Virus record (IMG/VR): IMGVR_UViG_3300034050_000451
Location: 62,001 to 126,000 of that record
Strand: one strand, 5' to 3'
Length of the DNA: 64,000 bases
Shown here one piece after another: positions 1-64,000 of the stretch. The number at the start of each line of letters is the position of its first letter. Within the stretch, counting starts at the first letter, position 1. Position numbers and translations under genes: made by a program. The notes under the pieces are model-generated. The model worked only from the letters and a program-made list of their open reading frames with translations, was not told the origin of the DNA and did not search any database.

Positions 1-54
1 TTCATTTGGTTCGTTAACTTCTTTCATTATATTTTTAAGAGTCTTTATGTTCAT
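1..54 (-). CDS. 5' end of a gene running off the left edge (MNIKTLKNIMKEVNEPNE...)
   Basis: Its ATG overlaps the TGA stop of the gp15-like gene (ATGA at 51-54) and the frame is open to position 1. Confidence 0.6.
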   Translation of the reverse strand, partial: MNIKTLKNIMKEVNEPNE

Positions 55-1133
55 AGTTGTTCAAATTTTCCTACAATATCCACTTCATCATTTATATCAA
101 TATCAAATCCTAATGTATTATTAAATGTAAAAACGATTTCATTTGTAGTTCCGTTAAAAGAATAACTATAAGTTGATGCTGGTTTAAATTCTGAATTAAC
201 ATAAACTCTAAACCAATTTAAAGTATCAAACGAACCAATTAGTTCATTTGGTAATATTGGTTTTCTAACATTTGTTAATTTAACAACACCTCTATTTACC
301 CCACCAGTTATACCTACAAATTGTGCTGCTTGAGAACCCCTTATAGCAACAAAATCTATAACAAACTGATATTCATTATATATGTTAGGATTGGTGAACA
401 TAGTACCACTTAAATCCGTTTCTACACCCCATACAACTTTCTTTGGTGTGAATGATTTTTTAACAACTGGTGCCTCATCACGAGTTTCAGGAAGTAAATA
501 TGCATTTACCACCATTGTGAATGTTGTTCTTATAATTCTTTCCGAACCCTCTCCAACTTCTTGTTGATTATCAAACGAATCAATACGAGTTCTAAATTTG
601 AATCCATTTTCAGTTCCCCAATATCTATCAGTTGCGTATTGAAATTGTTCAACAATTTTATTCATATGCTCGGTGAATGATGACCACACCATTACCTCAT
701 AAGTTACTGTTACATAGTCGGGTACCGAAACTTCATATTGTTCATATGCGGGTTTTGTACCACTTTGTAATGAAAATCGTTCGTATCTATTTGTTTTAGA
801 GTATCTTACATAAGCAGGTAACGTATTAACATCTTTGAATTGAGCCATAGCGGCATCTCTTTCAATAGAGTTTCGTTTGAACATTACTAATGGTATTTGA
901 ATCTTACCTCTAGCATCTCTCAAATACCCATCTACTCTAGCGTTTTTCCAACGTTCTGCATTACCATATATAAGTGGTACTTTAACCGCATTACCATTTT
1001 CTTCCACATCAGGAATAATGGTATCTACCATATACTCAGCTATGGTAGTATCTATATCAATAAGTTTTACACCTTTAGTGAACTCTTTAGATATCGAACG
1101 CTGTAAACCTCTATTTGTTTCTTTTTTATTCAT
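51..1133 (-). CDS. gp15: Tail completion / sheath stabiliser protein (T4 gp15-like)
   Basis: KVPLIYGNAERW and VPDYVTVTYEVMVWS...MNKIVEQ pattern; follows gp13/gp14-like genes. Confidence 0.7.
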   Translation of the reverse strand: MNKKETNRGLQRSISKEFTKGVKLIDIDTTIAEYMVDTIIPDVEENGNAVKVPLIYGNAERWKNARVDGYLRDARGKIQIPLVMFKRNSIERDAAMAQFKDVNTLPAYVRYSKTNRYERFSLQSGTKPAYEQYEVSVPDYVTVTYEVMVWSSFTEHMNKIVEQFQYATDRYWGTENGFKFRTRIDSFDNQQEVGEGSERIIRTTFTMVVNAYLLPETRDEAPVVKKSFTPKKVVWGVETDLSGTMFTNPNIYNEYQFVIDFVAIRGSQAAQFVGITGGVNRGVVKLTNVRKPILPNELIGSFDTLNWFRVYVNSEFKPASTYSYSFNGTTNEIVFTFNNTLGFDIDINDEVDIVGKFEQL

Positions 1134-1588
1134 TAGATATCTCTCATTTCAGTTTGTATAGAACTTCTACGTGTCATAAATGTAGAACATATAATTGAGA
1201 ATTTTTCTCCAGTCTGTCCACCAATTAATTGGTCCTCTCTTACATTATCAATTTCAAAGTATGCATTATTATGAGAAATAATATCTCCAATTTCTGGATA
1301 GAATCCCTTTCCCTCTAATGTGAAACGATTAAAACGGAATTGTACAGTCTGTCCACTATCTGGTCCAAATCCTTCATACGAAATACCAGTATCATCTCTC
1401 TCAATTACAGCAGTACATTGTGTTCCTTGAAAATACGATTTATTTAAAGATTCCCCATACAAATTTGTTTTCATATCAGAAATGACAAGTTTGTATAGAA
1501 CTACAGTTGTTTCAATAACTGCATCTACCAATTCTCTTGATATTCCTTCAAAAAATCGGATATCTCTATCTAATGCAAATCTTGGCAT
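1133..1588 (-). CDS. gp14: Neck / head-closure protein (T4 gp14-like)
   Basis: NLYGES, YPEIGDII and YFEIDNV motifs; lies between gp13- and gp15-like genes. Confidence 0.7.
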   Translation of the reverse strand: MPRFALDRDIRFFEGISRELVDAVIETTVVLYKLVISDMKTNLYGESLNKSYFQGTQCTAVIERDDTGISYEGFGPDSGQTVQFRFNRFTLEGKGFYPEIGDIISHNNAYFEIDNVREDQLIGGQTGEKFSIICSTFMTRRSSIQTEMRDI

Positions 1589-1589
1589 A

Positions 1590-2738
1590 TTATCCTACAT
1601 ATATTAGTAATGGAATTTTTTTCAACATCTCTTGCTGATGTTCTGATTCCTGAGCCTTAACTTCGAATTGGTTTTTTCTACTCAACTCCTCTAAGTTTTC
1701 TCTCAATTGTTCCATTAAATTATCCTTTTCAGTTTGAGCTTCAGCTCTTAGAGCAGCACCATCTAATGAAATTTCAGAACCTGGAATTGGAACTGAACTA
1801 TATTTTTCTCTAATTGCTCCTAATAATTCCTTAGCAAGAGCAAGTGTATATTTTCTAATCCATTGTCTACCAACATCATTTATACTTTCATATTGAATAA
1901 AACTATATCCAATATTAGCATAATCAGAAACTACATTTGGCTTTACCTTTGTAGAATTGGTTACAAATTCATCGGATACAAAATATTCAAAATATAATTT
2001 ACCAGCAGTAGTTGGTATAGGGAATATTTGTAATTTGTTGTTAGTAATATTAAAGGAGTGTGCTGATTTTCTAATTTCATCATTAAATTCAATTGCTTGA
2101 ATTCTTAACATATCTTCGAAAATTGGCATTAAGATAAATTGAGCTGCTGGTGAGAATGAACCAAATCCAAACTCATCAATTAAGTTAAGAGTTCCCTGTC
2201 CACTTACTGAATACGGGTCAAAGAATCTATTGATTGCAGGTGTTGGTTCGTGAAATACTTTTGTTATTTGTATTCGCTTTCCAGACTCGCTTACATCAGC
2301 AAATAAAGTTTGTAAATCGTAATTTTGTTGTCCACCCACTAAATCAACACTACCTTTTTTGATATCAGTACTTCCACCAGCACCAGCTAATGTACCATAT
2401 GCCTCAACAATACCAATAAGAGTTGGTAAGAATGAACCTTCAACAAATTTACCAGTGTAATCGGTACCAGTTGGATTACCCTTAAGTACATCCAAATTGT
2501 TTCTGATATTAAATTGATTTACCTGTGCACCGTATTCAGATACGGATTCTTCGAAACAAGCAAATAAACTTGCATCTACTAATTCCACATTTTGAATTGG
2601 GTATCCCAAACGAGTAGCAACCCAGTGGGCTACCTTTGGAGCATCTTCACTAAATTCATAATCGTTATCATAAGTTCCAAATGGAGTTTCTCCCGGAAAG
2701 AATGATGATGAACCTGGGTATATGTATTCTATTGCCAT
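1590..2738 (-). CDS. gp13: Neck / head-tail adaptor protein (T4 gp13-like)
   Basis: RLGYPIQNVEL at the N-terminus and WIRKYTLALAKELLGAIREKYSSVPIPGSEISLDG at the C-terminus. Confidence 0.8.
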   Translation of the reverse strand: MAIEYIYPGSSSFFPGETPFGTYDNDYEFSEDAPKVAHWVATRLGYPIQNVELVDASLFACFEESVSEYGAQVNQFNIRNNLDVLKGNPTGTDYTGKFVEGSFLPTLIGIVEAYGTLAGAGGSTDIKKGSVDLVGGQQNYDLQTLFADVSESGKRIQITKVFHEPTPAINRFFDPYSVSGQGTLNLIDEFGFGSFSPAAQFILMPIFEDMLRIQAIEFNDEIRKSAHSFNITNNKLQIFPIPTTAGKLYFEYFVSDEFVTNSTKVKPNVVSDYANIGYSFIQYESINDVGRQWIRKYTLALAKELLGAIREKYSSVPIPGSEISLDGAALRAEAQTEKDNLMEQLRENLEELSRKNQFEVKAQESEHQQEMLKKIPLLIYVG

Positions 2739-2767
2739 TTACTATTCCTTTCTAATTTTATCTTACC

Positions 2768-2775
2768 TATAAATA
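2768..2775 (-). promoter_or_regulatory. Putative phage late promoter (TATTTATA on coding strand)
   Basis: Recurrent TAYTTATA motif, about 30 nt upstream of gp13. Confidence 0.6.
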
Positions 2776-2818
2776 TAAGAAAAAAAAGAATAGTGGTTTA
2801 GAATGGGATTATATAAAA

Positions 2819-4768
2819 TTATGCTATTTGAGTTACAGTCACAATTACCGATGGTGTTGCGGGTCTAGTTGGTGATACTTGCGTTCCTTTATATTGCAAT
2901 TGTCCGTTTGCGGTTGTTTTTGACCAATACAATTCTACATAACTTCCGGATGTAATTGGAGTTAAGAAGTTTAATGCTGCCACTTGGAATCCACCACCAC
3001 TTACCTTTTCAATAGAGAAATCCGTATTTGAATTAGCTATATTAGAACCTGTCATAGCAAACCAAACAGAAAAATCACACGACTCGTTTGAGGTGGTATG
3101 TAATTGTGCTGAAAATTGAATGTTATATAATCCGTTATTTTCTACATAAATTCTAGTTGGAAATCCACTACCATTATTACCAACATATATACCTTCAAAT
3201 TCAGGAACCGGCACTTCCAACTTCATAGCGTATGCCGTATTAGCAGAACCAGTTTGAGTTTCTAATGAAGCCCATTGTCCGTAGTTGAATTGTTTGTTAC
3301 CATCCTTATAGATAGAACCACTTACATATACTGAACCACTTATATATTGTGAACCATTAAATTGATTTGAACCAGTTGTTGGTAAATTACGAGCTCCATT
3401 TATACTACCTGTTAAATTAAAATTACCACTTTCTCCAAAAGTCCATTCTCTTAAAGGAGGTCCGGCTTTGATTTTCAATGTCTCATTTCCTACACCAAGT
3501 ATAATTTGTGAGTTTGGTGCTACATTTTCAGCCGAAGTTCCAATTCTAACCGAATAATTTTCATCATCCGCATATATTTCACCAAACCCATTATTTAATT
3601 TTAAGATACCATCATCACCTAATACTATACTATGTTCACCCACTTTAAGTTCTACAGAAGCATCTGAACCAAGTTGGTAATCTGGACTTTCTATAGTCAA
3701 AGGATATGCTGGATTAAGGGATACAGATGAACCAAATGCAATAGTTCTAAAAGACTCTCCAGATGGGACATAATTACCAGTTACCGTCCTTATTGTACCA
3801 TCATAAAATCTAATTATCCATCCATTTTGTACTCCACTACTTTCTGCATTATCAGCTACAATTAATCCACTACCATTCAAACCAGTACCACCATAATAGT
3901 CTTGTGCAATTGTTATTTGTGTACCAACTGTCTCAACACTACTACCTGAAATTATATTGCCTTCAAATGTTAAAGTAGAGTCCAACAATATGGATGTACC
4001 GGAAGTTCCACTTGTACCACTTTCACCGGATGTGCCACTTTCACCAGAAGTTCCAGATGTACCATCTACTCCACTCGTACCACTTTCGCCAGATGTGCCA
4101 CCATTTCCAGATAAACTTGTATAAGTTACTCCATTTAATATAATAGAACCAGTCATTAGTAAAGAACCAGTTAAATTAATATCACCATTAGTAATGTTTA
4201 ATGAACCAGAAGTTAATCCGCTACCCAATGAATTATATCCAATATTAATATCACTAGGAAAATAACTTTTACCATCATAATCAAATACCCAATTAGATTG
4301 GAATGAACCTGATTTTTGAACTAATATTGCTGCAGTAGGTCCATCTGAAACAGGATATGAATTTAATTGATTTGCAAAAAAGGATGCATCATCAGATACA
4401 TTCGTAGGATTAGTAATAGCTCCAATTAATAAAGTTCCATCAGATGTTAGAAATAGTGGAGCTCCATCAGAACCGGTTACTCTTAAACCAAAAGAAGGAC
4501 CTCCAATAAAATTTACGTCTCCTATTGTAAGTGAAATATCACCACTACCACTTATTGTTTGAGTTCCAGTAAAAACGTTAGAACCAGTTGTTGCCAACGA
4601 ATTACTATCTGCAAATACCGAAGTACCAGAAGTTCCATTTACACCCGATGTTCCAGATGTACCAGCTACACCAACTACATCAGGTAAGTGAGATAACGAT
4701 ACTTTACCATCACCATCTAACGGAGCGTATCCATTTACTTTTCCTCTATTTATTTTACTTTCAAACAT
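2819..4768 (-). CDS. Fibre-like virion protein with collagen-like G-T-S repeats
   Basis: NGYAPLDGDGKV N-terminal motif, two Gly-X-Y tracts, TGSNxFxGxQxISGS modules and a beta-rich C-terminal domain. Confidence 0.7.
   Translation of the reverse strand: MFESKINRGKVNGYAPLDGDGKVSLSHLPDVVGVAGTSGTSGVNGTSGTSVFADSNSLATTGSNVFTGTQTISGSGDISLTIGDVNFIGGPSFGLRVTGSDGAPLFLTSDGTLLIGAITNPTNVSDDASFFANQLNSYPVSDGPTAAILVQKSGSFQSNWVFDYDGKSYFPSDINIGYNSLGSGLTSGSLNITNGDINLTGSLLMTGSIILNGVTYTSLSGNGGTSGESGTSGVDGTSGTSGESGTSGESGTSGTSGTSILLDSTLTFEGNIISGSSVETVGTQITIAQDYYGGTGLNGSGLIVADNAESSGVQNGWIIRFYDGTIRTVTGNYVPSGESFRTIAFGSSVSLNPAYPLTIESPDYQLGSDASVELKVGEHSIVLGDDGILKLNNGFGEIYADDENYSVRIGTSAENVAPNSQIILGVGNETLKIKAGPPLREWTFGESGNFNLTGSINGARNLPTTGSNQFNGSQYISGSVYVSGSIYKDGNKQFNYGQWASLETQTGSANTAYAMKLEVPVPEFEGIYVGNNGSGFPTRIYVENNGLYNIQFSAQLHTTSNESCDFSVWFAMTGSNIANSNTDFSIEKVSGGGFQVAALNFLTPITSGSYVELYWSKTTANGQLQYKGTQVSPTRPATPSVIVTVTQIA
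3992..4108 (-). repeat. Collagen-like repeat, 13 Gly-X-Y triplets (mostly GTS/GES)
   Basis: GNG GTS GES GTS GVD GTS GTS GES GTS GES GTS GTS GTS. Confidence 0.9.
4619..4672 (-). repeat. Collagen-like repeat, 6 Gly-X-Y triplets
   Basis: GVA GTS GTS GVN GTS GTS. Confidence 0.85.
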
Positions 4769-5414
4769 TTTCTATTGTTTTTTGGAAATATCTTTCTATT
4801 CTTTTACTCAAACGAACTCTTACATCTGTTTCGGTTCTGCCTACCACATCGTATGGTAATAAAAAACCAAAACTTAGGAAAACTCTTCTTGATTTGAATT
4901 CGTTTGTCCAATGTTTGTATAACGATGCTTCAAATCCGTATAAATCACCTTCATTTATAGTTATAACATCTTTATCTAAAAACAATTCGTAATCCTCTGA
5001 TAAAACACTTATGTTACATTTATAATTAACATATCCTTCAACTGCCGCATCATAGTGAGGATTTATCTTCCCACCACTATTCATATCTACCGCTTGTAAG
5101 AAGATATGATTTTTAGGAAAATGGAATTCTTTTGCAATCCTATCAATGATACTATGAATAAAATCAGGTAGTTTCTCTTTTGAAACATCTGATACGGATT
5201 GGAACTTTGTAATATAATTTGTAAAAGGTGTATCCGAAATATCGAACATATAGGATTTACCTTTTAGTTCTTTTGATAATTCCGAAAGATGATGATTAGC
5301 ACCATTACCACTATGGTCAATCGAGTCTATCCAATTTATTATTTGTTTAGACTCGGTAGGTGTAATAAATCCCCTTTTTATTTTATAATTACTAAAATCC
5401 AAAACTTTTTCCAA
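4761..5414 (-). CDS. 2OG-Fe(II) oxygenase superfamily protein
   Basis: HxD (PHYD), distal His (YKHW) and Arg (SRRVFLSF) in a DSBH-type pattern; TTG start. Confidence 0.7.
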   Translation of the reverse strand: MEKVLDFSNYKIKRGFITPTESKQIINWIDSIDHSGNGANHHLSELSKELKGKSYMFDISDTPFTNYITKFQSVSDVSKEKLPDFIHSIIDRIAKEFHFPKNHIFLQAVDMNSGGKINPHYDAAVEGYVNYKCNISVLSEDYELFLDKDVITINEGDLYGFEASLYKHWTNEFKSRRVFLSFGFLLPYDVVGRTETDVRVRLSKRIERYFQKTIENV

Positions 5415-5652
5415 TTTTTTTCAAACCATACTTTGCTAAAAACTCTTTTGGGTTCATTGCCTCTATTATAGTTAATTCAGCAGAACTCATCATCTGATTA
5501 GCTTTTTCTTCGGTAACTGCCATTACACACAATTTGTGAGTTGCAGGTAATTCTCCGCTTGGTGATAAATCTATTTTTAAGATATTATCATTTTTCATTT
5601 TTTCTCTTGCTTGCTGAACTTTTGATTCTTCGCATAATATACATATTCTCAT
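5392..5652 (-). CDS. Hypothetical protein, 86 aa
   Basis: Co-oriented ORF filling the gap and overlapping the oxygenase start. Confidence 0.65.
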   Translation of the reverse strand: MRICILCEESKVQQAREKMKNDNILKIDLSPSGELPATHKLCVMAVTEEKANQMMSSAELTIIEAMNPKEFLAKYGLKKIGKSFGF

Positions 5653-5667
5653 ATTTCTTTCGTTTTA

Positions 5668-8328
5668 TTAGTCTATTGCTTCGGTGATGGCTTGAGTTAT
5701 ATAGAATTGATTACTATCATCTAACGCAGTTAATACAATCGTTCCATCAAATCTTCTTTGAATAGTTTTGTTATAATTTCCATAAACCATTGGGGCTGGG
5801 TGTAATTCAGTAACTGTTAATACTAAATCAGTAGTTCCACCAAATGAACCAGATGCTATTGTTATAGTATCATCCACTTCGTATAGATTTCCACTATTTG
5901 TAATTGCAATATTACTAACAATACTTGATGCAACAGTTACTTCAAATACCGAACCCGAACCAAACCCTGCAGTTGAACCAGTTAAATCTGAATAAACTCC
6001 ATCAGTTCCATCGGTTATCGAAGATGATATGGTATTGATTACCCCTAAATATGTGGTAAAATCATAATCATCCAATTCCGTTTCTATTCTATTATATTGG
6101 AAGTCATTACCTATTCTATTGTATGTAAATCTATCTCCAATATTGTTATCGTAGAAGTATTCTCCGATTATATTGTCAGTAAAACTATTTCCAATTACAT
6201 TACCTCTATACGAACTGCCACCAAATCCAAAACCATCACCAATCATATTATCAGTAAAATCATTTCCAATTTTATTACTTTTGAAATCATTAGCAATGGT
6301 GTTATCAATAAAATTATTTAATATAAAATTCTCCACGAACCCATTACCAATATTATTTTCAATAGTATAATCACCAAATATGTTACTGATACAGCCTTCT
6401 CCTATATCGTTTCCGGTAAAAATATTACCAATAGTATTACTATTAAACCCATCTCCAATTTCATTTCCTACAAATGCATAACCAATTTTATTTGAGATAA
6501 AACTACCTGAAATTAAATTTCCTTTCATCTCATTACCTATTTGATTGTACTCAAACGATTCTAGTTCACCATTATTTACTATTGTATTCGATTCAAAATC
6601 ACTTTCAATATTATTGTGTAAAAATTCATTATTAATAGTATTATCGTAAAAACCACTACCGATTACATTATCCTCAAAAGATTGGCTAACAATATTATCA
6701 TAAAAATCATTACCGATTTTGTTTCGGGAAAAATTCGTATCACCATAATCATCAGACTCTCCTATATCGTTATTTCGAAAACTAGAACCTATTTGATTAT
6801 CTTCGGTCCAACTGTAAAAGTTATTATTATAAACTTCATGTCCTATTATTGTATTACCTAAGAATGATGAAAAGAAGTTATTATTATAAACCTCATCCGC
6901 TATTGTATTTTCTCTAAATTCATTGTAGGTCTTATTTCCGTAAAAACTTTCACCTATTCTATTATCACCAAATTCACCACCTAACACATTATTATAAAAC
7001 CCATTAAGAGTATTTTTACTAAATTCATCAAGTATGATGTTGTGGTCAAAACCTCCGTTGATTATGTTATAATAAAAATCATCATCTGATGTGTAGAAGT
7101 TATTATAGAACTCACCATTAATGATATTGTAATCAAAATCATCCTCATCCTCATCTCCAAAATGATTATTGTGGAACTCACCACTAACTGTGTTGTATCT
7201 AAAATCACAAACAATTATATTATTGTAAAAACTATCTTTGATTATGTTATTATCAAAATCGTTATTAATAATATTATTATAAAATCTATCCATAACTATA
7301 TTAGAGTTAGAACTAGCATCATTAAATGTGTTATTTCTAAAAACTTGTGAGAATGAATTATCTCTATAAGTGTTTTCACCTTTGAATACATTGTTTGGTA
7401 ATAGGAAAGTATTTTCATCCCATACCGTAAATGCAGCCGTATTTGTAGATGTGTTATTAAAACAGTCTCCTATATACTCAAAGGTTGGTATTTCTATTGA
7501 AGCTGAATTAGATAGGATGTTATTTTGTTTCCAAGACACTCCTTCTAATAGATTTGCATCTAACAAACGAGTATCACTAGGAGAGTTATATCTACTTCCA
7601 GTAACAACCATACGATAATCATCTTCAATTGATACGATTTCATAGTAAAATACAAGAGGGTCATTATTGATATTCAAAACACCAACAACACTTCCAGTTG
7701 TGAAATTTTCAAAAAATGTTCCACTACCGGTGATAAAAGCAAAACTACCAGATTCTTCAACAGAAATAGTTCCATCATAAACATCTTCAGAATAATATGC
7801 ATCATATCTTTTGAAAAGAACTTCTCTGAAATCGTAATCCATTTCGTTTCCTTGATTATCTTTTCTATATATAATTCTACCAAATGCAGGACTATCAGTT
7901 ACTTCGGTTTGATTAAATGTAATATCGTATTTAATATTATCATTTGGATATTCGGGTTGATATGCATCTGATGCCAAAGAACCGGAGTCTAATGCGAATA
8001 CAATTATAGGTGAAATACTACCTGTTCTATAATTACCAACTTGAATTGAGTTACCATAAACATCATAATCCGGTTGGTCATAACAAGTCCTAAAATCGGT
8101 AATCTTATAGTAAGTACCAGGTGTTAATGAATCAGTCGCTAATGAAGCGGTTAATCCATTATAAGTGGTTTCTACTAATCCACCACCAGCTCCACCACCG
8201 GTTAGATTACCTTCACTATCTTTTGCTTTGATAGAGCCATTTGTTGTATCTATAAACAAATTATACCCACCTTCTAATGGAGTATCTAAATCTGCGGCTA
8301 CTTGCCCTTGTAATTGAATGTATTGCAT
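5668..8328 (-). CDS. Fibre/spike-like virion protein with an Asn-rich beta-helix repeat region
   Basis: LTPGTYYKITDF motif and a long run of approximately 11-aa N-x-I-G-x-x-F-x-x-N repeats. Confidence 0.7.
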   Translation of the reverse strand: MQYIQLQGQVAADLDTPLEGGYNLFIDTTNGSIKAKDSEGNLTGGGAGGGLVETTYNGLTASLATDSLTPGTYYKITDFRTCYDQPDYDVYGNSIQVGNYRTGSISPIIVFALDSGSLASDAYQPEYPNDNIKYDITFNQTEVTDSPAFGRIIYRKDNQGNEMDYDFREVLFKRYDAYYSEDVYDGTISVEESGSFAFITGSGTFFENFTTGSVVGVLNINNDPLVFYYEIVSIEDDYRMVVTGSRYNSPSDTRLLDANLLEGVSWKQNNILSNSASIEIPTFEYIGDCFNNTSTNTAAFTVWDENTFLLPNNVFKGENTYRDNSFSQVFRNNTFNDASSNSNIVMDRFYNNIINNDFDNNIIKDSFYNNIIVCDFRYNTVSGEFHNNHFGDEDEDDFDYNIINGEFYNNFYTSDDDFYYNIINGGFDHNIILDEFSKNTLNGFYNNVLGGEFGDNRIGESFYGNKTYNEFRENTIADEVYNNNFFSSFLGNTIIGHEVYNNNFYSWTEDNQIGSSFRNNDIGESDDYGDTNFSRNKIGNDFYDNIVSQSFEDNVIGSGFYDNTINNEFLHNNIESDFESNTIVNNGELESFEYNQIGNEMKGNLISGSFISNKIGYAFVGNEIGDGFNSNTIGNIFTGNDIGEGCISNIFGDYTIENNIGNGFVENFILNNFIDNTIANDFKSNKIGNDFTDNMIGDGFGFGGSSYRGNVIGNSFTDNIIGEYFYDNNIGDRFTYNRIGNDFQYNRIETELDDYDFTTYLGVINTISSSITDGTDGVYSDLTGSTAGFGSGSVFEVTVASSIVSNIAITNSGNLYEVDDTITIASGSFGGTTDLVLTVTELHPAPMVYGNYNKTIQRRFDGTIVLTALDDSNQFYITQAITEAID

Positions 8329-8332
8329 ATTT

Positions 8333-9097
8333 TTATATTATTGTTCCTGTTCCGTCTATTGATGAATTACCTATTAATATAACTTCTCCACCCACACTTA
8401 TCTTACCATTATTTTCAATAACACTATCTTTAAGTAATAGATTTCCACCTATAAATAGTGTTCCTTCTTTTTTGAATGATTTGTTTGCGGAGTATTCTAC
8501 TTCTTCATCACCACCTTCAATTAATAAAAATCCGTTTTCTAAAATATAATCTCCCGAAAAAGTTAATTGTTCTGTTTTTCTTATTAAATATGAATCGTAT
8601 GTGTTATTCCAATTTGTATTTGCTGATAAATTTGTTAGTTGTCTACCATCTCCTAAATAAGCCGATGCTGTTAGTGCTGCCGTATATTTTACAGTCTTTT
8701 GTCCACCAGCATTATTCTCAATTGAAAATGATGAAGTTTCTTGCGTTACCGCATCTACGAAAATAATTGAACCTTGTGATATATAAAGGTCTTTCCAAGC
8801 ATTTGATGGTGAACCTAAACTAAATGAAGATGTGAATGTTCCTTGTCCAGTTGCCGGTACTAATGAACCACTAATTAGGATTGAGCCACTTATAACTTGC
8901 TCACCTCTAAAGGTATTCGAACCTGTGATTGCAAATTTATTATTTAATGTGGCTTGTGATGCTGTATAATCATTAAAAGAAGATGTTGTTACTAAGAAAG
9001 ATAAATCACTATCTTGTGCAGAATCTCCTTTTGGTCCTTGAACACCAACCGATGATATAGTTACTTTTGTTAAATTTTGTGTTACTTTTATTGCCAT
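8333..9097 (-). CDS. Fibre-like virion protein
   Basis: GVQGPKGD short collagen motif, ITGSNTFRGEQVISGS, FSLGSPSNAWKDLY and YLGDGRQLTNL fibre-type motifs. Confidence 0.65.
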   Translation of the reverse strand: MAIKVTQNLTKVTISSVGVQGPKGDSAQDSDLSFLVTTSSFNDYTASQATLNNKFAITGSNTFRGEQVISGSILISGSLVPATGQGTFTSSFSLGSPSNAWKDLYISQGSIIFVDAVTQETSSFSIENNAGGQKTVKYTAALTASAYLGDGRQLTNLSANTNWNNTYDSYLIRKTEQLTFSGDYILENGFLLIEGGDEEVEYSANKSFKKEGTLFIGGNLLLKDSVIENNGKISVGGEVILIGNSSIDGTGTII

Positions 9098-9098
9098 T

Positions 9099-9482
9099 TT
9101 ATCTCGTTACGTTTTTAGATAATTTAACTTTACCTTCCAATAATCTCGTAACTTCACACCCTTTAACCACTTCTAAATCATAAACTGCTTCACCAAAATC
9201 TAATAAAGATGATGAATATGCTGATATATAGATACCTATTGAACCACTTTGTATTGGTGTTATACCATTTGAACCACTTAGATTAATACCCGTTCCACAA
9301 CTATCCGAAAGTGATGATGATAGTGATAACAATGTTGTTGTTGACTCTACGTGCGGACGTATTTGCATTCTCGCATGATAACCACTCAAATCAATTGCCG
9401 AACCACTTTCATCGGTCCAATCAATTTGAAAATTAGTTGTTGCTCCTTGCTCTATTACAAATGAGTATCTTCCTGCTGCCAT
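9099..9482 (-). CDS. Small virion adaptor-like protein
   Basis: IEQGATT...IDLSGYHARMQIR...AVYDLEV...RLLEGKV pattern, common upstream of phage fibre genes. Confidence 0.6.
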   Translation of the reverse strand: MAAGRYSFVIEQGATTNFQIDWTDESGSAIDLSGYHARMQIRPHVESTTTLLSLSSSLSDSCGTGINLSGSNGITPIQSGSIGIYISAYSSSLLDFGEAVYDLEVVKGCEVTRLLEGKVKLSKNVTR

Positions 9483-9502
9483 TATAATTGATGTTTAATA
9501 CT

Positions 9503-9510
9503 TATAAATA
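9503..9510 (-). promoter_or_regulatory. Putative phage late promoter (TATTTATA)
   Basis: Motif 20 nt upstream of the ATG at 9482. Confidence 0.6.
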
Positions 9511-9540
9511 TTGTAAAATTTAGTAATGGAAAAAAAAGCA

Positions 9541-9571
9541 TAAAAAAAGAGGAATAGTTCCCTATCCCTCT
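9541..9571 (-). terminator. Rho-independent terminator after the DUF2589 pair
   Basis: Minus strand AGAGGGATAG-GGAA-CTATTCCTCT followed by a T-run; near copy of the 11024-11053 terminator. Confidence 0.85.
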
Positions 9572-9588
9572 GATTTTATAATAAAATT

Positions 9589-10065
9589 TTATTTTTGATT
9601 CGGGTCTTCCAAATTTTTAATATATTCATCAATTAATCGACTAACCGCTTCCGGCTTTTCATCTGCCTTAAATTTTACTTTAATCTTAGCCATACCAGCT
9701 TCACTTGGATTGTAACCGGAATCAACCTCAATACCTTTGATATTGTGTTCGTATCCCTTTTTCTTAAATAACCCCAATAGAGATTTTTTAAGATTGGAAA
9801 CTTCCTTTTCTTCATCACCAAATATAAGTCTACAAGAGAACTCAATATCTAATTCTTCCAACCCAATAGATGAGTGGTCTGCTAAAATATAAAGAGGAAC
9901 AATCATATCCCTACCACCTATATTAAAGGAAGTAGTTTTGGGTGTACCATCTTCATTGAAATAGTTTCGGAGAGCATTAATATGCTGTCTTTCACTTATA
10001 CCTTGAGAAACCATGGCGGCCTCTAACAGACCGCCAACTAGTTCCTCTACATTTAATCTTGCCAT
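9589..10065 (-). CDS. DUF2589-family protein (short paralogue)
   Basis: EELVGGLLEAA...YFNEDGTPK...VPLYILADHSSIGLEELDIEF...PEAVSRLID pattern. Confidence 0.7.
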   Translation of the reverse strand: MARLNVEELVGGLLEAAMVSQGISERQHINALRNYFNEDGTPKTTSFNIGGRDMIVPLYILADHSSIGLEELDIEFSCRLIFGDEEKEVSNLKKSLLGLFKKKGYEHNIKGIEVDSGYNPSEAGMAKIKVKFKADEKPEAVSRLIDEYIKNLEDPNQK

Positions 10066-10091
10066 AATATATAACCTTTATTGTTTAATTA

Positions 10092-10694
10092 TTACTTAGC
10101 TGCAGTACCTTCTCCGAATGGAATTAACGATGGCTCTAACATTTGAGTTAGGTAATCAGATAATTTCAACATACCTTCAGTTGCTGGTAATTGCTCAGCA
10201 TGTACTTTTACATTGTATTTTGCTGAGTTATCAGTTGAACGAGTGTTTTCTTTGTTGGTTGAAACTTTACCTGCTACTTTAGCGTTAAAGCTCATTCCCC
10301 ACCATTTTCCACCTGCAGACATTTCATAGCTGTTTTCACTAGCTGATGTATCCTTCGATGCTTCAGATGTTTTAACTTCCATAGCGAATTCGATGTCCGC
10401 TGATGTAATAGCCAATGATGGTAGTGGTACTAATGGTAACATTGGAACTTTACTATACAATTTTTGTATTTCTTGTTCACCTGTATCTGCGTTAGTAACA
10501 ACACGATTCATTTCTACGTCTAATGAACGAGCAGATGTTTTACCTGTCTTTTCATCTTTTACGAAAGCAACTTCAGAAATGTACTTCCAAGTTACTTCAT
10601 TTAATTTTGCTTGCCCTTTAGCCATTCCAATAATAGGAGAAACAATTAGTTCTTCTATTGGAAGACCTGCGAACTGGTCTGCGATTGATGCCAT
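10092..10694 (-). CDS. DUF2589-family protein (long paralogue)
   Basis: FAGLPIEELIVSP...AKGQAKL...VPMLPLVPLPSLAI...IEFAMEVK...TRSTDNSAKYNVKVHAEQLPATEGM. Confidence 0.8.
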   Translation of the reverse strand: MASIADQFAGLPIEELIVSPIIGMAKGQAKLNEVTWKYISEVAFVKDEKTGKTSARSLDVEMNRVVTNADTGEQEIQKLYSKVPMLPLVPLPSLAITSADIEFAMEVKTSEASKDTSASENSYEMSAGGKWWGMSFNAKVAGKVSTNKENTRSTDNSAKYNVKVHAEQLPATEGMLKLSDYLTQMLEPSLIPFGEGTAAK

Positions 10695-10739
10695 AAAATT
10701 TATTTTTTTTTATATTAGTTTAACGTAACCAAAGTTGTT

Positions 10740-10747
10740 TATAAGTA
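10740..10747 (-). promoter_or_regulatory. Putative phage late promoter (TACTTATA)
   Basis: Variant of the recurrent motif upstream of the DUF2589 pair. Confidence 0.5.
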
Positions 10748-10774
10748 TGTAGTATTTTTTGAAAGCAAATAGCT

Positions 10775-10978
10775 TTATGAAAATTTAACCATACCCTTAT
10801 ATTTCTTTTTTATTTTATCTATTTCCGAAATTGCTTCCGTAAAACTTTTTTTAATTTCTTCATTTACAGTAAAATCCATTATAACTTCACAATGTGGGCA
10901 TGCCATCACTGGATGCTTTATAATAAATTGTAAAGTTAAACCAAGTGGTTGTTTACATGCGGGGCAGGGTAAAGCCAT
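10775..10978 (-). CDS. Small zinc-ribbon protein
   Basis: CPAC...CPHC; has its own upstream promoter motif. Confidence 0.7.
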   Translation of the reverse strand: MALPCPACKQPLGLTLQFIIKHPVMACPHCEVIMDFTVNEEIKKSFTEAISEIDKIKKKYKGMVKFS

Positions 10979-10993
10979 AAAATTCTACTTTAT

Positions 10994-11001
10994 TATAAGT
11001 A
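10994..11001 (-). promoter_or_regulatory. Putative phage late promoter (TACTTATA)
   Basis: Motif 15 nt upstream of the ATG at 10978. Confidence 0.55.
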
Positions 11002-11023
11002 TAAGAGTTTTAACAAAACCGCA

Positions 11024-11053
11024 TAAAAAAGAGGGATAGTTTCCTATCCCTCT
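11024..11053 (-). terminator. Rho-independent terminator after the major capsid gene
   Basis: Minus strand AGAGGGATAG-GAAA-CTATCCCTCT perfect 10-bp stem followed by a T-run. Confidence 0.9.
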
Positions 11054-11076
11054 AATTCTATAAAATTAAGTTTCTA

Positions 11077-12717
11077 TTAAATAGAAGCTAAATCTTTAAC
11101 AAAAATACGACCGTAGTACTCAGGACGAACCATTTTCTTAGCGTATCTTGTCATTACACCTCTACGAGGAGTAAAGTTTGTTGGGTCATACACCAAAGGA
11201 GTCATAATTAATGGAACGTATGGTGCGTAAACAGCTCCAGTTTCCAAGAAGTTTGAACCTCTGAATCCTAACAAGATTTCGTTTGAAGTCATGTAAGGGT
11301 TTTTGTAAACAGTGTATCTATTAGCGATAGCACCAACTTGCGTTACACCAGCTGCGAAAGATGCAGAATCCTTATCAGCGTTCACTGTAAATGCAGGAAT
11401 CGATTCTAAGATAGTACATACATCAGGAGAAGCAACAACGAAGTTAGCTCCACCTCTTAATGTCAATTGGTGAATTTTGTTAGATACTTTGTTTAATTTA
11501 GTACCTAAAGTTTGGAACCAAGTATTCTTTTGGTAAGCCATTCCAGTTGCTGCTCCAGACCATACGCCTGATGCTGCATTGTATTCTTCACCAATAGTTG
11601 CTGACCAATACTCAGTAGTTAAAGCGTTTGATTTTAACATATCTAAGATTTCTAAGTCAATCTCTAAAGAGATATAATCAGATAACATAGAAGTTAATTC
11701 CGCTTCAGCGTCAATTGAGTGGTAAGCGTTCAAATCTTGCGCCAATTCAGGAGTCCATACTGCTTTCAACTTACGAGTCTTAGCAACGATAGCCTCTGAT
11801 TTCAATTCTAAGTCAACCTCAGGAATATCGATATCAGTTCCGATTGTTCCTTCAGTATCTGCTCTTTTACCAGAGTTTTTACCATCTTCAAAATCACCTC
11901 TAGAGTAATCATTTGGTACAACTGAGTAAGTTAATACTACAGTTTGTGCAGCAGTTTTAGCAGTTTGTAAACCAGCAGATGCTGATACGAACATTACTAA
12001 GTTAGCTCCAGATACTTTGTGGAATTGATTTAAGTTAGTAAGTGAACCACTTGCTACGTTAAATGAACGTACACCATCTAAATCAGCTGTTGTTGGAGCT
12101 GTGAAAGTTGCTTTATGCACTTGTCCAGCTGCTACAGAAGCAGAAAGTTCAGATGTAAATCCTACATCAGCCCAAGATGCTGAAGTATAAGTGATTGCAG
12201 AGTGAGCGAAAGATGCAGTTACATCATTTACTGTGTATCCGAATCTACCTTCACCATATAAACCATTTTCAGCTACTGCAGTAGTACCGAAACCAGCACC
12301 AGCAGCAGAATCTTGTCCGTTACCACCAAAAAGTGATTTTCCAGAGAAAGTTGGGTTACCACCTTGAGCAGTACCATATTTGAAATCCAAATAGAATACA
12401 AGTCCAGAAGGTAAGTTCATAGGTTGTACACTAACGAATTCTTTAGAAGCAATCTCACCGAAGATTCTTCTTACTAAAGGTAAAGCTACACCGCTCCACT
12501 CTTCAGAGTTTGCACCAACACCAGTTTGTGTTGCTTCATCAAGCAATTGTTTTGCTTGGTTTTCCAAAAGTACAGCCATTGCACTTTGGTCTTTTGTCTT
12601 TAAGCCTTCAAGAAGTCCAGTTTTTTCCCATTTTGATTTAAGTTGACGAGTTTCGTTCAACATAACCGATTGTGGGTTCTTTCCTTCCATTAACTTAGAT
12701 AAATCGAAATTTGCCAT
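11077..12717 (-). CDS. gp23: Major capsid protein (T4 gp23-like)
   Basis: VSVQPMNLPSGLVFYLDF, AKTRKLKAVWTPELAQDLNAYHSIDAEAEL, YAPYVPL and PRRGVMTRYA. Confidence 0.97.
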   Translation of the reverse strand: MANFDLSKLMEGKNPQSVMLNETRQLKSKWEKTGLLEGLKTKDQSAMAVLLENQAKQLLDEATQTGVGANSEEWSGVALPLVRRIFGEIASKEFVSVQPMNLPSGLVFYLDFKYGTAQGGNPTFSGKSLFGGNGQDSAAGAGFGTTAVAENGLYGEGRFGYTVNDVTASFAHSAITYTSASWADVGFTSELSASVAAGQVHKATFTAPTTADLDGVRSFNVASGSLTNLNQFHKVSGANLVMFVSASAGLQTAKTAAQTVVLTYSVVPNDYSRGDFEDGKNSGKRADTEGTIGTDIDIPEVDLELKSEAIVAKTRKLKAVWTPELAQDLNAYHSIDAEAELTSMLSDYISLEIDLEILDMLKSNALTTEYWSATIGEEYNAASGVWSGAATGMAYQKNTWFQTLGTKLNKVSNKIHQLTLRGGANFVVASPDVCTILESIPAFTVNADKDSASFAAGVTQVGAIANRYTVYKNPYMTSNEILLGFRGSNFLETGAVYAPYVPLIMTPLVYDPTNFTPRRGVMTRYAKKMVRPEYYGRIFVKDLASI

Positions 12718-12755
12718 TTTATTTTTCTTTTTTAATGTGTTTGTTAATAAATAAA

Positions 12756-13778
12756 TTATTTAATGTTTGCAAGTTCTTTGAATCTTGCAGCCATTAGATT
12801 TGTGTTCTCAGAAATGATTTCTTTCTTAGGTGCAGTTGAACGAGTTGGCTTAGATGCTACGCTTTCAGCGATTGCTCTTTTAGCTTTTCTTTCAGTACCT
12901 GTAAAGTTCATTGATTCTGATAACGTTGCGAAAACTAATTTTACTTCTCTAACAGAAGTTGTTCTGTCAAGATTTTCTACAACTTTACCTTTTTGCTCGT
13001 TAGTTAAATTATAACCTCTAAACAATTTGTTAGCGTAAAGTAATTTTGCGTTCAATAAGTTTACTTCGTTGATTGTAGATTGTAATTTTTTGATTACTGA
13101 ATAAGCTTCTTCTAATTCTGCTTCTAATTCTGCAGAGTTATCAACAACTTCTTCTTCACCTTCAGTTACTTCCTCATCATCCCCGTAACCCATTTCTCTA
13201 AGGATTTCCTCTAAGTCGATTTCATCTTCTTCTTCAGATACAGGAGCTTCTTCTTCAGAACCCATTTCCATTTCTTCCTCTTCAGCTACAGGAGCTTCTT
13301 CGGGAGCAATTTCCATTTCTTCTTCTTCAGTTACTTCCTCTTCTTCAGAGTCCATACCCATTTCAAGTTCTCTGATGATTTCTTCTAAATCTAACTCATC
13401 TTCACCCATCTCATCTTCTTCAGACATTGATGCGTCATCAGCGTTAGTCGGGTCATCATACCCTTCAGCTTCTTCCATTGCTTCTTCAGAGTCCATTTCT
13501 GTTTCCTCTTCTTCAACAACATCAGTAGCTTCTTCTTCATTGCTTACCATAGCAGTTTGTTCTTCGTCATCACCCATGTCTAAATCCATTGAGTCCATCT
13601 CTTCTTCCATAGTTTCTTCCTCTTCACCTTCCATTTCAGCTTGTAGCTTTCTTGATAGGATAGATTGTAAACGTGGAGTAAAAGCTTCCTCTAATGCGAT
13701 TTTAGCGTTAGCGATAGCGGTTTCCCTTACAGCCTTGGCATCAGCAATTGCTTCTTTTAACAATTTTGAATTTGCCAT
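12756..13778 (-). CDS. Prohead core scaffolding protein (gp22-like)
   Basis: Very acidic, Glu-rich coiled-coil protein immediately upstream of the major capsid gene. Confidence 0.8.
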   Translation of the reverse strand: MANSKLLKEAIADAKAVRETAIANAKIALEEAFTPRLQSILSRKLQAEMEGEEEETMEEEMDSMDLDMGDDEEQTAMVSNEEEATDVVEEEETEMDSEEAMEEAEGYDDPTNADDASMSEEDEMGEDELDLEEIIRELEMGMDSEEEEVTEEEEMEIAPEEAPVAEEEEMEMGSEEEAPVSEEEDEIDLEEILREMGYGDDEEVTEGEEEVVDNSAELEAELEEAYSVIKKLQSTINEVNLLNAKLLYANKLFRGYNLTNEQKGKVVENLDRTTSVREVKLVFATLSESMNFTGTERKAKRAIAESVASKPTRSTAPKKEIISENTNLMAARFKELANIK

Positions 13779-13920
13779 TTCTTTTACCGTGTTTTTTAAA
13801 ATTTTCTGAAGTTATTTGAGGAACCTCAATGTAGTTGGTTTTGAATTGGTTGTTCGGTAACTACACATATAGGTGAGTATTCATTAACCAATAAACCCAT
13901 AAGAATGGGTTATTAACAAA

Positions 13921-13928
13921 GATAAATA
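13921..13928 (-). promoter_or_regulatory. Putative late promoter variant (TATTTATC) for the scaffold-capsid operon
   Basis: One mismatch to the recurrent motif; about 140 nt upstream of the scaffold ATG and downstream of a terminator. Confidence 0.45.
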
Positions 13929-13990
13929 TACATATTTTTTAGAAAACGATAAAAAATGTATAATTTTCTTTAGTTTTTTTTAAAATACAT

Positions 13991-14016
13991 AAAAAAAGAT
14001 GGATAAACCACCTTTT
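13991..14016 (-). terminator. Rho-independent terminator
   Basis: Minus strand AAAAGGTGG-TTTAT-CCATCTTTT plus further Ts, right after the stop at 14018. Confidence 0.6.
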
Positions 14017-14017
14017 A

Positions 14018-14305
14018 TTAATACGATTGCCCAGTATTTATATTAAATTCAGGTATACCATAATATGCAATACCTACACCAGATGATTGTGTAATCTCAG
14101 TTATACTACCGAATACATCTACTCCAGCTGGTATTGTATTTAAACCAAATGAACCAGATATTTGTGAAGCATTAAATTTAAGGTCAGTTACTGTAGCTGT
14201 TACCGTCTTATAACGATATACATTACTAACTGTTAATTGCCTAGACCCACTTATAATTTGAGCCCCACCTAGCCCATACGCATGTTTGTTAGAATCGATA
14301 TACAT
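14018..14305 (-). CDS. Hypothetical small (probably virion) protein
   Basis: 95-aa co-oriented ORF with ISGS motifs like the structural proteins. Confidence 0.65.
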   Translation of the reverse strand: MYIDSNKHAYGLGGAQIISGSRQLTVSNVYRYKTVTATVTDLKFNASQISGSFGLNTIPAGVDVFGSITEITQSSGVGIAYYGIPEFNINTGQSY

Positions 14306-14328
14306 AATAAAATTGTTTTTTAATATAG

Positions 14329-15465
14329 TTATTTTTTTAATTTTAAACTTCTTTGTGCGTTGGTTAAACCATCAATGATTGATTGCAATCCCCCCTTAAC
14401 ACCATCAGTATCTTTATCTTTAACTCTCTTATCTAAAATCTTTGTATTCATTTTTAAAAAGTTAATGATTGCATTTTCAACTGCGCTCCATCTAATTTCT
14501 TCTTCATTTACCGATTCATTCTTTTGGTGAAGTTTGATTGTAAGTCTTTGATTTGGATTACCATCGTGTCCAACCAATGCACTAACAAAATTCATTTTAC
14601 CTTGCAAGTTTGCTGATTTAATACTTTTGAAAAGTTTTACACCATCCAAATTATGTTTATCAATAAAGGCTTGAACCGCATCACCTCTTGTAGCAGTTAA
14701 TGCTGCAATTCCCATTGCTTCTTTACCAGCACCTTCAGTTACTACTGATTCTCTTTTATCAAGCTCAAAGTATATTCTACTTTTAACTTTTTGGAATGTA
14801 TCAGCTGCTAACTTAGCGTTACCAGTAAATCCCATCTCCAATCCAATTTCTTTTGAACGAATACCTTTTTTAGCCAATGCCATTATTTGAGCTGCTACTG
14901 GTTTAGAAACTACTTGAGTTGGTGTATCAACGTGAATGATATGTTTGAATGCCTCAGTTACTACTGATTCTAAATATACATATTTACCATCAAATGATGC
15001 TGCTATTTTTTTTGAATTTAAAAAATCTGCTGCTTTTTTAGCATTGTTTGGTGAATCATAAACCATTGCACCATCATCTTCTACCATTTTAAATCCCTTA
15101 TGAATACTACCCATATGTTTAGCAACTTCAGGAGATAACGATTCTTTAATAATATTCTCCATTAATCCAATTGCAATATCTTTAACTTCTCTTTCTGCAC
15201 CAGCTGCATATTTCTTATTTACAATTGCAATAGTGTTTCCAGATACTTTAATTCTATACATCGGTATCATTGAAGTTGAGAAATCATACTTTACACCAAT
15301 TTTCTTTAATTCAGAACCAACGTTCATAAATGATGATGCGTTTTTAACTGCTGCTTCAATTTTATCTAAATCAGCATCGTATCTTCCTTCGTTTACTGAT
15401 TCTATTTCTGAAAGAACTGATTCTTTCATAGTTTCTCTTACTATTTTTCTTAATTGCTCTTTCAT
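14329..15465 (-). CDS. Putative internal head protein, modular, with ESVxxE/ESVNE linkers
   Basis: Modules separated by ESVNE, ESVVTE (twice) and ESVNE; located in the head cluster. Confidence 0.65.
   Translation of the reverse strand: MKEQLRKIVRETMKESVLSEIESVNEGRYDADLDKIEAAVKNASSFMNVGSELKKIGVKYDFSTSMIPMYRIKVSGNTIAIVNKKYAAGAEREVKDIAIGLMENIIKESLSPEVAKHMGSIHKGFKMVEDDGAMVYDSPNNAKKAADFLNSKKIAASFDGKYVYLESVVTEAFKHIIHVDTPTQVVSKPVAAQIMALAKKGIRSKEIGLEMGFTGNAKLAADTFQKVKSRIYFELDKRESVVTEGAGKEAMGIAALTATRGDAVQAFIDKHNLDGVKLFKSIKSANLQGKMNFVSALVGHDGNPNQRLTIKLHQKNESVNEEEIRWSAVENAIINFLKMNTKILDKRVKDKDTDGVKGGLQSIIDGLTNAQRSLKLKK
14735..14971. repeat. 18-bp exact direct repeat TCAGTTACTACTGATTCT at 14735-14752 and 14954-14971
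   Basis: Both copies encode the ESVVTE linker and are 219 bp (73 codons) apart. Confidence 0.85.
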
Positions 15466-15467
15466 AA

Positions 15468-16016
15468 TTATTTTTTTCCTAAACGTTCTTTTACAATTTC
15501 ACCATCTAAATCAGAAATTTCATAGTATCTATTTAATATGTTACCCATATCTTCATAAAGTGAATGTAATCTCTCATCTAACTGTCTTGCTTCAGTTGCA
15601 ACCTTTTCAAATGCTTTATCCATTTTATCTAACTCACTCATATTTCTTTTGATGGTTACTTTATCAAACCAATCATCAGCTTCAGAAAGTGTTAGGGTTT
15701 TAGCAGCTTCTACGATTCCACCCAAAGTTTCAGCTACCTCAACGATATCTGAATTTCTTTTCATTTGCTCTTGGAATGTTTTATAAGTTGAAATAATTTC
15801 TAAGAAGTGTTTTTTAACTTCGTTTGATAATGGTCTATTATCTTCTAATGATTCAGCTATACTGAATTTACCATTAACTATTTTTACTTCATTGATATTG
15901 GTTTTACGAATATCATTATATCCCTTAGATACGTTATTACCACCCTTTTGTTCTACTTTTAAAGTAAAGGTGTTATTTGTTACATAATCGTATATGTCAA
16001 AGTTTTTCTTGCTCAT
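15468..16016 (-). CDS. Hypothetical head-associated protein
   Basis: Helical 182-aa ORF coupled to the prohead protease gene. Confidence 0.65.
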   Translation of the reverse strand: MSKKNFDIYDYVTNNTFTLKVEQKGGNNVSKGYNDIRKTNINEVKIVNGKFSIAESLEDNRPLSNEVKKHFLEIISTYKTFQEQMKRNSDIVEVAETLGGIVEAAKTLTLSEADDWFDKVTIKRNMSELDKMDKAFEKVATEARQLDERLHSLYEDMGNILNRYYEISDLDGEIVKERLGKK

Positions 16017-16603
16017 TATATTAATCCTGTTATGATTTCTCTCATTAAATCTTGTGCTTTACAAAATTCACCACAAACATCAGTACCAATAGATTTAACT
16101 ACCGATTCGTTCATAGGTGTCATAAATGCACCATGCGTAGATGGATTGGAAACAAAATCCCAACCGATTAATTCAAAGTCCTCTTGAACTTCTACTTTAT
16201 TTCCTTCTAATTGTCTAGTAGAACCCATACCTCTTGATGAGATACCTAATAGGATTCCAGCTCTTAACAATTCTTTTAATATGTTTCCAGATGGTGTTGG
16301 TAAGATTTCAACTGTACCACATAAATCATTACCTTCCCAATGAATTTCTCTCACATTATGAGATACGTTCTTCAAGTTGATTACAGACGAATCAGGGTGG
16401 TCTAATTCACCTAATGCTCGTCTTTCTTTGATAAGTGTTTCATATCTCTTTGCTTCTCTTTGTAAGATTGGCATTGGATATACTCTACCATTTTGGTTTT
16501 CCGCCCCAGCTCTTTGTAGGATTCCTTTAACGATAGTTCTACCAGAGGCATCTTCGTTAACTAATCCCTTAAACAAATTCGTTTCTATTATTAAGCTTTT
16601 CAT
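16016..16603 (-). CDS. gp21: Prohead core protease (T4 gp21-like)
   Basis: NQNGRVYP, ALGELDHP, GISSRGMGS and DFVSNPS motifs. Confidence 0.95.
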   Translation of the reverse strand: MKSLIIETNLFKGLVNEDASGRTIVKGILQRAGAENQNGRVYPMPILQREAKRYETLIKERRALGELDHPDSSVINLKNVSHNVREIHWEGNDLCGTVEILPTPSGNILKELLRAGILLGISSRGMGSTRQLEGNKVEVQEDFELIGWDFVSNPSTHGAFMTPMNESVVKSIGTDVCGEFCKAQDLMREIITGLI

Positions 16604-16628
16604 ATCTGCTCCTCTTATTATTTATGGA

Positions 16629-17732
16629 TTAATTTATTGATTTGAATTTAGGATAGCCCCTACCCTCAACAAATTTAAAACCATTTTGTTTTTTCATACT
16701 ACCTAAAAACAAATCTTTGTAGTATATTTCAACATACGCATATCCAGTTACTTTACAAATATGTTCAGCTGCTTTAATTGCGCTTTCCAATGTAGTAGCC
16801 AAAAAGTTTGTTTCTCTTTCGGTATTTCTTTGATTGGAATCCGTATAGAAATCAAACATAAATCTTTTTTTAACGTCTGCTGCTTCATTAAATGTATCAG
16901 TTTCAGAATTTACATTCTCTTCCAATCCAAATGGCTTTAACCAATTAATCCAATTTTTTGTAATCCAATTAGTTCTATTTTGTGGAGATACTGTCCAATA
17001 CTTTTTATATATAGATTTAAATACCGGAATTAAACTACTATTTTTAAAACCTGCAATACCAGACCATCCTTGTCCACCTCTAACTGCTTGTAAAAAATCA
17101 CTATCATCCTCATAATATTCCATTGAGTTGGATAATATATCTACCAATGCTAACATTGATTTATCATTACCAATTGCTTCGTTAACTGATTCTTTGATTA
17201 CAACGATTCCGTTTTCATCACCTCTTTTAGCAGTTTTAATACCACCATCAATATCACCTAAACGATGTCTTACTTTTTTTGAACCCTTTGTATTACCATT
17301 TTTATCAGATGGAACGAATGTTGCTGAAATACTATCCATATCTACAACTTTATAATACTTCCCACCATCTATTCCCTTTAATCGGGTGAATCCTTGTCCT
17401 AATATTACAGAACCGATTTTTAAATCAGTTGGATATGATGCTTCATCTACTTTTTTACCAGCTCTTAAATCTGCTAAATCATCACTACCGATATCACCAT
17501 CTTTATCAACATCTAATTTCTTTTGACCACCAACTAATTCTTCATTCTTTTCACCTCTACCATCCCATGTGGCATCGATTTTATCAAAAAATGCTTTCTT
17601 TTCCTCATCACTCATAGATGGGATAGATTTTCCAGCTTTTTCTAATGCGGCTTTGAAAAATGATTGATACTCCGATTCCTCATTAACGATTGTACGAAGT
17701 GTTTCTTTTAGTTTTGCTCTAGTAATATTCAT
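16629..17732 (-). CDS. Putative internal head protein, modular, with an EF-hand-like DxDxDG loop
   Basis: LVGGQKKLDVDKDGDIGSDDL; modules separated by VDE, ESVNE and FNE. Confidence 0.6.
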   Translation of the reverse strand: MNITRAKLKETLRTIVNEESEYQSFFKAALEKAGKSIPSMSDEEKKAFFDKIDATWDGRGEKNEELVGGQKKLDVDKDGDIGSDDLADLRAGKKVDEASYPTDLKIGSVILGQGFTRLKGIDGGKYYKVVDMDSISATFVPSDKNGNTKGSKKVRHRLGDIDGGIKTAKRGDENGIVVIKESVNEAIGNDKSMLALVDILSNSMEYYEDDSDFLQAVRGGQGWSGIAGFKNSSLIPVFKSIYKKYWTVSPQNRTNWITKNWINWLKPFGLEENVNSETDTFNEAADVKKRFMFDFYTDSNQRNTERETNFLATTLESAIKAAEHICKVTGYAYVEIYYKDLFLGSMKKQNGFKFVEGRGYPKFKSIN

Positions 17733-17747
17733 AGTATAGGTTTCCTA

Positions 17748-18197
17748 TTATAGTTTGCTAATTGATGTAGCAATATTGTTTAATCTCTCTCTTATTCTGA
17801 ATAAGTTTGATTTAGTTCTTTTCCAATATTGGTCAGAGTTTAAATCACCTTCATTTTTAATCTTACCATACCAACCAAGGAATGTTTCGATTTCAGAAAG
17901 TTGTCTATTAACATTAGAAATTCCTCTACCAATTTTTTGTTTTGGAGAGGATTCATCTTTTCTTAATTCATGCCAACGATTTTCATCAACTTTTTTATAT
18001 CCAGTTGATTGATTTATTCTTTTTGTAATTGCATCATCTGGTTCAGCTTCTTCATCAGTACCATCCGTTGCTTTGAATGCATTGGGAGTATTGTATCCAG
18101 CTACATCACCAGTTGTTGTTGCTTCACCTAACTCTAACTCCTCTTGCTGAATCTCTTCTAAAAGTTCATCAATTAGTTCTCTTAGTTTACTTGTCAT
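17748..18197 (-). CDS. Hypothetical head-associated protein
   Basis: LGE-ATTTGDVAGYNTPNAF motif; head cluster. Confidence 0.65.
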   Translation of the reverse strand: MTSKLRELIDELLEEIQQEELELGEATTTGDVAGYNTPNAFKATDGTDEEAEPDDAITKRINQSTGYKKVDENRWHELRKDESSPKQKIGRGISNVNRQLSEIETFLGWYGKIKNEGDLNSDQYWKRTKSNLFRIRERLNNIATSISKL

Positions 18198-19065
18198 TTA
18201 ATCTACCCTTTAGTTCTTTAATTAATTCGTATGATATCATTAATGATGATACGTGATTATCAGAAACAGTCTTACCAATTTTAGTTTTATTTAAAACAGA
18301 TACAGTCTCAGCTAATTTAATTTTAGTAACTTTGTCATTGATAGACTTATGTAATACTTTTAATTCTTTTACTATTGATGGAATTTCCTTCTCAACGTAT
18401 TCTTTAAATTTAGTAGTATTGGTAATATTATTAATAAACTGCTTTAATAATTCTTTTTGACTTTCATCTAAATTAGAATATTTTTTATTAAACGTTTCTA
18501 CTAATATTTTGTAGGTAAGTAATCTTAAATCTTTATCTTGTTTTTTATAAGATTCTACTAATTTCTGAGCATCATCTGATTTTTCTACAATTACTGTTTG
18601 ATTCGATGTTATATTTTCAATTAAAGTAATTTTAGAATTAAAAATATCTTTAACATCATAATCTACCATATTCTTAGCTTCAAATACTTTATATATTGAT
18701 GCTAATACTTTATAGTTAGTTATTGGAGATGATAAGAAATCATCCATATCGAATGATTCATTAATCTTCTTAATAAGATTATATTTTTCTCTTTGTAATT
18801 TACTTTGATTGATACGGGTATGCGCTTCATTGATTGTATCAATAAATTTTTCAGCTCTGGATTCTGACTTATATTTCTCCTTTAGTAAGAGTTCATATAA
18901 TCTATGTTCTTTATTCAATTCAGTTTTTGGTGAAAAGAATTCTCTAACAATATGCTTTGCTTTTTCAGTCGCATCTCCATTAAGCACTTCTAATGTAATT
19001 TGCCTTACAAGAAGTTCAAATAGAATACCTGTGTTCTTAAATTTCGAATGTTTTACCTTCTTCAT
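18187..19065 (-). CDS. Conserved hypothetical protein next to portal
   Basis: 292-aa helical ORF (KHSKFKNTGILFELLVRQIT) with a late-type promoter. Confidence 0.65.
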   Translation of the reverse strand: MKKVKHSKFKNTGILFELLVRQITLEVLNGDATEKAKHIVREFFSPKTELNKEHRLYELLLKEKYKSESRAEKFIDTINEAHTRINQSKLQREKYNLIKKINESFDMDDFLSSPITNYKVLASIYKVFEAKNMVDYDVKDIFNSKITLIENITSNQTVIVEKSDDAQKLVESYKKQDKDLRLLTYKILVETFNKKYSNLDESQKELLKQFINNITNTTKFKEYVEKEIPSIVKELKVLHKSINDKVTKIKLAETVSVLNKTKIGKTVSDNHVSSLMISYELIKELKGRLNDK

Positions 19066-19113
19066 TTATTTTTGTCCTATAATAATATATTCATAAACGA
19101 TGTAATCATTGTG

Positions 19114-19121
19114 TATAAATA
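19114..19121 (-). promoter_or_regulatory. Putative phage late promoter (TATTTATA)
   Basis: Recurrent motif in the intergenic gap. Confidence 0.55.
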
Positions 19122-19132
19122 TAAGTTTTAAT

Positions 19133-20902
19133 TTATTTACTAATTTTTTCCTCGTCTAACAAATTTGAATCATCTAAAAAGTCAACTTTTTCTTTTATAA
19201 TTTGTTTTTTTGATGATATTCCGTTAATGTATTCTTTTGCAATATTTGCATTAACTCTAACCGCTGAACTTTCTCTTTTCAGAGCTTTTTGGTTTTCTTT
19301 AGCTCCTAATGGGTCTCTACCATAAGGATGTTTATCTTTACCATAAGTATTACCCTCTCTTGGTCTACCACCTTCATCCTTTAATTCCGTTTTAAGTTTT
19401 TCCAAACTTTCTTCGATATCAGTTGGTTGTTGTGGCATTGCCGGGTCATTTCCTTCGTTTTCAATAGCGTTATATCTGAATCTATCTTTGAGGTCATTTA
19501 TCATTCCAGCTTTTTGTTGGTCTACCTCATCTTTACTCATATTGAATATATTTTCATATGCCCAATCTTTAGAAATCATATTTAATGCATTGATATCAGA
19601 AACTAATCTTACTTTCTCACTCCAAAGGTTTACTTTCTCTTGCTCATAGATTGTAGATGGATTTACCAATGATAATTCAAAATCAACCATATCAGCATCT
19701 TCGATACCTTGAGATGCTAAATGTACAATTGCCAATTTAGTAAGTTCGGATACCAATGTTCTTTGGATTCTCTCAATCGTTCTTGCAAATCTTACATCTT
19801 CTGCAGCAAGTGTTGCTTTACCATTTACATTCTCATCATACCCCAAATATGCTTTTGGAATTTTAAGAGCTGCAAACAATTTGTTTTTTAAGTAATCAAT
19901 ATCTTCAATAGCTGTGTATTGTAATCCACCTAATGAATCAATTTGAGTACCACTATCACCACCCCTAACAGGTAAGAAGAAATCTTCAGTTAAGTTTTGG
20001 ATATTATATTTTAAGTTATAATCACCACTATTCTTATCAACAAATGGAACTTTCTTCATTTTGTTGATAATCTTTTGCATGTAGTTATCCACTTCGTTTG
20101 GTGGAATATTACCAATATCAATTTTGAAAACTCTCTTATCCGGTGCTCTCATAATTCTATGAATTAACATAGCATCTTCCATAAGAGAAACTTGTTTCCA
20201 AATTCTTCTACCATTTTCAATCATTGCCTTACCATAAGGTAAGAAGTTGGTATCTGATAATAATCTAAAGTGTACTACTTCATAGTTCTCATATTCACCT
20301 TTTCCAATAGGGTCATGATTAACTTTGAACTTAACATAGTTTGGATTATTTGGGTCAGTATTTTCCAATCTTTCAGTTTCATAAACTGGAAGTGGTTGTA
20401 CATTAATAATACCATTACCTGGTTGTATTTCCACCGAAAGGAAAAAATCACCATACTTAACCATATTACGAGTCCATGCCCATAGGTTAAATTCAATATT
20501 TAAAATATCATAGAAAAGATTTTCTAATAATGCTTTTACTTTTTCGTTTTGAGTTTTGATTTGAATTACATCTCCAAATTCATTCTTTAATGTAGATTCA
20601 TCTGAGTATATATCTAATGCCGATGATATAATCGGGTCATTATCCATAGCATCATAATCTCTAAATAATTCTCTACGAACTTGATGGTATGCCATTGACT
20701 GTGCAGCCATTTGGTCACCAGCAAATCCTCTTTGTAATTTAGTGTACCTATCTCTAAGGTTCAATAAATTAGTACTTCCTTGCTGTCTGTCATCAACATC
20801 AACTACTTTTCTCTTCCCATCCTTGTCAATTTTGACTACGGCTTGAGTAGAAAAGAGTTTTGTTAATCTTTGAAAAAACGTACTTTGTTGTTGTTCTGCC
20901 AT
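19133..20902 (-). CDS. gp20: Portal protein (T4 gp20-like)
   Basis: MEDAMLIHRIMRAPDKRVFKIDIGN, EDFFLPVRGG and LFAALKIPK; start moved to MAEQQQ (20902) to avoid overlapping the upstream gene. Confidence 0.95.
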   Translation of the reverse strand: MAEQQQSTFFQRLTKLFSTQAVVKIDKDGKRKVVDVDDRQQGSTNLLNLRDRYTKLQRGFAGDQMAAQSMAYHQVRRELFRDYDAMDNDPIISSALDIYSDESTLKNEFGDVIQIKTQNEKVKALLENLFYDILNIEFNLWAWTRNMVKYGDFFLSVEIQPGNGIINVQPLPVYETERLENTDPNNPNYVKFKVNHDPIGKGEYENYEVVHFRLLSDTNFLPYGKAMIENGRRIWKQVSLMEDAMLIHRIMRAPDKRVFKIDIGNIPPNEVDNYMQKIINKMKKVPFVDKNSGDYNLKYNIQNLTEDFFLPVRGGDSGTQIDSLGGLQYTAIEDIDYLKNKLFAALKIPKAYLGYDENVNGKATLAAEDVRFARTIERIQRTLVSELTKLAIVHLASQGIEDADMVDFELSLVNPSTIYEQEKVNLWSEKVRLVSDINALNMISKDWAYENIFNMSKDEVDQQKAGMINDLKDRFRYNAIENEGNDPAMPQQPTDIEESLEKLKTELKDEGGRPREGNTYGKDKHPYGRDPLGAKENQKALKRESSAVRVNANIAKEYINGISSKKQIIKEKVDFLDDSNLLDEEKISK

Positions 20903-20933
20903 TTTTGTTTTTGTTTTTATAACCTTTATTAAT

Positions 20934-21341
20934 TTACCAAGCTTTACAACTCCAATACCTTGCTCCTGTTTTTGGACCAGGTGTATCACAATTGTGTCTT
21001 GCTCTAAATGATGCTCTTCGTTCTGGGTCTGATTTTTTAATTCTCATAGTTTCTTCACCTGCTGATTTTGCTGATGTTCCGCCATGCCCAAAATTTACTT
21101 TTACAACATTCCCTTTTGGATTGTTAACATATACTTTAAACTTCTTAACATCACCTCTCATCGGTTTATTGAGTTTTACCTCTCTTCCCTGATATTCGGC
21201 TTCGTTAACTTCCCCCTTTATGGTTTTTAAGAATTCTATGAATTCTTTTAAATCATCGTAGTTTTCAACATAATATTCAGTAACATCTTCTTCGAAAATG
21301 CCTCTGATTTCATTGTAAAGTTCTAAAGTATAATTTTCCAT
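20934..21341 (-). CDS. Conserved phage head-associated protein
   Basis: VNE-AEYQGREVKLNKP...KVNFG...SFRARHNC...ARYWSCKAW domain, common in T4-like phages. Confidence 0.7.
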   Translation of the reverse strand: MENYTLELYNEIRGIFEEDVTEYYVENYDDLKEFIEFLKTIKGEVNEAEYQGREVKLNKPMRGDVKKFKVYVNNPKGNVVKVNFGHGGTSAKSAGEETMRIKKSDPERRASFRARHNCDTPGPKTGARYWSCKAW

Positions 21342-21369
21342 ATATTTGACTAAATATTATCTAATACTA

Positions 21370-21377
21370 TATAAATA
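21370..21377 (-). promoter_or_regulatory. Putative phage late promoter (TATTTATA)
   Basis: Recurrent motif 28 nt upstream of the ATG at 21341. Confidence 0.6.
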
Positions 21378-21402
21378 TCATTTTATATAACTTTACATAA
21401 TT

Positions 21403-22989
21403 TTATAACCATTTACTTAAATCTTCAATACTACCATCCCCAACGTTCATTTGCCAAGGATTACTATCCATATCGTTACCACCATAAACACCACTATAAG
21501 TATATGATGATATACTGTTAATAGCTTGTTTTGTTAAATCAATACCCTCTTGTCTTAATCTAAGTGATGTATCTCTAACCCAAAGTGATATGGCTAATGC
21601 CATCGTAAGGTCATCATTATAACCACGCATTGCCTCAGCTCTACCATTGTTCCAAATGAATGTAAATAACTCATCTATGGTTCTTACTGAACGGATTATG
21701 ATTGATTTTTCTCTTACATACTCCTCCAACTTTGAAATAATCAAAGGTCGGGTTCTTGATGTGGTTGAGAATCCAGCTACCATACTTCTATCCTCCGAAC
21801 GATATTTGTTTGATAATTGATTATCCACATCCACATATTTTAAATCTCGAGATGTATAATACAAATTAGTATATCCCCTATCCAATACTTGTTGAATAGC
21901 TGCCCAACCAATATTTGCGTTTTCAATTACCAATAGTGCGTTGTTATATTCGGTTGCTAATGATACTAAGAAATTTCCAAAATCCTTTGTATCCAACTTA
22001 CCTCTATATTCTGCTACTTGCGCAGATGCTTCAACATCAATAACGTGTGCGGTAGAGTAATCCGAAGAATCTCCCCTCGAAACGTCAGCTGATACTATGT
22101 AAGTTTTATTATAGTTAGGATATTCCCATCTCCAAAGGTTTCCATCAAATCCACCTTTTTCTACTGGGTCTTGCACAAATGTTTCTTTATAAAATTGTAG
22201 GAGTTGTGGTTCGATTACACTATCTCCAGAAGATACGAAATCACAATCACACTCTTGAGCTGCTCCCTTTGTTCCTAATAGAACCTCTTGTTCATCTCGC
22301 CAAGCTTGCTCTCTTTCAGGATGTACACTCCAATGGATTCTAATATTATTAAATGAGTTTGTTCCATCTTCAGAACCTACCCAAGTTTTGTGGAAAAAGT
22401 TTCCAACACCATTTGGTGTAGAAAGGATAATTGCGTTACCCCCAGTTGATAATGTAGATTGTGCAGATACCCATATATCTTCAATCTTATCGATAAATGC
22501 CGCCTCATCAAATACTAATAAAGATAGTGCTTCAGAACGACCAGCATCACTAGCAGCAGATGTTGCTTTGATTTGAGAGCCGTTTGCATATCTAAGTGAT
22601 AATTTGTTATCCTCCACCGTTGTTAGTTTTAACCAACTTGGTAGATATTGATTCATAACCCTTACCTTAGTTACTAAGTTTTTAGCAACCTCTTGCTTTG
22701 TTGCAATAACCAATACGTTAAAATCATCATTAAATAGCATTTTCCAAAGTGAGAAACCAGCAGTCAATGTTGAGATACCAGTTTGTCTTGATTTTAGAAT
22801 AATATTATAACGATGGTCTTTAAACTGAGTTAGTGTATCTTCTTGAAACGGAAAAAGGTGAAAGGGTATTTTACCTTTCACCGGATGTTGAATCATACAA
22901 TATTTTCGCATGAAGTATATCGGGTCTTTTGCACACTTTTGATATTCTTCAGCAATAATTTGTTTTAATGATTTCTTTACTTCAGCCAT
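21403..22989 (-). CDS. gp17: Terminase large subunit (T4 gp17-like)
   Basis: Walker A KSRQTGIST, Walker B LLVFDEAAF, STPNG, and nuclease motifs ADVSRG...DYS and NDDLTMA. Confidence 0.95.
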   Translation of the reverse strand: MAEVKKSLKQIIAEEYQKCAKDPIYFMRKYCMIQHPVKGKIPFHLFPFQEDTLTQFKDHRYNIILKSRQTGISTLTAGFSLWKMLFNDDFNVLVIATKQEVAKNLVTKVRVMNQYLPSWLKLTTVEDNKLSLRYANGSQIKATSAASDAGRSEALSLLVFDEAAFIDKIEDIWVSAQSTLSTGGNAIILSTPNGVGNFFHKTWVGSEDGTNSFNNIRIHWSVHPEREQAWRDEQEVLLGTKGAAQECDCDFVSSGDSVIEPQLLQFYKETFVQDPVEKGGFDGNLWRWEYPNYNKTYIVSADVSRGDSSDYSTAHVIDVEASAQVAEYRGKLDTKDFGNFLVSLATEYNNALLVIENANIGWAAIQQVLDRGYTNLYYTSRDLKYVDVDNQLSNKYRSEDRSMVAGFSTTSRTRPLIISKLEEYVREKSIIIRSVRTIDELFTFIWNNGRAEAMRGYNDDLTMALAISLWVRDTSLRLRQEGIDLTKQAINSISSYTYSGVYGGNDMDSNPWQMNVGDGSIEDLSKWL

Positions 22990-22992
22990 AAA

Positions 22993-23412
22993 TTACTTTA
23001 TTAAAAGGACTGTAGTTGCAATTATTCCAACAATTGAAGTTACCTTATAAAATCCAGTTTTAAACTTCTGTCCTTTTAGTTCTTTTATTAAACTTTCCGA
23101 TTTTTGTCTCTCTAATGAAAACTGCTCATCCTTTTTAGTAATGATTAATTCTAAGTTTCCAATCTTTTCGTTTTTAAGAGTATCCTTTTGTTTAAATAAA
23201 CTTATTTGTTCATCTTTAAGTAATACTGTTTTATTTAATTCAACAATCTCCAATTTAGCTCCATCAAAACGAATTAGGTCTTGATAAACTAATCTAGCAA
23301 TTTTTGTTGGTAAAACTACAACACTTGTATCTTTCTTAGTTAGCGTATCTTTCTGTGAATAAGCGCTCGAGCTCAATGTTACCAATAGTAGCAACGTTAT
23401 TAACTTTCTCAT
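22993..23412 (-). CDS. Secreted coiled-coil protein with C-terminal hydrophobic segment (spanin-like?)
   Basis: Signal peptide MRKLITLLLLVTLSSSAYS/Q, coiled coil, C-terminal VTSIVGIIATTVLLIK; overlaps the upstream membrane-anchored gene. Confidence 0.55.
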   Translation of the reverse strand: MRKLITLLLLVTLSSSAYSQKDTLTKKDTSVVVLPTKIARLVYQDLIRFDGAKLEIVELNKTVLLKDEQISLFKQKDTLKNEKIGNLELIITKKDEQFSLERQKSESLIKELKGQKFKTGFYKVTSIVGIIATTVLLIK

Positions 23413-23674
23413 CTGTATTATTTTTAATTATAGTTATGTTTTTTGTTACTTGTTGAATATCTTTATCTACATTAGAGATATGTGTATCAACTAAATCAAT
23501 TTGAGTATCTATCAAATCATTTTTTGTATAAACCGAATCAATATCCTTTTGGATTGAATCAATTTTTTGATTATAGCCAGCTATATCAGTTTTAATTTGG
23601 CTGGTTGTAAATATACTCCACCCTATTAACACTGCGATAATAACCAATAAAATTACCAATTTGTTGTCTTTCAT
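23336..23674 (-). CDS. N-terminally anchored coiled-coil membrane protein (i-spanin-like?)
   Basis: MKDNKLVILLVIIAVLIGWSIF transmembrane segment then heptad repeats; start placed at 23674. Confidence 0.55.
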   Translation of the reverse strand: MKDNKLVILLVIIAVLIGWSIFTTSQIKTDIAGYNQKIDSIQKDIDSVYTKNDLIDTQIDLVDTHISNVDKDIQQVTKNITIIKNNTDEKVNNVATIGNIELERLFTERYAN

Positions 23675-23684
23675 ATTATTAAAT

Positions 23685-24362
23685 TTAAAGTTTTGAAACC
23701 AATTCATAATTCTTATCTTTTAATAATTCATATGCTGCGTTTCGTTTTTCTATAACTTCGATAAGTTCCAACTTACCACTATCAATATCTTTTTGTATTT
23801 CAGTTTTTAACTGCTCTACATCTTTATCATTTTGCCATCTTTCAACTGAGCCATCTTCGTTTACATACTCATGTATATTGGATACCTCTTTATATGCGTT
23901 GTTTAATTTTTCCAAAACATCCGTACCATAAGCTGCCATATTTGAATAAATTCTATATTCACTATATGCTTCCCATAAACCATCTTGTTTTATTTGAAAT
24001 TCTCGTCTAGCTAAACAGCCAGCACAATATCCAGTCTTTGAAATTAACTTCTTATCTGCATTTGAGTAGTTACCACTAACATCACAATCATTTGATTTAC
24101 AACTTGAAATTTGTTGTAAATAATTTCTAACTTCAGACATGGTATCACTACTCTTAGATTGTCTTACTCTACCATATTCTTTTTGTTCCCAAAGATAACC
24201 ATCTTTATCTTCCCAAATATCTCCAATGGTTCTGGAAACTTCCTCTTTTATATTAGAGAATCCAACTTGCGTATTTTTTTCGTATTCACCAGTCTGAACC
24301 ATATCAGCCAACTTTCTACGAGTTGGATGCATGAAACTTTTCTTAAATTCTGTATTAGCCAT
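23685..24362 (-). CDS. Hypothetical protein with a Cys cluster
   Basis: IGDIWEDKDGYLWEQKEYG, CxxxxC...CxxC. Confidence 0.65.
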   Translation of the reverse strand: MANTEFKKSFMHPTRRKLADMVQTGEYEKNTQVGFSNIKEEVSRTIGDIWEDKDGYLWEQKEYGRVRQSKSSDTMSEVRNYLQQISSCKSNDCDVSGNYSNADKKLISKTGYCAGCLARREFQIKQDGLWEAYSEYRIYSNMAAYGTDVLEKLNNAYKEVSNIHEYVNEDGSVERWQNDKDVEQLKTEIQKDIDSGKLELIEVIEKRNAAYELLKDKNYELVSKL

Positions 24363-24386
24363 AAATTGTTCTTATATATTCATATA

Positions 24387-24394
24387 TATAAGTA
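24387..24394 (-). promoter_or_regulatory. Putative phage late promoter (TACTTATA)
   Basis: Recurrent motif upstream of 24362. Confidence 0.55.
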
Positions 24395-24406
24395 TTGAAT
24401 TTTTTA

Positions 24407-27400
24407 CTATTCGTAAAATAATCCAAGAATTTGATTTAATGGTGCAAATGTACCTGTTAGTTTCATTGTATTTCCATTGTACACAAATACGATACCTTCG
24501 TTTGGAACTATTTTATCTTTTCCACCAATAGCGTTTAATCTTTGTAATTCCATTTTAAGTTTTGCTATCTTCTTTTCATCACCACCAGTCTTAACATCTG
24601 ATATAGTTTTATCTAATCTATCCTTCATAGCTCTAACCGCAGAATCAGGGTTTGCTGTAAGTACTGAACTCATAAATGAAAGTACTTCAGAGCCAACACC
24701 CAAAAATATATCCTCAAAAGGTCTAATATTATCCTTTGCTATCTTAGCGTGGTCATTCTTATCAATACCAGTTGCCCAACTTAATACTTTAGCATCGGTA
24801 ATGTTTTTATTGTCTAAACGGAATGATTTATCATAGAATGCCCATCTCTTAACCAATCCCATTAGAGTTCTATTATCAATCGGAGATGGTGATTTCTTAG
24901 TTACAAAATCAGTCCACCATGCTTGATGATAATCAGCAATACCATCCGTATCGGATAGTTTAAACTTAGATTGTAGTTTTGTAATCTGTCCACTATATTT
25001 TCCTTTTAATGAAGTTAAGTTTTTTGATTGTGGTAACTTAACAACTGGAGGTCCTTGTATTGTATAAGCCGATTGTACGTTTTGATTTACTTGCTTAATC
25101 ATACCAGCCAAAACTTTAGCTGCTTCTTGATTTTCACCAATTGCTATACCAGCTTCATTATATTCCATTGTTCCATGAAATACTAATAGTGCTTGTCCAT
25201 AAGGAATTACATTTACCGAAGTTGGATATATTACCTCCAAATTCATAAAACATGCACCATTCTTAAAAACTTTTTCTCTTTGTTTTTCTGAAAGTGATTT
25301 TATTGCTTTTGATAAATCACTCATAGCAAAGTTGTATGCTTTTTCTAACTCACCTCTTCCGGCAAACTTAGTAGCTACTCCATTTATATCCAATGCCTTC
25401 TCACCTCTATTAGCTAGATGTCCTTTGTTTCTAGCAGCAACTAATCTTCCATTCACCCAACTGATTGCTAATGCTTGTCCATCAGTTTTTTCTCTTGTCA
25501 ATTCCAACTTACCTTCTAATGCACGATTCACAATATCTTTAAGTTGTCCAAATGTTAAGTTAATTTCAGTATCAAATGGATGATTCATATGTCCATACGC
25601 ACCACCTTCAGTTAATAACCCCTCAGTTATGTTTGGGTTATTATCAGTTCCACATTTGTGACACATATAGGTATCACTTCCACCTTCAGAAATTTTCCAA
25701 CTCCAACCACAATTATCACAAATTACTTTACCATTTTCTACTCTTTCACTAATCCCACCACCCAATGCGTATGGTTCGTTATATTGTAATTTCTCAGCGT
25801 TAAATTTCTTTCTTAATCTTTTAAGAACTTCTTTATGTTTATCAATCCATGCTTGGTCTGGGTAACCCATTCCAATTCCTTCAAATGCTGATTTGGTTTT
25901 TACTTTATACCAACCACCACCCGGTGTTCTGAATATTCTTGCAGGTATTTCTAATATTCCATTTGATGGTAATTTAGAATGATACTTTGAATCAATATGA
26001 ACAACCTTTACAATGAATACTTTTTTCTTATTATCAGCTCCAATCAATTCAACTTCTAATGGAACTGCTACTCCACCTATTTTAAGTTTACCACCAAAGA
26101 TATTACCTTTAGTGTATGCTTCTTCTACTGATTTTTTAACCATTTCATATCCTTTATCTTCGGTATCCTTTGTATTTGTTTGATGACCAGGTTCTGTTTT
26201 TTTACTATCATCAAAATCAATTGTATCCAATTCTGCACCATATCCCATATCAGGTGTATATGTTCCCGATTTGTGATGTTGTAAAAAATTATGGTCTATT
26301 GTACCATCCGATTTATGATTTTTTGAATTAATATTTTCATTTTTACTTATTTCAATTGCTCTTAATTGCTTAAGTGCTTTCTCTTTAGTATCATGTGTTC
26401 CTAATCTATCACCACCATCCTTTGGATATACCACCCACTTACCATCAATATGTTTGATTGTTTCAACAGTCAATTTCATTGATTCTTTGCTTCTAAAATC
26501 TCTAGTTCCACCTTTATTATCTTTAAATCCGAATGATTTATAGAATTGGATTAATCTTCCCTTAGAACCCCCAAAATCAGATGATGGAGTTAAGAATACA
26601 TCTTTTTTGGTTTTCTTTGCATAAGTAATAATATCATTCATTACTTTTGTACCAATACCCTCACTTCTTTTTTCTTTTGGAACAACTATTCTGTGAATTT
26701 CTAAGTATTCTGGATATTCATATACATCCAATTCCACACCATGTTTTTTCCCCAAATGAGAGTCTAACGTTTCAGCAATTACTGATTCAAATTTATATTC
26801 AGGTGTTGTTGTTTTGAATTCACCTTTTCTCATTATAGTTTTTGCAATAGCTTTATTAGCTTGAAGCATAAATGGTATATTGATATTAGTTCTATTATCC
26901 TTTGCTACAACTTGGTTGTATTGAGTTAAGAATTCAACAAATTTCTTTTTATTTCTACCTAATCTTTTAAAGAACCCAGTTAGTTCTGCTGCTGATATTT
27001 CCTTACCATTTCTCGTATCATTTAATCTATCGAAAAAATGTTTATCAGTAAGAACGATATCAATTGGATTTAATTGTCTATCAGCGTATTTATCAATTTG
27101 TTGTAAATCAGCCATTGGGATTTCGTTAATTACCGATTCGTTTTTACCAGTATCTGCTTTTTTAGCAGCAACACCAATTTCTTCTGCAAATTTATTTGAC
27201 ATTGGTATCACATCCTTTATATCGGCATCAATAACAATAACTTTCATATTAGCAGGTTTCCCATCTCTAATTGCGTTTGTTGTTACAGCTGCCCAACGAT
27301 GATGACCATCCACTACATATCCATCTCTACTTACATAGATTGGAGCAGTAATCTTTGGATGATTCGGGTCATTCTCTAATGCCTTTGCCATACCAGCTAC

Positions 27401-28879
27401 CTTTGCACCAACTAATTCAGATTGAGTTGCTTTTAGAGAATCCGATGGTAATTCAGTTTGGATAGTTTTAATACCCTTTCTTTTCAATAGTTCTCTAAAC
27501 ATTGGTTCCGTATCAACTTCACCATTTATATCTTTTTCCATACTTGCCGCAGGTGAACCTTCGGTTGGTTTGCCTTTAAATTGTGGCATTTCCTCACGAG
27601 GAATTCCAGCATTACCAGCACAATATAAGTTTGTTCCAGCTACAGTTATTTTACATAAATTGTAATTAGGAGCTGCTTCACCATTTTCTTTTGCCTGATT
27701 TGTTAGTTGAACCAACTTATCAATCTGCATTGAAATTTCTCTTTGTTGCTTATTTGAAATTTTAGGAATATCCGATTCTGAACTAAATGTATCTGAATCT
27801 GCTTTTGGTAATACCTTAGTTACATTATCTAATGCAACATTTGGTATTTCAGTTTTGGGTTTTTCTTTTTGCTTAACATCAGGTGCATGTTTAAACATAT
27901 CCGAACCGGCTACTTTAGTTCCTTTAGATGGTTCCGATTTTGTATCACTAGCTCCATCTATTTTAACATACTTACCACCATCATTCTTTGAAAAAGATGG
28001 AGAAGATTCATCATCCTCTTTACCTTTTTGTTTATACACACCATGTCCAATATGAGTGTATTTGGAATCATCATTTTCATCTTCAAAGATTACTTGATAT
28101 CCTTCCTTTATCATTCTAAAAGTTGCTACCTTTTTACCATTGATAGTTGGCATTCCATGTTCATCTTTTCCAATAGTTTTTACAATAACTTTTTTATTTT
28201 TAAATCTACCCATTAAAATGGTATCTCCGATTTCAACATCTAATGTAATACCTTCATCTAAATTAATTGATTCTGGTAATTTGGAAAGTTTATCAACAAC
28301 CATATCAAAAATTGATTGATTGAATTTACCATAAGCTTTCTTTACAAAGAAATCTTTTTTATCCTCAGTACTACCTTTTTTTAAACCAATCCTAACATCA
28401 GTACCACTAATTGCATTTGGTTGTGCTGGTGATATAAAAACATACCCCCTATCAGCATATCCTTCCAATTCAATACTATCTTTGTATTTTTCAAAATACT
28501 TCCCACCCAAACGACTTGAATCTTTCTCACCAACCACAGTTATAAATGCAGTAGTTTCTTTATTGAATTTGCTTAGGATTTCAGTTGGAGCATAGGGATT
28601 TTTGACCTGAGCTATTTTGTTTGATGGGATACCAAACATAGTGGTCATTACCTTTACTTTCTCCTTAAAATTGAATGGGGATTTTTGATTGTCTGTTTTA
28701 TCAGAGGTTCCGATATAAACATTATTTTTTCCAAACTTTTTTACTAATGTTTGGTAAGTAGCGAAGTGCCCTTTATGAAAAGGTTGAAAGCGACCAGAGT
28801 AAACAACAACTAAGTCCTTTACACTGCTCGCTTCTCCTAATAATATACTCTCTACTAAAAACTTTGATAAATCACTCAT
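24407..28879 (-). CDS. Multidomain (polyvalent) protein: HIGH nucleotidyltransferase, ParB/Srx-like, GNAT, Zn-ribbon and ATP-dependent ligase-like domains
   Basis: GRFQPFHKGH; VVDGHHRWAA; VPKEKRSEGIGTKVM...FYKSFGF; CDNC...CHKC; EKTDG...EGIVF...MKLTG. Confidence 0.8.
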   Translation of the reverse strand: MSDLSKFLVESILLGEASSVKDLVVVYSGRFQPFHKGHFATYQTLVKKFGKNNVYIGTSDKTDNQKSPFNFKEKVKVMTTMFGIPSNKIAQVKNPYAPTEILSKFNKETTAFITVVGEKDSSRLGGKYFEKYKDSIELEGYADRGYVFISPAQPNAISGTDVRIGLKKGSTEDKKDFFVKKAYGKFNQSIFDMVVDKLSKLPESINLDEGITLDVEIGDTILMGRFKNKKVIVKTIGKDEHGMPTINGKKVATFRMIKEGYQVIFEDENDDSKYTHIGHGVYKQKGKEDDESSPSFSKNDGGKYVKIDGASDTKSEPSKGTKVAGSDMFKHAPDVKQKEKPKTEIPNVALDNVTKVLPKADSDTFSSESDIPKISNKQQREISMQIDKLVQLTNQAKENGEAAPNYNLCKITVAGTNLYCAGNAGIPREEMPQFKGKPTEGSPAASMEKDINGEVDTEPMFRELLKRKGIKTIQTELPSDSLKATQSELVGAKVAGMAKALENDPNHPKITAPIYVSRDGYVVDGHHRWAAVTTNAIRDGKPANMKVIVIDADIKDVIPMSNKFAEEIGVAAKKADTGKNESVINEIPMADLQQIDKYADRQLNPIDIVLTDKHFFDRLNDTRNGKEISAAELTGFFKRLGRNKKKFVEFLTQYNQVVAKDNRTNINIPFMLQANKAIAKTIMRKGEFKTTTPEYKFESVIAETLDSHLGKKHGVELDVYEYPEYLEIHRIVVPKEKRSEGIGTKVMNDIITYAKKTKKDVFLTPSSDFGGSKGRLIQFYKSFGFKDNKGGTRDFRSKESMKLTVETIKHIDGKWVVYPKDGGDRLGTHDTKEKALKQLRAIEISKNENINSKNHKSDGTIDHNFLQHHKSGTYTPDMGYGAELDTIDFDDSKKTEPGHQTNTKDTEDKGYEMVKKSVEEAYTKGNIFGGKLKIGGVAVPLEVELIGADNKKKVFIVKVVHIDSKYHSKLPSNGILEIPARIFRTPGGGWYKVKTKSAFEGIGMGYPDQAWIDKHKEVLKRLRKKFNAEKLQYNEPYALGGGISERVENGKVICDNCGWSWKISEGGSDTYMCHKCGTDNNPNITEGLLTEGGAYGHMNHPFDTEINLTFGQLKDIVNRALEGKLELTREKTDGQALAISWVNGRLVAARNKGHLANRGEKALDINGVATKFAGRGELEKAYNFAMSDLSKAIKSLSEKQREKVFKNGACFMNLEVIYPTSVNVIPYGQALLVFHGTMEYNEAGIAIGENQEAAKVLAGMIKQVNQNVQSAYTIQGPPVVKLPQSKNLTSLKGKYSGQITKLQSKFKLSDTDGIADYHQAWWTDFVTKKSPSPIDNRTLMGLVKRWAFYDKSFRLDNKNITDAKVLSWATGIDKNDHAKIAKDNIRPFEDIFLGVGSEVLSFMSSVLTANPDSAVRAMKDRLDKTISDVKTGGDEKKIAKLKMELQRLNAIGGKDKIVPNEGIVFVYNGNTMKLTGTFAPLNQILGLFYE

Positions 28880-28906
28880 TATATGATAATTATTTCTCTT
28901 ATACCA

Positions 28907-28914
28907 TATAAATA
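28907..28914 (-). promoter_or_regulatory. Putative phage late promoter (TATTTATA)
   Basis: Recurrent motif upstream of the polyprotein gene. Confidence 0.6.
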
Positions 28915-28937
28915 TAATAATTTATTGTTTTAGTTTT

Positions 28938-29264
28938 TTATTTAGCCGCTTGCTCTTTAAAAGCTGGATTATAAGTAATAGTACCTTCTCTTAAATCGAT
29001 TTGACCTCTTGGGTATTCCTTTTCAAGACCAGCTACTAATTCTCTCATCGCATCATTTTGAGATTTAAAATCAGCTTCAGCTCTTTCTAAACCATCATGT
29101 AGTTTATCCATTTCTTCTTCTAATTCTTTTCTTCTCAAATAGATTTGCCCGAAAGCGTTTACTAATTCTTGAATTTTACCATTGCCTTCTCTTAGTGGAG
29201 TAAGGATATCTTCGGTTAATTCTACTGTAACTAACTCGATTTTTTGAATTGTTTCGTTTGCCAT
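28938..29264 (-). CDS. Small acidic coiled-coil protein (paralogue of 33811-34083)
   Basis: C-terminal YPRGQIDLREGTITY versus YPNGQIDLEAGTVVY in the paralogue. Confidence 0.7.
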   Translation of the reverse strand: MANETIQKIELVTVELTEDILTPLREGNGKIQELVNAFGQIYLRRKELEEEMDKLHDGLERAEADFKSQNDAMRELVAGLEKEYPRGQIDLREGTITYNPAFKEQAAK

Positions 29265-29299
29265 TGTTTTTTTAATTAAAAATTGTTTTTGAATTCATA

Positions 29300-29307
29300 T
29301 ATAAATA
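29300..29307 (-). promoter_or_regulatory. Putative phage late promoter (TATTTATA)
   Basis: Recurrent motif upstream of 29264. Confidence 0.55.
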
Positions 29308-29310
29308 TAT

Positions 29311-30063
29311 CTAACTGAAATTTTCAGAAATTACACTTACCCCACGTTTTTGTATAACCTGAGATGAACATCGATTTCCAAATATAATTGATTCATTAAT
29401 ATTATTTGTTTCCAAATACTTTGTAGTGAATCCTGCTACAAAAGTATCACCTGCTCCTGAGATATCCATTATCTCAACTTTATCAGTTGGATACATATTG
29501 TTTAAATACATACATCCATCTTTATCTAATGTGATTATTAGTTTTTCTAAAATCCATTCATTATTTTCAATAAATGATTTATTATTTTGATATTCGGTTC
29601 TGTTTAATTTAATGAACTTTAAATCAGTGCACCATTCTCCTAATTTTTTTTTAGTATCACAAATTGTATTAGGGTGATTAAATGCTATTTTAGCAATATC
29701 AGTATCACTTAGAAATCCTTTGTTATAATCCGATATGACTATCATATCAAAATCATAAAAATTTATTTCAGAAAGTGTATTACCAATAGGCGGAACTACA
29801 TCATCAATATCAACTCGTAAAAGTAAATGATTAAAACTTTCCTCAACATATCTCTTTTTTACAATCAATTGAGTATTACAAATCAATTCAGTTTTACAAC
29901 CCAATGCTTCTAAATTTTCTTTAACATTATAAGCCATACCACCATTGGTGATTGTATGTGATTCTATAAAAACAGGTGCAGGTCCTTCAGGTGATAATCG
30001 TGTAGCTTTTCCATAAACGAATTCATCTAAACATCCCTCACCTATAATTAATACTTTACTCAT
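29311..30063 (-). CDS. hldA: Heptose-7-phosphate kinase (HldE/RfaE domain I, PfkB family)
   Basis: IGEGCLDEFVYGKATRLSPEGPAPV, GGMAYNVKENL, SDYNKG and DISGAGDTF. Confidence 0.85.
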   Translation of the reverse strand: MSKVLIIGEGCLDEFVYGKATRLSPEGPAPVFIESHTITNGGMAYNVKENLEALGCKTELICNTQLIVKKRYVEESFNHLLLRVDIDDVVPPIGNTLSEINFYDFDMIVISDYNKGFLSDTDIAKIAFNHPNTICDTKKKLGEWCTDLKFIKLNRTEYQNNKSFIENNEWILEKLIITLDKDGCMYLNNMYPTDKVEIMDISGAGDTFVAGFTTKYLETNNINESIIFGNRCSSQVIQKRGVSVISENFS

Positions 30064-30445
30064 TTGTTAATATTTTAGTTGTACTGAAATCATCCATTCG
30101 ATTAAAATACACAATTGATTTTGCGTATTGTTCTCCCACTATTGGTTTATTTTTATAATCAGACCCAATTACAAATATATCAGGGTTATATGTTTTAATT
30201 ACATTTTCTAATAATTCAGCTGAATCAAATATAACTACTTTACTAACTCCTTTAATTCTTTCCAAATTATACTTTCGTTCTTCTTCAGTATGGAACGGTC
30301 TATCTTCTCCTTTTAATTCCTTTACTCTCCTATCGGAATCAATTCCAATAATAACAATATCACCAAAGGCAGATGCGAACTCAATCATCTTAAAATGCGC
30401 ATGATGTAAAACATCAAAACATCCATTTAACCAAACCTTTTTCAT
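30056..30445 (-). CDS. hldC: Heptose-1-phosphate nucleotidyltransferase (HldE/RfaE domain II)
   Basis: NGCFDVLHHAH, IDSDRRVKELKGEDRP, GSDY and FSTTKI. Confidence 0.85.
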   Translation of the reverse strand: MKKVWLNGCFDVLHHAHFKMIEFASAFGDIVIIGIDSDRRVKELKGEDRPFHTEEERKYNLERIKGVSKVVIFDSAELLENVIKTYNPDIFVIGSDYKNKPIVGEQYAKSIVYFNRMDDFSTTKILTNE

Positions 30446-31584
30446 AGAAACTTTTCTAATTCATTAATAACCATCTGAGATGTAATTGCTTTAGTACATT
30501 CAAATTGCCTATCCGTACCTTTATGGTCTGGACACCAATTCCAATCACCAGCATCTAATTTTAATCGGTTAAAGCATCCACCACATTTATCTTTAGGTGA
30601 AGTTATTCTAACACAATCTTGCATTTCTGCCCAATCATATGAGAATCCACTAATCAATACCGTCTTTGTACCCAATGCCCAACTTAACCAACTTAACCCA
30701 CTACCAATACCAATGAATGCTTTTGATTTTCTCATTTCATCCATTACTTTTTCCAAAGAACCGGCTGGGTGTTTGACTACTCCAGTTGGGTGTTTATTAC
30801 CCATATAATCATTATTCTCTTGTGATAATAGTTTAACTGTATAACCTTTATCATTTAACCAATTCACTACTTCTTGCCAACCATTTGGGTTATTCCAATA
30901 CTTAGATTGAGCAGTTCCATGTATTGCTATTGTTATTAACTTATCATCTTTAACAATATCTGATGATGGTAACTTTGGTTTTATTTCTTTATATGGTAAT
31001 CCCAATATATCAGAACCCATTTTTTGCATTGTTTGGGATTTAAAATCGTTTGGATTTTTTCTGTTATTTACACTACCATCTTCATTATAGAATAAACCAA
31101 CAGTATACATTGCGTATAAATTTTCAACACTTTGACCTGGTTTTACAAATTCTATATTTGGATATTGTGACTCTAACATTTCGTTATGAAATGTAGATAC
31201 AATTAATTCACAATTATGTACTTTCTGAAATTCGTCAAAGTATGGAAACCATGCTAATGTATCACCCAATGCTTTTGATGATAGTGCTAGATAAACTCTC
31301 TTATTAGTTGCGGTATAATCATGTTCAAAAAATAAAGTATTACCTTCCCATATTTCAATTCTCCAATCTATAAAATACTCAATATTACATTTAGCCCAAG
31401 TATTGTTTGATAATTCGGTTGTGAATAAAACATTACCATTACGTTTGTTTATAAACTTAACATTGTATTTACCCGTTTGGTTTCCCAATACTTCAGCCCA
31501 AGGACCATTTACGAAATGATAATTTACTTTATTTCGTACTTCAACAATGTTATTTAAATTTTTAGTTAATTTATCGTAAATCAT
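30442..31584 (-). CDS. Aah/TibC-type (autotransporter) protein O-heptosyltransferase
   Basis: N-terminal beta domain (YFIDWRIEI), LGDTLAWFPY, TAQSKYWNNPNGW, FIGIGSGLSWLSW...LISGFS and the Cys set CGGC...WCPDH...FECTKAIT; start placed at the TAATG overlap (31584; alternative 31593). Confidence 0.88.
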   Translation of the reverse strand: MIYDKLTKNLNNIVEVRNKVNYHFVNGPWAEVLGNQTGKYNVKFINKRNGNVLFTTELSNNTWAKCNIEYFIDWRIEIWEGNTLFFEHDYTATNKRVYLALSSKALGDTLAWFPYFDEFQKVHNCELIVSTFHNEMLESQYPNIEFVKPGQSVENLYAMYTVGLFYNEDGSVNNRKNPNDFKSQTMQKMGSDILGLPYKEIKPKLPSSDIVKDDKLITIAIHGTAQSKYWNNPNGWQEVVNWLNDKGYTVKLLSQENNDYMGNKHPTGVVKHPAGSLEKVMDEMRKSKAFIGIGSGLSWLSWALGTKTVLISGFSYDWAEMQDCVRITSPKDKCGGCFNRLKLDAGDWNWCPDHKGTDRQFECTKAITSQMVINELEKFL

Positions 31585-33746
31585 TAATTCCATTTTTTTA
31601 CTTCTCTATCAATAAGAGAAAATCCATCTGCTTGTTTAACATACATTTTATTTGTAGTATATCGTAATTTAGATTCTTTATTAAACACATCAGTTAACCA
31701 TAAATCATATCCCTCCCATAGGGTATCATTAAATCTATCAATCCACCAACTCTTTGTTCTATTTGGTATTAGATACGCATGTGCTAAATCTTGGTTTGAT
31801 GCAGTTTTACTGAATAAATCATCAATGTATTCTTTACTTCTGGAATTATTGTTTGATAATCCAATAAAGTAAACATCATCTCTTTCAGAAATAAAACATG
31901 CTTTATGAACTGCTTCAACAAATTCTTTTAATCCAGTGAATATAAACGCATCAGCTTCAAATACTAATGTATAATCAAATTCATCATCCATAGCTTCTAA
32001 TGCTCCCCTATGTGCGTTAAAGCACCCATAATGCCTACCCGTTAATGGACCTAATCCATTCCCAAAGTTTCCCGGCTTATCCGATATCTGATTTGGTCTT
32101 TTACAAAAATCAGATGGTGGTGTTCCATCAAATGGAGTATTTACAATTGGTTGATACACCATTCCATAACTTTCCAATTGTTTTAGTGATTCTGAACTAA
32201 TTTGTTCTCTCAAATCATTTGGCTTAGTCATCAAATGTTTAATTTGAATCTTTGGTTTTTTTCTAACAAATGAACGATATACGTGCTTTGCTTGATTATA
32301 AAAAAATTCATCAGCTGCTCTAGTAACCCCCGGAAAGAAACTTCCACCATAATCATCTCCACTAATAACACCACCCGGTTTTACTTTATGATACCAAAAG
32401 TTTAAATCGGATTTTAAAGAATCATAAGTATGACCCGCATCCAACATAATAAAATCAATTGAGTTATGTTGAAATTGATTTGATGCGTTTTCAGATGTAT
32501 CCTTTATTACGTTAAATAATTTTGAGTTATTACTTAACATAGTATTTTCCATAAATTCTGAAAATATATCCCCACCAAATCCACCAACTATTGTATCATG
32601 TATTTCTTCACCATCGGTACCTTTCCAAGTATCAACAGTTGTAAATTTAATATCTTTATTAGAATCTTTAATTAAGGTAGCCATATGATTGGTTGATTTA
32701 CCCAACCATGCACCCAACTCAACAAATACATCACCATCGGTTCCATTTTCAACCATTTCATTATACAAATGTTCATATGAAAACCAACCAGGAATTTCAT
32801 TAAATTCAGGTTGTAGTTTTTCTAATATAATTTGTTTGGTTTGATTTAGGTTATCATCGATATAAGTAACCAATTCATTATTATCATATGAATCCAAATA
32901 TGTGTGTAGTTTTCTGAATATAGATGGTAATCCATATCCCAATGCCTCTTTAATAGATAATGGATTTAATTCCAATTTAGAACTAAAGTAAAACATATCC
33001 GATGCTTTGTAGAATTTATCTACATCACTACGTTCACCCCATACAATACAATTATCAGGTTTGTGTTTCATTATTGGTCCCCAATATGATTCAAAGTTCA
33101 TAGCTTGGTTTCCGATAAAATGAAATTTAATTTTATATTTTTCTAATAATCTAGCTACGTTGAATATTTCACCCTGATTCTTACCTTCAGTAAATAATCC
33201 AACCATAAGAACATGCTTCCAATCAGATTCAAATCCCAATTCGTTTTTGAATTCGTTTTTATCATACTCAATAGTTTCTATTGGATAATCCCATACACGT
33301 GTATCTACTCCCACCAATTCAAATCTTCGTCTACTCCATTCAGATACTAAAACATATCTATCTGGATGATATTTGATTTCATTTGGATTTGTATGAGAAC
33401 CATGTGTAGATGCTACAATATAGTAATTTCTACTATTGTCAAAAATAGTATCTAATATATTGTGAGCTAAAAAATGTTCGGGGATTTCCGTAAAATGAAT
33501 TATGTTTGGTTGAGTTGATTTAATAATATCCACAAGTTCGGATTTATTATCACCCAATGTGTACAACTTACATAAATCAGCTATTTGATTCTTTTGTACT
33601 ACAAAGGCATCACCAGAGTGATTGTTTACCTCAACTACCTCAATATCAAATTTATCTTTAAAGATTTGAATTTGCTTTAAAAGGTATTGTGGCATCCCAC
33701 CAGTTGAGAGATGGGATGCTATATATAACAATTTTTGTTTTGACAT
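31584..33746 (-). CDS. Tri-domain enzyme: GT-B (GT4-like) glycosyltransferase, class I SAM methyltransferase and GT25-like glycosyltransferase
   Basis: HLSTGGMPQY...ELNPLSIKEALGYGLP; VELGAWLGKS...LDAGHTY...VKPGGVISGDDY; YGCFNAH...LVFEADA...AHAYLI. Confidence 0.8.
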   Translation of the reverse strand: MSKQKLLYIASHLSTGGMPQYLLKQIQIFKDKFDIEVVEVNNHSGDAFVVQKNQIADLCKLYTLGDNKSELVDIIKSTQPNIIHFTEIPEHFLAHNILDTIFDNSRNYYIVASTHGSHTNPNEIKYHPDRYVLVSEWSRRRFELVGVDTRVWDYPIETIEYDKNEFKNELGFESDWKHVLMVGLFTEGKNQGEIFNVARLLEKYKIKFHFIGNQAMNFESYWGPIMKHKPDNCIVWGERSDVDKFYKASDMFYFSSKLELNPLSIKEALGYGLPSIFRKLHTYLDSYDNNELVTYIDDNLNQTKQIILEKLQPEFNEIPGWFSYEHLYNEMVENGTDGDVFVELGAWLGKSTNHMATLIKDSNKDIKFTTVDTWKGTDGEEIHDTIVGGFGGDIFSEFMENTMLSNNSKLFNVIKDTSENASNQFQHNSIDFIMLDAGHTYDSLKSDLNFWYHKVKPGGVISGDDYGGSFFPGVTRAADEFFYNQAKHVYRSFVRKKPKIQIKHLMTKPNDLREQISSESLKQLESYGMVYQPIVNTPFDGTPPSDFCKRPNQISDKPGNFGNGLGPLTGRHYGCFNAHRGALEAMDDEFDYTLVFEADAFIFTGLKEFVEAVHKACFISERDDVYFIGLSNNNSRSKEYIDDLFSKTASNQDLAHAYLIPNRTKSWWIDRFNDTLWEGYDLWLTDVFNKESKLRYTTNKMYVKQADGFSLIDREVKKWN

Positions 33747-33771
33747 AACTTATTTATATGTTCATATCTTA

Positions 33772-33803
33772 CAAAGATACAAAATTAATTTGGTATTTCC
33801 AAA
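33772..33803 (-). promoter_or_regulatory. Bacteroidota housekeeping-sigma-type promoter for the sugar island
   Basis: Minus strand TTTG-N20-TATCTTTG. Confidence 0.75.
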
Positions 33804-33810
33804 TTATTTA

Positions 33811-34083
33811 TTAATAAACTACCGTCCCAGCTTCTAAATCAATTTGTCCATTTGGATATTTAATATCCAATTCAGCAAGTTCGGTATTCATATCAGCAAT
33901 AGATTTATCGATTCTATTACCAAATTCTTTTTCTTGAGATTCAATATCTGCAATTTGAGATTGTAATTGTCTTTTACGAACAGCCGATTGTCCCAATGCA
34001 ATAATCATATTGTTTTGTTCTTCTTGAATTGATTTTAATTTATCAATTACCGATTGTTCTAATTGTTCAGTTTTTTGTTCCAT
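33811..34083 (-). CDS. Small acidic coiled-coil protein (paralogue of 28938-29264)
   Basis: LGQ...coiled coil...YPNGQIDLEAGTVVY. Confidence 0.7.
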   Translation of the reverse strand: MEQKTEQLEQSVIDKLKSIQEEQNNMIIALGQSAVRKRQLQSQIADIESQEKEFGNRIDKSIADMNTELAELDIKYPNGQIDLEAGTVVY

Positions 34084-34107
34084 AATTATTGTGTTTGTAT
34101 ATTCATA

Positions 34108-34115
34108 TATAAGTA
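34108..34115 (-). promoter_or_regulatory. Putative phage late promoter (TACTTATA)
   Basis: Recurrent motif upstream of 34083. Confidence 0.55.
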
Positions 34116-34138
34116 TATACTTTTTTATTTAAACGAAA

Positions 34139-34525
34139 TTATTCAGGTTGTATTGGGTAAATATATGGAGTTGTATTTGTAATATCTCGTAATGCTTGTC
34201 TATAAGTTGCCCACTCCAATTTCTTTTCAGCTGATAGTGGTGAATCATTAAATTGAGTCCAATCGGATTCAGATAATAGATTATTTCGTTTCAGTCTAAC
34301 CGTAAATAAATCCCGTTCAGCTTGTTCATCATTAGTAAGTGGGTTTTTAGTATGTACACTATTTACATATTTACATCGAGTACTAATTGCCTCTTGCCAC
34401 TCATCATAGGTGAGTTCAATTCGATTTTCCGTAGGAATATACTTAATATCCCAAACATCAGTTGGGTAAAATCCAGTGTAATTCCCATCAGAATCGTATG
34501 TTGCAAAAATTTGTCTTTCAGTCAT
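34139..34525 (-). CDS. Tail fibre assembly chaperone
   Basis: RLKRNNLLSESDWTQFNDSPL...WATYRQALRDIT...P; directly downstream of the giant fibre gene. Confidence 0.85.
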   Translation of the reverse strand: MTERQIFATYDSDGNYTGFYPTDVWDIKYIPTENRIELTYDEWQEAISTRCKYVNSVHTKNPLTNDEQAERDLFTVRLKRNNLLSESDWTQFNDSPLSAEKKLEWATYRQALRDITNTTPYIYPIQPE

Positions 34526-34551
34526 AATTTAATTTTAATTAATATAATATA

Positions 34552-37500
34552 TTATCCCGTTGGAAGATTACCAATAGCTATCCAATACCCATCAACACTA
34601 TCTAATACTAAACTAACACCAGATGTGGTAAGGTTATATATATGATTATATCCATTTGAACCATTTGAACTTCTATAAGATGCACAAGTTACAACCGGTG
34701 GTGAACCAAATGTTACAGGGAATGTTACGTTAGCAGAACTATTTATTCTTCCCCATTGTATAATACTACCATCTGATAATTTTTGGTAATTATTTGTAGA
34801 CATTGAACTAGCAACCGTATTTGTTTGGTGTTGGTTTCCTAATCCAATAAGGTTATCGGTATAAGTATATGCAAACCTATTTGATGAGTTACCAATATTG
34901 TACAATGAATCAGATTCAGGTATAATATCACCCTTTGAATTAATAGCTGTTGAGGTATCAACCCCAAGACCAACTGTTTTTTCAAAATATGATATACCAC
35001 CGGCTGCTTTAAGTACTTCTTGATTAGCTGAACCTGCTGGTTTTCTTGGTATTCTAACATAGGTATCAGGTGTTGATACTACTTGAATACCACCGGCTTT
35101 AATCTCAACGAAATTGGATGGAACAGATACATTTAATATAGTATCGTATGTTGGTGTATTTGCTAAAGTTGGCCCAACAGTATGTGATTGGTATGTAAAT
35201 GAATATGAATTAATACTGGAACCAATATTTGCTCTTTGACCCGAATACCCATAAAATCTAATTGAATATCTAAATCTAATATTACCAGTAGATGTTAGAT
35301 TCATTGAGCGCGTTACACCAGTTTGGGCAGAAACATTATTTTGATAACCACTTATAGTGTTGGTTGAAATATATGTCCAAGTACCATCATTATGTGATAT
35401 AATATCATCTGAAACATAGTTATGAACTCCAGGTACAGAAAATGTATATACCCATTCATCGGTTTTAATAATTTCAACACTATCAACTAATACCAATTTA
35501 ATACCATTACCATCTTTGATGTTAATCATACTTTTACCAGCAACTAATTCAACAGTCTTTATTTGTTTATTATCGTTTAACCAAAATCCATGCGAATCAG
35601 ATACTCTAATAGTTTTACCACCGGCTGATACTTTGTAAACTTTATCAACTTTTCTCTTTTTAATTTTAGCTATTTCAAATTCACTAAATTTGTTTACTTC
35701 AGTATTATCTAATTTATCATTCCAACTCCATGCTATTATTTTTTCACCTTCAACAACATCTTTAGCAAGAATAGTTTCACCAGATGATAATATAATTTTA
35801 GTATCACCAGTTACGGATACAAAACTTTCAAGTTTTACGTTGTGGGTTAATATACCATTAACATAATAAGTATGCTTACCAGATACTCTAATGTTATAAA
35901 CATCATCGGTTTTCTCATTTATAGTTATTGATGTTATCTCAACTTCTTCATTTTCTGAATTTAGGAATATATCTCCAACATTTATTTTATCAGTTGTTTT
36001 AATACACCAAACACCATTTTGTTTAATAATATGTTTGTGTGAGTGTGTACATTCAATTAATCCATTATTTATATTGTAAATTTCATTATCAGCATATGAT
36101 TTGATATCCAACACCTCTTCAATTGTTTTTTCGGAATCGGATATATGGGTTGCAGTCCAATCATTTTCTTCGGAATATTTTGGTGTTAATGAATCAATAT
36201 CTAATGATTTAATAAAATCACCAATTTGAATATCTTTAATTTGTTTGAATGAACCATCACCCATTTCAATTAGTGATGTTCCAACTAAACACGTTCCACC
36301 TCCCCCTTCTTCTATATATTCTCCGGTATAATAATTACCAGCATTATATGAACTAACAGCTGCGGCTGTTCCAAGTAAAGTTCTACCCACAACAACACCA
36401 GTAGAAATATTAACTGCTTCTAAATTTAATTCTGCGTATGCAACAGATGGTGATGAATACCCACCATGGAATTGCCCATTGAATGTAGGTAAATACGATG
36501 GGTATGATGTGGTATGACTAACTCCTGCTGGAATTGATACAGATACGGCTGGTATATTTAGTGCAACTTCAAGTGCTCCTGCTGCTGTAACATTATATGA
36601 ACCCGTTGATGGTAATGATACCATATAACTCGAATAAACAAAATTGGCATTAGATGTATTTGTTGTTACCGATTGTGGTGTTGGATATACAACCCCCGAA
36701 CCCGTAAACTGAAAGTATTTAACATCACCTGTGGTTGTTGTTAATTCATTTGAAGGTGATATAATTACCTTTTTTTCACTACCAGTATAAAATTGTAATT
36801 CAGGTAAAGATGGGTCAAATATTATTTCACTATTATCATCACGTAAATTACCACTATCAGCATCAATAATCCAATCTCCGATTCTACCATCAGTTGCGTT
36901 AATACTACCAGATAAACCTGCATTATTAGCGTTTACATTTCCATTAGCATCAACAGTAAAATTATATCTAATTGGATTTGAACCAGAAATTATTCCTATG
37001 TTAATAGCTCCTCCATTTATTTCAGAACCATTAATTGTTGAACCTTGAACGTTTCCTGAGAAATTAACACCATCACCCGTATAGTTCAAATATGCACCAT
37101 CTTTACTTCGTAATGAGAATAACGGGTCATCTGACCCAGATGGAAATCCTAAAAATACACCAACCTCATCAAAACTTTGACTTAATTGCCCCATTGAAAG
37201 GTATGGTTTATCGGATTGATTTAATGTTGAACCTGATGTTGATAATCGCAATCCCTCACCAGAAATTATTCTAAATTCACGACTACCCGCTGATAATGAA
37301 CCTTGTGTATATGTGTAATCACCATTGGTATTGGGATAATAATAAGAGGCACTTGCGGCGGAATTAAATTTAATTGTTTGACCATATGGATTTGATGCTG
37401 ATAGAAATAATCGAGTTTCATCTTCAGAAATTCCATAAATTTTCATTGCAGGGAAATTCAAAACATTACCAATACCCAATACAGCTACATCAAATGCTTT

Positions 37501-40500
37501 TATAATATGAGATTTTAAATCACTTGGTACTTCTGGATATGCACTTTCAGGTTGGTCATAAAGTAATTCTTGTATAAAATCATAATATGATAATGGAAAA
37601 TCACCAGTTTGCCTTACTTCTAAATAATTTGCACCAGATGGCCATGCAATATATGAGTCTAAAGAAGAAGATACGACTTGCAGTGATGATGTTGTGTGGA
37701 ATGCAATTTGATAAGATGAACTATCTGCATATAATCCATTTGATAAAAATAATTTTGAATTACCAATTTCACTATTACTTGCACTATTACTTGCGCTTAA
37801 TATTCTATGATTCGTAGTAAGTGTACCAAATACCGTTAAAAGTGCAGAACCACTACCATCAAATGGATTAGGTCCTTTAAGTGCTCTATTTGCTCCAAAA
37901 CCTACTAGATTATTCAACCCAGCATATACATCATTATGTAGAGATGCTGTTACTTCCGTATTATATTGATATCCAACGGGGAATGTAGTTGGGAAGTAGA
38001 TACCAGATGGGTCAATTATCCATCCACCAAATTTACCAGCAGATGCTGATACAATACCAGATACATTTAATTCATTTCCATCCCAACGTAAGTGTCTTGT
38101 ACCATCACCATTTTCAATTGATAATAATCCAGTTGTTCCAGCAGTTCCAGTAGGTCCACCATCTTCAGTTACACCAATATAAACTCCCTTTTGTCCATAA
38201 CCTTGAATTGATTGTCCGATTGATATATATGGTTCACTATCTCCACCATAAATTGTAATTTGTGGATTAACATCATATGAAGTTGCTGGTGAACCTACAT
38301 TAATTGTATTTTTAATAAATGATTCTTCGAAGATACCAATCTTAGCTGCTACAAAGAAATCTTCTTCTCCTAACTCTTCCCAATAATCAGTTTGAGTATT
38401 AGGTTGTTTGGCGCCAATTAAAGTATATCCAGAGGGTACAGTATCAATTGATTGAGTATATAATCCAGAAACAGTATTTGATAAATAAGTATGAGGACCC
38501 GATGGTAATTTAGTTGCGTAATACATCTCAGGTGTACCATCTCCATTCTTATCAAATAAAACTGCATCTCTCCTTTTCTGATTTAAATCAAAAAGATAAT
38601 TAGTTGAACCACTCCACTCTCCTCTAAATACAACACCAGGACCAGTTGCTCCTTCAAATACTGTTGTTAATGATTGTGATAAGAAATAAGTTGCTCTACC
38701 ATTTTCTATATCAACTTTATAAACAATTGTAGCTGCTTTATTATCTTGTGGATTTGCCCAAGTTTGAATTGGTGCCACCGTAGCAGGACTTCCTGTTGGT
38801 CGATTTGTTTGAGTTATAAATCCGGGTTTACTATATAATGATGCTGAGAATTCTCCCAATGTACCAATAACATTACCAATTAAATCTAATGTTTCCTCAG
38901 AGTAAGTACTAACATGCGTTAATTCAGTAGTTCCTTTAAATGCTCTAATTTGTGTACCAGTACCAGTTAACGTTGTACTTCCATCAGTTTCAACTAATAC
39001 AGCAGTTGCTGGATTTGTTAATGAAACTTGATAGTTATCAGCTCCCGCTTTTATACCAGTAATAGTTACTTCAGATGTAGCAATTACCCCAGAGGTAGTA
39101 TTACCATCTCTAATTTGAACTTGCCATGTTGCATTTTCGCCAGGAGATGTAGCATCACCGGAACCAATTTCAAATACATTATCAGTACTAATTGTACTAT
39201 AAGCAAATCCATCTTTAAAATATTGGTAATAAGTTTGAGATGCGGTAACATTAAATGCAGTTGCCGTTAAAAATATTGAATCTAAGGGAGAAGTTACTAC
39301 ACCATCTCCATCAAAATTAACTACTAATGATGATGCAGCCAAACTAACCGAACGAGCATTTACTCCTTCTTTTTGTTTTGTAAAAGATTGTGTACGAGTT
39401 ACATATTGTGAACCAGTTACAATACCATTTGTAATTGAAAATGGTCTTATTAAAATTGAATAATCAATACTAGCTGAATCATCCGTCATATTACTCATTG
39501 ATACAAATAACATTGTATCATTTAACCCATTATCAGTTGTTTCCGTTTTTGATGCAGTTAATAAACCAACAGTAATATTATTTACCGAAATAGATGCGGT
39601 AAATGTTCCTGGTAATTCTTGTGAATTAAACTCTAAATATTCATCACCTTGCTTAACTTTTAAAGTTGTGTTTGTTGTTGTGTAATCATATACACCACCA
39701 TTTTCATCAGCAGATAACGCGAGTATTGTTGGGGCTAATTCAATATTGATTGCAGCTGCCCCATCAACACTTTTTTGGAATTGTTGAAAGAAACTTTGTG
39801 TATAATAAGATGCGGTATAGAATGGATGAATTTCTAATTTATATTCAACACTAGCGGTTAAATCAGTCATATTGCTAAATCCACTTATACTCATAGATGC
39901 ATCTCCCATTATTTCATCAAAGGTAGAATATTGAATTCCTTTTGTAATAATAGATGCAGTTGTAAATGTACCCGGTTTTTTACTACTTGTAAATATAAGT
40001 GGTAAGAATCCCTGCGTTATAGTAATATCCGTAGCTGCTGTTTCATAACTAAATACTCTACCTCTTTGGTCAGCATTTAAAGTTATTGGATTTGGATTAA
40101 TTTTTACTACAATTGCATCATCACCCGGGTCTCCATCGGGTACAGATACGAATGTTTTATCAATACTAATAGATGCTGATGTATAATCTTCTAAATAAGT
40201 AAATTTAGTACTTAATTGTTTTGTTTGAACTGCTTCATAAAATGGAATACCATTTTGACCGGGAATACCACTATTAATTATATTATTATCAAAATCCGTT
40301 ACCTCAACACTAATTCTTCTATCAAATGTACCGGTAACATAAAACATATAGTAATATGGTTCAATTGTTTCCGGGTCAACAGACATCGATGGGAATATAT
40401 TCAATGTACCACTTATAGGTGCTTCGTTTGTTCCTCTCAAATAGAATGAACCAGTTACTCTACCAATATTTGGAGTAAACTCTCTTTCGGTTCTTGATTT

Positions 40501-42921
40501 AATACCAAATTGTTCGGTATCGATTGGTATAAATCCAGATGCTAAACCATCTTGTAAATCGGTTAGGATAATTGAAGTTAAAATATCATTTTGAGTTGGA
40601 CCATCCATAAGGAAAACCGTCAACTCCCCATCAATAGAATCTCTATTAAATGTTGCGTTATAATTCAACTCACCACTACCAGTTGTACCAGCTTTTAATC
40701 CTCTAATAAATCCACTACTACTTGCTTCAGATAATAGATAATATGATGATGTTGGTTGTCCTAATGGTGTTAATGATGATGATAATACTCTTAACTTTGC
40801 ATCGGAGAATCCAATTTGTGGTAATCCATTTTTTAATATAATTTCATTTGTACCATCAATACGAATAGCTTGTAGTTCTAAATCGTTATCAGAACTATTC
40901 TTTATAAATGTTCCTCTATAAGGTCTAATTTCAAAGTTTACACCACCCTTACCATCAGCAACTCTTGTAATTACAACTTCATCAGTTACTCCTTCTACTT
41001 CTCCAGTAAATCTGATATATTGTACAGTGATATCATTTCTAGAACCAGTAAAATTAGAAACGTTTAATGTTGGAGTAAGTGTGTTTATATTATTTAATAA
41101 ACCCGGATATCTTCCACCAATATATTCAGATGGTAATATATAATCACCAAACTCATCATAGGCACCAGACGTATATGTGATTGAACCAGTTATTACACTT
41201 GTTTCAACATTAAATATAATTGTAGTTGGTGGTAATGGATTAGCAGGTGCAGATGCGGAATCAAACGCAAAATATAATTGATTTGGTGTAATTGTAAGAC
41301 TCTTATTATAAAGATTCAAATTACCACCATCAAATGTTTTTGTTTTTTCTACTGCTACTGGAATGTAATTATTGTTAATATCGTAGAATTCAAAACGATA
41401 ATCAAATGTTTCTTTTTGTAATGTTTTTGGTACAGTTTGTACAAATGTTATTTCATCAGGTGAAAATGAAGTTTCTTGCGATGCTTTAAAACTAATATCA
41501 CTTATATACCAATCACTTCCCTTAACTTCAAAATATAATCTAGCATTATCAAAATCATTAGCTATAATATTTTCACTTAAGTTTACTTTTTGTAATACTG
41601 AAGTTGATGAATCAATTGTAGTAATTGTTTGAGATGTAGGTGTTCCATTTAATGAACCACTTAAAAATACTTTAATAAAATCACCAGTTGTATTTTGTGA
41701 TTTTCTTGCATTTAAATTTAATGTATATTCAACACCTTGTTGGATACTTAAACTTTGAGTTGTATAAAAATACGTTCCCGCATTTGAATTTATTTTGGCC
41801 GAATTAAATAAGAAATCTCTATTAAATTCAACCGAAACTGCATTTGATGAGGTTAACCAATAATTATCTAACCTAATATCAGTTAAATTACCATAGTATT
41901 CTTCAGTAGCAGTTACAGTTTCAATATCTCTTAATAATTCATTAGATTCTAATTGTAAATCTTGAACAAATTCATAATCAGTAAGATTTGATTGAGAACG
42001 TCTAAATACTTTAACTCTTGCCGCATCACCAACGAATGTTTTCATATCGGTGATATTGATTTTTGCAAATGAACCAGTAAGTGCAGTTGCTAAATCAGAA
42101 ACCCCCTCCAAATAATTGAATGTTACTGAGTAGTTTTGATTTGTAAATGATTTTACAATACCATTTTGAGAATATGGTGTAGTTACTATAATTTCAGTAT
42201 CGCTTACAATATCATCAATTATACTACTATAATTTAAGCTATCTACCGTAATAGTTTGACCAACAACAGACCCTGTCCAATTATCACCACTAGCTACATT
42301 TAATCTGTATGATGTTGGTAATGTGAATCCCGTTAATTTTGCGTTTTCATTTGGTACTAAAGGAACACCATTAACAGTACCTGTCTTAGTTATTGCTAAT
42401 GAATTATTATTAAAAATTGGTTTATTTATTTCAGTAATCTCAACTTGAGGTCTACGATAAAATCTAACTCTATCTTCATTGGCAAGGTTTTTATTAACTT
42501 GAAAAGTTCTTTCCCATTTAACATTATATGCACCCTTCCATTCAGCAGGAATATCTCTTGTTACACCATTGTCAACATATTGATTAAGTTCACCTAATAC
42601 AGTAACTTTACCTAATCCAATTGGAGTATCTTCATAAATGTAAACTGCTATTAGTTTGGAAATTCCTTCATAATATTCAGGTATACCATTTCCAGGTTCG
42701 TAATAGATAGGGTCACCATTAACATCTAATATTTCAATTTTGATTTCAGTAGATGGTTGCAAGTATTGCGAACCTTCAATTAGGAATCCATTTTTACCAC
42801 CTGTAAACGTATCATTAAATTCAGTAATTCTGAAATAATCCGAATTTGGGTTATTATCTATTACAAATGTACCAAATGATGATAAATTTTGTTCTGGTGA
42901 ATATTTTTTAATTCTAGCCAT
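34552..42921 (-). CDS. Giant tail fibre/tip protein with Ig-like repeats, two tandem Hint domains and a C-terminal fibre domain
   Basis: Repeated (D/E)G..A..V.L modules, YNIGNSSNRF, C-terminal YQKLSDGSIIQWG...VTFPVTF; followed by a chaperone gene. Confidence 0.8.
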   Translation of the reverse strand: MARIKKYSPEQNLSSFGTFVIDNNPNSDYFRITEFNDTFTGGKNGFLIEGSQYLQPSTEIKIEILDVNGDPIYYEPGNGIPEYYEGISKLIAVYIYEDTPIGLGKVTVLGELNQYVDNGVTRDIPAEWKGAYNVKWERTFQVNKNLANEDRVRFYRRPQVEITEINKPIFNNNSLAITKTGTVNGVPLVPNENAKLTGFTLPTSYRLNVASGDNWTGSVVGQTITVDSLNYSSIIDDIVSDTEIIVTTPYSQNGIVKSFTNQNYSVTFNYLEGVSDLATALTGSFAKINITDMKTFVGDAARVKVFRRSQSNLTDYEFVQDLQLESNELLRDIETVTATEEYYGNLTDIRLDNYWLTSSNAVSVEFNRDFLFNSAKINSNAGTYFYTTQSLSIQQGVEYTLNLNARKSQNTTGDFIKVFLSGSLNGTPTSQTITTIDSSTSVLQKVNLSENIIANDFDNARLYFEVKGSDWYISDISFKASQETSFSPDEITFVQTVPKTLQKETFDYRFEFYDINNNYIPVAVEKTKTFDGGNLNLYNKSLTITPNQLYFAFDSASAPANPLPPTTIIFNVETSVITGSITYTSGAYDEFGDYILPSEYIGGRYPGLLNNINTLTPTLNVSNFTGSRNDITVQYIRFTGEVEGVTDEVVITRVADGKGGVNFEIRPYRGTFIKNSSDNDLELQAIRIDGTNEIILKNGLPQIGFSDAKLRVLSSSLTPLGQPTSSYYLLSEASSSGFIRGLKAGTTGSGELNYNATFNRDSIDGELTVFLMDGPTQNDILTSIILTDLQDGLASGFIPIDTEQFGIKSRTEREFTPNIGRVTGSFYLRGTNEAPISGTLNIFPSMSVDPETIEPYYYMFYVTGTFDRRISVEVTDFDNNIINSGIPGQNGIPFYEAVQTKQLSTKFTYLEDYTSASISIDKTFVSVPDGDPGDDAIVVKINPNPITLNADQRGRVFSYETAATDITITQGFLPLIFTSSKKPGTFTTASIITKGIQYSTFDEIMGDASMSISGFSNMTDLTASVEYKLEIHPFYTASYYTQSFFQQFQKSVDGAAAINIELAPTILALSADENGGVYDYTTTNTTLKVKQGDEYLEFNSQELPGTFTASISVNNITVGLLTASKTETTDNGLNDTMLFVSMSNMTDDSASIDYSILIRPFSITNGIVTGSQYVTRTQSFTKQKEGVNARSVSLAASSLVVNFDGDGVVTSPLDSIFLTATAFNVTASQTYYQYFKDGFAYSTISTDNVFEIGSGDATSPGENATWQVQIRDGNTTSGVIATSEVTITGIKAGADNYQVSLTNPATAVLVETDGSTTLTGTGTQIRAFKGTTELTHVSTYSEETLDLIGNVIGTLGEFSASLYSKPGFITQTNRPTGSPATVAPIQTWANPQDNKAATIVYKVDIENGRATYFLSQSLTTVFEGATGPGVVFRGEWSGSTNYLFDLNQKRRDAVLFDKNGDGTPEMYYATKLPSGPHTYLSNTVSGLYTQSIDTVPSGYTLIGAKQPNTQTDYWEELGEEDFFVAAKIGIFEESFIKNTINVGSPATSYDVNPQITIYGGDSEPYISIGQSIQGYGQKGVYIGVTEDGGPTGTAGTTGLLSIENGDGTRHLRWDGNELNVSGIVSASAGKFGGWIIDPSGIYFPTTFPVGYQYNTEVTASLHNDVYAGLNNLVGFGANRALKGPNPFDGSGSALLTVFGTLTTNHRILSASNSASNSEIGNSKLFLSNGLYADSSSYQIAFHTTSSLQVVSSSLDSYIAWPSGANYLEVRQTGDFPLSYYDFIQELLYDQPESAYPEVPSDLKSHIIKAFDVAVLGIGNVLNFPAMKIYGISEDETRLFLSASNPYGQTIKFNSAASASYYYPNTNGDYTYTQGSLSAGSREFRIISGEGLRLSTSGSTLNQSDKPYLSMGQLSQSFDEVGVFLGFPSGSDDPLFSLRSKDGAYLNYTGDGVNFSGNVQGSTINGSEINGGAINIGIISGSNPIRYNFTVDANGNVNANNAGLSGSINATDGRIGDWIIDADSGNLRDDNSEIIFDPSLPELQFYTGSEKKVIISPSNELTTTTGDVKYFQFTGSGVVYPTPQSVTTNTSNANFVYSSYMVSLPSTGSYNVTAAGALEVALNIPAVSVSIPAGVSHTTSYPSYLPTFNGQFHGGYSSPSVAYAELNLEAVNISTGVVVGRTLLGTAAAVSSYNAGNYYTGEYIEEGGGGTCLVGTSLIEMGDGSFKQIKDIQIGDFIKSLDIDSLTPKYSEENDWTATHISDSEKTIEEVLDIKSYADNEIYNINNGLIECTHSHKHIIKQNGVWCIKTTDKINVGDIFLNSENEEVEITSITINEKTDDVYNIRVSGKHTYYVNGILTHNVKLESFVSVTGDTKIILSSGETILAKDVVEGEKIIAWSWNDKLDNTEVNKFSEFEIAKIKKRKVDKVYKVSAGGKTIRVSDSHGFWLNDNKQIKTVELVAGKSMINIKDGNGIKLVLVDSVEIIKTDEWVYTFSVPGVHNYVSDDIISHNDGTWTYISTNTISGYQNNVSAQTGVTRSMNLTSTGNIRFRYSIRFYGYSGQRANIGSSINSYSFTYQSHTVGPTLANTPTYDTILNVSVPSNFVEIKAGGIQVVSTPDTYVRIPRKPAGSANQEVLKAAGGISYFEKTVGLGVDTSTAINSKGDIIPESDSLYNIGNSSNRFAYTYTDNLIGLGNQHQTNTVASSMSTNNYQKLSDGSIIQWGRINSSANVTFPVTFGSPPVVTCASYRSSNGSNGYNHIYNLTTSGVSLVLDSVDGYWIAIGNLPTG
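35389..35817 (-). other. Hint (intein-like) domain 2, 143 aa
   Basis: SVTGDTKIILSSG, RVSDSH, VYTFSVPGVHNYVSDDIISHN; +1 residue is Asp. Confidence 0.85.
35839..36291 (-). other. Hint (intein-like) domain 1, 151 aa
   Basis: CLVGTSLIEMGDG (block A), ECTHSH (block B), VYNIRVSGKHTYYVNGILTHN (blocks F/G); +1 residue is Val. Confidence 0.88.
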
Positions 42922-42950
42922 TTAACTAAGATTTCTTTGTTGTTTCTCTT

Positions 42951-42958
42951 TATAAGTA
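42951..42958 (-). promoter_or_regulatory. Putative phage late promoter (TACTTATA) of the giant fibre gene
   Basis: Recurrent motif 29 nt upstream of 42921. Confidence 0.6.
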
Positions 42959-42979
42959 TTTGTATTTTTTAAATATACA

Positions 42980-43014
42980 TACTTATTCTAAAGAAAACTA
43001 AAGAGTTCTAAAGA
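42980..43014 (+). promoter_or_regulatory. Putative promoter (TACTTATT) followed by three CTAAAGA repeats at 10-bp spacing (candidate operator)
   Basis: CTAAAGA at 42988, 42998 and 43008, upstream of the RHH gene. Confidence 0.6.
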
Positions 43015-43038
43015 ATGGTTAGTTTAATACGATAAATT

Positions 43039-43212
43039 ATGAATAAGAAATATGCTATGTTACAAATTGATGCTGAGGTTCATCAATTGTTAAAAGATTT
43101 TTGTAAAGATAAGGGTTATAAAATGAATGGGTTGGTTGAGAGTCTAATTAAAGATAAAGTATCCCCATTTAAAACTCAACAACCAACCAATATTTTAAGA
43201 ACTAGAACTTAA
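43039..43212 (+). CDS. Ribbon-helix-helix DNA-binding protein, 57 aa (absent from the ORF track)
   Basis: MNKKYAMLQIDAEVHQLLKDFCKDKGYKMNGLVESLIKDKV...: alternating beta strand, helix, conserved Gly, helix; fills an otherwise empty intergenic gap. Confidence 0.75.
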   Translation: MNKKYAMLQIDAEVHQLLKDFCKDKGYKMNGLVESLIKDKVSPFKTQQPTNILRTRT

Positions 43213-46200
43213 CGCTAGAGAACCCATTCACTTTTTTAATTTCCATTAAGGAATCTACTACATCTCGCATTGAATCAATATGTGATATAATCATCACAAA
43301 GTCAAATTGAGTTTTAAGATAAGCGAACAACATATACAATGATGTTAAGTTCTCATTATCTAATGTTCCAAATCCTTCATCCACTACTAAGAAGTTTGGA
43401 CGAGGCAGGTTACATACGTTGATTAGAGCGATTCTAATTGCCAATCCTGATATAAACTTCTCCATACCACTACACATCTCTAAACTCCATTTCTGGTCAT
43501 CATAGACAATATTAGCGTTGATGTTTTTACCATCCATATCCAATTGAACTCCGAACTCTACAATTTGACCTAAGATATTATTAACCTCACCTTCAATCAT
43601 AGGAAGTGCCTTTGATATCAATTCATATGATATACCATCCTTACTTAATGCATTTAAATAGTATTCATATAATCCAAATTGTTCTTCTAACTCCTCAACC
43701 TCTTTTATTCTCGCCTCAATAGTTTCCTTTTGATTTGTAAGGGATGATACATCACCATTTAAGTTAAGAAGTAATTTATTCTTTTGCTCTACTAATGTTT
43801 TAGAAGATGCTAAATCAGTTCTTACAATTTGAATTTCAGTTCTGATTTCTTTGTTCTTTTGGATTTGTTTTTCATTCTCCAAATAATCAGCTATAAGTTG
43901 TGTAACTTCCTTAACTTCATTCTCTAGCTTAACTTCTTGAGTTTCAATTGTTGATAACTTGTTAATAAGTGTTGATAACTCTCGTTCTACCTTAGTTTCA
44001 TCTGATTTGGTATCACTTAACAACTTCCAACTTACTTCATAATTCAATAATGAATTTACAGATGATTCTAATTCTAACTTAGTTTCATTATACTGAGATT
44101 GCCTTTCCTTAAATTCTTTAATAGATTCAACGGCTTCCTTTTTAGCTTCTAAAATAGTTGCTGAGTTTTCCATACAAACATTACAATCTTCATTGTACTT
44201 ATGGGAATCTAAATGTTCCTTTTTATCATATAAAGATTCTAACTTAATATCAATCTTTTCAATTTCGTTTGTAAGGGTTTGTAATTGCTCCCTTTGAGTT
44301 TTTAATCTACCAATACCACTTTCTATATCTGCTTCATCAAATCCCTCCAATGCCCCTAATAACCTATCTCTATCGGATTGTAATATAACGATATCAGCTT
44401 TAGTTTTAGATTGTTGTTTCAACAAGTCGATTAAATTATTTCCTAATGTCGATTTTTTATTTTCTAATTCAGTTAATGAATATGTATCCGATTTTAAAGG
44501 AACTATTTTTTCGTTGAGAGAAATTAATTTTTGATTGTAGGTATCCACACTTCCAGTTGCTTCATTAAGTTGAGCTTCTATCAAACTATACTCTTTGTTC
44601 TTACTAATAAGGTTAGTTTCTATATCAGCTAATCGTTGAGTGAAATCATCCTGCTTAAACTTTCTGATTAGAGAAGCGTTATCCCTATTTTCATCCGATG
44701 CTATGGTGTATAACTTATCAAATACATCAACTCCCATAAACTGAGCAAGAATCTCTTTACGTTCGGTTTGTGATTTATCAATAAATAGTGCGTTATTACC
44801 CTGAAGTGATAATGTAGTTAATACAAAATCCTCATAACTTCCCATATATTGTTGGATGATGGAATTGGTTTCCCTCCTTTGCTCTCCATTCAAAGAGGTA
44901 ACCAACCCATCTTCAACTTTCCAAAAGTCAACATCAACTTTGATGTTTTTTCCTTTATTAATTATTTTTGCTTTCCTTTCAATAAAGTAATTAATCCCAT
45001 CGATTTGGAAATTAAGTTTACAGTCAAATTCCGTTTTTCTATTATTAAGAATGTTCTTTGCTAAATACGTTCTACTTGTCTTGTCAAAAATACAAAATGA
45101 AATAGCATCAAATAGAGATGATTTACCACTAGCATTTGGTGCAAATACACCAACCATTCCCTTAGCGTTATCAAAACGAATTAAGTTGTTTGGTCCATAT
45201 GAAAACATATTTGAAAACTCAAATGTCTTTGGTATCCATTGTATATTAGGAATACTTTCCTCATCAACTAATCGAGTATTTAATTCTCTATTAATTTGTT
45301 GAATCTTATCAATCGTATCAGCATCAGCGAAGTATTGTCTTTTTAGATAATCTCTAATCAATTCATTTTGGAATTCAACATCCCTAACATTACCAATAGA
45401 AAGTTTATCATCATAATTACCAGTCTTTTGTTTGGATAATGTATCCATTCTAGTTACTGTAAATTCTTCAACTTTGTATTTCTTTTTGATATCAGTTAAT
45501 ACTCTTTTAATTTTAGATGGGTCAGTATTGGAAATACGAACTCTCAAACGAGGTTTTGCCGGCATATCCGTAACCGCTGGTACAACCCCATTAATTACAT
45601 CTAATGTATAAAACCCATAATCATTTTCAATATCAAATTCCTCAAATGTTCTTGATTCAACATCCCATAAAAGGTAACCATGCTTATCCAATGATTCTCC
45701 GTGGTTTTGTTGGATAAGTGAACCAGCATATGCAATGGTAGGAATACCCAACGTTTGTCTTTTATGGATATCACCTAACATAACCATATCAAATCCTTCA
45801 AACATATCAGTTGTAAATGAATTTGATGATACAGTATAACCAATATCAGTTTCTGCATTATTTACAGGCCCGTGAAATAAACAAATTTTATTCTCACCTT
45901 CTACCACTTCAGCCTTTGGCCAATTCTCTTTTTTGTCAAGTATCGAATACACAACAAAAGTAATATTGTTAAAGGGATAGATGCCAGTATCTCTAAGATA
46001 GTGAATTCTTTCATTATTTAAGTTTTCTACGATTGGTGTAAGTACATCCAATCTATAATTATTATTTAAGTTACAGTCGTGATTTCCGGTAATTAAAAAT
46101 GTTTCTTTTAAATTAGCACATTCGGTTAGAAACCAACTAATCTCTCTAACCAATTCCGGACTCATTTCAGTTTTAGCATGGGCAATATCACCAGCCAAAT

Positions 46201-46333
46201 AGATAATAGAATTTTCAATATTATCTTTTCTAACATTTTCTAAAAACTTATTGAATACATCTCTGTACTCATTATGTCTTTTTAAGTTACGGATATGTAA
46301 ATCCGCTAAGTGATAGATTTTTTCTACTTTCAT
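43202..46333 (-). CDS. Fused Mre11/SbcD-Rad50/SbcC (gp47-gp46-like) recombination nuclease
   Basis: Phosphoesterase motifs DLH, GD, GNHD, HG, GDIH; Walker A APNASGKSS, Zn-hook CNVC, signature CSGMEKF, Walker B VVDEGFGTLD, ISH. Confidence 0.92.
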   Translation of the reverse strand: MKVEKIYHLADLHIRNLKRHNEYRDVFNKFLENVRKDNIENSIIYLAGDIAHAKTEMSPELVREISWFLTECANLKETFLITGNHDCNLNNNYRLDVLTPIVENLNNERIHYLRDTGIYPFNNITFVVYSILDKKENWPKAEVVEGENKICLFHGPVNNAETDIGYTVSSNSFTTDMFEGFDMVMLGDIHKRQTLGIPTIAYAGSLIQQNHGESLDKHGYLLWDVESRTFEEFDIENDYGFYTLDVINGVVPAVTDMPAKPRLRVRISNTDPSKIKRVLTDIKKKYKVEEFTVTRMDTLSKQKTGNYDDKLSIGNVRDVEFQNELIRDYLKRQYFADADTIDKIQQINRELNTRLVDEESIPNIQWIPKTFEFSNMFSYGPNNLIRFDNAKGMVGVFAPNASGKSSLFDAISFCIFDKTSRTYLAKNILNNRKTEFDCKLNFQIDGINYFIERKAKIINKGKNIKVDVDFWKVEDGLVTSLNGEQRRETNSIIQQYMGSYEDFVLTTLSLQGNNALFIDKSQTERKEILAQFMGVDVFDKLYTIASDENRDNASLIRKFKQDDFTQRLADIETNLISKNKEYSLIEAQLNEATGSVDTYNQKLISLNEKIVPLKSDTYSLTELENKKSTLGNNLIDLLKQQSKTKADIVILQSDRDRLLGALEGFDEADIESGIGRLKTQREQLQTLTNEIEKIDIKLESLYDKKEHLDSHKYNEDCNVCMENSATILEAKKEAVESIKEFKERQSQYNETKLELESSVNSLLNYEVSWKLLSDTKSDETKVERELSTLINKLSTIETQEVKLENEVKEVTQLIADYLENEKQIQKNKEIRTEIQIVRTDLASSKTLVEQKNKLLLNLNGDVSSLTNQKETIEARIKEVEELEEQFGLYEYYLNALSKDGISYELISKALPMIEGEVNNILGQIVEFGVQLDMDGKNINANIVYDDQKWSLEMCSGMEKFISGLAIRIALINVCNLPRPNFLVVDEGFGTLDNENLTSLYMLFAYLKTQFDFVMIISHIDSMRDVVDSLMEIKKVNGFSSVKF

Positions 46334-47268
46334 AAATTATTAAGTTTGGATAGGATTAAGGAATCCCATTCCGTTATATTTGCGTTTTTAACTAAATCAT
46401 TAACCTCATCAAATCCCATATCACCAGCATCTTTACCAATTGGAATAATGTTTTTAACACTTATCCCATTTTTAGTAAAGTATTCAGAATGTTTAACTGA
46501 ATCACTAACAGCATCCGAATCTAATATGATTGTGATTTCCTTAACGCCTCTTTCAAATATTTTCTTCTTTAATGTTTTTGGTAAAAACTTACCTAAGATT
46601 GGAATTACATTTCTCTTAACTGAGAATGAATCAAATACACCTTCCACCAATGTAATAGGTTCGTTCCAATTGATTTGATTATCAAATACAATTACATCTC
46701 TACTAACAGGTGGATTTTTATATTTCATTGTAGCATCTTCATAAAACGAACGAGCTACAAAATAATTTAATTCATCATTCTCATTATAAGATGGTACAAT
46801 TACTCTACCACCATATAATCCATCTTCACAATACCCCATACCATATTTAAGAATCTCATCTTTAGAAATTCCTCTACGATGTAGATATCCCAACGCTTGG
46901 TTGTATGCGATGTTGATTGATTTTGGTTTGATGTGTAATGGTTTGAATTCTTTTGGAAGTTGTAGTTTAATTACTTCCTCATTCTCATCCGAACTAGTTG
47001 GTGTGTAATCACCATAAATGGATATTATTTTACCCAACTCATTTCTATCCACATTTAATTTGCGGAGTAATGATTGGATACTACGTCCTTTTGAATCACA
47101 AACCCAACAATGCCAATATTGGGTATCCAAATTGACTTGTAGTTTCTTTTTGTGGTGATGACAAAATGGACAATGATGGGTTTGTTCGTTGCCCTTCAAA
47201 GAAGTACCAACGCCTAAAACACCATCTAATACATTTATAACAATTAATTTATTTCTAGCGGAGAGCAT
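46330..47268 (-). CDS. DNA primase-like protein (Zn finger + TOPRIM)
   Basis: CPFC...HCWVC, LVEGVFD and LDSDA. Confidence 0.85.
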   Translation of the reverse strand: MLSARNKLIVINVLDGVLGVGTSLKGNEQTHHCPFCHHHKKKLQVNLDTQYWHCWVCDSKGRSIQSLLRKLNVDRNELGKIISIYGDYTPTSSDENEEVIKLQLPKEFKPLHIKPKSINIAYNQALGYLHRRGISKDEILKYGMGYCEDGLYGGRVIVPSYNENDELNYFVARSFYEDATMKYKNPPVSRDVIVFDNQINWNEPITLVEGVFDSFSVKRNVIPILGKFLPKTLKKKIFERGVKEITIILDSDAVSDSVKHSEYFTKNGISVKNIIPIGKDAGDMGFDEVNDLVKNANITEWDSLILSKLNNL

Positions 47269-47289
47269 ATATTTAAATTATGGTTTATA

Positions 47290-47321
47290 CAAATATACGA
47301 ATAATATTTGATATATCCAAA
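47290..47321 (-). promoter_or_regulatory. Bacteroidota-type promoter for the primase and Mre11-Rad50 genes
   Basis: Minus strand TTTG-N20-TATATTTG. Confidence 0.75.
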
Positions 47322-47522
47322 TTAAATACCAGAATTCTTTACTTCTCTTAAAAATTCAGCTAATAGTTCTAATTGCTTGATTACATTTGTATCACCATTA
47401 CGTGCTTGCATTCCCCTAACAATATCTTGGATTGAAGTTGCTGCTACAATTAGAGCATCATCCTTTGAATTTAAGAATGCTTCCGAAATATTGAATTTTT
47501 GTGCTACTTGTGTTAAGTTCAT
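47322..47522 (-). CDS. Hypothetical 66-aa protein (possible HTH-like N-terminus)
   Basis: MNLTQVAQKFNISEAFL; preceded by host-type promoters. Confidence 0.6.
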   Translation of the reverse strand: MNLTQVAQKFNISEAFLNSKDDALIVAATSIQDIVRGMQARNGDTNVIKQLELLAEFLREVKNSGI

Positions 47523-47553
47523 AATATGTTCTATTTAATTTATAGTTTATACT

Positions 47554-47681
47554 CAAATATACGAAAAATTTCCCAGTATACCAAATATTTTTGATAAAAT
47601 TTTCCACTATAAATTGATTTAAGTACAAATATAGTGAAAATTTTCCATTATACCAAGTCTTTTCGGTAAAATTTTCCACTA
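47554..47681 (-). repeat. Two 56-bp imperfect direct repeats (72-bp period), each containing a Bacteroidota-type promoter
   Basis: 47554-47609 and 47626-47681; TTTG-N20-TATATTTG and CTTG-N20-TATATTTG. Confidence 0.8.
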
Positions 47682-48109
47682 ATATTGCCATTTAGGCAAT
47701 TGTCATCTGAAAGGACATCGTATTTGAACATCCAATATACCTCATAATAAGATAGTGATTTTTTAGAATTGCAGAATTGGATGATTTCTCGTTTGAACTC
47801 ATCTTGCTTTCCTTCTTTAACTTGTTCGTTTATCCACTCATTAGATGAGTAGTATTTTTCCCAATCGGATGTTTTACGAACCTTCTTTTTAAGAGGAGCT
47901 CTACCACCCATTCCGGCTGCCTTACGCTCCCCCTTAATTTTTGCAAGTTCTCTTACTCCGATTTTTACATTACGAACACTTTCAAGTGATTTCTTTCCAA
48001 TGTAGTATTTGCCGCTTGGGGTGTGTGTTATCATATAGATAAACCCAACAGCTTCTTCAGAGATTACATCTTCGGTAATCTCTTTATTTTCACATAACCA
48101 ATTTGACAT
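47648..48109 (-). CDS. GIY-YIG family nuclease
   Basis: GFIYMITHTPSGKYYIGKK, YYSS, FKREII, YYE and terminal N motif. Confidence 0.8.
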   Translation of the reverse strand: MSNWLCENKEITEDVISEEAVGFIYMITHTPSGKYYIGKKSLESVRNVKIGVRELAKIKGERKAAGMGGRAPLKKKVRKTSDWEKYYSSNEWINEQVKEGKQDEFKREIIQFCNSKKSLSYYEVYWMFKYDVLSDDNCLNGNISGKFYRKDLV

Positions 48110-48112
48110 AAA

Positions 48113-48325
48113 CTATTTTTTAAATTTATCAGAATAAGGTTTACCTGGAGCAAATCCAGAGGCACCTTGTCCTAATTTTCTTCCGCCAGCAGCTTCAATT
48201 GCTTTTTCATCTTTTGATAAATCTCTTCCGCCATCAGCTTCAAGTGGAGTTTTGTCACCACCTTTAATATTTGCTTTAGATGCAGCGGGTGGAGTTTTTG
48301 CTAATAATTCTTCTAATGTTGCCAT
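48113..48325 (-). CDS. Hypothetical 70-aa protein
   Basis: Co-oriented ORF with a TATTTATA motif 13 nt upstream. Confidence 0.65.
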   Translation of the reverse strand: MATLEELLAKTPPAASKANIKGGDKTPLEADGGRDLSKDEKAIEAAGGRKLGQGASGFAPGKPYSDKFKK

Positions 48326-48338
48326 AATTTTTGTTTAT

Positions 48339-48346
48339 TATAAATA
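48339..48346 (-). promoter_or_regulatory. Putative phage late promoter (TATTTATA)
   Basis: Recurrent motif. Confidence 0.55.
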
Positions 48347-48350
48347 TTAT

Positions 48351-49289
48351 TTAAGTATCGAAACGTACAATAAAATTAATAGGATAATCCGGTAATGATT
48401 TTATTGGTTTTGGTAATTTAGCTACTGCTACCATATTAAGTCCATCATCATATAATCCAATTGTTGTAATATATGGTGCTAAGTATGAACCAGTAGGGTC
48501 AACTGAACCACTATTGATATAATCATCAAAACTTCCAATAGATACCCCATCTAATTGAGAAACGTATGGATGTTGTGAATCACGAATTAATTTAAACCCA
48601 GGTTTATAATATGATGCAGTGGTAAACTGATTTGATGATAGTTTTTTATCTCTTCTATTTGTTACAATATCAATTTTTTCTGCACCTTGCTCATAAACAG
48701 CAGTTGGGTTTTGTGATACGTTAAATTCATTCTCATTAACTGATAGGAATATTTCATTCTCATAAATTGTCATTGTAGAACGATATGATATTTCAAAATT
48801 ACTAAGAGTTGTTTCATCAACAACATCTTTAGTAACTACAACTAATCCCCTATCGTAAAATACATTTCCTTTTATATTACCAGAATTATCTACCAAATTA
48901 GAATTACCATCATCAGTTACACTAACCGCTCCATATTGTAATTCCATTGTTCCTATTTTTATACCCTCACCATAATACTCCTGTGGTATTGATATTACAC
49001 CAATAGCATTACCCATAATTCTTTCATTAGTGGATGCATATGATTCACGATTACCAACTTCAGTTAATACCGATGCGGTTGCTGGATTTAAATAGAATTG
49101 TGCATATATTGAATCATACAAAGTTCGTTTGGATATACCATTGGAATTTGTATCGTCTGTTTCAGAATCATACAAATCACTTTGTAGTGTTCCATACAAT
49201 GGGGTAATATCAGTCTCATCCAAAGTCCACTCTTTGTAAACTTTGAAAGGTCTAACGATTACATCCGATTTTGGAATTTCTTTTATCAT
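48351..49289 (-). CDS. Virion structural protein (baseplate/tail region)
   Basis: ENEFNVSQNPT and PYITTIGLYDD..NMVAVAKLPKPI, shared with 49380-50585; start moved to MIKEIPK (49289), downstream of the promoter motif. Confidence 0.7.
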   Translation of the reverse strand: MIKEIPKSDVIVRPFKVYKEWTLDETDITPLYGTLQSDLYDSETDDTNSNGISKRTLYDSIYAQFYLNPATASVLTEVGNRESYASTNERIMGNAIGVISIPQEYYGEGIKIGTMELQYGAVSVTDDGNSNLVDNSGNIKGNVFYDRGLVVVTKDVVDETTLSNFEISYRSTMTIYENEIFLSVNENEFNVSQNPTAVYEQGAEKIDIVTNRRDKKLSSNQFTTASYYKPGFKLIRDSQHPYVSQLDGVSIGSFDDYINSGSVDPTGSYLAPYITTIGLYDDGLNMVAVAKLPKPIKSLPDYPINFIVRFDT

Positions 49290-49305
49290 TCGAAATATAC
49301 TTTCA

Positions 49306-49313
49306 TATAAATA
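49306..49313 (-). promoter_or_regulatory. Putative phage late promoter (TATTTATA)
   Basis: Recurrent motif 16 nt upstream of the ATG at 49289. Confidence 0.6.
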
Positions 49314-49323
49314 TCTAATAAAC

Positions 49324-49350
49324 AAAAAACCCCCTTATTCAGGGGGTTTC
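49324..49350 (-). terminator. Rho-independent terminator
   Basis: Minus strand AAACCCCCT-GAATA-AGGGGGTTT plus further Ts. Confidence 0.85.
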
Positions 49351-49379
49351 TATAATTTAGGGTTTATTAATTTCTAATT

Positions 49380-50585
49380 TTAGAATGATAATTTAACTTT
49401 TATAAGTACCTCTTTATCAAATGATTTGTTTATAGGTTGAGATGTTTTAGCTACTGCGATTAATTCGTTTGAATCGTTTAATAATCCTACTGTTGTTATG
49501 AATGTTTGTGGGTCAGTTTCGAAAGTTGTTTCTACAAATGTTCCATCAGTATTTGTGTACGTTGGGTTATTTGAATAGTTGAACTCTCTATTTGTTGCTC
49601 TAACAAAGAAATGTTGTGTAGAAACGTTTTCAGTTCTACGAGCTTCAAAATCTGCACCATTAGCAATTGCTTGTACTAATCTTTTGTGATTTTGTTGTTC
49701 TGCTGCTACTGATATAGAACCACTAACATTAACAGACGTTGTTCCCCAAGGTTTAACAGTACCAATTGTTGTACCAATTGCGGTTGGGTTTAATATAATA
49801 ATACCTCTATCAGGATAGAACAATCCAAATCCTTCGTTTGTAGAAGATGTTGTTGTATTGATTGTAGCTTCGTTTTCAGTACCTAAGTTAAGTGAACCAC
49901 TTACTACTTTAAATACTCTACCAGCTTTACCTAATGTATCACCAAATTTCTTACCACTATCATCAATGAAAGTGAAAACTCCATTTGAACCAGAAACGGT
50001 CATTGACCAGTTTCCTGCATCCATCTTTTCTCTATATCTTGCTCTATTTAATGTGATAGCGTAGATTGAATTTGAATCATTAGCTATACCACTTCCATTT
50101 TCAAATGAGAATTGTGTATCAGTTGGGTCTAATAGAATAGAACGATATTGTGCGTAAGTTGCTTTAGAAGCAAGTAATGCATTATCATCATTCTGAAGTG
50201 ATACTGAACCACTACCATTCACATGTCCATAAGCTACACCGAATTGAACTTCAGCAGCAGTATCCGTTCTTGGGTCAGTACTATACACATCATAATAGTA
50301 ATTACCACTTTGGGCTACTTGCGTTGATGAAGTATAAGCTGCGGTTAGGGAACCAGCATCTCCACTCCATATTCCAGTTGTTACGATTTCTACTTTTGCA
50401 TTTACTTTATCGAATTCACCGAATCTTTTGTAAACTCCAGTAGATACTCCAGCACCTGCTTGTAGTTGTTGTCCAGCCGGTAGGGCTGAATTTAAAAGAG
50501 CTACGATATCATTACTATCGATTTGCCCTCCAGCTGCTAGTGCTGCGATTTGGGATGCGATTTGTGGGTTGTTTATAATTGCCAT
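49380..50585 (-). CDS. Virion structural protein (baseplate/tail region)
   Basis: NREFNYSNNPT and TFITTVGLLND.NELIAVAKTSQPI; paralogous C-terminus with 48351-49289. Confidence 0.7.
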   Translation of the reverse strand: MAIINNPQIASQIAALAAGGQIDSNDIVALLNSALPAGQQLQAGAGVSTGVYKRFGEFDKVNAKVEIVTTGIWSGDAGSLTAAYTSSTQVAQSGNYYYDVYSTDPRTDTAAEVQFGVAYGHVNGSGSVSLQNDDNALLASKATYAQYRSILLDPTDTQFSFENGSGIANDSNSIYAITLNRARYREKMDAGNWSMTVSGSNGVFTFIDDSGKKFGDTLGKAGRVFKVVSGSLNLGTENEATINTTTSSTNEGFGLFYPDRGIIILNPTAIGTTIGTVKPWGTTSVNVSGSISVAAEQQNHKRLVQAIANGADFEARRTENVSTQHFFVRATNREFNYSNNPTYTNTDGTFVETTFETDPQTFITTVGLLNDSNELIAVAKTSQPINKSFDKEVLIKVKLSF

Positions 50586-50599
50586 ATCTTATTTTCCTT

Positions 50600-51223
50600 T
50601 TATGCTCTATATGTTACAGTTACAGGAATAGTTTGTGAACCTCCAGTTTCGTTACCATAAACAGTTATTGTTGTTGAAATATTTGTAGTTAACGATGGAT
50701 TTGGTGTAAATGCAAATGATAAACCATTTACTACTTGTGCAGTAGTTGTGATTTCCTCACCTAAAAATACCGGTACAGTTCCTGCCCCAGCTGCCCCTTG
50801 CGATACTGATAATGTTCCAGCTCTTTGGTCAGCTAATACAACAGTGTATCCAGCGTTTGTATTTCCAGCAGGAGAAGTTGTTGGAGAAAGAGAAACGATT
50901 CCCTCATTCTGAAAAACTCCTATTGATGGAATACCCAATGATACAATTGGAATTTGTGTTGTACCCTTTGGTAGTGTAACTAATTTATAACGTAATACCT
51001 GCGTTTCATCAGGCGATGCTTCCAAAATTGGAATTGCTTTTATTGCCGAATCATAATATGCACTTCCTTTTGGATGAGCTGGTTCGTACAATGTATAATC
51101 AATCTCATCATCACCTAATGCAAATTTGGTTATGTTAAGAGATTGACCCGATGCCAATTTTTGTCTACCTTTTTTGGTAAGAATAGCATCTACTGTAATT
51201 GATGTGTTATTTAAATATCCCAT
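50600..51223 (-). CDS. Virion structural protein
   Basis: MGYLNNTSITVDAILTKKGRQKLA...ITKFALGDDEIDY, a baseplate-attachment-like N-terminus. Confidence 0.7.
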   Translation of the reverse strand: MGYLNNTSITVDAILTKKGRQKLASGQSLNITKFALGDDEIDYTLYEPAHPKGSAYYDSAIKAIPILEASPDETQVLRYKLVTLPKGTTQIPIVSLGIPSIGVFQNEGIVSLSPTTSPAGNTNAGYTVVLADQRAGTLSVSQGAAGAGTVPVFLGEEITTTAQVVNGLSFAFTPNPSLTTNISTTITVYGNETGGSQTIPVTVTYRA

Positions 51224-51250
51224 AATTTTTTATTATCCCTTTTGATATAC

Positions 51251-51258
51251 TATAAATA
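51251..51258 (-). promoter_or_regulatory. Putative phage late promoter (TATTTATA)
   Basis: Recurrent motif. Confidence 0.6.
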
Positions 51259-51287
51259 TAACTTTTTTTAAATTTAATTAATTTTGA

Positions 51288-54200
51288 TTAGTCAACCTCC
51301 AATATTGGTTCACCTGAACCTCTACCAGTATTAGCCACTCTAAGAATGTTAGGATTAGTAGTAAATATTTCAACCGGGTCTAATCCATCAGGCGTTGTAG
51401 TTGATGTTTGTTGTGAACCTTCGAAAAATGAATATTTTAATCCTTGTGTTAAATTATTTTTATAACGATAATGTGATGGGAAGTAACCATTTAATGGAGT
51501 TACCTCTATTACATTATTACCAATCGATGGTGGAGTTGCCCCAACCGGTACAATTGATACATTATACCTATAATTAGTTACTTCTTGAATTTCGTACTTA
51601 ATTTGTTCATTATTTGTTGTTGCCGGCCAACCTTCAGTTTGAACACTTACTTTTTCTATATAAGATTCCTTAACTTTATATATTTGCTTTCTTGATGAAG
51701 TCATATTACCAAATATATCTAATGTTGTCAACGAACCAGTTCCATTTAATGCATATAATCCAAATCCTGCCAAATCCAATGATTTATCATCCATTCCAAT
51801 TTGTGTAGATGAGAATGAATCAACAGTAGATTCTAATTTGGAACCATTTGGAATTTCAATTTCTACTTCATAAGTTGGATATGAACCTTCTAATACCGTA
51901 ACATCTTCTAATTCAATTAATGAATCATATGTAGGATAATCAACTAATAATCTTGTAATTTCATCTGAATTAATGGTTGCTTCATAGTTATCCATTTGAA
52001 ATGAAAACTCAACATTATCAGTTGTATTAATAGATGTATCATGTACATTATAAGTAGATTCAACTTCTATATTATCACGTGTATCAATTGATGATTCATA
52101 ATCACCCCTTTCAGCTGCTGGTTGTTTCCATTTAGTTTTACTTCTTTCTAAATAATGTGGTTCAATTAATAAACCTTTAGAAACACTAGCTCTAGCCGGA
52201 ACTAAATCTTGTAATACATCAAATAATGATTTGTCGATTTGTCTAACTAACTGAATGTATTCATAAATATCTCTATCTAATCTTTCAAAATAGTATTCTC
52301 TTAAAATTCTAAGTTCGTTGTAATCATCCTTATATTCATCAGCAGGTGCACCAATATAATTGTCAATGTTGAATGAACCAAATGATTTTAAGATATCCAT
52401 ATTCAATTCCTTAACAGGCGAAAAGAATAATCCTAATCTATTTGAATCAACTGGTGCTCTATCAAATGCTTTTTTGGTTGCTCTAACTTTGTGAGATAAA
52501 TCACCAACTAAAGTTTGTTGTTCAAATCTAATTTTATCAGATTGATTAAATCCTAATGACGGTACGTTTGCCGTTACAGTCCTATCATATGGAGTATATT
52601 GGTATGGATAAATGCTTGATGATGGGAATGATACAGTTGTACCATATGTTACACCATAAGCTTGAGAAACCGCAACATTCAATAAGTTGTTATCGGCTGT
52701 TCTATCTTTTGGGTATTCAAAATCAAATCTAACCCATAAATCTTCAGTAGATGCTGTATATGAATTTCCATTGGTTGCATCAGGTAGAAGTGTATGTGTT
52801 TCAATTACACCATCTTCCAATGGTTGTTTCCATAAACGGAACTCATCCATTGAACCACTTAATGCATATCCAATTTTAATCAAACTACCAGTATTCCAAG
52901 AAGTATTACCAGTTAATACTAATGGTGCCGATGTTACTTGCGTTCTAATTCTATCACCCAATGCATCCTTTGCAATAATTTGAAAAGATGAATTAGCTCC
53001 AACTAATGTTCTATTAATTACAATCTCAGTATATTCATCATTGAATATATTAAATTCAGATGTGGATGCGGATGCTACTAATCCAGTCGATGCTGATACA
53101 TAAAAATCTAATGTACCAAATGTACCCTTTGTATTAGTAACTCCCAGTTTCCAATTTTGAATAGAACCACTTTCAGCTTTTACAATACCATAATTACCCG
53201 GCTGAGTTAGATTAACTCTTAACTCAACTGAATTTGGATATGTACCACTTACTTCTTTCCAATCCGTTTGAACATATTCATTTGTATTGGTAAAGTTAAT
53301 AGCTGCCGTTCTATCATCAAATGTAAATTTGGTGCTACCACCCAATGTTGGGTCTTGTGGTCCACCAAACTCCATAATAGTTAATAGAGATTGTGGTACT
53401 CCATAACAAGCCATTACAGCTTTTAAAGAACGAGCCGTACCTTTATGTTTTAATAAATAAGGTAAGTTGTTTAATATTCTTCTCCAAACTTCTTCGTTTG
53501 CAGATTTTAAACTTGTACCATATTTTTCAGTTCCATCTTTGTTTTGTCCAAATGCATACTCCCATAGGAATTGAGAATCGTATGCACGTTTCCCCTCCCA
53601 TCCCATTGATTCCAACATTTGGAATACCAATTCATCTGAGAATCCATTTGAAGTGGCTTGGTTAAGATTTTTTAATTGTTTTAATGAATTTATGTATGCC
53701 CAAATGATATCAAAGTGCTGTCCAATCATATCTAAGAATAACATATATTCTTCATTGTCATAATCCTCTTTGATAAATCTAGGAAGATTATTATTTAGAT
53801 AGTTTGGATTATACTTATCATAATCATCAGCCACACTTATAATAGTATCATACCAATCAATTGCCGTATTACTTGTAGTTGCTACAATTGTATTAGAAAC
53901 TTTTGGATATGCTAAAGAATTTGTTGATGTATATAAGAATGTTTCAAATCCATCAAATGAACCAATTAAATTATTAATATTATCTAATTGTTTATTTGCT
54001 TCAATTTGAGATAGAATATTGTAAGAAGGAGTTTCGTACTCTAAAAATAAATCATTTTCGGTTAATAAATAATAATCATTCTCCGTTGTTAAATAAGTTA
54101 ATACAACATTTTGAGAAGAAACTGAGTTATAGGTTGTTTGGTATGTTTCTAATAATTGAATCTTATACCAAAAGTTTTTAACTCTTTCAGCAGATGAACC

Positions 54201-55544
54201 AAAATGTACATAGTTATCAAAGGTATATGTTGAACCAGATACATATTCAATATTTAATTGAGATGTATCAATATCATTATTTGTTATATACTTTTGTATT
54301 AATGATGTTGATGTAGTTGAACCACTTGCAATCAAATCAGCAAAGATTTGCATTCCAGTTCCATTATCAGTTTCTAATGTAAAATTAGGTCCTTTTAATG
54401 GTTGACATAAACTATCTAATTTACCAACCAATGTAACCATTTCAATCATTGGTTCCGTTTGTGCCTTTGTTATCCAAACTTTTTGGTTTGGTTGCACAGA
54501 CGTTGGTAATGGTTCGTATAATTTAAGGATTAATGAATCCTCAGTTGGAGATAATACTGCTTTATCAATATTACTCTCATCTAATCCAGTCCAAGTTGTA
54601 ATTACTTTGTTATCACCATTACCTAAATGTAATAAGTGAGTTAAGAATTTAGATTCATCAAATATTTTTCTATCGAACTGAGCAACAAATCCTTCAACAA
54701 TTCTATTGATTGCTAAATCTCTTGGTATCTCTAAGTCACCCTTATCAAATAGGATAGGAATAAATTCAATAGGCCCCGTTACAACTTCTTTACCTGCAGT
54801 ATTATATGGTATTAATTTAAGAGGAATTGTTACTTTATCAGTAGTAGATTGGTTTATATTAACCATATCTCCATTTCTTCTAAAATCAGATTGAGCTATG
54901 CCATCTTCCAAATTAACTGAAATTTCTTTTTTAGTTAATTTAGTACTAATTGGAGTAGCCGTTTCAAAAACACTAGCTGGGTATTTCTCAACTAATTGTT
55001 TTACATTAAATGTTTGCGTACCCTTTGGTGAAACTTGAATATAATCAGTTGAATTACCAACATATATTCTAACATATGTAGTATCAACAGAATTCCAACT
55101 AATATCAAAGTTTACATCATACCCAATAAAATCAGCACCTCTAACTACTTTAGGATAACTAATTTCTCTAATATCAGGCACATTTACAAATACATCATCA
55201 ACTACATTAATGAAAATATCTAAACCAAATTCAGATACATTTATTGATTCTTGAGTAGGTTGATTTGTAACAATACTTTGAGCTACAGTTATTGGAGCTG
55301 GTTTGATTTGTTCCCTTATAGGATTATTTGTAAGTAATCCAATTTCATTTTTAGGTGTTGTTGGAAATGTAATTGGTGTTATTGGAATTGTTATAGGTGG
55401 TTGTGATACAATTGTCGCACCTCCACCGCCGCCTCCTCCTCCATAATTTGGAAAATTAAAGCCACCGCCTCCACCACCATCATTGATGAATGAAAATCCA
55501 CCCTCTGTGTTGGAACCTAAATCCGTTTGTAGTGCTCTTATCAT
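51288..55544 (-). CDS. Large baseplate wedge-like protein with a LamG/ConA-like domain and Gly-rich N-terminus
   Basis: LPYLLKHKGTARSLKAVMACYG (gpI/gp7-like) and LSGSMDEFRLW (LamG-like). Confidence 0.7.
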   Translation of the reverse strand: MIRALQTDLGSNTEGGFSFINDGGGGGGFNFPNYGGGGGGGGATIVSQPPITIPITPITFPTTPKNEIGLLTNNPIREQIKPAPITVAQSIVTNQPTQESINVSEFGLDIFINVVDDVFVNVPDIREISYPKVVRGADFIGYDVNFDISWNSVDTTYVRIYVGNSTDYIQVSPKGTQTFNVKQLVEKYPASVFETATPISTKLTKKEISVNLEDGIAQSDFRRNGDMVNINQSTTDKVTIPLKLIPYNTAGKEVVTGPIEFIPILFDKGDLEIPRDLAINRIVEGFVAQFDRKIFDESKFLTHLLHLGNGDNKVITTWTGLDESNIDKAVLSPTEDSLILKLYEPLPTSVQPNQKVWITKAQTEPMIEMVTLVGKLDSLCQPLKGPNFTLETDNGTGMQIFADLIASGSTTSTSLIQKYITNNDIDTSQLNIEYVSGSTYTFDNYVHFGSSAERVKNFWYKIQLLETYQTTYNSVSSQNVVLTYLTTENDYYLLTENDLFLEYETPSYNILSQIEANKQLDNINNLIGSFDGFETFLYTSTNSLAYPKVSNTIVATTSNTAIDWYDTIISVADDYDKYNPNYLNNNLPRFIKEDYDNEEYMLFLDMIGQHFDIIWAYINSLKQLKNLNQATSNGFSDELVFQMLESMGWEGKRAYDSQFLWEYAFGQNKDGTEKYGTSLKSANEEVWRRILNNLPYLLKHKGTARSLKAVMACYGVPQSLLTIMEFGGPQDPTLGGSTKFTFDDRTAAINFTNTNEYVQTDWKEVSGTYPNSVELRVNLTQPGNYGIVKAESGSIQNWKLGVTNTKGTFGTLDFYVSASTGLVASASTSEFNIFNDEYTEIVINRTLVGANSSFQIIAKDALGDRIRTQVTSAPLVLTGNTSWNTGSLIKIGYALSGSMDEFRLWKQPLEDGVIETHTLLPDATNGNSYTASTEDLWVRFDFEYPKDRTADNNLLNVAVSQAYGVTYGTTVSFPSSSIYPYQYTPYDRTVTANVPSLGFNQSDKIRFEQQTLVGDLSHKVRATKKAFDRAPVDSNRLGLFFSPVKELNMDILKSFGSFNIDNYIGAPADEYKDDYNELRILREYYFERLDRDIYEYIQLVRQIDKSLFDVLQDLVPARASVSKGLLIEPHYLERSKTKWKQPAAERGDYESSIDTRDNIEVESTYNVHDTSINTTDNVEFSFQMDNYEATINSDEITRLLVDYPTYDSLIELEDVTVLEGSYPTYEVEIEIPNGSKLESTVDSFSSTQIGMDDKSLDLAGFGLYALNGTGSLTTLDIFGNMTSSRKQIYKVKESYIEKVSVQTEGWPATTNNEQIKYEIQEVTNYRYNVSIVPVGATPPSIGNNVIEVTPLNGYFPSHYRYKNNLTQGLKYSFFEGSQQTSTTTPDGLDPVEIFTTNPNILRVANTGRGSGEPILEVD

Positions 55545-55548
55545 ATCT

Positions 55549-55556
55549 TATAAATA
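55549..55556 (-). promoter_or_regulatory. Putative late promoter 4 nt from the ATG
   Basis: GATATTTATAAGAT-ATG. Confidence 0.6.
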
Positions 55557-55591
55557 TCCAATTTATAATTCTTATTTGTCTTATTTACCAC

Positions 55592-57004
55592 TTATCTAAA
55601 GTTTTGTTCCCTATTTCTACTAGGTCCTCCACCTCCACCATAAGGTGAACCACCTCCACCTGATGATGGTTTTGGTGTTACTGTAACTGGTTTTGGTGTT
55701 CCTATTGATGGAGTTCCTCCACCAGCATAAGGATTAGATACTACCTTTGGTGGTGTTGATACTACTACCTCAGTAAGAACTTCACGAGATGGTCCTCCAC
55801 CTCCACTATATGGATTTGTTGTTATTTTTATAGGTGCTTCAACCGGTCTTACTTCATTTTCATAATCACTTAATGAAAATGGAAAAATCTTAGCACCATA
55901 TTTACCAATATTTTTAAATACAGAATGTGGTATTGTTATTCCAGCTACATCACCATCCTGTAAATCATCAAACTCCAATATATCTTGTCCAATAATAACA
56001 GTAACAGCTTTAACATCTGCGTTTTTTAAAAATCCAATAGGTACACCTAACTTAGAATTTATGTTATATATTATTGATTGCTTTTTTAATAATGTTATTT
56101 GTGGGTTTAATGCAGGTCTAGGTGCTTTAACCAACTCAGTTGTAATTGTTATTGATGCGTTATTATTTAATGTTATATTATAACTTAAACTTTCATTTGG
56201 CGCTGCTGATATTGGTGGTCTTGTATTTGATTGTATTTGTGTTATTCTGTATAGTGAAGTATTTGCGGATTCTACTTTAAATGTAGTTCCACTAATATCA
56301 GAATATGGAGTTGAACCATTATCAGGAAAAAACTCAACACTTCCATTTTTTACAACCCTAACCGAATTACCAGCACCACTTACGTTTACAGTAAAATTAT
56401 ATAAAGCGGTATCATTTTCAACTGATTGTTGGGTTAAATTAAAATTTAAATTTGAAACAACAGATGAAACAGCGGCTGTTGTATTTGTTGATTGTTCCAC
56501 ATCATTTATATAATGCTTTACTTTCATTTGAGTTGATGTAATTCCCAATGTACCCAATGATGATAAATCAGGTAAATTAAATATATTAAGGAATGGTCTA
56601 TTAATAATAGTTGCACCATTTGGATTTTCTAATGAAATTACATATTTATCACTACTGGTGTATCCTTGTTTTTCTATTGTTATTACCTTATCACCATTTT
56701 TTAATTCTTCTTTACTAAAAGTTAAATTTTCTGATGTTGTTTTTGATGAATTTATACCATTAATATAAATACTTGCACCAGCTATGTTTGATGTTATTTG
56801 AAATGTTCTATTAGATGGTGTTGCTATAATTGTTGGCGTAGGTACAGCTATTGGTGTTGGTGTAATAAAAGTACTACCACCACCGCCGCCACCGCCGCCA
56901 CCACCAAAAGATAAGTTTGAACCGAAATTACCAAATTGGTTTTCGCCAAACCCATTACCAAAGGAGTTTAAATTAAAATCATCATATTGTAATGCTTGTA
57001 TCAT
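55592..57004 (-). CDS. Virion protein with a PEGA-like domain and Gly/Pro-rich termini
   Basis: FQITSNIAGASIYING...ITIEKQGY; PYxGGG repeats at the C-terminus. Confidence 0.65.
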   Translation of the reverse strand: MIQALQYDDFNLNSFGNGFGENQFGNFGSNLSFGGGGGGGGGGSTFITPTPIAVPTPTIIATPSNRTFQITSNIAGASIYINGINSSKTTSENLTFSKEELKNGDKVITIEKQGYTSSDKYVISLENPNGATIINRPFLNIFNLPDLSSLGTLGITSTQMKVKHYINDVEQSTNTTAAVSSVVSNLNFNLTQQSVENDTALYNFTVNVSGAGNSVRVVKNGSVEFFPDNGSTPYSDISGTTFKVESANTSLYRITQIQSNTRPPISAAPNESLSYNITLNNNASITITTELVKAPRPALNPQITLLKKQSIIYNINSKLGVPIGFLKNADVKAVTVIIGQDILEFDDLQDGDVAGITIPHSVFKNIGKYGAKIFPFSLSDYENEVRPVEAPIKITTNPYSGGGGPSREVLTEVVVSTPPKVVSNPYAGGGTPSIGTPKPVTVTPKPSSGGGGSPYGGGGGPSRNREQNFR

Positions 57005-57008
57005 ATCT

Positions 57009-57016
57009 TATAAATA
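57009..57016 (-). promoter_or_regulatory. Putative late promoter 4 nt from the ATG
   Basis: GATATTTATAAGAT-ATG, identical to the 55549 context. Confidence 0.6.
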
Positions 57017-57022
57017 TCAAAT

Positions 57023-58225
57023 TTAAGAATCTCTACTAATTCCACCACCACCTCCATATCCACCACCGCTAGTTTCGGTTGGTGTTGGTGTTATTTGGCT
57101 TGGGGTTGGTATTGTTACTGGGTCAGGAGACACTACCGTTGATTTAACTGGGTTAGGTGTTGAAAATACAGGTATAGGAATTCCAACAGGTATAGCATCT
57201 TGAATACTAACATCTCGTGTTGGATTACTAACTTCAGTTTTTTGTTTGGTTACCATTACCACAGCAGGTTTAGCTCCAATCATAACATCCGATTCTCTTC
57301 TTTGTAATACAACACCAACATCATCTTTACTTTCATCAAAGCCAGCATCGATTTCAGTTTTTGTTTGTATCGTTCTCATTGGTAAATAAACTTGTACAAT
57401 TTCTATTAAGATTATTTGTGCTATTTTAAACACATCTTCTCTGGATAATTGTAGTGGTAAACTTATCGATTTTTTATTTCCATAATTTGCCGATTTAATT
57501 GATGACTCTCTACCAGCAAATTCATATTTAACTGCTTCAACAAATTTAGTATGTATTTTAGTAGCTAATGTATCCAATCCAGCTATACCAAATTCAGCAA
57601 CTAATTTATTATACCATTGTTGACTATAAGTTCTTTTAATAAAATCATCAACTATTGATGGATTTATTGATTCCAAAAAAGTTGGAACATATGGAATAAC
57701 ATCATCTTTAAAATCTCCACCATTAATTAATATATTAAATCTCTGAAGTAAATCAGTTTTTTTAGATACATCATTTATTAATGGTAATAGTTTAACTTCA
57801 GTTCTGGATGGTGATATTTGCTTAATCCACATTTTTTCATTTGGTGATTCAAACCCAACTCGTTTATTTAATAAAGTTATTTGAGTTTTAAATATACCAT
57901 TATCATAACCACTTTCTTTTAACAATCTTTCTATATCAATAAAGTATTCTTTTGGGAATTGCAATGCTTGAAATAATGTGTTATCTGCAATTAAAAAGTA
58001 ATCACTAATATTTTGTGAGTTTAATGGGACATACCTAACTAATTCACCAAATTCACCCTGTGGTAATTGTGTATCGTTAACATCATAGATGATAAATTCA
58101 ATCATATCCGAATCAGAAAAACCAAAGAATGATTGAAGAGTTCCCTGTTCAAAAATTGCTCGGTCTTTAGCACTAATTCTAAATGCTTGATTATCAATTA
58201 TTTGTTTAAATGTTTGTATTGCCAT
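57023..58225 (-). CDS. Virion (baseplate-region) protein with a Pro/Thr/Gly-rich tail
   Basis: FGFSDSDMIEFIIYD and IKQISPSRTEVKL; baseplate cluster. Confidence 0.65.
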   Translation of the reverse strand: MAIQTFKQIIDNQAFRISAKDRAIFEQGTLQSFFGFSDSDMIEFIIYDVNDTQLPQGEFGELVRYVPLNSQNISDYFLIADNTLFQALQFPKEYFIDIERLLKESGYDNGIFKTQITLLNKRVGFESPNEKMWIKQISPSRTEVKLLPLINDVSKKTDLLQRFNILINGGDFKDDVIPYVPTFLESINPSIVDDFIKRTYSQQWYNKLVAEFGIAGLDTLATKIHTKFVEAVKYEFAGRESSIKSANYGNKKSISLPLQLSREDVFKIAQIILIEIVQVYLPMRTIQTKTEIDAGFDESKDDVGVVLQRRESDVMIGAKPAVVMVTKQKTEVSNPTRDVSIQDAIPVGIPIPVFSTPNPVKSTVVSPDPVTIPTPSQITPTPTETSGGGYGGGGGISRDS

Positions 58226-58239
58226 TTTTATATTTTATA

Positions 58240-59304
58240 TTATGTAGCCCTTCTACGTCTTGCTTGCCAATAATGTGTGTTTAATGTAAGTGTACCTTTT
58301 GAATTAGCATCTTTTAAAACTACTTTACCATCAAATGTACCTTCATTATCATATTTACCACCTCTTCTAGAAACTACTATGGCTACTTTACCAGGTGTAC
58401 TACCACCATCAGTTGATTTTGGTATTGTTATTTTACCACCAACAACATTACTAAAATCAAATGCATTATTTCCTTGTTCTGATACTGTTAATACCGCATC
58501 AATATCACCCACATTATACAAATCAAATCCATTTCCAATAAGAAATCCCCTAGCATCTTTTTTTCTATCATCATACCAAATCTGGAAACCTTCATTAAAC
58601 TTATCTGCAATTTGTACTTGTATAACTTTATATCCGATTTTTTCCGATATTGCGTATTGGTTTGGTAATCCATTTATAAAATCTAATAAACTAGCTTTCT
58701 TAGCAGCATCAGTTGCTAACTCTTGTTGCTCTTTAAGTTTTCTTTCAAGTTTAAATGCTTCCTGCAATGCCTCAACCCTAGCTTCTAAGGATACCCTTTG
58801 TATTGCTTCATTTAATGAATTAACAATTGCGTTTTGTAAATCAATTGTAGTTGTTGCTATTTGTGAGTTAGCAACTGTAGATTGATTTTCAGCAATACTA
58901 GCTTTAAGCTTTTCACCATCAACTTCAACTCTCAAACTTTGTGTTACAATTTCAAGACCACTAACCTTAGAACGTAAATCTGATACTGTCCTAGTTAAAT
59001 CCTTTACCTGAAGTGTTAAATCAAATACACTTTGAGTTGCTTCATTATATATAGGTCTAGCTACACCATCAAATGGTTGAACACGTCTTTGTGGTATTAA
59101 TTCAAATATAGTTGTATCAACTGCTTTAGTTAACTCATCTATATTATAGTTAGGTTTAACCAATTTACCAGAAATAATACCATCTGCCAAATCTGATTCT
59201 TGAAACAAACGGACACCAGCTGCGTTCTTCTCATTTAATGCTTGAGAACCACTAACTATTATTCTACCAACTTGTTGTTCGTTTTTTAAACCGGAATCTT
59301 TCAT
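58240..59304 (-). CDS. Virion protein with a central coiled coil
   Basis: KAVDTTIFELIP, then a heptad region and a beta-rich C-terminus. Confidence 0.6.
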   Translation of the reverse strand: MKDSGLKNEQQVGRIIVSGSQALNEKNAAGVRLFQESDLADGIISGKLVKPNYNIDELTKAVDTTIFELIPQRRVQPFDGVARPIYNEATQSVFDLTLQVKDLTRTVSDLRSKVSGLEIVTQSLRVEVDGEKLKASIAENQSTVANSQIATTTIDLQNAIVNSLNEAIQRVSLEARVEALQEAFKLERKLKEQQELATDAAKKASLLDFINGLPNQYAISEKIGYKVIQVQIADKFNEGFQIWYDDRKKDARGFLIGNGFDLYNVGDIDAVLTVSEQGNNAFDFSNVVGGKITIPKSTDGGSTPGKVAIVVSRRGGKYDNEGTFDGKVVLKDANSKGTLTLNTHYWQARRRRAT

Positions 59305-59306
59305 AA

Positions 59307-60371
59307 TTATGCTATAACACTAAATGTATAATCTTCATCAAAAAATTGAGGTGTTCCATCAACCACAACTTTAATTTCTATTTTATATACTCTGTCAACT
59401 TCCCAATTAGATAAATTTAATTTAAAGAAGTTTCCATCCGTATCACAACTTACTTTAGTAAATTCACCAAATGGTACAATTACATCACCACTGTGGTAAT
59501 CTGATATTTGGTAATACGTTTGTTCATTTAAGAACTTTGATGTTGAGTATTGAGCGGTTGAACTAAATGTTTTAATTGGATATAATTCTCTACCAACTAC
59601 TCTTATTTTAGGAGTTGTATTTACTTTATATTCCTTTTTAAAATTTCTTAATCCAACTTTTATTTCTTCTGCTACCAATTCAGTCATTGAACCAGTTACA
59701 AAAGTTGTATCATCCCAACCAATTCTAATTTTTGGTTGATGTATTGTTTTTGTTTCTTTACTAAAGAATTTTAAAATACCATAATCAGATGTATTATATT
59801 CATTTGCAAATGGTAGTTTTAAAATAAGACCATCATTTGGAATTGAACCACTAATCCAATCTTGCATAATATCGTTGATATCCATATTGACATCAGTTGT
59901 ACGATATTCAAAATCTTGCGTAGCAAATACATTTGAATAAAATGTACCACCTAAACCAGCATAAGAACCAGTAGATACTTCAGAAAATTCTGCGGTTTGT
60001 AACCAACGTAATACTGAATCTCCCTCTCTATTGTTCCAAGTTACCCCAGCGGTTGTGATATCATCAAATCGAGTACCCTTGCCCATTTCCCAACTTTGTG
60101 AGATTGGATATGCCTCCAATGTAAATTCCAATGGTAGTTCCTCAGAATCAGTTTCTCTCAAAACTAACTCAGCAGAACTCATTGTTACATCACCACTAGC
60201 TATACTAGCTGAGAGTGGCTCTATATCGAATTTAAGGAGTGCTCTTGATATATCTTTTATGTTACCATAAAATACCTTACTCACTTCCAATACTTCATCT
60301 AAACCAGTGTTTTGGTCTGGTTGTTGTAAGTACACCGATGCATCTTTTGATGCTGTTAAAAAGTATATCAT
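59307..60371 (-). CDS. Baseplate-region structural protein
   Basis: KDASVY...NTGLDEVLE...SRALLKFD...SQSWEMGKG...FFSKET...PKIRIGWDD; coupled to gp6. Confidence 0.65.
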   Translation of the reverse strand: MIYFLTASKDASVYLQQPDQNTGLDEVLEVSKVFYGNIKDISRALLKFDIEPLSASIASGDVTMSSAELVLRETDSEELPLEFTLEAYPISQSWEMGKGTRFDDITTAGVTWNNREGDSVLRWLQTAEFSEVSTGSYAGLGGTFYSNVFATQDFEYRTTDVNMDINDIMQDWISGSIPNDGLILKLPFANEYNTSDYGILKFFSKETKTIHQPKIRIGWDDTTFVTGSMTELVAEEIKVGLRNFKKEYKVNTTPKIRVVGRELYPIKTFSSTAQYSTSKFLNEQTYYQISDYHSGDVIVPFGEFTKVSCDTDGNFFKLNLSNWEVDRVYKIEIKVVVDGTPQFFDEDYTFSVIA

Positions 60372-62404
60372 TATTTAGCTCTTCCTTTTATATCCACGTC
60401 CGGAAACTTAACTTCAAAAACCGATGGGTCCAATGATGGATAAATTACTTTATCTTTAGTTGCCGCCATTATATTATATGAATTAGCAGAATATTGTCCA
60501 CCACATTTATTTACAATTTCCATTTTTGGTACTGAACTTACCCCATCCACATTAGCTACTATTAATTCCAATTCACTTAAGTTGATAGTATTATTAAATG
60601 TCCAATTATCAATATTAAAATAATCTTTTAATTCTTGAATACAATTAGATAGTACTTCACTATTGTTGTAATTTCTAAGTGTAATAATTTCAAAATTAAT
60701 TCCAATGTTTATAATATATCCATTTGATATATTTACACCATCGGTAAGAATTTTATATTCTGTTAAATATGTTTTTAAGTTTTCCTTAACTGCTCTATTC
60801 AGTTCCGAAAGTTTACCATCTGCATCATATCCTAATAAATAAAGATTGATTGCGAATGGGTTATTTTTTTCATTATCATTTGAAGTTTTACCAACTAAGA
60901 AATCTCTAATTTCAGTTTGTACACTTCTCCTATCAGGTTCTTCATTATCCGGCTTATTAACAAAACTCATTACCAAATCAGTAAACTCATTTAGAGCCGA
61001 TGGTGATGATAATATTGCTGATGGGGAGTTGTTATCCAATGTACCATCTGCCGTAGCGTATGCCTTTGCAATACCCCCAAATTTGGATGGCATTGCCAAT
61101 ACTCTAATTTGATAATCTTTAGCAGTTACTGCTCTATTTTGTGAACCAAAGTTTGCTAATGCATTTTGTCTAATCTCTTCAATTGCTTCACCATCTCTAC
61201 CACCAGTTGCAGGTACTTCATTATCAACGGCAATTGATGCTTTTGTTGTATTATAAATTGCACGTTCCGTATCAGTAAATAATTGTGTATCTTCTTCAAA
61301 TTGAATACCAGTAATTCTAGTAAGTGTACCTTTACCAACATTTGATGAAACACCACCACCAACTAAATACTTAAGAGTTATAGTTGTATTTGATGGTGAA
61401 GTACCATAAGTTTTAGTATGTAAGAAATTGGTTGGGTCAAATGATGCTTCCAATCTATTGATTGAATTTGGTAAACCTAATCCAACATTTTTTAAATTTG
61501 GAATTAAAGTTTCATCATTTGCAGTTGGGTCACCAGCACCAAATTGAACAGTAGTTGTACTATCTGAATTTACTTTCTTTACAAAACGTTTTGGTGTTTT
61601 TATTGTTTTAAGAATGTAAGGTACTGTTGTTTTAAATTGATATAAGTCCGGGTCATTATTTTCAGTATTTGGGTAATCCACAAATACCATTTCTTGTCCT
61701 AAATATGGAACCTCATAATATTTGTTTCCGTTTAAATCTCTTACATCATAAATATCAATTACATTAGTATCAGCAATATCAATTTTTTGAAATGCTTCAT
61801 ATGAACCAAAATCAAAATCTTGCGTTTTTATTTCAGCTGAAATTGCGTTTACATATTTCTTAACTAAATAAAATGATGGTTCACCAGAAATGGCATCCCT
61901 TTCATATAAAGTTAGTTCTCTATCAGTTGAATCGGTAAAATCTATAACATTTTGAGTAATGAATTTAATACCACTTGCTGATTCAACCTGCATACCCTCT
62001 TTAATCCTAAGTAAAAACTTAGTATCAATTGTATTATTAACACCAGTACCAATAGCTGGTACTAATTGGTAAACCGATAATGTTGTAATTGCAGGTGATG
62101 TTACTTTTGGAGTGTATCCTAAATATTGTGATAATGCAATAACATTTTCAATATCTTCCGCATGAACCATTAATGATTCCTTTAACGTATCATCAATGTA
62201 ATATGAAAGTGAATCACCTATATACGATGCCATTTCAATGAACATCATACCAGGAGATGATTCATTAAAATCAGAATATGTTTTAGGGAAATAAGTTTTA
62301 CTAAACTCTATTAAATTATTTCTAAAGTCCGTAAAATCTTTATTAAGGTATTTTATATCCTTACCCTTATTCTTAAAATTCTTATTTGTTTTAGTTATTG
62401 CCAT
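60371..62404 (-). CDS. gp6: Baseplate wedge subunit (T4 gp6-like)
   Basis: YLNKDF...YSDFNESSPGMMFIEMASYIGDSLSYYID and GGRDGEAIEEIRQNA...QNRAVTAKDY. Confidence 0.9.
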   Translation of the reverse strand: MAITKTNKNFKNKGKDIKYLNKDFTDFRNNLIEFSKTYFPKTYSDFNESSPGMMFIEMASYIGDSLSYYIDDTLKESLMVHAEDIENVIALSQYLGYTPKVTSPAITTLSVYQLVPAIGTGVNNTIDTKFLLRIKEGMQVESASGIKFITQNVIDFTDSTDRELTLYERDAISGEPSFYLVKKYVNAISAEIKTQDFDFGSYEAFQKIDIADTNVIDIYDVRDLNGNKYYEVPYLGQEMVFVDYPNTENNDPDLYQFKTTVPYILKTIKTPKRFVKKVNSDSTTTVQFGAGDPTANDETLIPNLKNVGLGLPNSINRLEASFDPTNFLHTKTYGTSPSNTTITLKYLVGGGVSSNVGKGTLTRITGIQFEEDTQLFTDTERAIYNTTKASIAVDNEVPATGGRDGEAIEEIRQNALANFGSQNRAVTAKDYQIRVLAMPSKFGGIAKAYATADGTLDNNSPSAILSSPSALNEFTDLVMSFVNKPDNEEPDRRSVQTEIRDFLVGKTSNDNEKNNPFAINLYLLGYDADGKLSELNRAVKENLKTYLTEYKILTDGVNISNGYIINIGINFEIITLRNYNNSEVLSNCIQELKDYFNIDNWTFNNTINLSELELIVANVDGVSSVPKMEIVNKCGGQYSANSYNIMAATKDKVIYPSLDPSVFEVKFPDVDIKGRAK

Positions 62405-62410
62405 ATTATA

Positions 62411-62839
62411 TTATCCTTGTACATTAAATGTTACTTCATTTAAATCTACACTACCATTAACTTGAAACTTTAGTGAAATATTTATTTGATTCCTATCTTT
62501 TAATGCATCTGTTTGTTCAACTACTATATCAGCTATTGTAACATAAGGTAGCCATTGTTCAAATGCCTCATTTATAGCATCCTCAATTTTGCCCTCAATA
62601 TCATCATTATTAAAATCAAATAGTATTTCATGTAATCCACTACCAAATTCAGGTTGTAAAATTCTTTCACCTCTTTGTGTTAATAATAAATTTTTTATGT
62701 TTGACTTTATTTGGTCGGTTGTATTATATGTTTGAGTGAATCCATTTCCTCCAATTTGAAGAGGCAAAGATATACCTATCGCATAATCATTGTACGTTTG
62801 GGTATCTTTTACTATCTTTGAACCTAATTCAATTGCCAT
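62411..62839 (-). CDS. gp25: Baseplate wedge subunit (gp25/GPW-like)
   Basis: QIKSNIKNLLLTQRGERILQPEFGSGL...WLPYV. Confidence 0.92.
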   Translation of the reverse strand: MAIELGSKIVKDTQTYNDYAIGISLPLQIGGNGFTQTYNTTDQIKSNIKNLLLTQRGERILQPEFGSGLHEILFDFNNDDIEGKIEDAINEAFEQWLPYVTIADIVVEQTDALKDRNQINISLKFQVNGSVDLNEVTFNVQG

Positions 62840-62848
62840 ATCTTATAA

Positions 62849-63397
62849 TTACATTCCAGGTCTCCAACCACCTTTTGATTTATCAAATGCTTTAACTAAT
62901 GCTGAGTTATCTCTATTAAGAATTCTATCCAATCCAGCTAATCCAGTTGTTATACCCAATCCAGCTTTAGATGGACCTGAGCTCATATCACCATATCCCA
63001 TTTTTTCTGCTATATTTTGTGCACCCATTGTATGAACATCTGATGTATTAAAATTTAATGTTTTATATTCATCTCCCATTGGAGCCCCAGCGTATGGTGA
63101 TTCCGTATGTTGTGTTCCATTAAATGGCTGTGTTTGGTTTAACACTTCATTCAATAAAGGATTTTTACTTAACATTCTAGTTGGTTGTGGAGTATGTTGA
63201 ATACCCTCACTAACCTCATTATCCATAAATGTTGGTTGAGCAGGTTTTTTAGTTAGAGCTCCTCTTAATTGAGAATTCTCTCTTAATAACTTTTTCATTT
63301 CAGCCTTTACACCTTCTTTAACTAAGGTTGGTAATACGGCTTTTATTTCATCTTTAACAATAATTTGTATTGCTTTTACTAATTTATCAGTATCCAT
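62849..63397 (-). CDS. Hypothetical protein
   Basis: 182-aa co-oriented ORF with a late-type promoter. Confidence 0.65.
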   Translation of the reverse strand: MDTDKLVKAIQIIVKDEIKAVLPTLVKEGVKAEMKKLLRENSQLRGALTKKPAQPTFMDNEVSEGIQHTPQPTRMLSKNPLLNEVLNQTQPFNGTQHTESPYAGAPMGDEYKTLNFNTSDVHTMGAQNIAEKMGYGDMSSGPSKAGLGITTGLAGLDRILNRDNSALVKAFDKSKGGWRPGM

Positions 63398-63423
63398 ACT
63401 TGTTTAGTTTTTATTCCCTTCAC

Positions 63424-63431
63424 TATAAATA
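63424..63431 (-). promoter_or_regulatory. Putative phage late promoter (TATTTATA)
   Basis: Recurrent motif. Confidence 0.6.
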
Positions 63432-63477
63432 TCTTATTATAATTTTTTGGTTATTGAAGTGATAGGTACGTTATGTT

Positions 63478-63999
63478 CTATTTTTTTACACAAGGAGGTG
63501 GTATAACAAACCCATCATATTTTTTTGGTGCTTTTGAAAATACACCACATCCATTTCTATTAAATCCACCACCACCAGTGTTTCCTTCTATTGTTGTTAT
63601 TGAACCATTTGGTAAAACCGCTGATACAATTCCAATATGATGTGCATGTCCTGTCTTATCTGAATATATTACAGCTGCTCCTAATACTGGTTTAGATGAC
63701 CAATATCCTTTTGATTTTGCCCAAGATTTCCAACTTGCACAAGCTGCTGCTCCGGGTGGAGTTGGTAAACCGGCTTCTTTCCACCAAGTAGTTACAGCAC
63801 CCGCACACCAATAATAACCAGAACCAGATGATTTAACTTTCGCTTGATTATTTAATCCAGCAAATCCAATCATAGCATCAATTCTACCTGCTTTTGGTAA
63901 TTGCCTACCTCCAGTAAAACCACCATAGTTTTTACCAGGTGGAGTACCAGTTTCTAATATACCAATATCCTTTTTGGCCGCATTAACTACCTTAGCCCC
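63478..63999 (-). CDS. CHAP-domain peptidoglycan hydrolase, partial (5' end beyond the window)
   Basis: WCAGAV (Cys), HHIGIV (His), TIEGNT; the frame is open to the right edge (GAKVVNAAKKDIGILE...). Confidence 0.85.
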   Translation of the reverse strand, partial: GAKVVNAAKKDIGILETGTPPGKNYGGFTGGRQLPKAGRIDAMIGFAGLNNQAKVKSSGSGYYWCAGAVTTWWKEAGLPTPPGAAACASWKSWAKSKGYWSSKPVLGAAVIYSDKTGHAHHIGIVSAVLPNGSITTIEGNTGGGGFNRNGCGVFSKAPKKYDGFVIPPPCVKK

Positions 64000-64000
64000 A

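What the first reader, a model, noticed from the sequence alone, without database searches (positions are those of the whole stretch)
24407..28879. 1490-aa enzyme polyprotein punctuated by prohead-protease-type sites
Seen, N to C: a HIGH-family nucleotidyltransferase (GRFQPFHKGH); ESINLDE; a small beta domain; a ParB/Srx-like domain (VDGHHRWAA, about 27150-27800); ESVINE; a domain with HFFDRL...KTIMRK (possibly RNase-like, low confidence); ESVIAE; a GNAT acetyltransferase (about 26470-26770); a small IKHIDGKWVVY domain; SVEE; another module; a Zn ribbon; ITEGLLTE; and a ligase-like domain. The linkers match those in the head proteins and the gene has a late-type promoter. Inference: it is made late, packaged in the prohead, cut by gp21 into separate enzymes and injected as a ready-made host-takeover or anti-defence kit. 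That would be viral-style polyprotein processing in a tailed phage.
Basis: partly seen in the sequence, partly recalled or inferred. Interest (0 to 1): 0.82.

Follow-up and report, generated by a model that had tools for sequence, protein, structure and literature searches.

The report
Protease-jointed cargo polyprotein of a jumbo phage
A 1490-residue gene of a roughly 250-kb T4-like phage strings about a dozen small enzymes together with joints that look like cutting sites for the phage's own head protease, so it is probably loaded into the head, cut apart and injected as a ready-made takeover and repair kit, although no cleavage or packaging has been shown.

Summary

The phage is a distant T4 relative. 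It encodes a gp21-type S77 prohead protease at 16016..16603.

The protein is a chain of about 12 modules. They include an NMN-adenylyltransferase-like domain, ParB/Srx-like and GNAT domains, a zinc ribbon and a C-terminal RNA-ligase-like domain.

More than 1700 clusters of relatives share the two end domains but shuffle the middle modules. Module junctions almost always end in [V/I/L]-x-Glu and never in Asp, which is the gp21 cleavage pattern. Near-identical relatives gain or lose whole modules from one such Glu to the next.

The N-terminus, MSDLSKFLVE, matches the T4 capsid-targeting decapeptide MKTYQEFIAE at the four positions known to matter. A distant cyanophage homologue with the same kind of leader has been detected in virions by mass spectrometry.

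The best reading is a capsid-targeted, protease-cut cargo polyprotein. This would be a new variant of "polyvalent proteins". Cleavage, packaging and ejection remain untested. The upstream octamer is not the T4 late promoter in sense orientation.

The parts
28907..28914 (-). Upstream octamer TATTTATA (sense orientation), 27 nt before the ATG. It is shared with ten minus-strand genes in the window and may be a phage promoter element.
   Evidence: Eleven of 14 copies are intergenic (P = 8e-13). It is the reverse complement of T4's late TATAAATA.
28832..28879 (-). Leader, aa 1-16: MSDLSKFLVE|SILLGE|. It resembles a capsid-targeting sequence and is predicted to be a helix.
   Evidence: It matches T4 IPII/IPIII MKTYQEFIAE| at positions 4, 7, 8 and 10 (PMC9026906). 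It is conserved across the family. AF2 predicts a helix at aa 2-14.
28253..28831 (-). NMN/NaMN-adenylyltransferase-like HIGH nucleotidyltransferase, aa 17-209, ending in KLPE|SINLDE|.
   Evidence: Pfam PF01467. pLDDT above 90. Foldseek best hits are NadD/NadM/NMNAT, E = 7e-5, probability 1.0. tblastn relatives are phage NadM-type enzymes.
28103..28252 (-). Small beta module, aa 210-259, ending in FRMIKE|.
   Evidence: AF2 predicts beta strands at 220-246. It is found in 119 of the 120 best homologues, each time preceded by x-[VIL]-x-E.
27668..28102 (-). aa 260-404: the linker YQVIFE|, a small beta domain (269-309), a disordered stretch (310-369) and a helix.
   Evidence: AF2: aa 269-309 have pLDDT around 90 and aa 310-369 are below 50.
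27122..27667 (-). ParB/Srx-like domain, aa 405-586 (VDGHHRWAA), ending in NESVINE|.
   Evidence: phrog_2859 at 3.5e-23 and phrog_2159 (ParB-like) at 1.7e-3. Hits to large virion proteins of F116-like and N4-like phages. AF2 folds aa 425-574.
26786..27121 (-). Module aa 587-698 (HFFDR...NIPF...AKTIMRK...YKFE|), possibly a RegB-like endoribonuclease. It is present in all 120 best homologues.
   Evidence: Invariant residues are H, R, D, R, N, D, N, K, T, R and the terminal E. Four of 18 members give weak hits to Pfam RegB_T4, best 8e-4. hhalign is not significant. AF2 confidence is low.
26462..26785 (-). Spacer SVIAE| (aa 699-703) and GNAT acetyltransferase (aa 704-806), ending in KLTVE|.
   Evidence: Pfam GNAT hits lie just under the cut-offs; PHROG acetyltransferase hits; DarB-like proteins of phages Parlo and Skulduggery match. 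The 98%-identical relative P0002 lacks exactly this block, Glu to Glu.
26336..26461 (-). DUF2188-like small domain, aa 807-848 (IKHIDGKWVVY).
   Evidence: Pfam DUF2188 at 0.029, which is weak. phrog_3684 at 1.4e-10. AF2 pLDDT is 73-80.
26120..26335 (-). Disordered spacer, aa 849-920, ending in KKSVEE|.
   Evidence: pLDDT below 50 over aa 845-923.
25874..26119 (-). Beta-rich module, aa 921-1002, ending in SAFE|.
   Evidence: AF2 pLDDT around 90 for aa 924-994. It is present in 30 of the 120 best homologues.
25745..25873 (-). Helical module, aa 1003-1045 (GYPDQAWIDKH...YALGGGISE|).
   Evidence: AF2 predicts a helix at 1009-1028.
25607..25744 (-). Zinc ribbon (aa 1046-1083) and double joint ITE|GLLTE| (aa 1084-1091).
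   Evidence: Weak Pfam zinc-ribbon hits. aa 1084-1094 have pLDDT below 50 in both models. The double site is kept before the C-terminal domain in 168 distinct contexts.
24410..25606 (-). RNA-ligase-like covalent nucleotidyltransferase domain, aa 1092-1490 (GGAYGHMNHPFD...EKTDG...EGIVF...KLTG).
   Evidence: 1759 cluster representatives, almost always at the C-terminus. Invariant K-x-D-G, E, E-G and K. AF2 pLDDT 93.4. Best PDB hits are Rnl3, T4 Rnl1 and Rnl2, at E about 3e-3 and TM about 0.25. RNA ligases also dominate the distant hits in BFVD.
16016..16603 (-). Prohead core serine protease (S77, gp21 homologue), the proposed processing enzyme.
   Evidence: Pfam PF03420 at 2e-25. phrog_207. 32% identity to T4 gp21, E = 9e-24.
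14329..15465 (-). 378-aa head-module protein with five ESVxxE sites (ESVLSE, ESVNE, two ESVVTE, ESVNEEE). It is a likely protease substrate and a reference for the site motif.
   Evidence: 5 sites against 0.06 expected.
16629..17732 (-). 367-aa head-module protein with the site IKESVNE|A.
11077..12717 (-). Major capsid protein (gp23-like) with the propeptide site QLLDE|ATQ.
   Evidence: phrog_138. The alignment with T4 gp23 places it near the T4 site FLTE65|A.

Best explanation
The gene encodes a capsid-targeted cargo polyprotein of a T4-related jumbo phage of about 250 kb.

Proposed sequence of events:
1. It is transcribed from the same kind of upstream element as several other minus-strand genes, including two next to the portal gene (shown only as a shared motif).
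2. Its N-terminal decapeptide MSDLSKFLVE acts like the T4 capsid-targeting sequence and takes the whole chain into the scaffolding core of the prohead (inferred).
3. The gp21-type S77 protease then cuts after Glu at the [V/I/L]-x-E sites in each disordered linker (inferred). This frees up to about a dozen modules: an NMN-adenylyltransferase-like enzyme, small beta domains, a ParB/Srx-like domain, a possibly RegB-like domain, a GNAT acetyltransferase, a zinc ribbon and an RNA-ligase-like enzyme.
4. These stay in the head and enter the cell with the DNA (inferred).

Why this design would pay: one targeting signal loads many cargos in fixed amounts. Because any module flanked by a cut site will work, lineages swap modules freely. 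This mosaicism and the Glu-to-Glu cassette gain and loss among near-identical relatives are shown.

Relatives carry a polynucleotide-kinase-type P-loop domain, HD, CCA-adding-type and 2H phosphoesterase modules next to the ligase-like domain. The conserved business is therefore probably RNA (tRNA) repair and nucleotide or NAD-related chemistry, supplied ready-made so that it works even if host defences have already blocked phage protein synthesis (inferred).
For: 1. Protease. An S77 protease homologous to T4 gp21 lies in the same head module.

2. Linkers. The 11 residues before the C-terminal domain (ITEGLLTEGGA) are disordered in a model with mean pLDDT 93.

3. Sites elsewhere in the head module. 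The ES[VI]x(1-3)E sites are far above chance and recur in two head-module proteins flanking the protease gene (14329..15465, 16629..17732). The capsid protein has LLDE|A in its N-terminal region, upstream of the T4 site FLTE65|A in the alignment.

4. Family-wide joints.
- 2727 full-length hits and 1759 50%-identity clusters share the end domains and shuffle the middle modules.
- Of 505 homology breakpoints found without reference to the motif, 49% lie within 3 aa of a [LIVFM]xE glutamate, against 11% of random positions.
- The residue before each module start is Glu in 86/87, 45/49, 5/5, 3/3, 9/10 and 134/165 distinct contexts for six module types. It is never Asp. P3 is mostly V, I or L. This is the gp21 pattern, and Asp is known to block T4 processing (PMC9026906).

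5. Cassette indels in near-identical relatives run from one joint Glu to the next. P0002 lacks exactly SVIAE...KLTVE (108 aa). P0001 has an extra 65-aa module together with one extra site (ESVNE).

6. Leader. It matches the T4 IPII/IPIII CTS at positions 4, 7, 8 and 10. It is conserved across the family, and stand-alone C-terminal-domain proteins carry short leaders ending in a hydrophobic-x-E|GG.

7. Virion evidence from a relative. S-CREM2 gp154 is a distant homologue of the nucleotidyltransferase domain (E = 6e-6) with the leader MKNFSSFLTE|A. It was detected in purified virions by mass spectrometry (PMC10665884).

8. Gene position. The gene lies just upstream of the terminase and portal genes, and this position is kept in relatives.

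9. Module families. The ParB-like and GNAT modules match parts of large virion proteins and of proteins annotated 'DarB-like antirestriction' in other phages.
Against: - There is no direct evidence of late expression, packaging, cleavage or ejection for this protein or any close relative.
- [LIV]xE is common: 18 in this protein, about half of them inside folded domains. Site presence alone is weak evidence.
- The extended ES[VI] prefix is absent from many relatives.
- Junction Glu residues could be relics of leaders from once-separate genes.
- The shared short DNA (GAATCAGTA...) could serve recombination rather than proteolysis.
- The upstream octamer is in the opposite orientation to T4's late promoter, and in two genes it sits only 4 nt from the ATG.
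- Small released modules of 40-60 aa might leak out of the head, as T4 scaffold fragments do.
- The S-CREM2 homologue is distant (23% identity) and was seen with only 3 peptides.
Confidence: 0.6

Rival explanations
1. It is a virion-delivered polyvalent protein that stays in one piece, or loses only its N-terminal leader, like N4 virion RNA polymerase or P1 DarB. On this view the Glu-ending joints are flexible-linker features or relics of leaders from formerly separate packaged genes, and most are not cut.
For: Known polyvalent proteins can be packaged unprocessed (PMC5512222). Known S77-type substrates in T4, phiKZ and SPN3US mostly lose propeptides rather than being divided into several mature parts. 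Module 587-698 exists as part of a separate 252-aa protein with its own leader in Flavobacterium phage immuto.
Against: Relics would drift, yet P1 is Glu and never Asp across several hundred distinct junction contexts in six module types, and P3 stays V/I/L. Double sites (ITE|GLLTE|, E|SVIAE|) and exposed disordered linkers inside a prohead containing a Glu-specific protease would be hard to protect from cutting.
Confidence: 0.2
2. It is a cytoplasmic multi-enzyme that is not packaged, made during infection for RNA repair and NAD or nucleotide metabolism. The conserved joints are then linker or recombination signals that allow module shuffling.
For: The NMNAT-like and RNA-ligase-like enzymes of other phages act in the cytoplasm. 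Kinase, HD, CCA-type and 2H modules in relatives fit ordinary RNA-repair operons (PMC7824862). Joint DNA shares short identical stretches. Some stand-alone C-terminal-domain proteins start directly at MGGAYGH with no leader.
Against: This does not explain the CTS-like leader conserved at the four functionally important positions. It does not explain the strict Glu-not-Asp rule, the identical sites in head-module proteins next to the protease, the position among packaging and head genes, or the virion detection of a homologue.
Confidence: 0.13
3. It is mainly a structural core or 'inner body' component of the large head. It is cut up by the protease and largely expelled, and its enzyme-like domains are incidental.
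For: T4 core proteins are cut into fragments that leave the head (PMC9026906). The protein has long disordered acidic and basic stretches.
Against: Catalytic signatures are invariant across more than 50 diverse relatives: HxGH and SGTxxR in the nucleotidyltransferase, K-x-D-G and E-G in the ligase-like domain. That argues for selected enzyme activity. The rapid turnover of modules is typical of conflict effectors, not scaffolds.
Confidence: 0.05

Closest known systems
T4 internal head proteins IPI/IPII/IPIII and Alt (capsid-targeting sequence plus gp21 processing)
   Same: The phage has a gp21-type S77 protease. The N-terminal decapeptide has a hydrophobic residue at position 4, F at 7, I/L at 8 and E at 10. 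Cleavage-type [L/I/V]-x-E sites are present. The presumed role is as injected anti-defence or takeover proteins.
   Different: The T4 proteins are single-function cargos that lose short terminal propeptides. Here one leader would carry about 12 modules separated by internal sites, and the module set is hypervariable between lineages.
Polyvalent proteins of phages and conjugative elements (Iyer et al. 2017, PMC5512222), e.g. P1 DarB/DdrB
   Same: Many effector domains sit in one chain, including ParB-like, GNAT, nucleotidyltransferase and possibly a BECR-type RNase. Relatives show extreme domain mosaicism. The gene lies in a head or late neighbourhood. Delivery with the DNA is predicted.
   Different: No zincin (MPTase), MuF or other domain proposed there for processing or packaging was found. 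Processing would instead be by the prohead protease at standardised joints, and targeting by a T4-type leader. The conserved NMNAT-like and RNA-ligase-like 'bookends' are not described in that paper as far as I could search.
Ejection and inner-body proteins of phiKZ, 201phi2-1 and SPN3US, cut by S77-type proteases
   Same: Jumbo phage; many head-internal proteins; cleavage after Glu following a short motif; multiple cuts within some proteins.
   Different: Their motif is A/S/G-x-E. The cuts remove or fragment propeptides. No enzyme polyprotein with a cut site at each domain border has been reported.
T4-like cyanophage and pelagiphage 'cytidylyltransferase' (T4-GC0190), e.g. S-CREM2 gp154, S-CAM7, HTVC008M gp130
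   Same: It is a distant homologue of the N-terminal nucleotidyltransferase. It has the same kind of leader (MKNFSSFLTE|A, MKSFLNFLFE|A). S-CREM2 gp154 was detected in virions by mass spectrometry.
   Different: These proteins are much shorter (287-597 aa), only 23% identical and without the ligase-like end in S-CREM2. They have never been interpreted as CTS-bearing or protease-cut.
T4 tRNA repair (Pnkp plus Rnl1) against anticodon nucleases
   Same: The C-terminal domain is RNA-ligase-like. Relatives add P-loop kinase, HD, CCA-adding-type and 2H modules.
   Different: The T4 enzymes are separate early cytoplasmic proteins. Here they would be pre-made and injected. The ligase-like fold is very divergent (TM about 0.25) and its activity is unknown.
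Polyproteins of eukaryotic RNA viruses (e.g. the picornavirus 3C protease)
   Same: One translation product would be cut by a viral protease at short consensus sites between domains.
   Different: There the polyprotein is the gene-expression strategy for the whole genome. Here it would be a packaging and delivery device inside a capsid, and the protease is unrelated.

Membership tests
T4-type CTS-targeted, gp21-processed internal head proteins | The phage encodes an S77 (gp21-type) prohead protease. | tested here: met
   PF03420 at 2e-25. 32% identity to T4 gp21, E = 9e-24.
T4-type CTS-targeted, gp21-processed internal head proteins | An N-terminal leader of about 10 aa with targeting residues at positions 4 and 7 and processing residues at 8 and 10 (Glu). 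| tested here: met
   MSDLSKFLVE compared with T4 MKTYQEFIAE, read from NC_000866. The rule is taken from PMC9026906. The leader is conserved in the family. This is sequence resemblance only.
T4-type CTS-targeted, gp21-processed internal head proteins | Cleavage after Glu at L/I-x-E by the prohead protease. | not testable with these tools
   Sites are present in disordered linkers and conserved at the junctions. Cutting itself has not been observed.
T4-type CTS-targeted, gp21-processed internal head proteins | Presence in the mature head and ejection with the DNA. | not testable with these tools
   The only evidence is indirect: the distant homologue S-CREM2 gp154 was found in virions by mass spectrometry (PMC10665884).
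Polyvalent proteins (Iyer et al. 2017) | Several unrelated effector domains in one polypeptide. | tested here: met
   About 12 modules, at least five of them enzyme-like.
Polyvalent proteins (Iyer et al. 2017) | Extensive domain-architecture mosaicism among relatives. | tested here: met
Polyvalent proteins (Iyer et al. 2017) | A neighbourhood of late or virion genes. | tested here: met
   Three small ORFs separate the gene from the terminase large subunit, which is followed by the portal, protease and capsid genes.
Polyvalent proteins (Iyer et al. 2017) | Typical accessory domains linked to processing or packaging (zincin MPTase, MuF). | tested here: not met
   None was found in the Pfam or PHROG scans of the whole protein. 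Phage immuto's 907-aa protein does contain an HEMIHH motif, which I read as a zincin signature without testing it.
ATP-dependent RNA/DNA ligase (covalent nucleotidyltransferase) superfamily | Motif I, K-x-D-G, with an invariant lysine. | tested here: met
   EKTDG (K1131, D1133, G1134) is invariant in 56 sequences.
ATP-dependent RNA/DNA ligase (covalent nucleotidyltransferase) superfamily | The nucleotidyltransferase fold. | tested here: inconclusive
   The top 20 or so PDB hits are all RNA or DNA ligases, but E is about 3e-3 and TM about 0.25. There is no sequence hit to PDB or Pfam.
ATP-dependent RNA/DNA ligase (covalent nucleotidyltransferase) superfamily | Ligase or adenylyltransferase activity. 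| not testable with these tools
NMN/NaMN adenylyltransferase (HIGH-family nucleotidyltransferase) | The (T/H)xGH motif, the second SxTxxR-type motif and the Rossmann-like fold. | tested here: met
   FHKGH and ISGTDVR are present, with H38, T160 and R163 invariant. Foldseek gives NadD/NadM/NMNAT at probability 1.0. The substrate is unknown.
ParB/Srx superfamily | A DGHHR-type motif and a family profile match. | tested here: inconclusive
   VDGHHRW is present. PHROG ParB-like gives 1.7e-3 and phrog_2859 gives 3.5e-23. There is no Pfam ParBc hit at E of 1 or below.
GNAT acetyltransferases | A profile match and the R/Q-x-x-G-x-G/A acetyl-CoA motif. | tested here: inconclusive
   Pfam scores are 24.1 against a cut-off of 27, and 20.0 against 20.7. 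PHROG acetyltransferase gives 5.6e-5. The motif RSEGIG is present.
RegB/BECR-type endoribonucleases | A profile match and the catalytic H-x-x-x-R. | tested here: inconclusive
   Four of 18 members hit PF10715, best 8e-4. hhalign probability is 0.3%, although HFFDR aligns with RegB HLLDR. The AF2 model of this module is poor.

The most novel reading that the evidence does not exclude
Prohead-protease sites act as universal joints in a plug-and-play cargo carrier. One capsid-targeting leader and two conserved 'bookend' enzymes (NMNAT-like and RNA-ligase-like) carry an open-ended, fast-turning set of effector modules into the head. There the gp21-type protease separates them, so each virion injects a pre-made multi-enzyme kit: RNA repair, NAD or nucleotide chemistry, DNA- and protein-modifying modules. 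The kit would work even when host defences have already stopped phage translation. This would be a widespread but undescribed delivery system of aquatic T4-like and jumbo phages, comprising more than 1700 protein clusters.
Probability: 0.4. Interest if true: 0.85.

Novelty: new variant of a known kind. Interest (0 to 1): 0.7.

Why it matters
If the joints are really cut, tailed phages would have a polyprotein-based way to load and deliver many enzymes with a single targeting signal. That would explain how head-internal arsenals diversify so quickly, because any module flanked by a cut site is automatically packaged and released.

It would extend the 'polyvalent protein' idea to T4-like phages through a different processing route, the morphogenetic protease instead of an in-built zincin.

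It points to pre-packaged RNA repair as a counter to defences that block translation.

It also gives a simple sequence rule (leader plus [V/I/L]-x-E joints) for finding injected proteins in uncultured phages, and for designing cargo delivery in engineered T4-type capsids.

The claim is directly testable by virion proteomics or by co-expression with the protease.

Tried and rejected
- Megablast of the gene against 50,697 phage records found nothing.
- Sequence searches of the C-terminal domain, the middle region, and the profiles of the C-terminal domain and of module 587-698 against PDB gave only chance-level hits.
- The ESM Atlas search of module 587-698 returned only unnamed viral clusters.
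- hhalign of that module against T4 RegB was not significant. AlphaFold gave low confidence for it, so its fold is unresolved and its low pLDDT cannot be read as disorder.
- I tested whether the upstream element is T4's late promoter TATAAATA. It is that octamer only on the opposite strand, and its overall count is at chance (17 against 17.3). Only its intergenic placement is significant.
- I considered that the bare [LIV]xE motif might be enriched in the protein. It is not.
- HSP end-point profiles were noisy, so I replaced them with breakpoint peaks and module-start logos.
- I considered that the joints are DNA recombination linkers. The shared DNA is only what the shared amino acids and the AT-rich codon usage would give, about 9-12 nt. 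This neither supports nor excludes the idea.
- Literature searches for Mel-JY01, DUF5661 and 'cytitidyltransferase' found nothing.
- Context look-ups for P0140 and P0254 returned gene lists but no DNA.
- No intein, frameshift or internal stop is involved. The ORF is intact on at least 20 contigs read, from an index listing it in 136 collection blocks.

Full report
**What is there.**
The window is AT-rich (about 31% G+C) and all its long ORFs lie on the minus strand. ORF 24407..28879 is an intact 1490-codon ATG ORF.

The surrounding genes identify a distant T4 relative:
- terminase large subunit, 21403..22989
- portal, 19133..20989
- S77 prohead core protease, 16016..16603 (Pfam PF03420, 2e-25)
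- acidic scaffold-like protein, 12756..13778 (my reading of its 25% Glu content; no family hit)
- gp23-type major capsid protein, 11077..12717

The capsid protein is about 52% identical to those of Flavobacterium phage immuto, Microcystis phage Mel-JY01 and the uncultured 484-kb phage LR756508, and 29% identical to T4-type Aeromonas phages. The protease is 32% identical to T4 gp21 (E = 9e-24). The same 1490-aa protein occurs on metagenomic contigs of 243 and 271 kb, so the phage is a jumbo phage.

**Anatomy of the protein.**
Profile searches, two AlphaFold models and Foldseek give the following chain.
- aa 1-16: leader, predicted helix.
- aa 17-209: HIGH-family nucleotidyltransferase. pLDDT is above 90. 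The best structural neighbours are NaMN/NMN adenylyltransferases (NadD, NadM, archaeal NMNAT; E = 7e-5, probability 1.0), and its sequence relatives in phages are NadM-type enzymes.
- aa 210-259: small beta module.
- aa 269-309: second small beta domain, followed by a disordered stretch.
- aa 405-586: ParB/Srx-like domain (VDGHHRW; PHROG hits; matches to parts of large virion proteins of F116-like and N4-like phages).
- aa 587-698: highly conserved module of unknown function.
- aa 704-806: GNAT. Its Pfam scores fall just under the cut-offs, and it matches proteins annotated 'DarB-like antirestriction' in phages Parlo and Skulduggery.
- aa 807-848: DUF2188-like domain.
- aa 849-920: disordered spacer.
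- aa 921-1002: beta-rich module (pLDDT about 90).
- aa 1003-1045: short helical module.
- aa 1046-1083: zinc ribbon.
- aa 1092-1490: C-terminal domain.

The C-terminal domain model is excellent (mean pLDDT 93.4). An alignment of 56 diverse relatives shows an invariant K-x-D-G, further invariant Glu, Glu-Gly and Lys residues, and an invariant GxxH..HPF head. Its best PDB neighbours are all RNA ligases (Rnl3, T4 Rnl1, Rnl2) and other covalent nucleotidyltransferases, but only weakly (E about 3e-3, TM about 0.25). RNA ligases also dominate the distant viral hits. I therefore call it RNA-ligase-like, not a demonstrated ligase.

Module 587-698 has an invariant set of H, R, D, R, N, D, N, K, T and R. 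It gives weak hits to the T4 RegB endoribonuclease family in 4 of 18 members. HFFDR aligns with RegB's HLLDR in a non-significant profile comparison.

**Are the linkers real joints?**
Three independent lines say yes.

First, structure. pLDDT is below 50 at aa 205-211, 255-268, 575-589, 653-702, 780-806, 845-923, 995-1007, 1029-1044 and 1082-1100. ITEGLLTEGGA is also disordered in the high-confidence C-terminal model. One caveat: module 587-698 was itself poorly modelled, so low confidence there does not prove disorder.

Second, comparative mosaicism. A search with the whole protein found 2727 relatives, and the C-terminal domain alone found 1759 clusters at 50% identity. It nearly always lies at the C-terminus of proteins of 400-1930 aa. 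The two end domains are 65-95% identical to the query among the best 120 hits, while the middle is a shuffled set of modules.
- Homology breakpoints were defined without reference to any motif. Of 505 in 140 non-redundant proteins, 49% lie within 3 aa of a [LIVFM]-x-E glutamate, against 11% of random positions.
- The residue just before each module start is Glu in 86/87 (beta module), 45/49 (587-698), 5/5 (GNAT), 3/3 (DUF2188-like), 9/10 (zinc ribbon) and 134/165 (C-terminal domain) distinct sequence contexts. It is never Asp. P3 is mostly V, I or L.
- A strict Glu-not-Asp rule in otherwise variable, disordered linkers is what a Glu-specific protease would impose. In T4, Asp at the corresponding position blocks processing (PMC9026906).

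Third, cassette indels in near-identical relatives run from joint to joint.
- P0002 (95-98% identical) lacks exactly SVIAE...KLTVE, so YKFE|SVIAE|TLD... becomes YKFE|TIKH...
- P0004 lacks GNAT plus the DUF2188-like domain in the same way.
- P0001 carries an extra 65-aa module together with one extra site (ESVNE).
- P0011 carries an extra 136-aa module right after KLPE|.

Mel-JY01 has only the two end domains, joined by ...NNNIIAE|GGLGGHMNHPFD. LR756508 has ParB first and its joints read LLDESIKYME, GKESVTDE and LDESVDRKIE.

**Do the joints match the head proteins?**
Yes. ES[VI]x(1-3)E occurs 13 times in the window's ORFs:
- four in this protein (0.13 expected from shuffles)
- five in the 378-aa protein 14329..15465, close downstream of the protease gene (0.06 expected)
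- one in the 367-aa protein 16629..17732

The capsid protein has QLLDE|ATQ in its N-terminal region, upstream of T4 gp23's FLTE65|A in the alignment. Phage immuto's 841-aa protein upstream of its terminase gene has NESVNE| and KESLNE|.

**Is it targeted to the head?**
I read the T4 IPII and IPIII leaders from the T4 genome: MKTYQEFIAE|A. The window protein starts MSDLSKFLVE|SILLGE|A. It shares a hydrophobic residue at position 4, F at 7, I/L at 8 and E at 10. Mutagenesis has tied exactly these positions to targeting (4, 7) and processing (8, 10) (PMC9026906). The leader is conserved throughout the family (M-N/S-E/D-L-S-K/Q-F-L-V-E-S-I-L-(L)-G-E). Stand-alone versions of the C-terminal domain mostly carry short leaders ending in a hydrophobic-x-E|GG, for example MKTFLDFSKQTLVE|GG.

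The N-terminal nucleotidyltransferase is distantly related to the 'cytidylyltransferase' core gene of T4-like cyanophages and pelagiphage HTVC008M (557 phage records). S-CREM2 gp154 (E = 6e-6 to the query domain) starts MKNFSSFLTE|A and S-CAM7's starts MKSFLNFLFE|A. S-CREM2 gp154 was detected in purified virions by mass spectrometry, with 3 peptides (PMC10665884). This is the only experimental hint of packaging, and it concerns a distant relative.

**Expression signal.**
The sense strand has TATTTATA 27 nt before the ATG. The octamer is found before ten minus-strand genes, among them 18187..19065 and 20934..21341 beside the portal gene, and 28938..29264; most of the others have no assigned function. 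Eleven of 14 copies are intergenic (P = 8e-13). It is the reverse complement of T4's late TATAAATA, so calling it a 'late-type promoter' is an inference. In two genes it lies only 4 nt from the ATG. It was not found upstream of the primase gene (the SbcCD-like gene overlaps its upstream neighbour and has no intergenic space).

**Likely function.**
- Shown: a chain of enzyme-like modules with standardised, disordered, Glu-ending joints; a gp21-type protease and matching sites in head proteins; a CTS-like leader; rapid module turnover.
- Inferred: entry into the prohead core through the leader, cutting at the joints by the protease, retention of the modules and ejection with the DNA.

The module repertoire of 69 diverse relatives includes DUF5661 (20), a polynucleotide-kinase-type P-loop domain, HD, CCA-adding-type polymerase head, 2H phosphoesterase, zeta-toxin-type kinase and GNAT. 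Together with the ligase-like bookend this points to RNA (tRNA) end-healing and sealing. The NMNAT-like bookend points to NAD or nucleotide chemistry. Supplying such enzymes ready-made would make sense against defences that stop translation or drain NAD before the phage can express anything. That last step is reasoning, not evidence.

**Comparison with known systems.**
- Its proposed mechanism most resembles the T4 CTS/gp21 system for IPI-III and Alt. Those are single cargos that lose only terminal propeptides.
- Its architecture most resembles the polyvalent proteins of Iyer et al. (PMC5512222). It lacks their zincin and MuF domains. [quoted passage not shown]
- S77-type proteases of phiKZ and SPN3US cut many ejection proteins after Glu, sometimes several times within a propeptide. 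No multi-enzyme polyprotein is reported for them.
- Two broad surveys of jumbo phages and of NAD-related systems do not mention this architecture in the passages I could search.

I therefore rate it a new variant of known kinds, not a new category.

**Verdict.**
The interpretation passed every sequence-based test I could apply, but it lacks any direct evidence of cleavage or packaging. My estimates are 0.6 for a capsid-targeted, protease-cut cargo polyprotein, 0.2 for packaged but essentially uncut, 0.13 for cytoplasmic and 0.05 for mainly structural.

Noticed in passing
window 14329..15465 (-): This 378-aa head-module protein has five ESVxxE sites (after aa 20, 26, 171, 244 and about 323). 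It looks like a small polyprotein of internal head proteins. It has no Pfam or PHROG match.
   Followed up: partly
window 29311..33746 (-): A gene cluster lies just upstream of the polyprotein: a PfkB-type kinase (250 aa), a small cytidylyltransferase-like protein annotated in PHROGs as heptose kinase/adenylyltransferase (129 aa), a GT9/TibC-like heptosyltransferase (383 aa) and a 720-aa glycosyltransferase plus methyltransferase. This could be an ADP-heptose-type pathway that glycosylates a phage or host target. The synteny is kept in relatives.
   Followed up: partly
window 24363..24406 and 34084..34138 (sense = minus strand): A second, different upstream element, TACTTATATATGAATATA, precedes the 225-aa gene 23685..24362 (directly downstream of the polyprotein) and gene 33811..34083. 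A similar AATACTTATAAAG lies before the 2789-aa gene. This may be another promoter class.
   Followed up: no
window 34552..42921 (-): This 2789-aa ORF has a tail-fibre gp53-like C-terminal domain. Just before it, at about aa 2209-2511, are weak Hint, pretoxin-HINT and intein-splicing matches, suggesting a HINT-type autoprocessing module inside a giant fibre-like protein.
   Followed up: no
window 43202..46333 (-): A single 1043-aa ORF matches both the SbcD-like (N-terminal) and SbcC-like (C-terminal) nuclease subunits. The two proteins, which are separate in T4 (gp47 and gp46), appear to be fused here.
   Followed up: no
L001:2668-5391 (Flavobacterium phage immuto, 907 aa, annotated NadR): This relative's protein combines what look like a Pol-beta-type nucleotidyltransferase motif (GDLDIIV), a HIGH nucleotidyltransferase motif (GGFKPPHLAH) and a zincin motif (HEMIHH). 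These motif readings were not tested with profiles. It looks like a classical MPTase-bearing polyvalent protein in a phage of the same clade. Its 252-aa and 841-aa neighbours carry module 587-698 and ESVNE/ESLNE sites.
   Followed up: partly
L009:2450-4240 (Pelagibacter phage HTVC008M gp130, 597 aa): The pelagiphage 'cytidyltransferase' is itself multi-module, with Glu-ending stretches such as EDTVNE|ELINE|. Unlike the cyanophage versions, it lacks the F-L-x-E leader (it starts MKTLKELLRK).
   Followed up: no
window 51288..55544, 55592..57004 and others (-): A long run of large ORFs (1418, 470, 400, 354, 354 and 677 aa) has no PHROG match (and no Pfam match for the 1418- and 677-aa ORFs, the only ones scanned against Pfam). 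Two of them have TATTTATA only 4 nt before the ATG, which would mean leaderless transcripts if the octamer is a -10 element.
   Followed up: no

Follow-up and report, generated by a model that had tools for sequence, protein, structure and literature searches.

The question raised by this locus is why a phage should carry, beside its giant tail fibre gene, what appears to be a set of enzymes for activating and transferring heptose, and on which acceptor such a set would act. The source phage is an aquatic one with a 270-kb genome, of which a 64-kb stretch (the window) was analysed; the features discussed here are listed in Table 1. Four minus-strand genes span positions 29311-33746, each overlapping the next, by 10 nt (720-aa and 383-aa ORFs), 4 nt (383-aa and 129-aa ORFs) and 8 nt (129-aa and 250-aa ORFs). 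The heptosyltransferase-like gene shows translational coupling to those for the HldC-like and HldA-like proteins and lies downstream of the gene for a GT-methyltransferase-GT (GT-MT-GT) protein, while the fibre, its chaperone and a 90-aa ORF (orf90) are found upstream of the operon. The whole module is embedded in a structural block, with the fibre on one side and the terminase and portal genes on the other. The four overlapping, coupled genes next to the fibre reported in a preliminary description of this DNA were thus recovered.

Table 1. Features of the putative glycosylation module and its surroundings (positions refer to the window).
Feature	Position	Strand	Evidence or remark
Giant tail fibre, 2789 aa	34552..42921	-	gp53-like C-terminus, two tandem Hint/BIL domains; candidate acceptor
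Tail-fibre assembly chaperone, 128 aa	34139..34525	-	Pfam Phage_tail_APC, E 5.9e-16; PHROG tail fibre assembly families
orf90, small E/Q/K-rich, aromatic-poor protein	33811..34083	-	orf108 paralogue
Predicted Bacteroidota sigma-A-type promoter	33772..33803	-	TTTG-N20-TATCTTTG, immediately 5' of the operon
GT-MT-GT protein, 720 aa	31584..33746	-	GT4, O-methyltransferase and GT25-like domains
GT4-type retaining GT-B domain, residues 1-305 of the 720-aa protein	32832..33746	-	Pfam Glycos_transf_1, Foldseek
SAM-dependent (sugar O-)methyltransferase domain, about residues 325-485 of the 720-aa protein	32292..32774	-	Pfam Methyltransf_24, Foldseek
GT25-like GT-A domain, about residues 498-705 of the 720-aa protein	31632..32255	-	Pfam (weak), Atlas neighbours, Foldseek
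BAHT (Aah/TibC-type) protein O-heptosyltransferase homologue, 383 aa	30442..31593	-	TIGR04414, TibC 4rap
HldC/RfaE-domain-II-like sugar-1-phosphate nucleotidyltransferase, 129 aa	30056..30445	-	Best family rfaE_dom_II
Compact HldA/RfaE-domain-I-like PfkB sugar kinase, 250 aa	29311..30063	-	Best family rfaE_dom_I
orf108, small E/L-rich protein	28938..29264	-	Last gene of the module; orf90 paralogue

The 383-aa protein matched the TIGR04414 model (hepto_Aah_TibC) over residues 20-381 of 383 (285.6 bits, cut-off 200) and the PDB structure of TibC (4rap) over residues 32-381 (E 3.4e-55). The likeness to the Aah/TibC enzymes (TIGR04414; 4rap/4rb4) extends over the full length at about 34% identity. 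Models of LPS heptosyltransferases scored far below their cut-offs (TIGR02193, LPS heptosyltransferase I, 29.7 bits vs 185.3; PRK10964, 24.5 vs 437). In TibC, Asp110 is the catalytic base, and Thr226, Lys230 and Trp305 contact the beta-phosphate and heptose O4; the equivalent residues in the window enzyme (D111, T227, K231 and W302) were invariant in all 42 viral-clade sequences. The same invariance was observed for C337, C340, C354 and C366, the predicted counterparts of the TibC iron-finger cysteines C339, C342, C358 and C370. These four cysteines and the BAHT-specific N-terminal barrel region are missing from WaaC/F/Q but kept in the phage enzyme, in which the TibC_1st N-terminal region was detectable. 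In the tree, the 83 BAHT rows split from WaaC/F/Q with an SH-aLRT of 99, and the phage BAHTs formed a clade of their own (97% support) apart from the cellular enzymes. Membership of the autotransporter-type heptosyltransferase family (BAHT) is confirmed at the level of sequence, as is the Aah/TibC-type transferase with a full set of four cysteines described earlier. An LPS GT9 (WaaC/WaaF-type) enzyme was also considered for this protein and is not supported by the sub-cut-off LPS scores and the tree placement; grouping with LPS GT9 enzymes, together with a failure to modify proteins, had been named in the preliminary description as one outcome that would speak against a protein heptosylation system.

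The phage enzymes nevertheless differ from TibC at two positions. Arg286 of TibC contacts adenine N1, and its exchange for Ala abolishes or strongly lowers activity; an arginine is found here in 38 of the 41 cellular BAHTs, whereas the window enzyme has Val283 and 41 of the 42 viral-clade sequences have Val, Leu, Ile or Ala. At the stereoselectivity position (Pro300/Ser294) the window enzyme has Gly in place of the TibC Pro300. The donor of TibC is ADP-D,D-heptose, so that an HldD epimerase would be unnecessary, and because of the replacement of Arg286 an ADP-heptose donor for the phage BAHT can be proposed only with uncertainty.

The 720-aa protein was modelled with a pLDDT of 85. Its N-terminal domain was recognized as GT4 by Pfam (Glycos_transf_1, 1.2e-10) and by Foldseek matches to BshA, MshA, PglA and WaaG (best E 9e-12), and copies of this domain with 41-44% identity lie next to BAHT in other lineages. 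The middle domain matched Methyltransf_24 (2e-18) and TylF (6e-5) in Pfam, and the mycobacterial polysaccharide O-methyltransferase MeT1 (6g7d, E 6e-8) in Foldseek. For the C-terminal domain Pfam gave only GT25 at E 0.048, while its Atlas neighbours were GT25 clusters and Foldseek matched the human collagen galactosyltransferase GLT25D1 (9evj, E 4e-7). The predicted GT4/O-methyltransferase/GT25-like architecture is confirmed by these profile and model comparisons, consistent with the GT-methyltransferase-GT fusion noted before.

The two remaining genes are probably related to donor synthesis. The best family for the 129-aa nucleotidyltransferase was rfaE_dom_II (100.7 bits, under the cut-off of 181.5), ahead of TagD (67.8 bits); it also matched phrog_7878 (E 7e-39) and is 34% identical to gp309 of cyanophage P-SSM2. 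For the 250-aa kinase it was rfaE_dom_I (116.9 bits, under the cut-off of 345); the protein has about 60 residues fewer than HldA, yet HldA (4e84) was its top PDB match, the GAGD motif is retained and phrog_8133 was matched at E 2.5e-73. The kinase may be called HldA-like and the nucleotidyltransferase HldC-like as best hits below curated (NCBIfam) cut-offs, which upholds the families of the heptose-7-phosphate kinase and heptose-1-phosphate nucleotidyltransferase named earlier and weakens the certainty of those names. Such a pair is already known in phages: T4-like cyanophages (P-SSM2, S-SM2, S-CAM1 and others) carry, under the existing annotation T4-GC 304/305, a PfkB kinase and a small nucleotidyltransferase, with 31-48% identity to the window kinase and its partner. 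In P-SSM2 the two genes have the same order, are likewise adjacent and overlapping, and also lie between tail-fibre genes. In the cyanophages, the clusters also contain epimerases and a short 'phosphoheptose isomerase' but no BAHT, whereas the window has BAHT and neither isomerase nor phosphatase was found there.

As stated in the preliminary description, GmhA, GmhB and HldD were not found in the 64-kb window of the 270-kb genome. Neither GmhA nor GmhB was found within +-10 kb in relatives, and no contig known to carry a phage BAHT was among the best 80 of 319 in a GmhA-profile scan of IMG/VR. The donor cassette itself was present in 19 of 32 non-redundant relatives and missing in the other 13, making it dispensable in about 40%; the cultured Microcystis phage Mel-JY01, from another lineage, is without it, and no GmhA or kinase homologue was found there. 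The suggestion that the phage brings its own donor synthesis thus holds for the coupled HldC/HldA-like pair and falters on the incomplete pathway in the window and the dispensable cassette.

The order fibre, orf90, GT-MT-GT, BAHT, orf108 was kept in about 75 of 81 related viral loci, with proteins 60-76% identical, so that the position beside the fibre gene noted for the window extends across the whole phage lineage. Orf90, which matched no Pfam or PHROG family, occupies the same position in 74 of the 81 loci, and orf108 is present in 76, with or without the donor cassette. In further phage lineages (Mel-JY01, LR756501, L078-L081), too, BAHT is combined with GT4 and/or methyltransferase domains, by fusion or as a neighbouring gene, and lies near structural genes; in the window this partnership also includes GT25, and it is not seen for Aah and TibC. 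The BAHT of Mel-JY01 adjoins a 'structural protein' and that of LR756501 a collagen-repeat protein.

Of 44 distinct upstream regions taken from relatives, 35 have retained the promoter pattern found in front of the operon, and the same pattern occurs 5' of the primase gene at 47290-47321 and 47554-47585. The structural genes are preceded by a different motif, TAyTTATA, and the operon promoter is not of that type. The host is probably a member of the Bacteroidota, which is plausible from the promoter type. A promoter of the host type, conserved and common to the operon and the primase gene, would also be in keeping with a function early in infection and directed at the host.

With regard to the acceptor, the giant fibre is the first candidate. 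Ser and Thr make up 20% of its residues; sequence conservation among relatives covers residues 1-1600 and gives way to variability from 1600 to 2789. In the AF2 model of the conserved shaft (residues 700-1600) no beta-helix was seen; this region is predicted as a string of Ig/cadherin-like beta-sandwiches. Neither a short-period nor an AIDA-like repeat was found in the fibre. With an E. coli AIDA-type autotransporter as tblastn query, matches next to BAHT were obtained in 24 cellular loci, but none in the viral loci or the window. None of these comparisons marks the fibre or another virion protein as the acceptor, and the host-type promoter counts against a coated virion, which the earlier description had offered as one possibility beside modified host receptors.

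Taken as a whole, the locus may represent a phage-borne protein O-glycosylation module built on a BAHT-type heptosyltransferase, most likely acting on a virion protein of the phage itself, a proposal to which we give roughly an even chance. Virion glycosylation appears from the genes to be the best-supported reading, in which the fibre is a candidate acceptor only. During infection, the kinase (HldA-like) and the nucleotidyltransferase (HldC-like) would act in the cytoplasm to raise the supply of nucleotide-activated heptose, and the isomerase and phosphatase steps would be contributed by the host or by phage genes lying outside the window. BAHT would then place heptose on Ser/Thr of a folded, beta-rich protein, and the GT4 and GT25-like domains of the 720-aa protein could lengthen the glycan while its methyltransferase domain O-methylates it. 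If the acceptor is a virion protein, such as the fibre, the particle would therefore exit the cell with a methylated, heptose-containing glycan. Gene content, the family of the transferase, the conserved residues, synteny and the conserved promoter are shown directly by the sequences, while for the donor, the sequence of glycan steps and, most of all, the acceptor we rely on inference.

The same enzymes might instead glycosylate cell-surface or secreted proteins of the host during infection, for example in receptor masking against superinfection or in altering adhesion or gliding proteins. Every characterised BAHT substrate is a cell-surface adhesin modified in the cytoplasm before export, and the operon's own conserved promoter, of the primase rather than the structural-gene type, agrees with such a role, as does a viral-clade BAHT (L095) that sits in an ordinary betaproteobacterial chromosome context. 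We consider it unlikely, given that the place in the fibre/terminase/portal block is kept across the lineage and that fibre-like or structural genes are neighbours of BAHT in further phage lineages as well; the gene set of the genome is lytic and T4-like, no gene for lysogeny was recognized in the window, and late expression might also be achieved by read-through from upstream TACTTATA motifs.

A glycan built on a non-protein acceptor (LPS/LOS core, capsule or lipid-linked oligosaccharide, or DNA) seems very unlikely in view of the LPS model scores, the retained barrel region and iron finger, and the strongly supported separation from LPS GT9 enzymes. It would nevertheless account for the combination of a GT9-fold heptosyltransferase, GT4, GT25 and a heptose donor pathway, the classical LOS-core toolkit: WaaG is among the GT4 neighbours, GT25 is an LPS galactosyltransferase family, and the hydrophobic residue type at the TibC-286 position is that of WaaC/F/Q. 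Furthermore, by annotation, the homologous donor genes of cyanophages and Caulobacter phage Cr30 belong to LPS- or capsule-type clusters, and phage heptosyltransferase genes have been taken as LPS auxiliary metabolic genes in published phage notes. Combinable with any acceptor is the use, by viral-clade BAHTs, of a nucleotide sugar with another base or of another sugar than ADP-heptose, in which case the nucleotidyltransferase/kinase pair would synthesize that donor or be of use to some relatives only. The loss of the adenine contact, the Gly at the stereoselectivity position, the patchy distribution of the cassette (including its lack in Mel-JY01) and the placement of the nucleotidyltransferase in the cytidylyltransferase superfamily, under the HldC cut-off, all point this way. 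This too is unlikely, since the three beta-phosphate and heptose-O4 contacts are invariant, the nucleotidyltransferase scores higher with rfaE_dom_II than with TagD, HldA is the closest solved relative of the kinase, and the arginine is likewise missing in LPS heptosyltransferases whose donor is ADP-heptose.

No published description of BAHT-type protein heptosylation in phages was found, in line with the earlier remark, and BAHT-based protein glycosylation would be of a kind not yet described in phages. The chlorovirus protein A064R is a multidomain GT/methyltransferase. Virion glycosylation in chloroviruses and mycobacteriophages resembles the proposed module in having virus-encoded GTs near structural genes that act in the cytoplasm on virion proteins, in the chlorovirus case with methyltransferase domains; it differs in its GT families and sugars, which include no heptose or BAHT. 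The mycobacteriophage case is that of Freeman et al. (2023), as cited in PMC12619734. Heptose and BAHT are absent from the description in PMC12619734 of the 'Moraphages' and other aquatic Bacteroidota jumbo phages, which by that account have predicted Flavobacteriia hosts and several GT orthogroups in their core genome.

The 383-aa transferase encoded within the operon, an autotransporter heptosyltransferase of the Aah/TibC type (BAHT), scored 285.6 bits on NCBIfam TIGR04414 hepto_Aah_TibC (cut-off 200) and just 24.5-29.7 bits on LPS heptosyltransferase models, while crystallised TibC matched its residues 32-381 (E 3e-55). In a maximum-likelihood tree of BAHTs and WaaC/F/Q, the two groups were split with a support of 99. 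A place among the LPS GT9 enzymes, which the preliminary description had named as the finding that would count against its proposal, was thus not found for this protein. Thirty-six of the 39 viral sequences formed a single clade (support 97) with three MAG-binned contigs, and the remaining 41 cellular BAHTs formed a separate clade (support 91); the placement of the BAHTs of Microcystis phage Mel-JY01 and the huge phages LR756501 and LR756504 at the base was unresolved. A viral-clade BAHT (47% identical) was also found on L095, a 139-kb contig of a betaproteobacterial MAG, where an unassigned 311-aa ORF precedes it and no autotransporter lies near it. Because its neighbours are ordinary cellular genes (Na/H exchanger, DEAD helicase, TctC, M48 peptidase), the clade is not strictly viral, and L095 suggests an exchange of BAHTs between phages and Betaproteobacteria.

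Functional residues were taken from the TibC structure paper (PMC4358343) and scored on an 86-sequence alignment. In TibC, Asp110 is the catalytic base, Thr226 and Lys230 contact the beta-phosphate, Trp305 contacts heptose O4, Arg286 hydrogen-bonds adenine N1, its alanine mutant being inactive or much reduced, and Pro300 determines D,D/L,D selectivity (PMC4358343). The equivalents of Asp110, Thr226, Lys230 and Trp305, together with the four iron-finger cysteines, were invariant in all 42 viral-clade sequences. The Arg286 position is occupied by Val, Leu, Ile or Ala in 41 of the 42 viral-clade enzymes, whereas 38 of 41 cellular enzymes have Arg; LPS heptosyltransferases, too, carry a hydrophobic residue at this position. 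The Pro300 position, which is Gly, is likewise a systematic difference of the viral clade.

The gene layout agreed with the preliminary description, the operon consisting of ORFs of 720, 383, 129 and 250 aa with overlaps of 10, 4 and 8 nt, preceded in the sense of transcription by a 2789-aa fibre with a gp53-like C-terminus, a 128-aa Phage_tail_APC chaperone and a 90-aa ORF (orf90). The glycosyltransferase-methyltransferase-glycosyltransferase architecture (GT-MT-GT) proposed there for the 720-aa protein was borne out by a three-domain AlphaFold model from 36 homologues (pLDDT 85.3, pTM 0.70) and by Foldseek, in agreement with Pfam and atlas results. For the N-terminal domain the matches were retaining GT4 enzymes (BshA, MshA, PglA, WaaG; best E 9e-12), for the middle domain MeT1 (E 6e-8), a polysaccharide O-methyltransferase of mycobacteria, and for the C-terminal domain GLT25D1 (E 4e-7), a collagen galactosyltransferase of humans.

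Coordinates of the features discussed (window positions unless a locus outside the window is named)
Feature	Locus	Position	Strand
Four-gene operon	window	29311-33746	-
GT-MT-GT gene	window	31584-33746	-
BAHT gene	window	30442-31593	-
orf90	window	33811-34083	-
orf108	window	28938-29264	-
Chaperone gene	window	34139-34525	-
Fibre gene	window	34552-42921	-
Fibre Hint domains (residues 2211-2511)	window	35389-36291	-
1490-aa protein gene	window	24407-28879	-
TTTG-N20-TATCTTTG before operon	window	33772-33803	
TATTTATA, intergenic examples	window	2768, 9503, 19114, 21370, 28907, 29300, 51251, 63424	gene orientation
TACTTATA	window	24387, 34108, 42951	gene orientation
DUF2589 paralogues	window	9589-10694	-
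SbcD/SbcC-like ORF	window	43202-46333	-
SegE-type endonuclease gene	window	47648-48109	-
Viral-clade BAHT gene	L095, betaproteobacterial MAG	8010-9137	
Cellular BAHT locus	L143, alphaproteobacterial MAG	~3800-12400	
NT/kinase region	L151, S-SM2	9001-16951	
NT/kinase region	L152, P-SSM2	8610-10066	
Giant proteins (2772 aa; 3994 aa)	L153, beyond window position 1	11834-20152; from 21046	

The two remaining genes encode putative donor enzymes. The 129-aa nucleotidyltransferase (NT) has a cytidylyltransferase fold, with RfaE domain II as its best family (100.7 bits, below the cut-off of 181.5; TagD 67.8 bits) and a match to phrog_7878, a family named heptose-1-P adenylyltransferase. The best family of the 250-aa PfkB kinase is RfaE domain I (116.9 bits, below the cut-off of 345) and its best solved relative is Burkholderia HldA, to which both ends match with the GAGD motif intact, the kinase lacking some 60 residues of the central part. 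This pair is not new in phages, since an adjacent, overlapping pair (T4-GC 304/305), 31-48% identical to the NT and kinase of the window, occurs in T4-like cyanophages, and Caulobacter phage Cr30 has a comparable donor cassette; the new point is its coupling to a BAHT. In P-SSM2 the homologous pair lies between two tail-fibre genes beside a short 'phosphoheptose isomerase', and a pair between tail-fibre genes with such isomerases is also seen in S-SM2. These putative cyanophage isomerases are 103-114 aa long, about half the length of GmhA; orf108 showed no similarity to them and was rejected as a counterpart. As stated in the preliminary description, GmhA and GmhB are absent from the window, nor were they found near the clusters of relatives, and in single-sequence and profile scans of IMG/VR for GmhA no known phage-BAHT contig was among the best 80 of 319. 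Nothing usable on heptose in Flavobacterium LPS was found in the literature.

Relatives of the BAHT numbered 182 in IMG/VR, 80 of which were fetched, and 2620 in the protein collection. The order in the fetched loci is fibre, (chaperone), orf90, GT-MT-GT, BAHT, (NT, kinase), orf108, 1490-aa protein, orf225, terminase and portal, with protein identities of 60-76% across the loci that keep it. Of the 32 non-redundant relatives, 19 have the NT/kinase pair, a pattern that requires about four gain or loss events on the BAHT tree; judged by this distribution, the pair is an accessory cassette. Beyond this lineage the BAHT domain again adjoins, or is fused to, GT4 and methyltransferase domains. Mel-JY01 encodes a 1226-aa BAHT fusion, annotated 'methyltransferase FkbM', adjoining a 'structural protein'; LR756501 has a GT4-BAHT fusion adjoining a collagen-repeat protein; methyltransferase-BAHT fusions lie a few kb from a terminase gene in two further loci (L078 and L081), and other domain combinations were seen in another two (L079 and L080). 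PHROGs contain no family for BAHT, which was found in just four of 50,697 deposited phage records, and the related immuto phages are without the glycosylation cluster. No family was found for orf90 or orf108, whose resemblance to gp57A was limited to composition. The 1490-aa downstream protein was rejected as a member of the system, having an NMNAT-like N-terminus and parts present in immuto; it also contains a zinc-ribbon-like stretch and a GNAT domain (residues ~722-786), its counterparts in relatives measure between about 800 and 1500 aa, and its N- and C-terminal parts are conserved in Mel-JY01.

To our knowledge, BAHTs have been known solely as hyperglycosylating enzymes for AIDA/TibA/Ag43-type adhesins of Proteobacteria. 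In tblastn with an E. coli AIDA-type autotransporter as query, 24 cellular loci showed a homologue next to their BAHT, but neither the window nor any of the viral loci did. In one cellular locus, L143, the direct neighbours of the BAHT and of an AIDA-type autotransporter are GmhA, HldE-like, HldD and GmhB homologues; by this gene content the locus is a self-contained heptosylation island, in contrast to the phage module. The fibre has a high Ser and Thr content (20%). Repeat analysis detected no short-period repeat in it, and a PDB sequence search no solved relative except two Hint domains. Its lineage-conserved part comprises residues 1-1600, and a model of residues 700-1600, a third of the fibre, has a chain of Ig/cadherin-like sandwiches and no beta-helix (pLDDT 70-90 at ~800-1420, where the chain lies; 64.6 overall). 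A resemblance of the fibre to autotransporters was rejected, all four approaches having detected none, and the fibre stays a candidate acceptor by its adjacency. The two tandem Hint/bacterial-intein-like domains (residues 2211-2363 and 2365-2511) sit just before the C-terminal receptor-binding part, the first with a Cys start and an HN end, the second with an HN end followed by Asp. Just past the gp15-like gene, in the genome beyond the window, two giant proteins with no Pfam hit on record are further candidate fibres or acceptors.

All genes of the window lie on the minus strand. In gene orientation TATTTATA occurs in 14 copies, 11 of them in the intergenic 4.4% of the window and mostly 21-49 nt before start codons, and the fibre gene, orf90 and orf225 have the variant TACTTATA in front of them. 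No enrichment was seen for the T4 late promoter TATAAATA in gene orientation; its reverse, TAyTTATA, is enriched instead, lies upstream of many structural genes and is a candidate late-type promoter of this lineage. The operon is instead preceded by TTTG-N20-TATCTTTG. Relatives keep this pattern in 35 of their 44 distinct upstream regions, although the proteins diverge by 30-40%; a host-type polymerase can therefore transcribe the operon independently, with read-through from the motif before orf90 perhaps as a second route. Contigs of 90-95% identical relatives covered parts of the BAHT and GT-MT genes in two metatranscriptome runs; being assembled, directionless and possibly DNA, they are uninformative on transcription starts. 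TTTG-N19-21-TAnnTTTG, a promoter pattern known to be specific to Bacteroidota sigma-A, also occurs twice before the primase gene, and its presence there and before the operon points to a Bacteroidota host. A Bacteroidota host prediction for other aquatic jumbo phages agrees with this (PMC12619734).

In the interpretation that we favour, the BAHT would O-heptosylate a phage structural protein in the cytoplasm, GT4 and GT25 would extend the glycan before an O-methyl cap, and the NT/kinase pair would boost the heptose donor; we consider the chances of this whole reading to be evenly balanced, and virion coating to be plausible. Modification of host proteins, which would fit both the independent, host-type promoter of the operon and the biology of known BAHTs, is in our judgement unlikely. 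A non-protein acceptor might be expected from the LOS-like enzyme set, but it is at odds with the family assignment and appears very unlikely. Any of these acceptors could be combined with a nucleotide sugar other than ADP-heptose, as the loss of Arg286 and the carriers without a donor cassette suggest; we think such a donor distinctly improbable.

No description of a phage BAHT was found in the literature on heptosyltransferase/TibC/ADP-heptose, virion glycosylation, cyanophages or jumbo phages. A 'heptosyltransferase I' of a wastewater huge phage has been interpreted as an LPS auxiliary gene, glycosyltransferase orthogroups are mentioned generically for 'moraphages' (PMC12619734), and automatic JGI annotation already labels BAHT relatives as autotransporter O-heptosyltransferases. 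The cluster is real and conserved, its genes were correctly identified in the preliminary description, and it represents a variant, in a new context, of an enzyme system already known. Viral-clade BAHTs, carried by more than 180 IMG/VR contigs and found in thousands of metagenomic proteins, form a phage clade that is large, separate and equipped with partner enzymes of its own; its donor cassette is optional, and no autotransporter lies nearby. This implies that the acceptors belong to a new class and that abundant aquatic phages probably glycosylate virion or host proteins in a way not seen before. Tentatively, and with slightly less than even confidence, we propose that these BAHTs are the core of a widespread, undescribed phage system that O-heptosylates proteins of the phage's virion, the fibre or others, and builds a longer, methylated glycan on them. 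Protein heptosylation would then be seen for the first time beyond the autotransporters of Proteobacteria, with some of the donor pathway provided by the phage in probable Bacteroidota hosts that may not make heptose. What a BAHT recognises in the absence of a beta-helix passenger is now a testable question, Mel-JY01 being one cultured carrier, and the heptose genes that T4-like cyanophages have between their tail-fibre genes, and that have long borne the annotation 'LPS genes', gain a new reading.

The window spans positions 62001-126000 of IMGVR_UViG_3300034050_000451, and the IMG/VR contigs with identical sequence reach lengths of 270,865 bp; the assembly collection has one window protein in 177 blocks, the contigs being ~270.8 kb long. 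The G+C content is ~31%, and the cultured phages with the most similar terminases are Mel-JY01 (56%) and the 'immuto' phages of Flavobacterium (55%). T4-type core genes in the window comprise baseplate wedge, primase, fused SbcD/SbcC, large terminase, portal, prohead protease, gp13, gp15 and Gp23 capsid. The SbcD- and SbcC-like PHROGs match residues 2-359 and 277-1042 of a single 1043-aa ORF, in which the nuclease subunits known from T4 as gp47 and gp46 appear, from these matches, to be fused. Two neighbouring DUF2589 paralogues (158 and 200 aa) lie within the structural block, and a SegE-type GIY-YIG homing endonuclease gene, with long intergenic gaps on either side, lies near the primase gene.

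What the first reader, a model, noticed from the sequence alone, without database searches (positions are those of the whole stretch)
35389..36291. Two tandem non-canonical Hint domains inside the tail fibre
Seen: GGGGT-[C...HN]-VKLESFV-[S...HN]-DGTW, i.e. 151-aa and 143-aa Hint domains 7 aa apart with no endonuclease. The +1 residues are Val and Asp, not Cys/Ser/Thr. The flanks (NYYTGEYIE / GTWTYISTN) look like two strands of one hairpin. Known: canonical splicing needs a +1 nucleophile; BIL-type Hints cleave and can ligate by aminolysis. Inference: programmed autoprocessing that releases, re-ligates or swaps the ~280-aa distal tip, or uses the Cys thioester to attach the fibre covalently to a target.
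Basis: partly seen in the sequence, partly recalled or inferred. Interest (0 to 1): 0.72.

Follow-up and report, generated by a model that had tools for sequence, protein, structure and literature searches.

The report
Two self-cutting domains in phage fibre
A giant tail fibre of an uncultured lake jumbo phage carries two different intein-like (Hint) domains side by side. They almost certainly cut themselves out after translation, one is an ancient fixture of the fibre family and the other a later arrival, and nobody has yet tested what they do.

Summary
Residues 2211-2361 (Cys...His-Asn) and 2369-2511 (Ser...His-Asn) of a 2,789-aa tail-fibre ORF (window 34552-42921, minus strand) are two endonuclease-free Hint domains, 7 aa apart. 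They are followed by Val and Asp.

They are not duplicates of each other.
- **Hint2** is an ancient, fixed part of this fibre family. All 85 unique copies keep Ser1 and the terminal His-Asn, and the S-x-x-H motif is invariant in the 51 aligned. The domain always lies 249-339 aa from the C-end. The +1 residue varies freely (Pro 32%, Ser/Thr 20%).
- **Hint1** is a later, patchy insertion of a different module, polyGly-Cys...Thr-His-Asn-x-Lys. This module is normally the C-terminal domain of phage tail-fibre-like proteins and of small Flavobacterium proteins. Its nearest solved relatives are Tetrahymena BIL2 and the Clostridium thermocellum BIL.

Both domains are under strong purifying selection (dN/dS 0.04 and 0.09). 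One lineage (L354) has no Hint and joins the two flanking motifs directly.

Best reading: these are BIL-type self-excising domains sitting in a turn between the last shaft strand and the first tip strand. After excision the shaft and tip stay together, either nicked or re-ligated. Processing is inferred, not shown. This is a new variant of a known kind.

The parts
34552..42921 (-). Giant tail-fibre ORF (2,789 aa) that hosts both Hint domains
   Evidence: Searches show an intact ORF. It has a Gp53-like_C tip. About 50 full-length homologues of 2,400-3,800 aa were found.
36310..36336 (-). Last conserved shaft motif before the insertions (NYYTGEYIE, aa 2196-2204; family motif GNYY)
   Evidence: Alignments A2 and A5. 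The motif is predicted as a strand in the AF2 model. It is contiguous with the W-x-Y motif in the Hint-less L354.
36292..36309 (-). Poly-Gly linker EGGGGT (aa 2205-2210); Hint1 is inserted right after it
   Evidence: A poly-Gly run directly before Cys1 is also typical of the Hint1 family.
35839..36291 (-). Hint1 (aa 2211-2361, 151 aa): Cys2211, block B T-H-S-H (36031..36048 covers THSHKH), Thr-His-Asn2361
   Evidence: Pfam PT-HINT 28.6 bits. AF2 pLDDT 94.4. Foldseek top hits are BIL2 6y75 (TM 0.78) and BIL 2lwy. dN/dS is 0.036.
35818..35838 (-). 7-aa linker VKLESFV (aa 2362-2368). Lys2363 (35833..35835) is the family-conserved +2 Lys of the Hint1 module
   Evidence: All 7 fibre Hint1 copies have Lys at +2. 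Lys sits at +1 or +2 in 127 of 144 family members and in nearly all viral and Flavobacterium copies.
35389..35817 (-). Hint2 (aa 2369-2511, 143 aa): Ser2369, block B VSDSHGFW (35581..35604), His2510-Asn2511
   Evidence: Pfam Intein_splicing 35.8 bits. NCBIfam intein_Nterm and intein_Cterm. AF2 pLDDT 90-97. Ser1 and HN are invariant in 85 of 85 copies. dN/dS is 0.086.
35359..35388 (-). +1 Asp2512 and the first tip strand GTWTYISTN (family motif W-x-Y)
   Evidence: It aligns from W2515 to the Hint-less homologue (E 5e-14).
34555..35388 (-). Distal tip (aa 2512-2789, 278 aa), with the Gp53-like_C domain at 34567..34782
   Evidence: The full-length tip was found only behind Hint2. The last ~85 aa are common in small phage fibres.
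34139..34525 (-). Tail-fibre assembly chaperone gene immediately downstream (128 aa)
   Evidence: PHROG tail fibre assembly families. Pfam Phage_tail_APC on the syntenic gene of relatives.

Best explanation
These are two different BIL-type (bacterial-intein-like) Hint autoprocessing domains. They sit in the short turn between the last conserved strand of the fibre shaft (GNYY) and the first strand of the receptor-binding tip (W-x-Y).

Proposed mechanism, all steps inferred:
1. After translation each domain converts the peptide bond in front of it into a (thio)ester, using Cys2211 or Ser2369 with the block-B T/S-x-x-H motif.
2. Each domain cuts the bond behind it by cyclisation of its terminal Asn (Asn2361, Asn2511).
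3. About 300 residues leave the fibre.

The residue after each domain is neither a nucleophile nor conserved, so canonical intein splicing is not the route. The shaft (up to Thr2210) and the tip (from Asp2512) stay together through the strand pairing and the trimer.

My favoured outcome is a nicked, two-chain fibre. Re-ligation by aminolysis, as type A BILs can do, is the alternative. Lys2363 is a candidate acceptor for Hint1.

Hint2 is an ancient, fixed component of this fibre family. It may act as a self-removing tether that holds the two strands in register while the trimer folds. Hint1 is a later, laterally moving insertion of the 'polyGly-Cys...Thr-His-Asn-x-Lys' module, which normally ends phage tail-fibre-like and Flavobacterium proteins.

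What is shown: domain identity, boundaries, conservation and distribution. What is inferred: cleavage, its products and its purpose.
For: - **Fold and motifs:**
- **Hint2 catalytic set is invariant.** In 51 aligned homologues S1, S73, H76, H142 and N143 never change. In 85 unique copies Ser1 and HN are 85/85, while +1 is P27 V15 S10 T7 A7 D6 I5 E3 Y3 L1 F1.
- **Hint2 is the best-conserved segment of the distal fibre**.
- **Strong purifying selection** in Q versus P0001: Hint1 shows 23 synonymous and 4 non-synonymous changes (dN/dS 0.036) and Hint2 shows 11 and 4 (0.086). The neighbouring shaft and tip give 0.20-0.27.
- **Hint2 is present whenever the shaft is.** A search with the shaft alone found Hint2 in the same ORF in 38 of 40 loci.
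- **A Hint-less lineage exists.** L354, an intact ORF, joins NYY and W with 9 aa. The minimal Hint-bearing fibres have 8 extein aa there.
- **Shaft end and tip are predicted to associate**, with weak support: ipSAE 0.39 against a best control of 0.00, partner pLDDT at least 58, and at least 76% of contacts shared between runs.
- **All 7 fibre copies of Hint1 keep** C1, T/S-x-x-H, THN and the +2 Lys.
- **Hint1 is patchy on the shaft tree** (at least 4 changes). P0008 has a distant shaft but a Q-clade Hint block.
- **A co-occurring relative** in the same lake is 486 nt shorter across this region.
- **Precedent:** type A BILs have a C-terminal His-Asn and no +1 nucleophile, mostly cleave, and can splice by aminolysis (PMC4031507; PMC7765530).
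Against: - No protein-level data exist for this fibre or any relative. Cleavage is inferred only from conservation.
- A trapped selfish element would also keep its catalytic residues, so conservation does not prove a benefit to the phage.
- The choice between a nicked and a re-ligated product is open. The Hint-less allele shows that a continuous chain works, and 20% of Hint2 copies do have Ser/Thr at +1, which would allow canonical splicing.
- The complex prediction is only weak support. It used a trimer set-up that lies outside the tool's calibration.
- The shaft tree is a quick tree, and P0008 sits on a long branch.
Confidence: 0.55

Rival explanations
1. True protein splicing is the main outcome. 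Both domains excise and the fibre is re-ligated into one chain. For Hint2 the free alpha-amine of residue +1 attacks the Ser1 ester (the type A BIL route). For Hint1 the conserved Lys2363 side chain attacks the Cys thioester, giving an isopeptide junction like Tetrahymena BIL2.
For: - The Hint-less L354 has the two flanks as one continuous chain with the same spacing.
- Both junction chemistries are conserved, and one-sided release would not need both.
- Type A BILs can splice without a +1 nucleophile (PMC4031507).
- Hint1's closest solved relative by sequence and by fold is BIL2, which forms a Lys isopeptide (PMC8616854).
- Lys at +1 or +2 is a family-wide feature.
Against: - If ligation were essential, Ser/Thr at +1 should be kept. 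Instead +1 drifts through 11 residues, and Pro, a poor acyl acceptor, is the commonest at 32%.
- In experiments on BILs, cleavage products dominate (PMC4031507).
- Most Hint1-type domains are followed by only 1-8 residues, so they have no second extein to ligate.
Confidence: 0.25
2. Only one junction is used. Asn cyclisation frees the tip, or ester hydrolysis frees the shaft, and the Hint stays attached to the other fragment as a knob on the mature fibre.
For: - Asn-Pro and other non-nucleophilic +1 residues are compatible with plain C-terminal cleavage.
- PT-HINT domains of polymorphic toxins are thought to release a C-terminal module, and Hint1 scores as PT-HINT.
Against: - Ser1/Cys1 with block B, and also His-Asn, are invariant in every copy. 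One-sided cleavage would leave one of these sets free to decay.
- The C-terminal module here is a fibre tip, not a toxin.
Confidence: 0.1
3. No processing occurs during assembly. The domains persist in the virion as decorations, or as a latent reactive ester/thioester that is discharged on a host-surface nucleophile.
For: - Hint N-terminal (thio)esters can be resolved by external nucleophiles (Hedgehog and cholesterol; BIL2 and Lys).
- The domains lie next to the receptor-binding tip.
Against: - The conserved terminal Asn serves cleavage, not transfer.
- There is no sterol- or ligand-recognition region.
- (Thio)esters hydrolyse over time, which fits poorly with long-lived virions.
- A Hint-less lineage exists.
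- No supporting evidence of any kind was found.
Confidence: 0.05
4. This is an evolutionary rival, compatible with excision. Both domains are selfish, endonuclease-less intein-like parasites trapped in a tolerant loop. They are kept active only because an inactive copy would ruin the fibre, and they give the phage no benefit.
For: - Hint1 is patchy and moves with recombination, and it sits in a flexible poly-Gly loop.
- A Hint-less fibre exists.
- Being more conserved than the flanks is expected when the host protein is a fast-evolving fibre.
Against: - Hint2 is retained in essentially every member of a family that has diverged to about 30% identity: 85 unique copies, and 38 of 40 shaft-defined loci.
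- It has no homing endonuclease to maintain it.
- Its +1 residue has been released from constraint, unlike a parasite that must splice cleanly.
Confidence: 0.3

Closest known systems
Type A bacterial intein-like (BIL) domains (Amitai 2003; Dassa 2004; C. thermocellum BIL, PDB 2LWY)
   Same: - They are endonuclease-free Hint domains with an N-terminal nucleophile, block B, a C-terminal His-Asn and no +1 nucleophile.
- They lie in variable regions of non-conserved surface proteins.
- 2LWY is among the best sequence and fold matches of both domains.
   Different: - These are in a phage virion protein, not a bacterial secreted protein.
- Hint2 uses Ser1.
- Hint2 is fixed at one site across a whole protein family rather than scattered.
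- Sequence similarity is only marginal (E about 1e-3), and no BIL-A-specific model was available to test membership.
Tetrahymena thermophila BUBL1 BIL2 (PDB 6Y75/6TMM)
   Same: - It is the best solved match of Hint1 by sequence (E 2e-5) and by fold (TM 0.78).
- BIL2 resolves its thioester on a Lys side chain (PMC8616854), and the Hint1 family has a conserved Lys at +1/+2.
   Different: - BIL2 is flanked by ubiquitin-like domains in a eukaryote.
- Sequence identity is only 23%.
- No evidence shows that Lys2363 is an acyl acceptor.
C-terminal Hint domains of jumbo-phage tail/virion proteins (Dickeya phage AD1 gp108; about 36 Erwinia jumbo phages; Phage NCTB BN7874_132/135/136, annotated 'intein domain')
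   Same: - They belong to the same Hint1-type family (hmmsearch 1.9e-31 to 6.6e-18).
- They share poly-Gly before Cys1, His-Asn, and a Lys-containing short tail.
- They occur on collagen-like or fibre-like proteins beside tail-fibre genes.
   Different: - In those proteins the Hint ends the protein. Here it is internal and is followed by a second, unrelated Hint and a 278-aa tip.
- I found no published study of their processing.
Class 1 mini-inteins (Npu/Ssp DnaB, Pho RadA, CDC21)
   Same: Hint2 passes the NCBIfam intein N- and C-terminal models. These inteins are its best PDB sequence matches.
   Different: - The +1 Cys/Ser/Thr is missing in Q and in 80% of relatives.
- The host site is a variable fibre loop, not a conserved active site.
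PT-HINT (PF07591) of polymorphic toxins
   Same: Hint1 scores just above the Pfam cut-off as an isolated domain. It sits just in front of a variable C-terminal module.
   Different: The module behind it is a fibre tip (Gp53-like_C), not a toxin, and there is no immunity gene.
Peptidase_S74 intramolecular chaperone of tail fibres/spikes
   Same: It offers a functional analogy, as a self-removing domain that helps a trimeric fibre mature. Some homologous fibres carry both a Hint2 and an S74 domain.
   Different: - The fold and the chemistry are unrelated.
- S74 is C-terminal.
- S74 is absent from this protein.

Membership tests
Hint (Hedgehog/intein) superfamily | Hint fold | tested here: met
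   AF2 models are confident: Hint2 pLDDT 90-97 and Hint1 94.4. Foldseek top 50 hits are all inteins, BILs or Hedgehog, at E down to 2e-10.
Hint (Hedgehog/intein) superfamily | Position-1 nucleophile, block B T/S-x-x-H | tested here: met
   Hint1 has Cys2211 and T-H-S-H. Hint2 has Ser2369 and S-D-S-H. Both sets are conserved in all relatives.
Canonical class 1 intein | Cys/Ser/Thr at +1 of the C-extein | tested here: not met
   The +1 residues are Val2362 and Asp2512. Across 85 Hint2 copies only 17 have Ser/Thr. The +1 of Hint1 is V, A, L, Q or N.
Canonical class 1 intein | Insertion in a conserved site of a conserved host protein; sporadic distribution | tested here: not met
   The host site is a variable loop with a poly-Gly run. 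Hint2 is fixed rather than sporadic. Hint1 is sporadic.
Type A BIL domain | C-terminal His-Asn together with absence of a +1 nucleophile | tested here: met
   The definition is taken from PMC4031507.
Type A BIL domain | Located in variable regions of non-conserved (surface/secreted) proteins | tested here: met
   The site is the distal part of a fast-evolving tail fibre. The host protein is viral, not bacterial.
Type A BIL domain | Sequence membership in the BIL-A motif family | tested here: inconclusive
   The match to 2LWY is E 1e-3 for Hint1 and 4.6e-4 for Hint2. No BIL-A-specific profile exists in the libraries that were available.
Type A BIL domain | Demonstrated N- and C-terminal autocleavage (and inefficient splicing) | not testable with these tools
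   This needs protein expression and mass spectrometry.
PT-HINT (polymorphic toxin pre-toxin Hint) | Pfam PF07591 above gathering score | tested here: inconclusive
   Hint1 alone scores 28.6 against 27.7. In the whole protein it scores 22.8, below the cut-off. Hint2 does not match.
PT-HINT (polymorphic toxin pre-toxin Hint) | Followed by a C-terminal toxin module | tested here: not met
   The C-terminal 278 aa are a fibre tip with Gp53-like_C.
Phage/Flavobacterium 'polyGly-Cys...Thr-His-Asn-(x)-Lys' Hint family (uncurated; defined here) | Cys1, invariant block-B His, Thr-His-Asn end, Lys at +1 or +2, often poly-Gly before Cys1 | tested here: met
   The sequence reads EEGGGGT|C...THN|VK.
Phage/Flavobacterium 'polyGly-Cys...Thr-His-Asn-(x)-Lys' Hint family (uncurated; defined here) | Domain is the C-terminal end of the protein (no more than ~30 aa after His-Asn) | tested here: not met
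   Here 428 aa follow Hint1. In the family 102 of 144 copies have 30 aa or fewer after HN, as do nearly all viral and all Flavobacterium copies.
Hedgehog Hog domain | Sterol-recognition region after the Hint, no C-terminal Asn cleavage | tested here: not met
   No such region is present, and His-Asn is present.
Peptidase_S74 intramolecular chaperone | PF13884 domain at the C-terminus | tested here: not met
   This protein gives no hit. The domain is present in some homologues.

The most novel reading that the evidence does not exclude
The Hint1-type module (polyGly-Cys...Thr-His-Asn-x-Lys) may be a distinct mechanistic class of Hint domain. It is widespread at the ends of phage tail-fibre proteins and in Flavobacterium.

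In this reading the conserved Lys just after His-Asn is the acyl acceptor. The thioester is resolved into an isopeptide bond, as reported for Tetrahymena BIL2, and this staples or branches fibre chains covalently.

In this fibre it would work together with an ancient Ser-type Hint2. Hint2 would act as a self-removing assembly tether. The mature fibre tip would then be joined to its shaft by a non-peptide (isopeptide) link, or by none at all.
Probability: 0.15. Interest if true: 0.85.

Novelty: new variant of a known kind. Interest (0 to 1): 0.6.

Why it matters
Tail-fibre tips decide which bacteria a phage can infect, and how giant fibres fold and mature is poorly understood.

- **A conserved maturation step.** This family of freshwater jumbo-phage fibres has kept a self-processing Hint domain at the shaft-tip junction over deep divergence. 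That points to a maturation step that has not been described for phage fibres. The known self-removing module is the unrelated S74 chaperone.
- **A large uncurated family.** The second domain belongs to a family of at least 1,900 sequence clusters of Hint domains with a conserved trailing lysine. It occurs at the ends of phage tail proteins, including cultivable Dickeya, Erwinia and Yersinia jumbo phages, and in Flavobacterium.
- **Testable chemistry.** If the lysine is an acyl acceptor, this would extend lysine-directed protein ligation from one ciliate example to phages and bacteria. It could also give new self-ligating or self-cleaving tags.
- **A natural comparison set.** Natural alleles with 0, 1 and 2 Hints at the same site make a ready-made experimental series.

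Tried and rejected
- **GenBank phages.** blastn of the region against GenBank phages found no match. tblastn of the distal 649 aa gave only two weak, unrelated hits. No cultured phage has this fibre or a Hint2-type domain.
- **Word-indexed search on Hint1.** The protein search restricted to Hint1 returned only the six fibres already known.
- **Hint1 as a duplicate of Hint2.** Rejected. The two match each other only at E about 0.08-0.1, over the C-terminal half, and they have different relatives.
- **Hint2 as a recombination handle for swapping tips.** Not specifically supported. The first 120 aa after Hint2 track the shaft's divergence, and the drop in similarity lies further downstream. P0008 does, however, show exchange of the Hint block itself.
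- **DNA-level excision or heterogeneity.** None found. The main contigs of four lake runs are identical across the region.
- **First AF2 model of the double-Hint region.** It was poor for the core of Hint1 (pLDDT under 50 for model residues 73-151). I redid it with a 60-sequence family alignment.
- **A 'spliced-MSA' model of the Hint-less junction.** Abandoned, because MAFFT aligned the L204 N-flank to the C-terminal part of Hint2 (alignment A6). Pairwise comparison shows that the true homology is with the shaft flank.
- **Relatives of L204 in IMG/VR.** None were found. The metagenome scan then found L354.
- **Compositional foreignness of Hint1.** None detected. GC3 is 15.9% against 12.9% for the whole gene.
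- **Literature.** Searches for Hint, intein or BIL in phage tail fibres found no paper on the subject.
- **Tree of the tip-proximal segment.** It did not finish in the time allowed.
Full report
**1. The observation**

The finding lies in a 2,789-aa ORF on the minus strand (34552..42921). The stretch 35389..36291 corresponds exactly to Cys2211-Asn2511. The local sequence reads NYYTGEYIE-EGGGGT | Cys...Thr-His-Asn (151 aa) | VKLESFV | Ser...Ser-His-Asn (143 aa) | DGTWTYISTN.

- Scanned alone, the first domain reaches Pfam PT-HINT (28.6 bits, cut-off 27.7). The second reaches Intein_splicing (35.8 bits, cut-off 35.8).
- In the whole-protein scan both fall just under the cut-offs.
- In NCBIfam, intein_Nterm and intein_Cterm are passed by Hint2, and intein_Cterm is passed by Hint1.
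- AlphaFold2 gives confident Hint folds: Hint2 pLDDT 90-97 and Hint1 94.4 with a family alignment.
- Foldseek returns only BILs, mini-inteins and Hedgehog domains.

Neither domain has room for an endonuclease, and the 270,865-bp genome has no other Hint.

**2. Context**

The window is part of a complete IMG/VR jumbo-phage record with T4-like structural genes: baseplate wedge, large terminase, portal and major head protein.

The host protein ends in a Gp53-like_C fibre-tip domain. It is followed by a tail-fibre assembly chaperone gene.

The same DNA is held completely by 20 lake-water metagenome runs from 2020-2024. In four of them the main contig is identical across 34400-37400, with both Hints and no deletion variants.

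**3. Hint2 is an ancient, fixed component**

About 50 full-length homologues of the fibre (2,000-3,800 aa, down to about 30% identity) all carry Hint2 at the same place.

- *Invariant residues.* In the 51-sequence alignment the invariant residues include Ser1, Val2, Ser73 and His76 (the block-B S-x-x-H), His142 and Asn143.
- *Wider sampling.* Pooling proteins and IMG/VR loci gives 85 unique Hint2 domains. Ser1 is 85/85 and His-Asn is 85/85. The C-terminal tail is always 249-339 aa. The +1 residue is P27, V15, S10, T7, A7, D6, I5, E3, Y3, L1, F1.
- *Relative conservation.* Hint2 is consistently the best-conserved segment of the distal fibre, for example 55-65% identity where the flanks are 30-45%.
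- *Independent search.* A search of IMG/VR with the shaft alone, which is independent of the Hint, found Hint2 downstream in the same ORF in 38 of 40 distinct loci.

**4. A natural Hint-less allele**

One of the two exceptions, L204, has no Hint. Its shaft aligns up to the NYY motif (E 2e-14). Its tip aligns from the conserved Trp (E 5e-14). Only 9 residues lie between them.

L204 has one in-frame TAG. An independent metagenome contig (L354) carries the same gene with TGG at that position, giving an uninterrupted ORF of at least 1,124 aa through the junction.

The shortest-linker Hint-bearing fibres (P0019 group) have 8 extein residues between the same two motifs.

The AF2 model predicts strands on both flanks. 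A 3+3 complex prediction of the shaft end with the tip gives weak support for their association: ipSAE 0.39, best control 0.00, partner pLDDT at least 58, and at least 76% of contacts shared between runs. That set-up lies outside the tool's calibration.

**5. Hint1 is a different, younger module**

- *Not a duplicate.* Hint1 matches Hint2 only at E about 0.1.
- *Restricted distribution.* It occurs only in Q and six close relatives. P0005, P0007 and P0009, which are equally close, lack it.
- *Insertion point.* Against P0005 the insertion is Cys...His-Asn plus Val-Lys, placed right after the poly-Gly run.
- *Patchy on the tree.* On the shaft tree its presence needs at least 4 changes. P0008 combines a distant shaft (36% identity) with a Q-clade Hint1-Hint2 block (75%). 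This tree is a quick tree and P0008 sits on a long branch.
- *A co-occurring variant.* In one lake run a co-occurring relative is 486 nt shorter between Hint2 and the shaft, about one Hint1.
- *Not decaying.* All seven copies keep Cys1, T/S-x-x-H and Thr-His-Asn. Between Q and P0001 there are 23 synonymous and 4 non-synonymous changes (dN/dS 0.036). Hint2 gives 0.086, and the neighbouring shaft and tip give 0.20-0.27.

**6. The family of Hint1**

An exhaustive HMMER search found 1,917 cluster representatives at E under 1e-3 and 308 under 1e-10.

- *Family signature.* Of 144 full-length domain hits, 132 start with Cys and 140 end in His-Asn. Lys follows at +1 (53 hits) or +2 (74 hits). In 102 of them 30 or fewer residues follow, and often only 'K' then stop. 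Poly-Gly often precedes Cys1. Tandem arrays with 1-5-aa linkers also occur.
- *Viral contigs.* In IMG/VR the domain closes ORFs of 230-1,440 aa. These include a collagen-like tail fibre (L283, phrog_6320, E 1.5e-101).
- *Cultured phages.* It also ends annotated virion or tail proteins of cultured jumbo phages. Examples are Dickeya AD1 gp108, about 36 Erwinia phages, Yersinia fHe-Yen9-02, and Phage NCTB, where three proteins are annotated 'intein domain'.
- *Bacterial genomes.* The 29 full-length hits in bacterial genomes are all in Flavobacterium. They are 286-421-aa proteins with the layout N-domain, polyGly | Cys...Thr-His-Asn | x-Lys, and then a few more residues.
- *Curation.* Three of these Flavobacterium proteins matched no Hint-type NCBIfam model.
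- *Solved relatives.* The nearest solved structures are Tetrahymena BUBL1 BIL2 (sequence E 2e-5; TM 0.78) and the C. thermocellum BIL. BIL2 is reported to resolve its thioester on a lysine, giving an isopeptide (PMC8616854).

**7. Mechanism**

What is shown is identity, boundaries, conservation and distribution. The chemistry is inferred.

Both junction chemistries are intact and under selection: the N-terminal (thio)ester via Cys/Ser1 with block B, and C-terminal cleavage via Asn cyclisation. Self-excision is therefore the most likely behaviour (confidence about 0.55-0.65).

Canonical splicing is excluded as the general route, because +1 is not a nucleophile in Q and in 80% of Hint2 copies.

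Between a nicked product and re-ligation by aminolysis I lean towards the nicked, two-chain fibre.
- If ligation mattered, Ser/Thr at +1 should be kept. Instead Pro is the commonest residue.
- BILs mostly cleave (PMC4031507).
- T4-like long fibres are normally multi-chain (established knowledge).

Ligation remains a serious rival (about 0.25), given the continuous Hint-less allele and the conserved Lys2363.

A plausible role for Hint2 is a self-removing tether. It would keep the shaft's last strand and the tip's first strand together, in 1:1 stoichiometry, while the trimer folds. A purely selfish, trapped element cannot be excluded.

**8. Comparison and novelty**

The pair works like type A BIL domains and meets their testable defining features: His-Asn, no +1 nucleophile, and a variable surface-protein context. 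Sequence membership is inconclusive, and activity was not tested here.

- It fails the defining +1 feature of canonical inteins.
- It fails the toxin context of PT-HINT.
- GenBank annotations already note 'intein domains' in some jumbo-phage tail proteins.
- I found no paper describing or testing Hint domains in phage fibres.

Three things are new here:
- A Hint is fixed at the shaft-tip junction of a whole fibre family.
- Two heterologous Hints lie in tandem, and natural 0-, 1- and 2-Hint alleles exist at the same site.
- A large 'His-Asn-(x)-Lys' family of terminal Hint domains is recognised in phage tail proteins and in Flavobacterium.

Verdict: this is a real feature and a new variant of a known kind, of moderate to high interest.

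Noticed in passing
L354:1-3374 (Ga0206677_10010914) and L204:3-2093 (IMGVR_UViG_3300017724_001743): This is a Hint-less member of the same fibre family. L204 has an in-frame TAG where L354 has TGG (Trp). The TAG is therefore a variant or an error, not recoding.
   Followed up: yes
P0065 (L209:5335-9192), P0054, P0103, P0090, P0108, P0058: These proteins consist largely of tandem arrays of Hint1-type domains, with nine matched stretches in P0065. The linkers are 1-5 aa, such as HN-KGG-C or HN-IKPPP-C. P0065 sits among large unknown genes and a glycosyltransferase. The purpose of such poly-Hint proteins is unexplained.
   Followed up: partly
L053-L067 (IMG/VR loci): A second clade of giant ORFs (2,400-3,160 aa) carries one Cys-type Hint (CVLPGTKII...SHN) 180-220 aa from the C-end. 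The +1 residue is I, M, T or V, and a Lys lies at +4 or +5. This is another junction Hint in giant phage fibre-like proteins.
   Followed up: partly
L296-L324 (Flavobacterium genomes): All 29 full-length bacterial relatives of Hint1 are in Flavobacterium, sometimes as two genes 8-10 kb apart. Together with the window's 31.9% GC and the BACON/SprB-like neighbours of related genes, this hints that the phage's host or gene pool is Flavobacterium-like.
   Followed up: partly
P0056, P0057, P0059, P0061, P0055, P0060: Many C-terminal Hint1-type domains are preceded by a C-x-x-C motif just before Cys1, for example CYACG|C and CTVCSG|C. This could be a metal or disulphide site. It is absent from the window's copy.
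   Followed up: no
L218:3213-5705, L219: Here a Hint1-type domain is followed by an ~83-aa tail with a weak Peptidase_S74 chaperone match (E 0.0025, below the cut-off) on a BACON-domain protein. If real, one fibre would carry two different self-removing modules in series.
   Followed up: partly
L291:3089-4528 (Dickeya phage AD1 gp108); L292 (Phage NCTB BN7874_132/135/136): Cultured or sequenced jumbo phages have collagen-like or tail proteins ending in a Hint1-type domain. BN7874_135 is a stand-alone 153-aa Hint lacking Cys1. These are usable experimental proxies.
   Followed up: partly
window 31584..33746 (-): This 720-aa ORF fuses a glycosyltransferase to a methyltransferase-like domain. It lies two genes downstream of the fibre, and the synteny is conserved in relatives. 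It might modify the fibre or host glycans.
   Followed up: no
window 43202..46333 (-): This 1,043-aa ORF lies immediately upstream of the fibre. It combines SbcD-like (aa 2-359) and SbcC-like (aa 277-1042) parts in one polypeptide.
   Followed up: no
window 24407..28879 (-): This 1,490-aa multidomain ORF has cytidylyltransferase-like and acetyltransferase-like parts plus regions matching large unknown phage proteins.
   Followed up: no
P0051, P0052: These are alpha-2-macroglobulin-like bacterial proteins (~1,680 aa) with an internal Hint1-like domain flanked by GGGGG|C...HN|QKGGGG. This is the same polyGly/Lys cassette in an unrelated host protein.
   Followed up: partly
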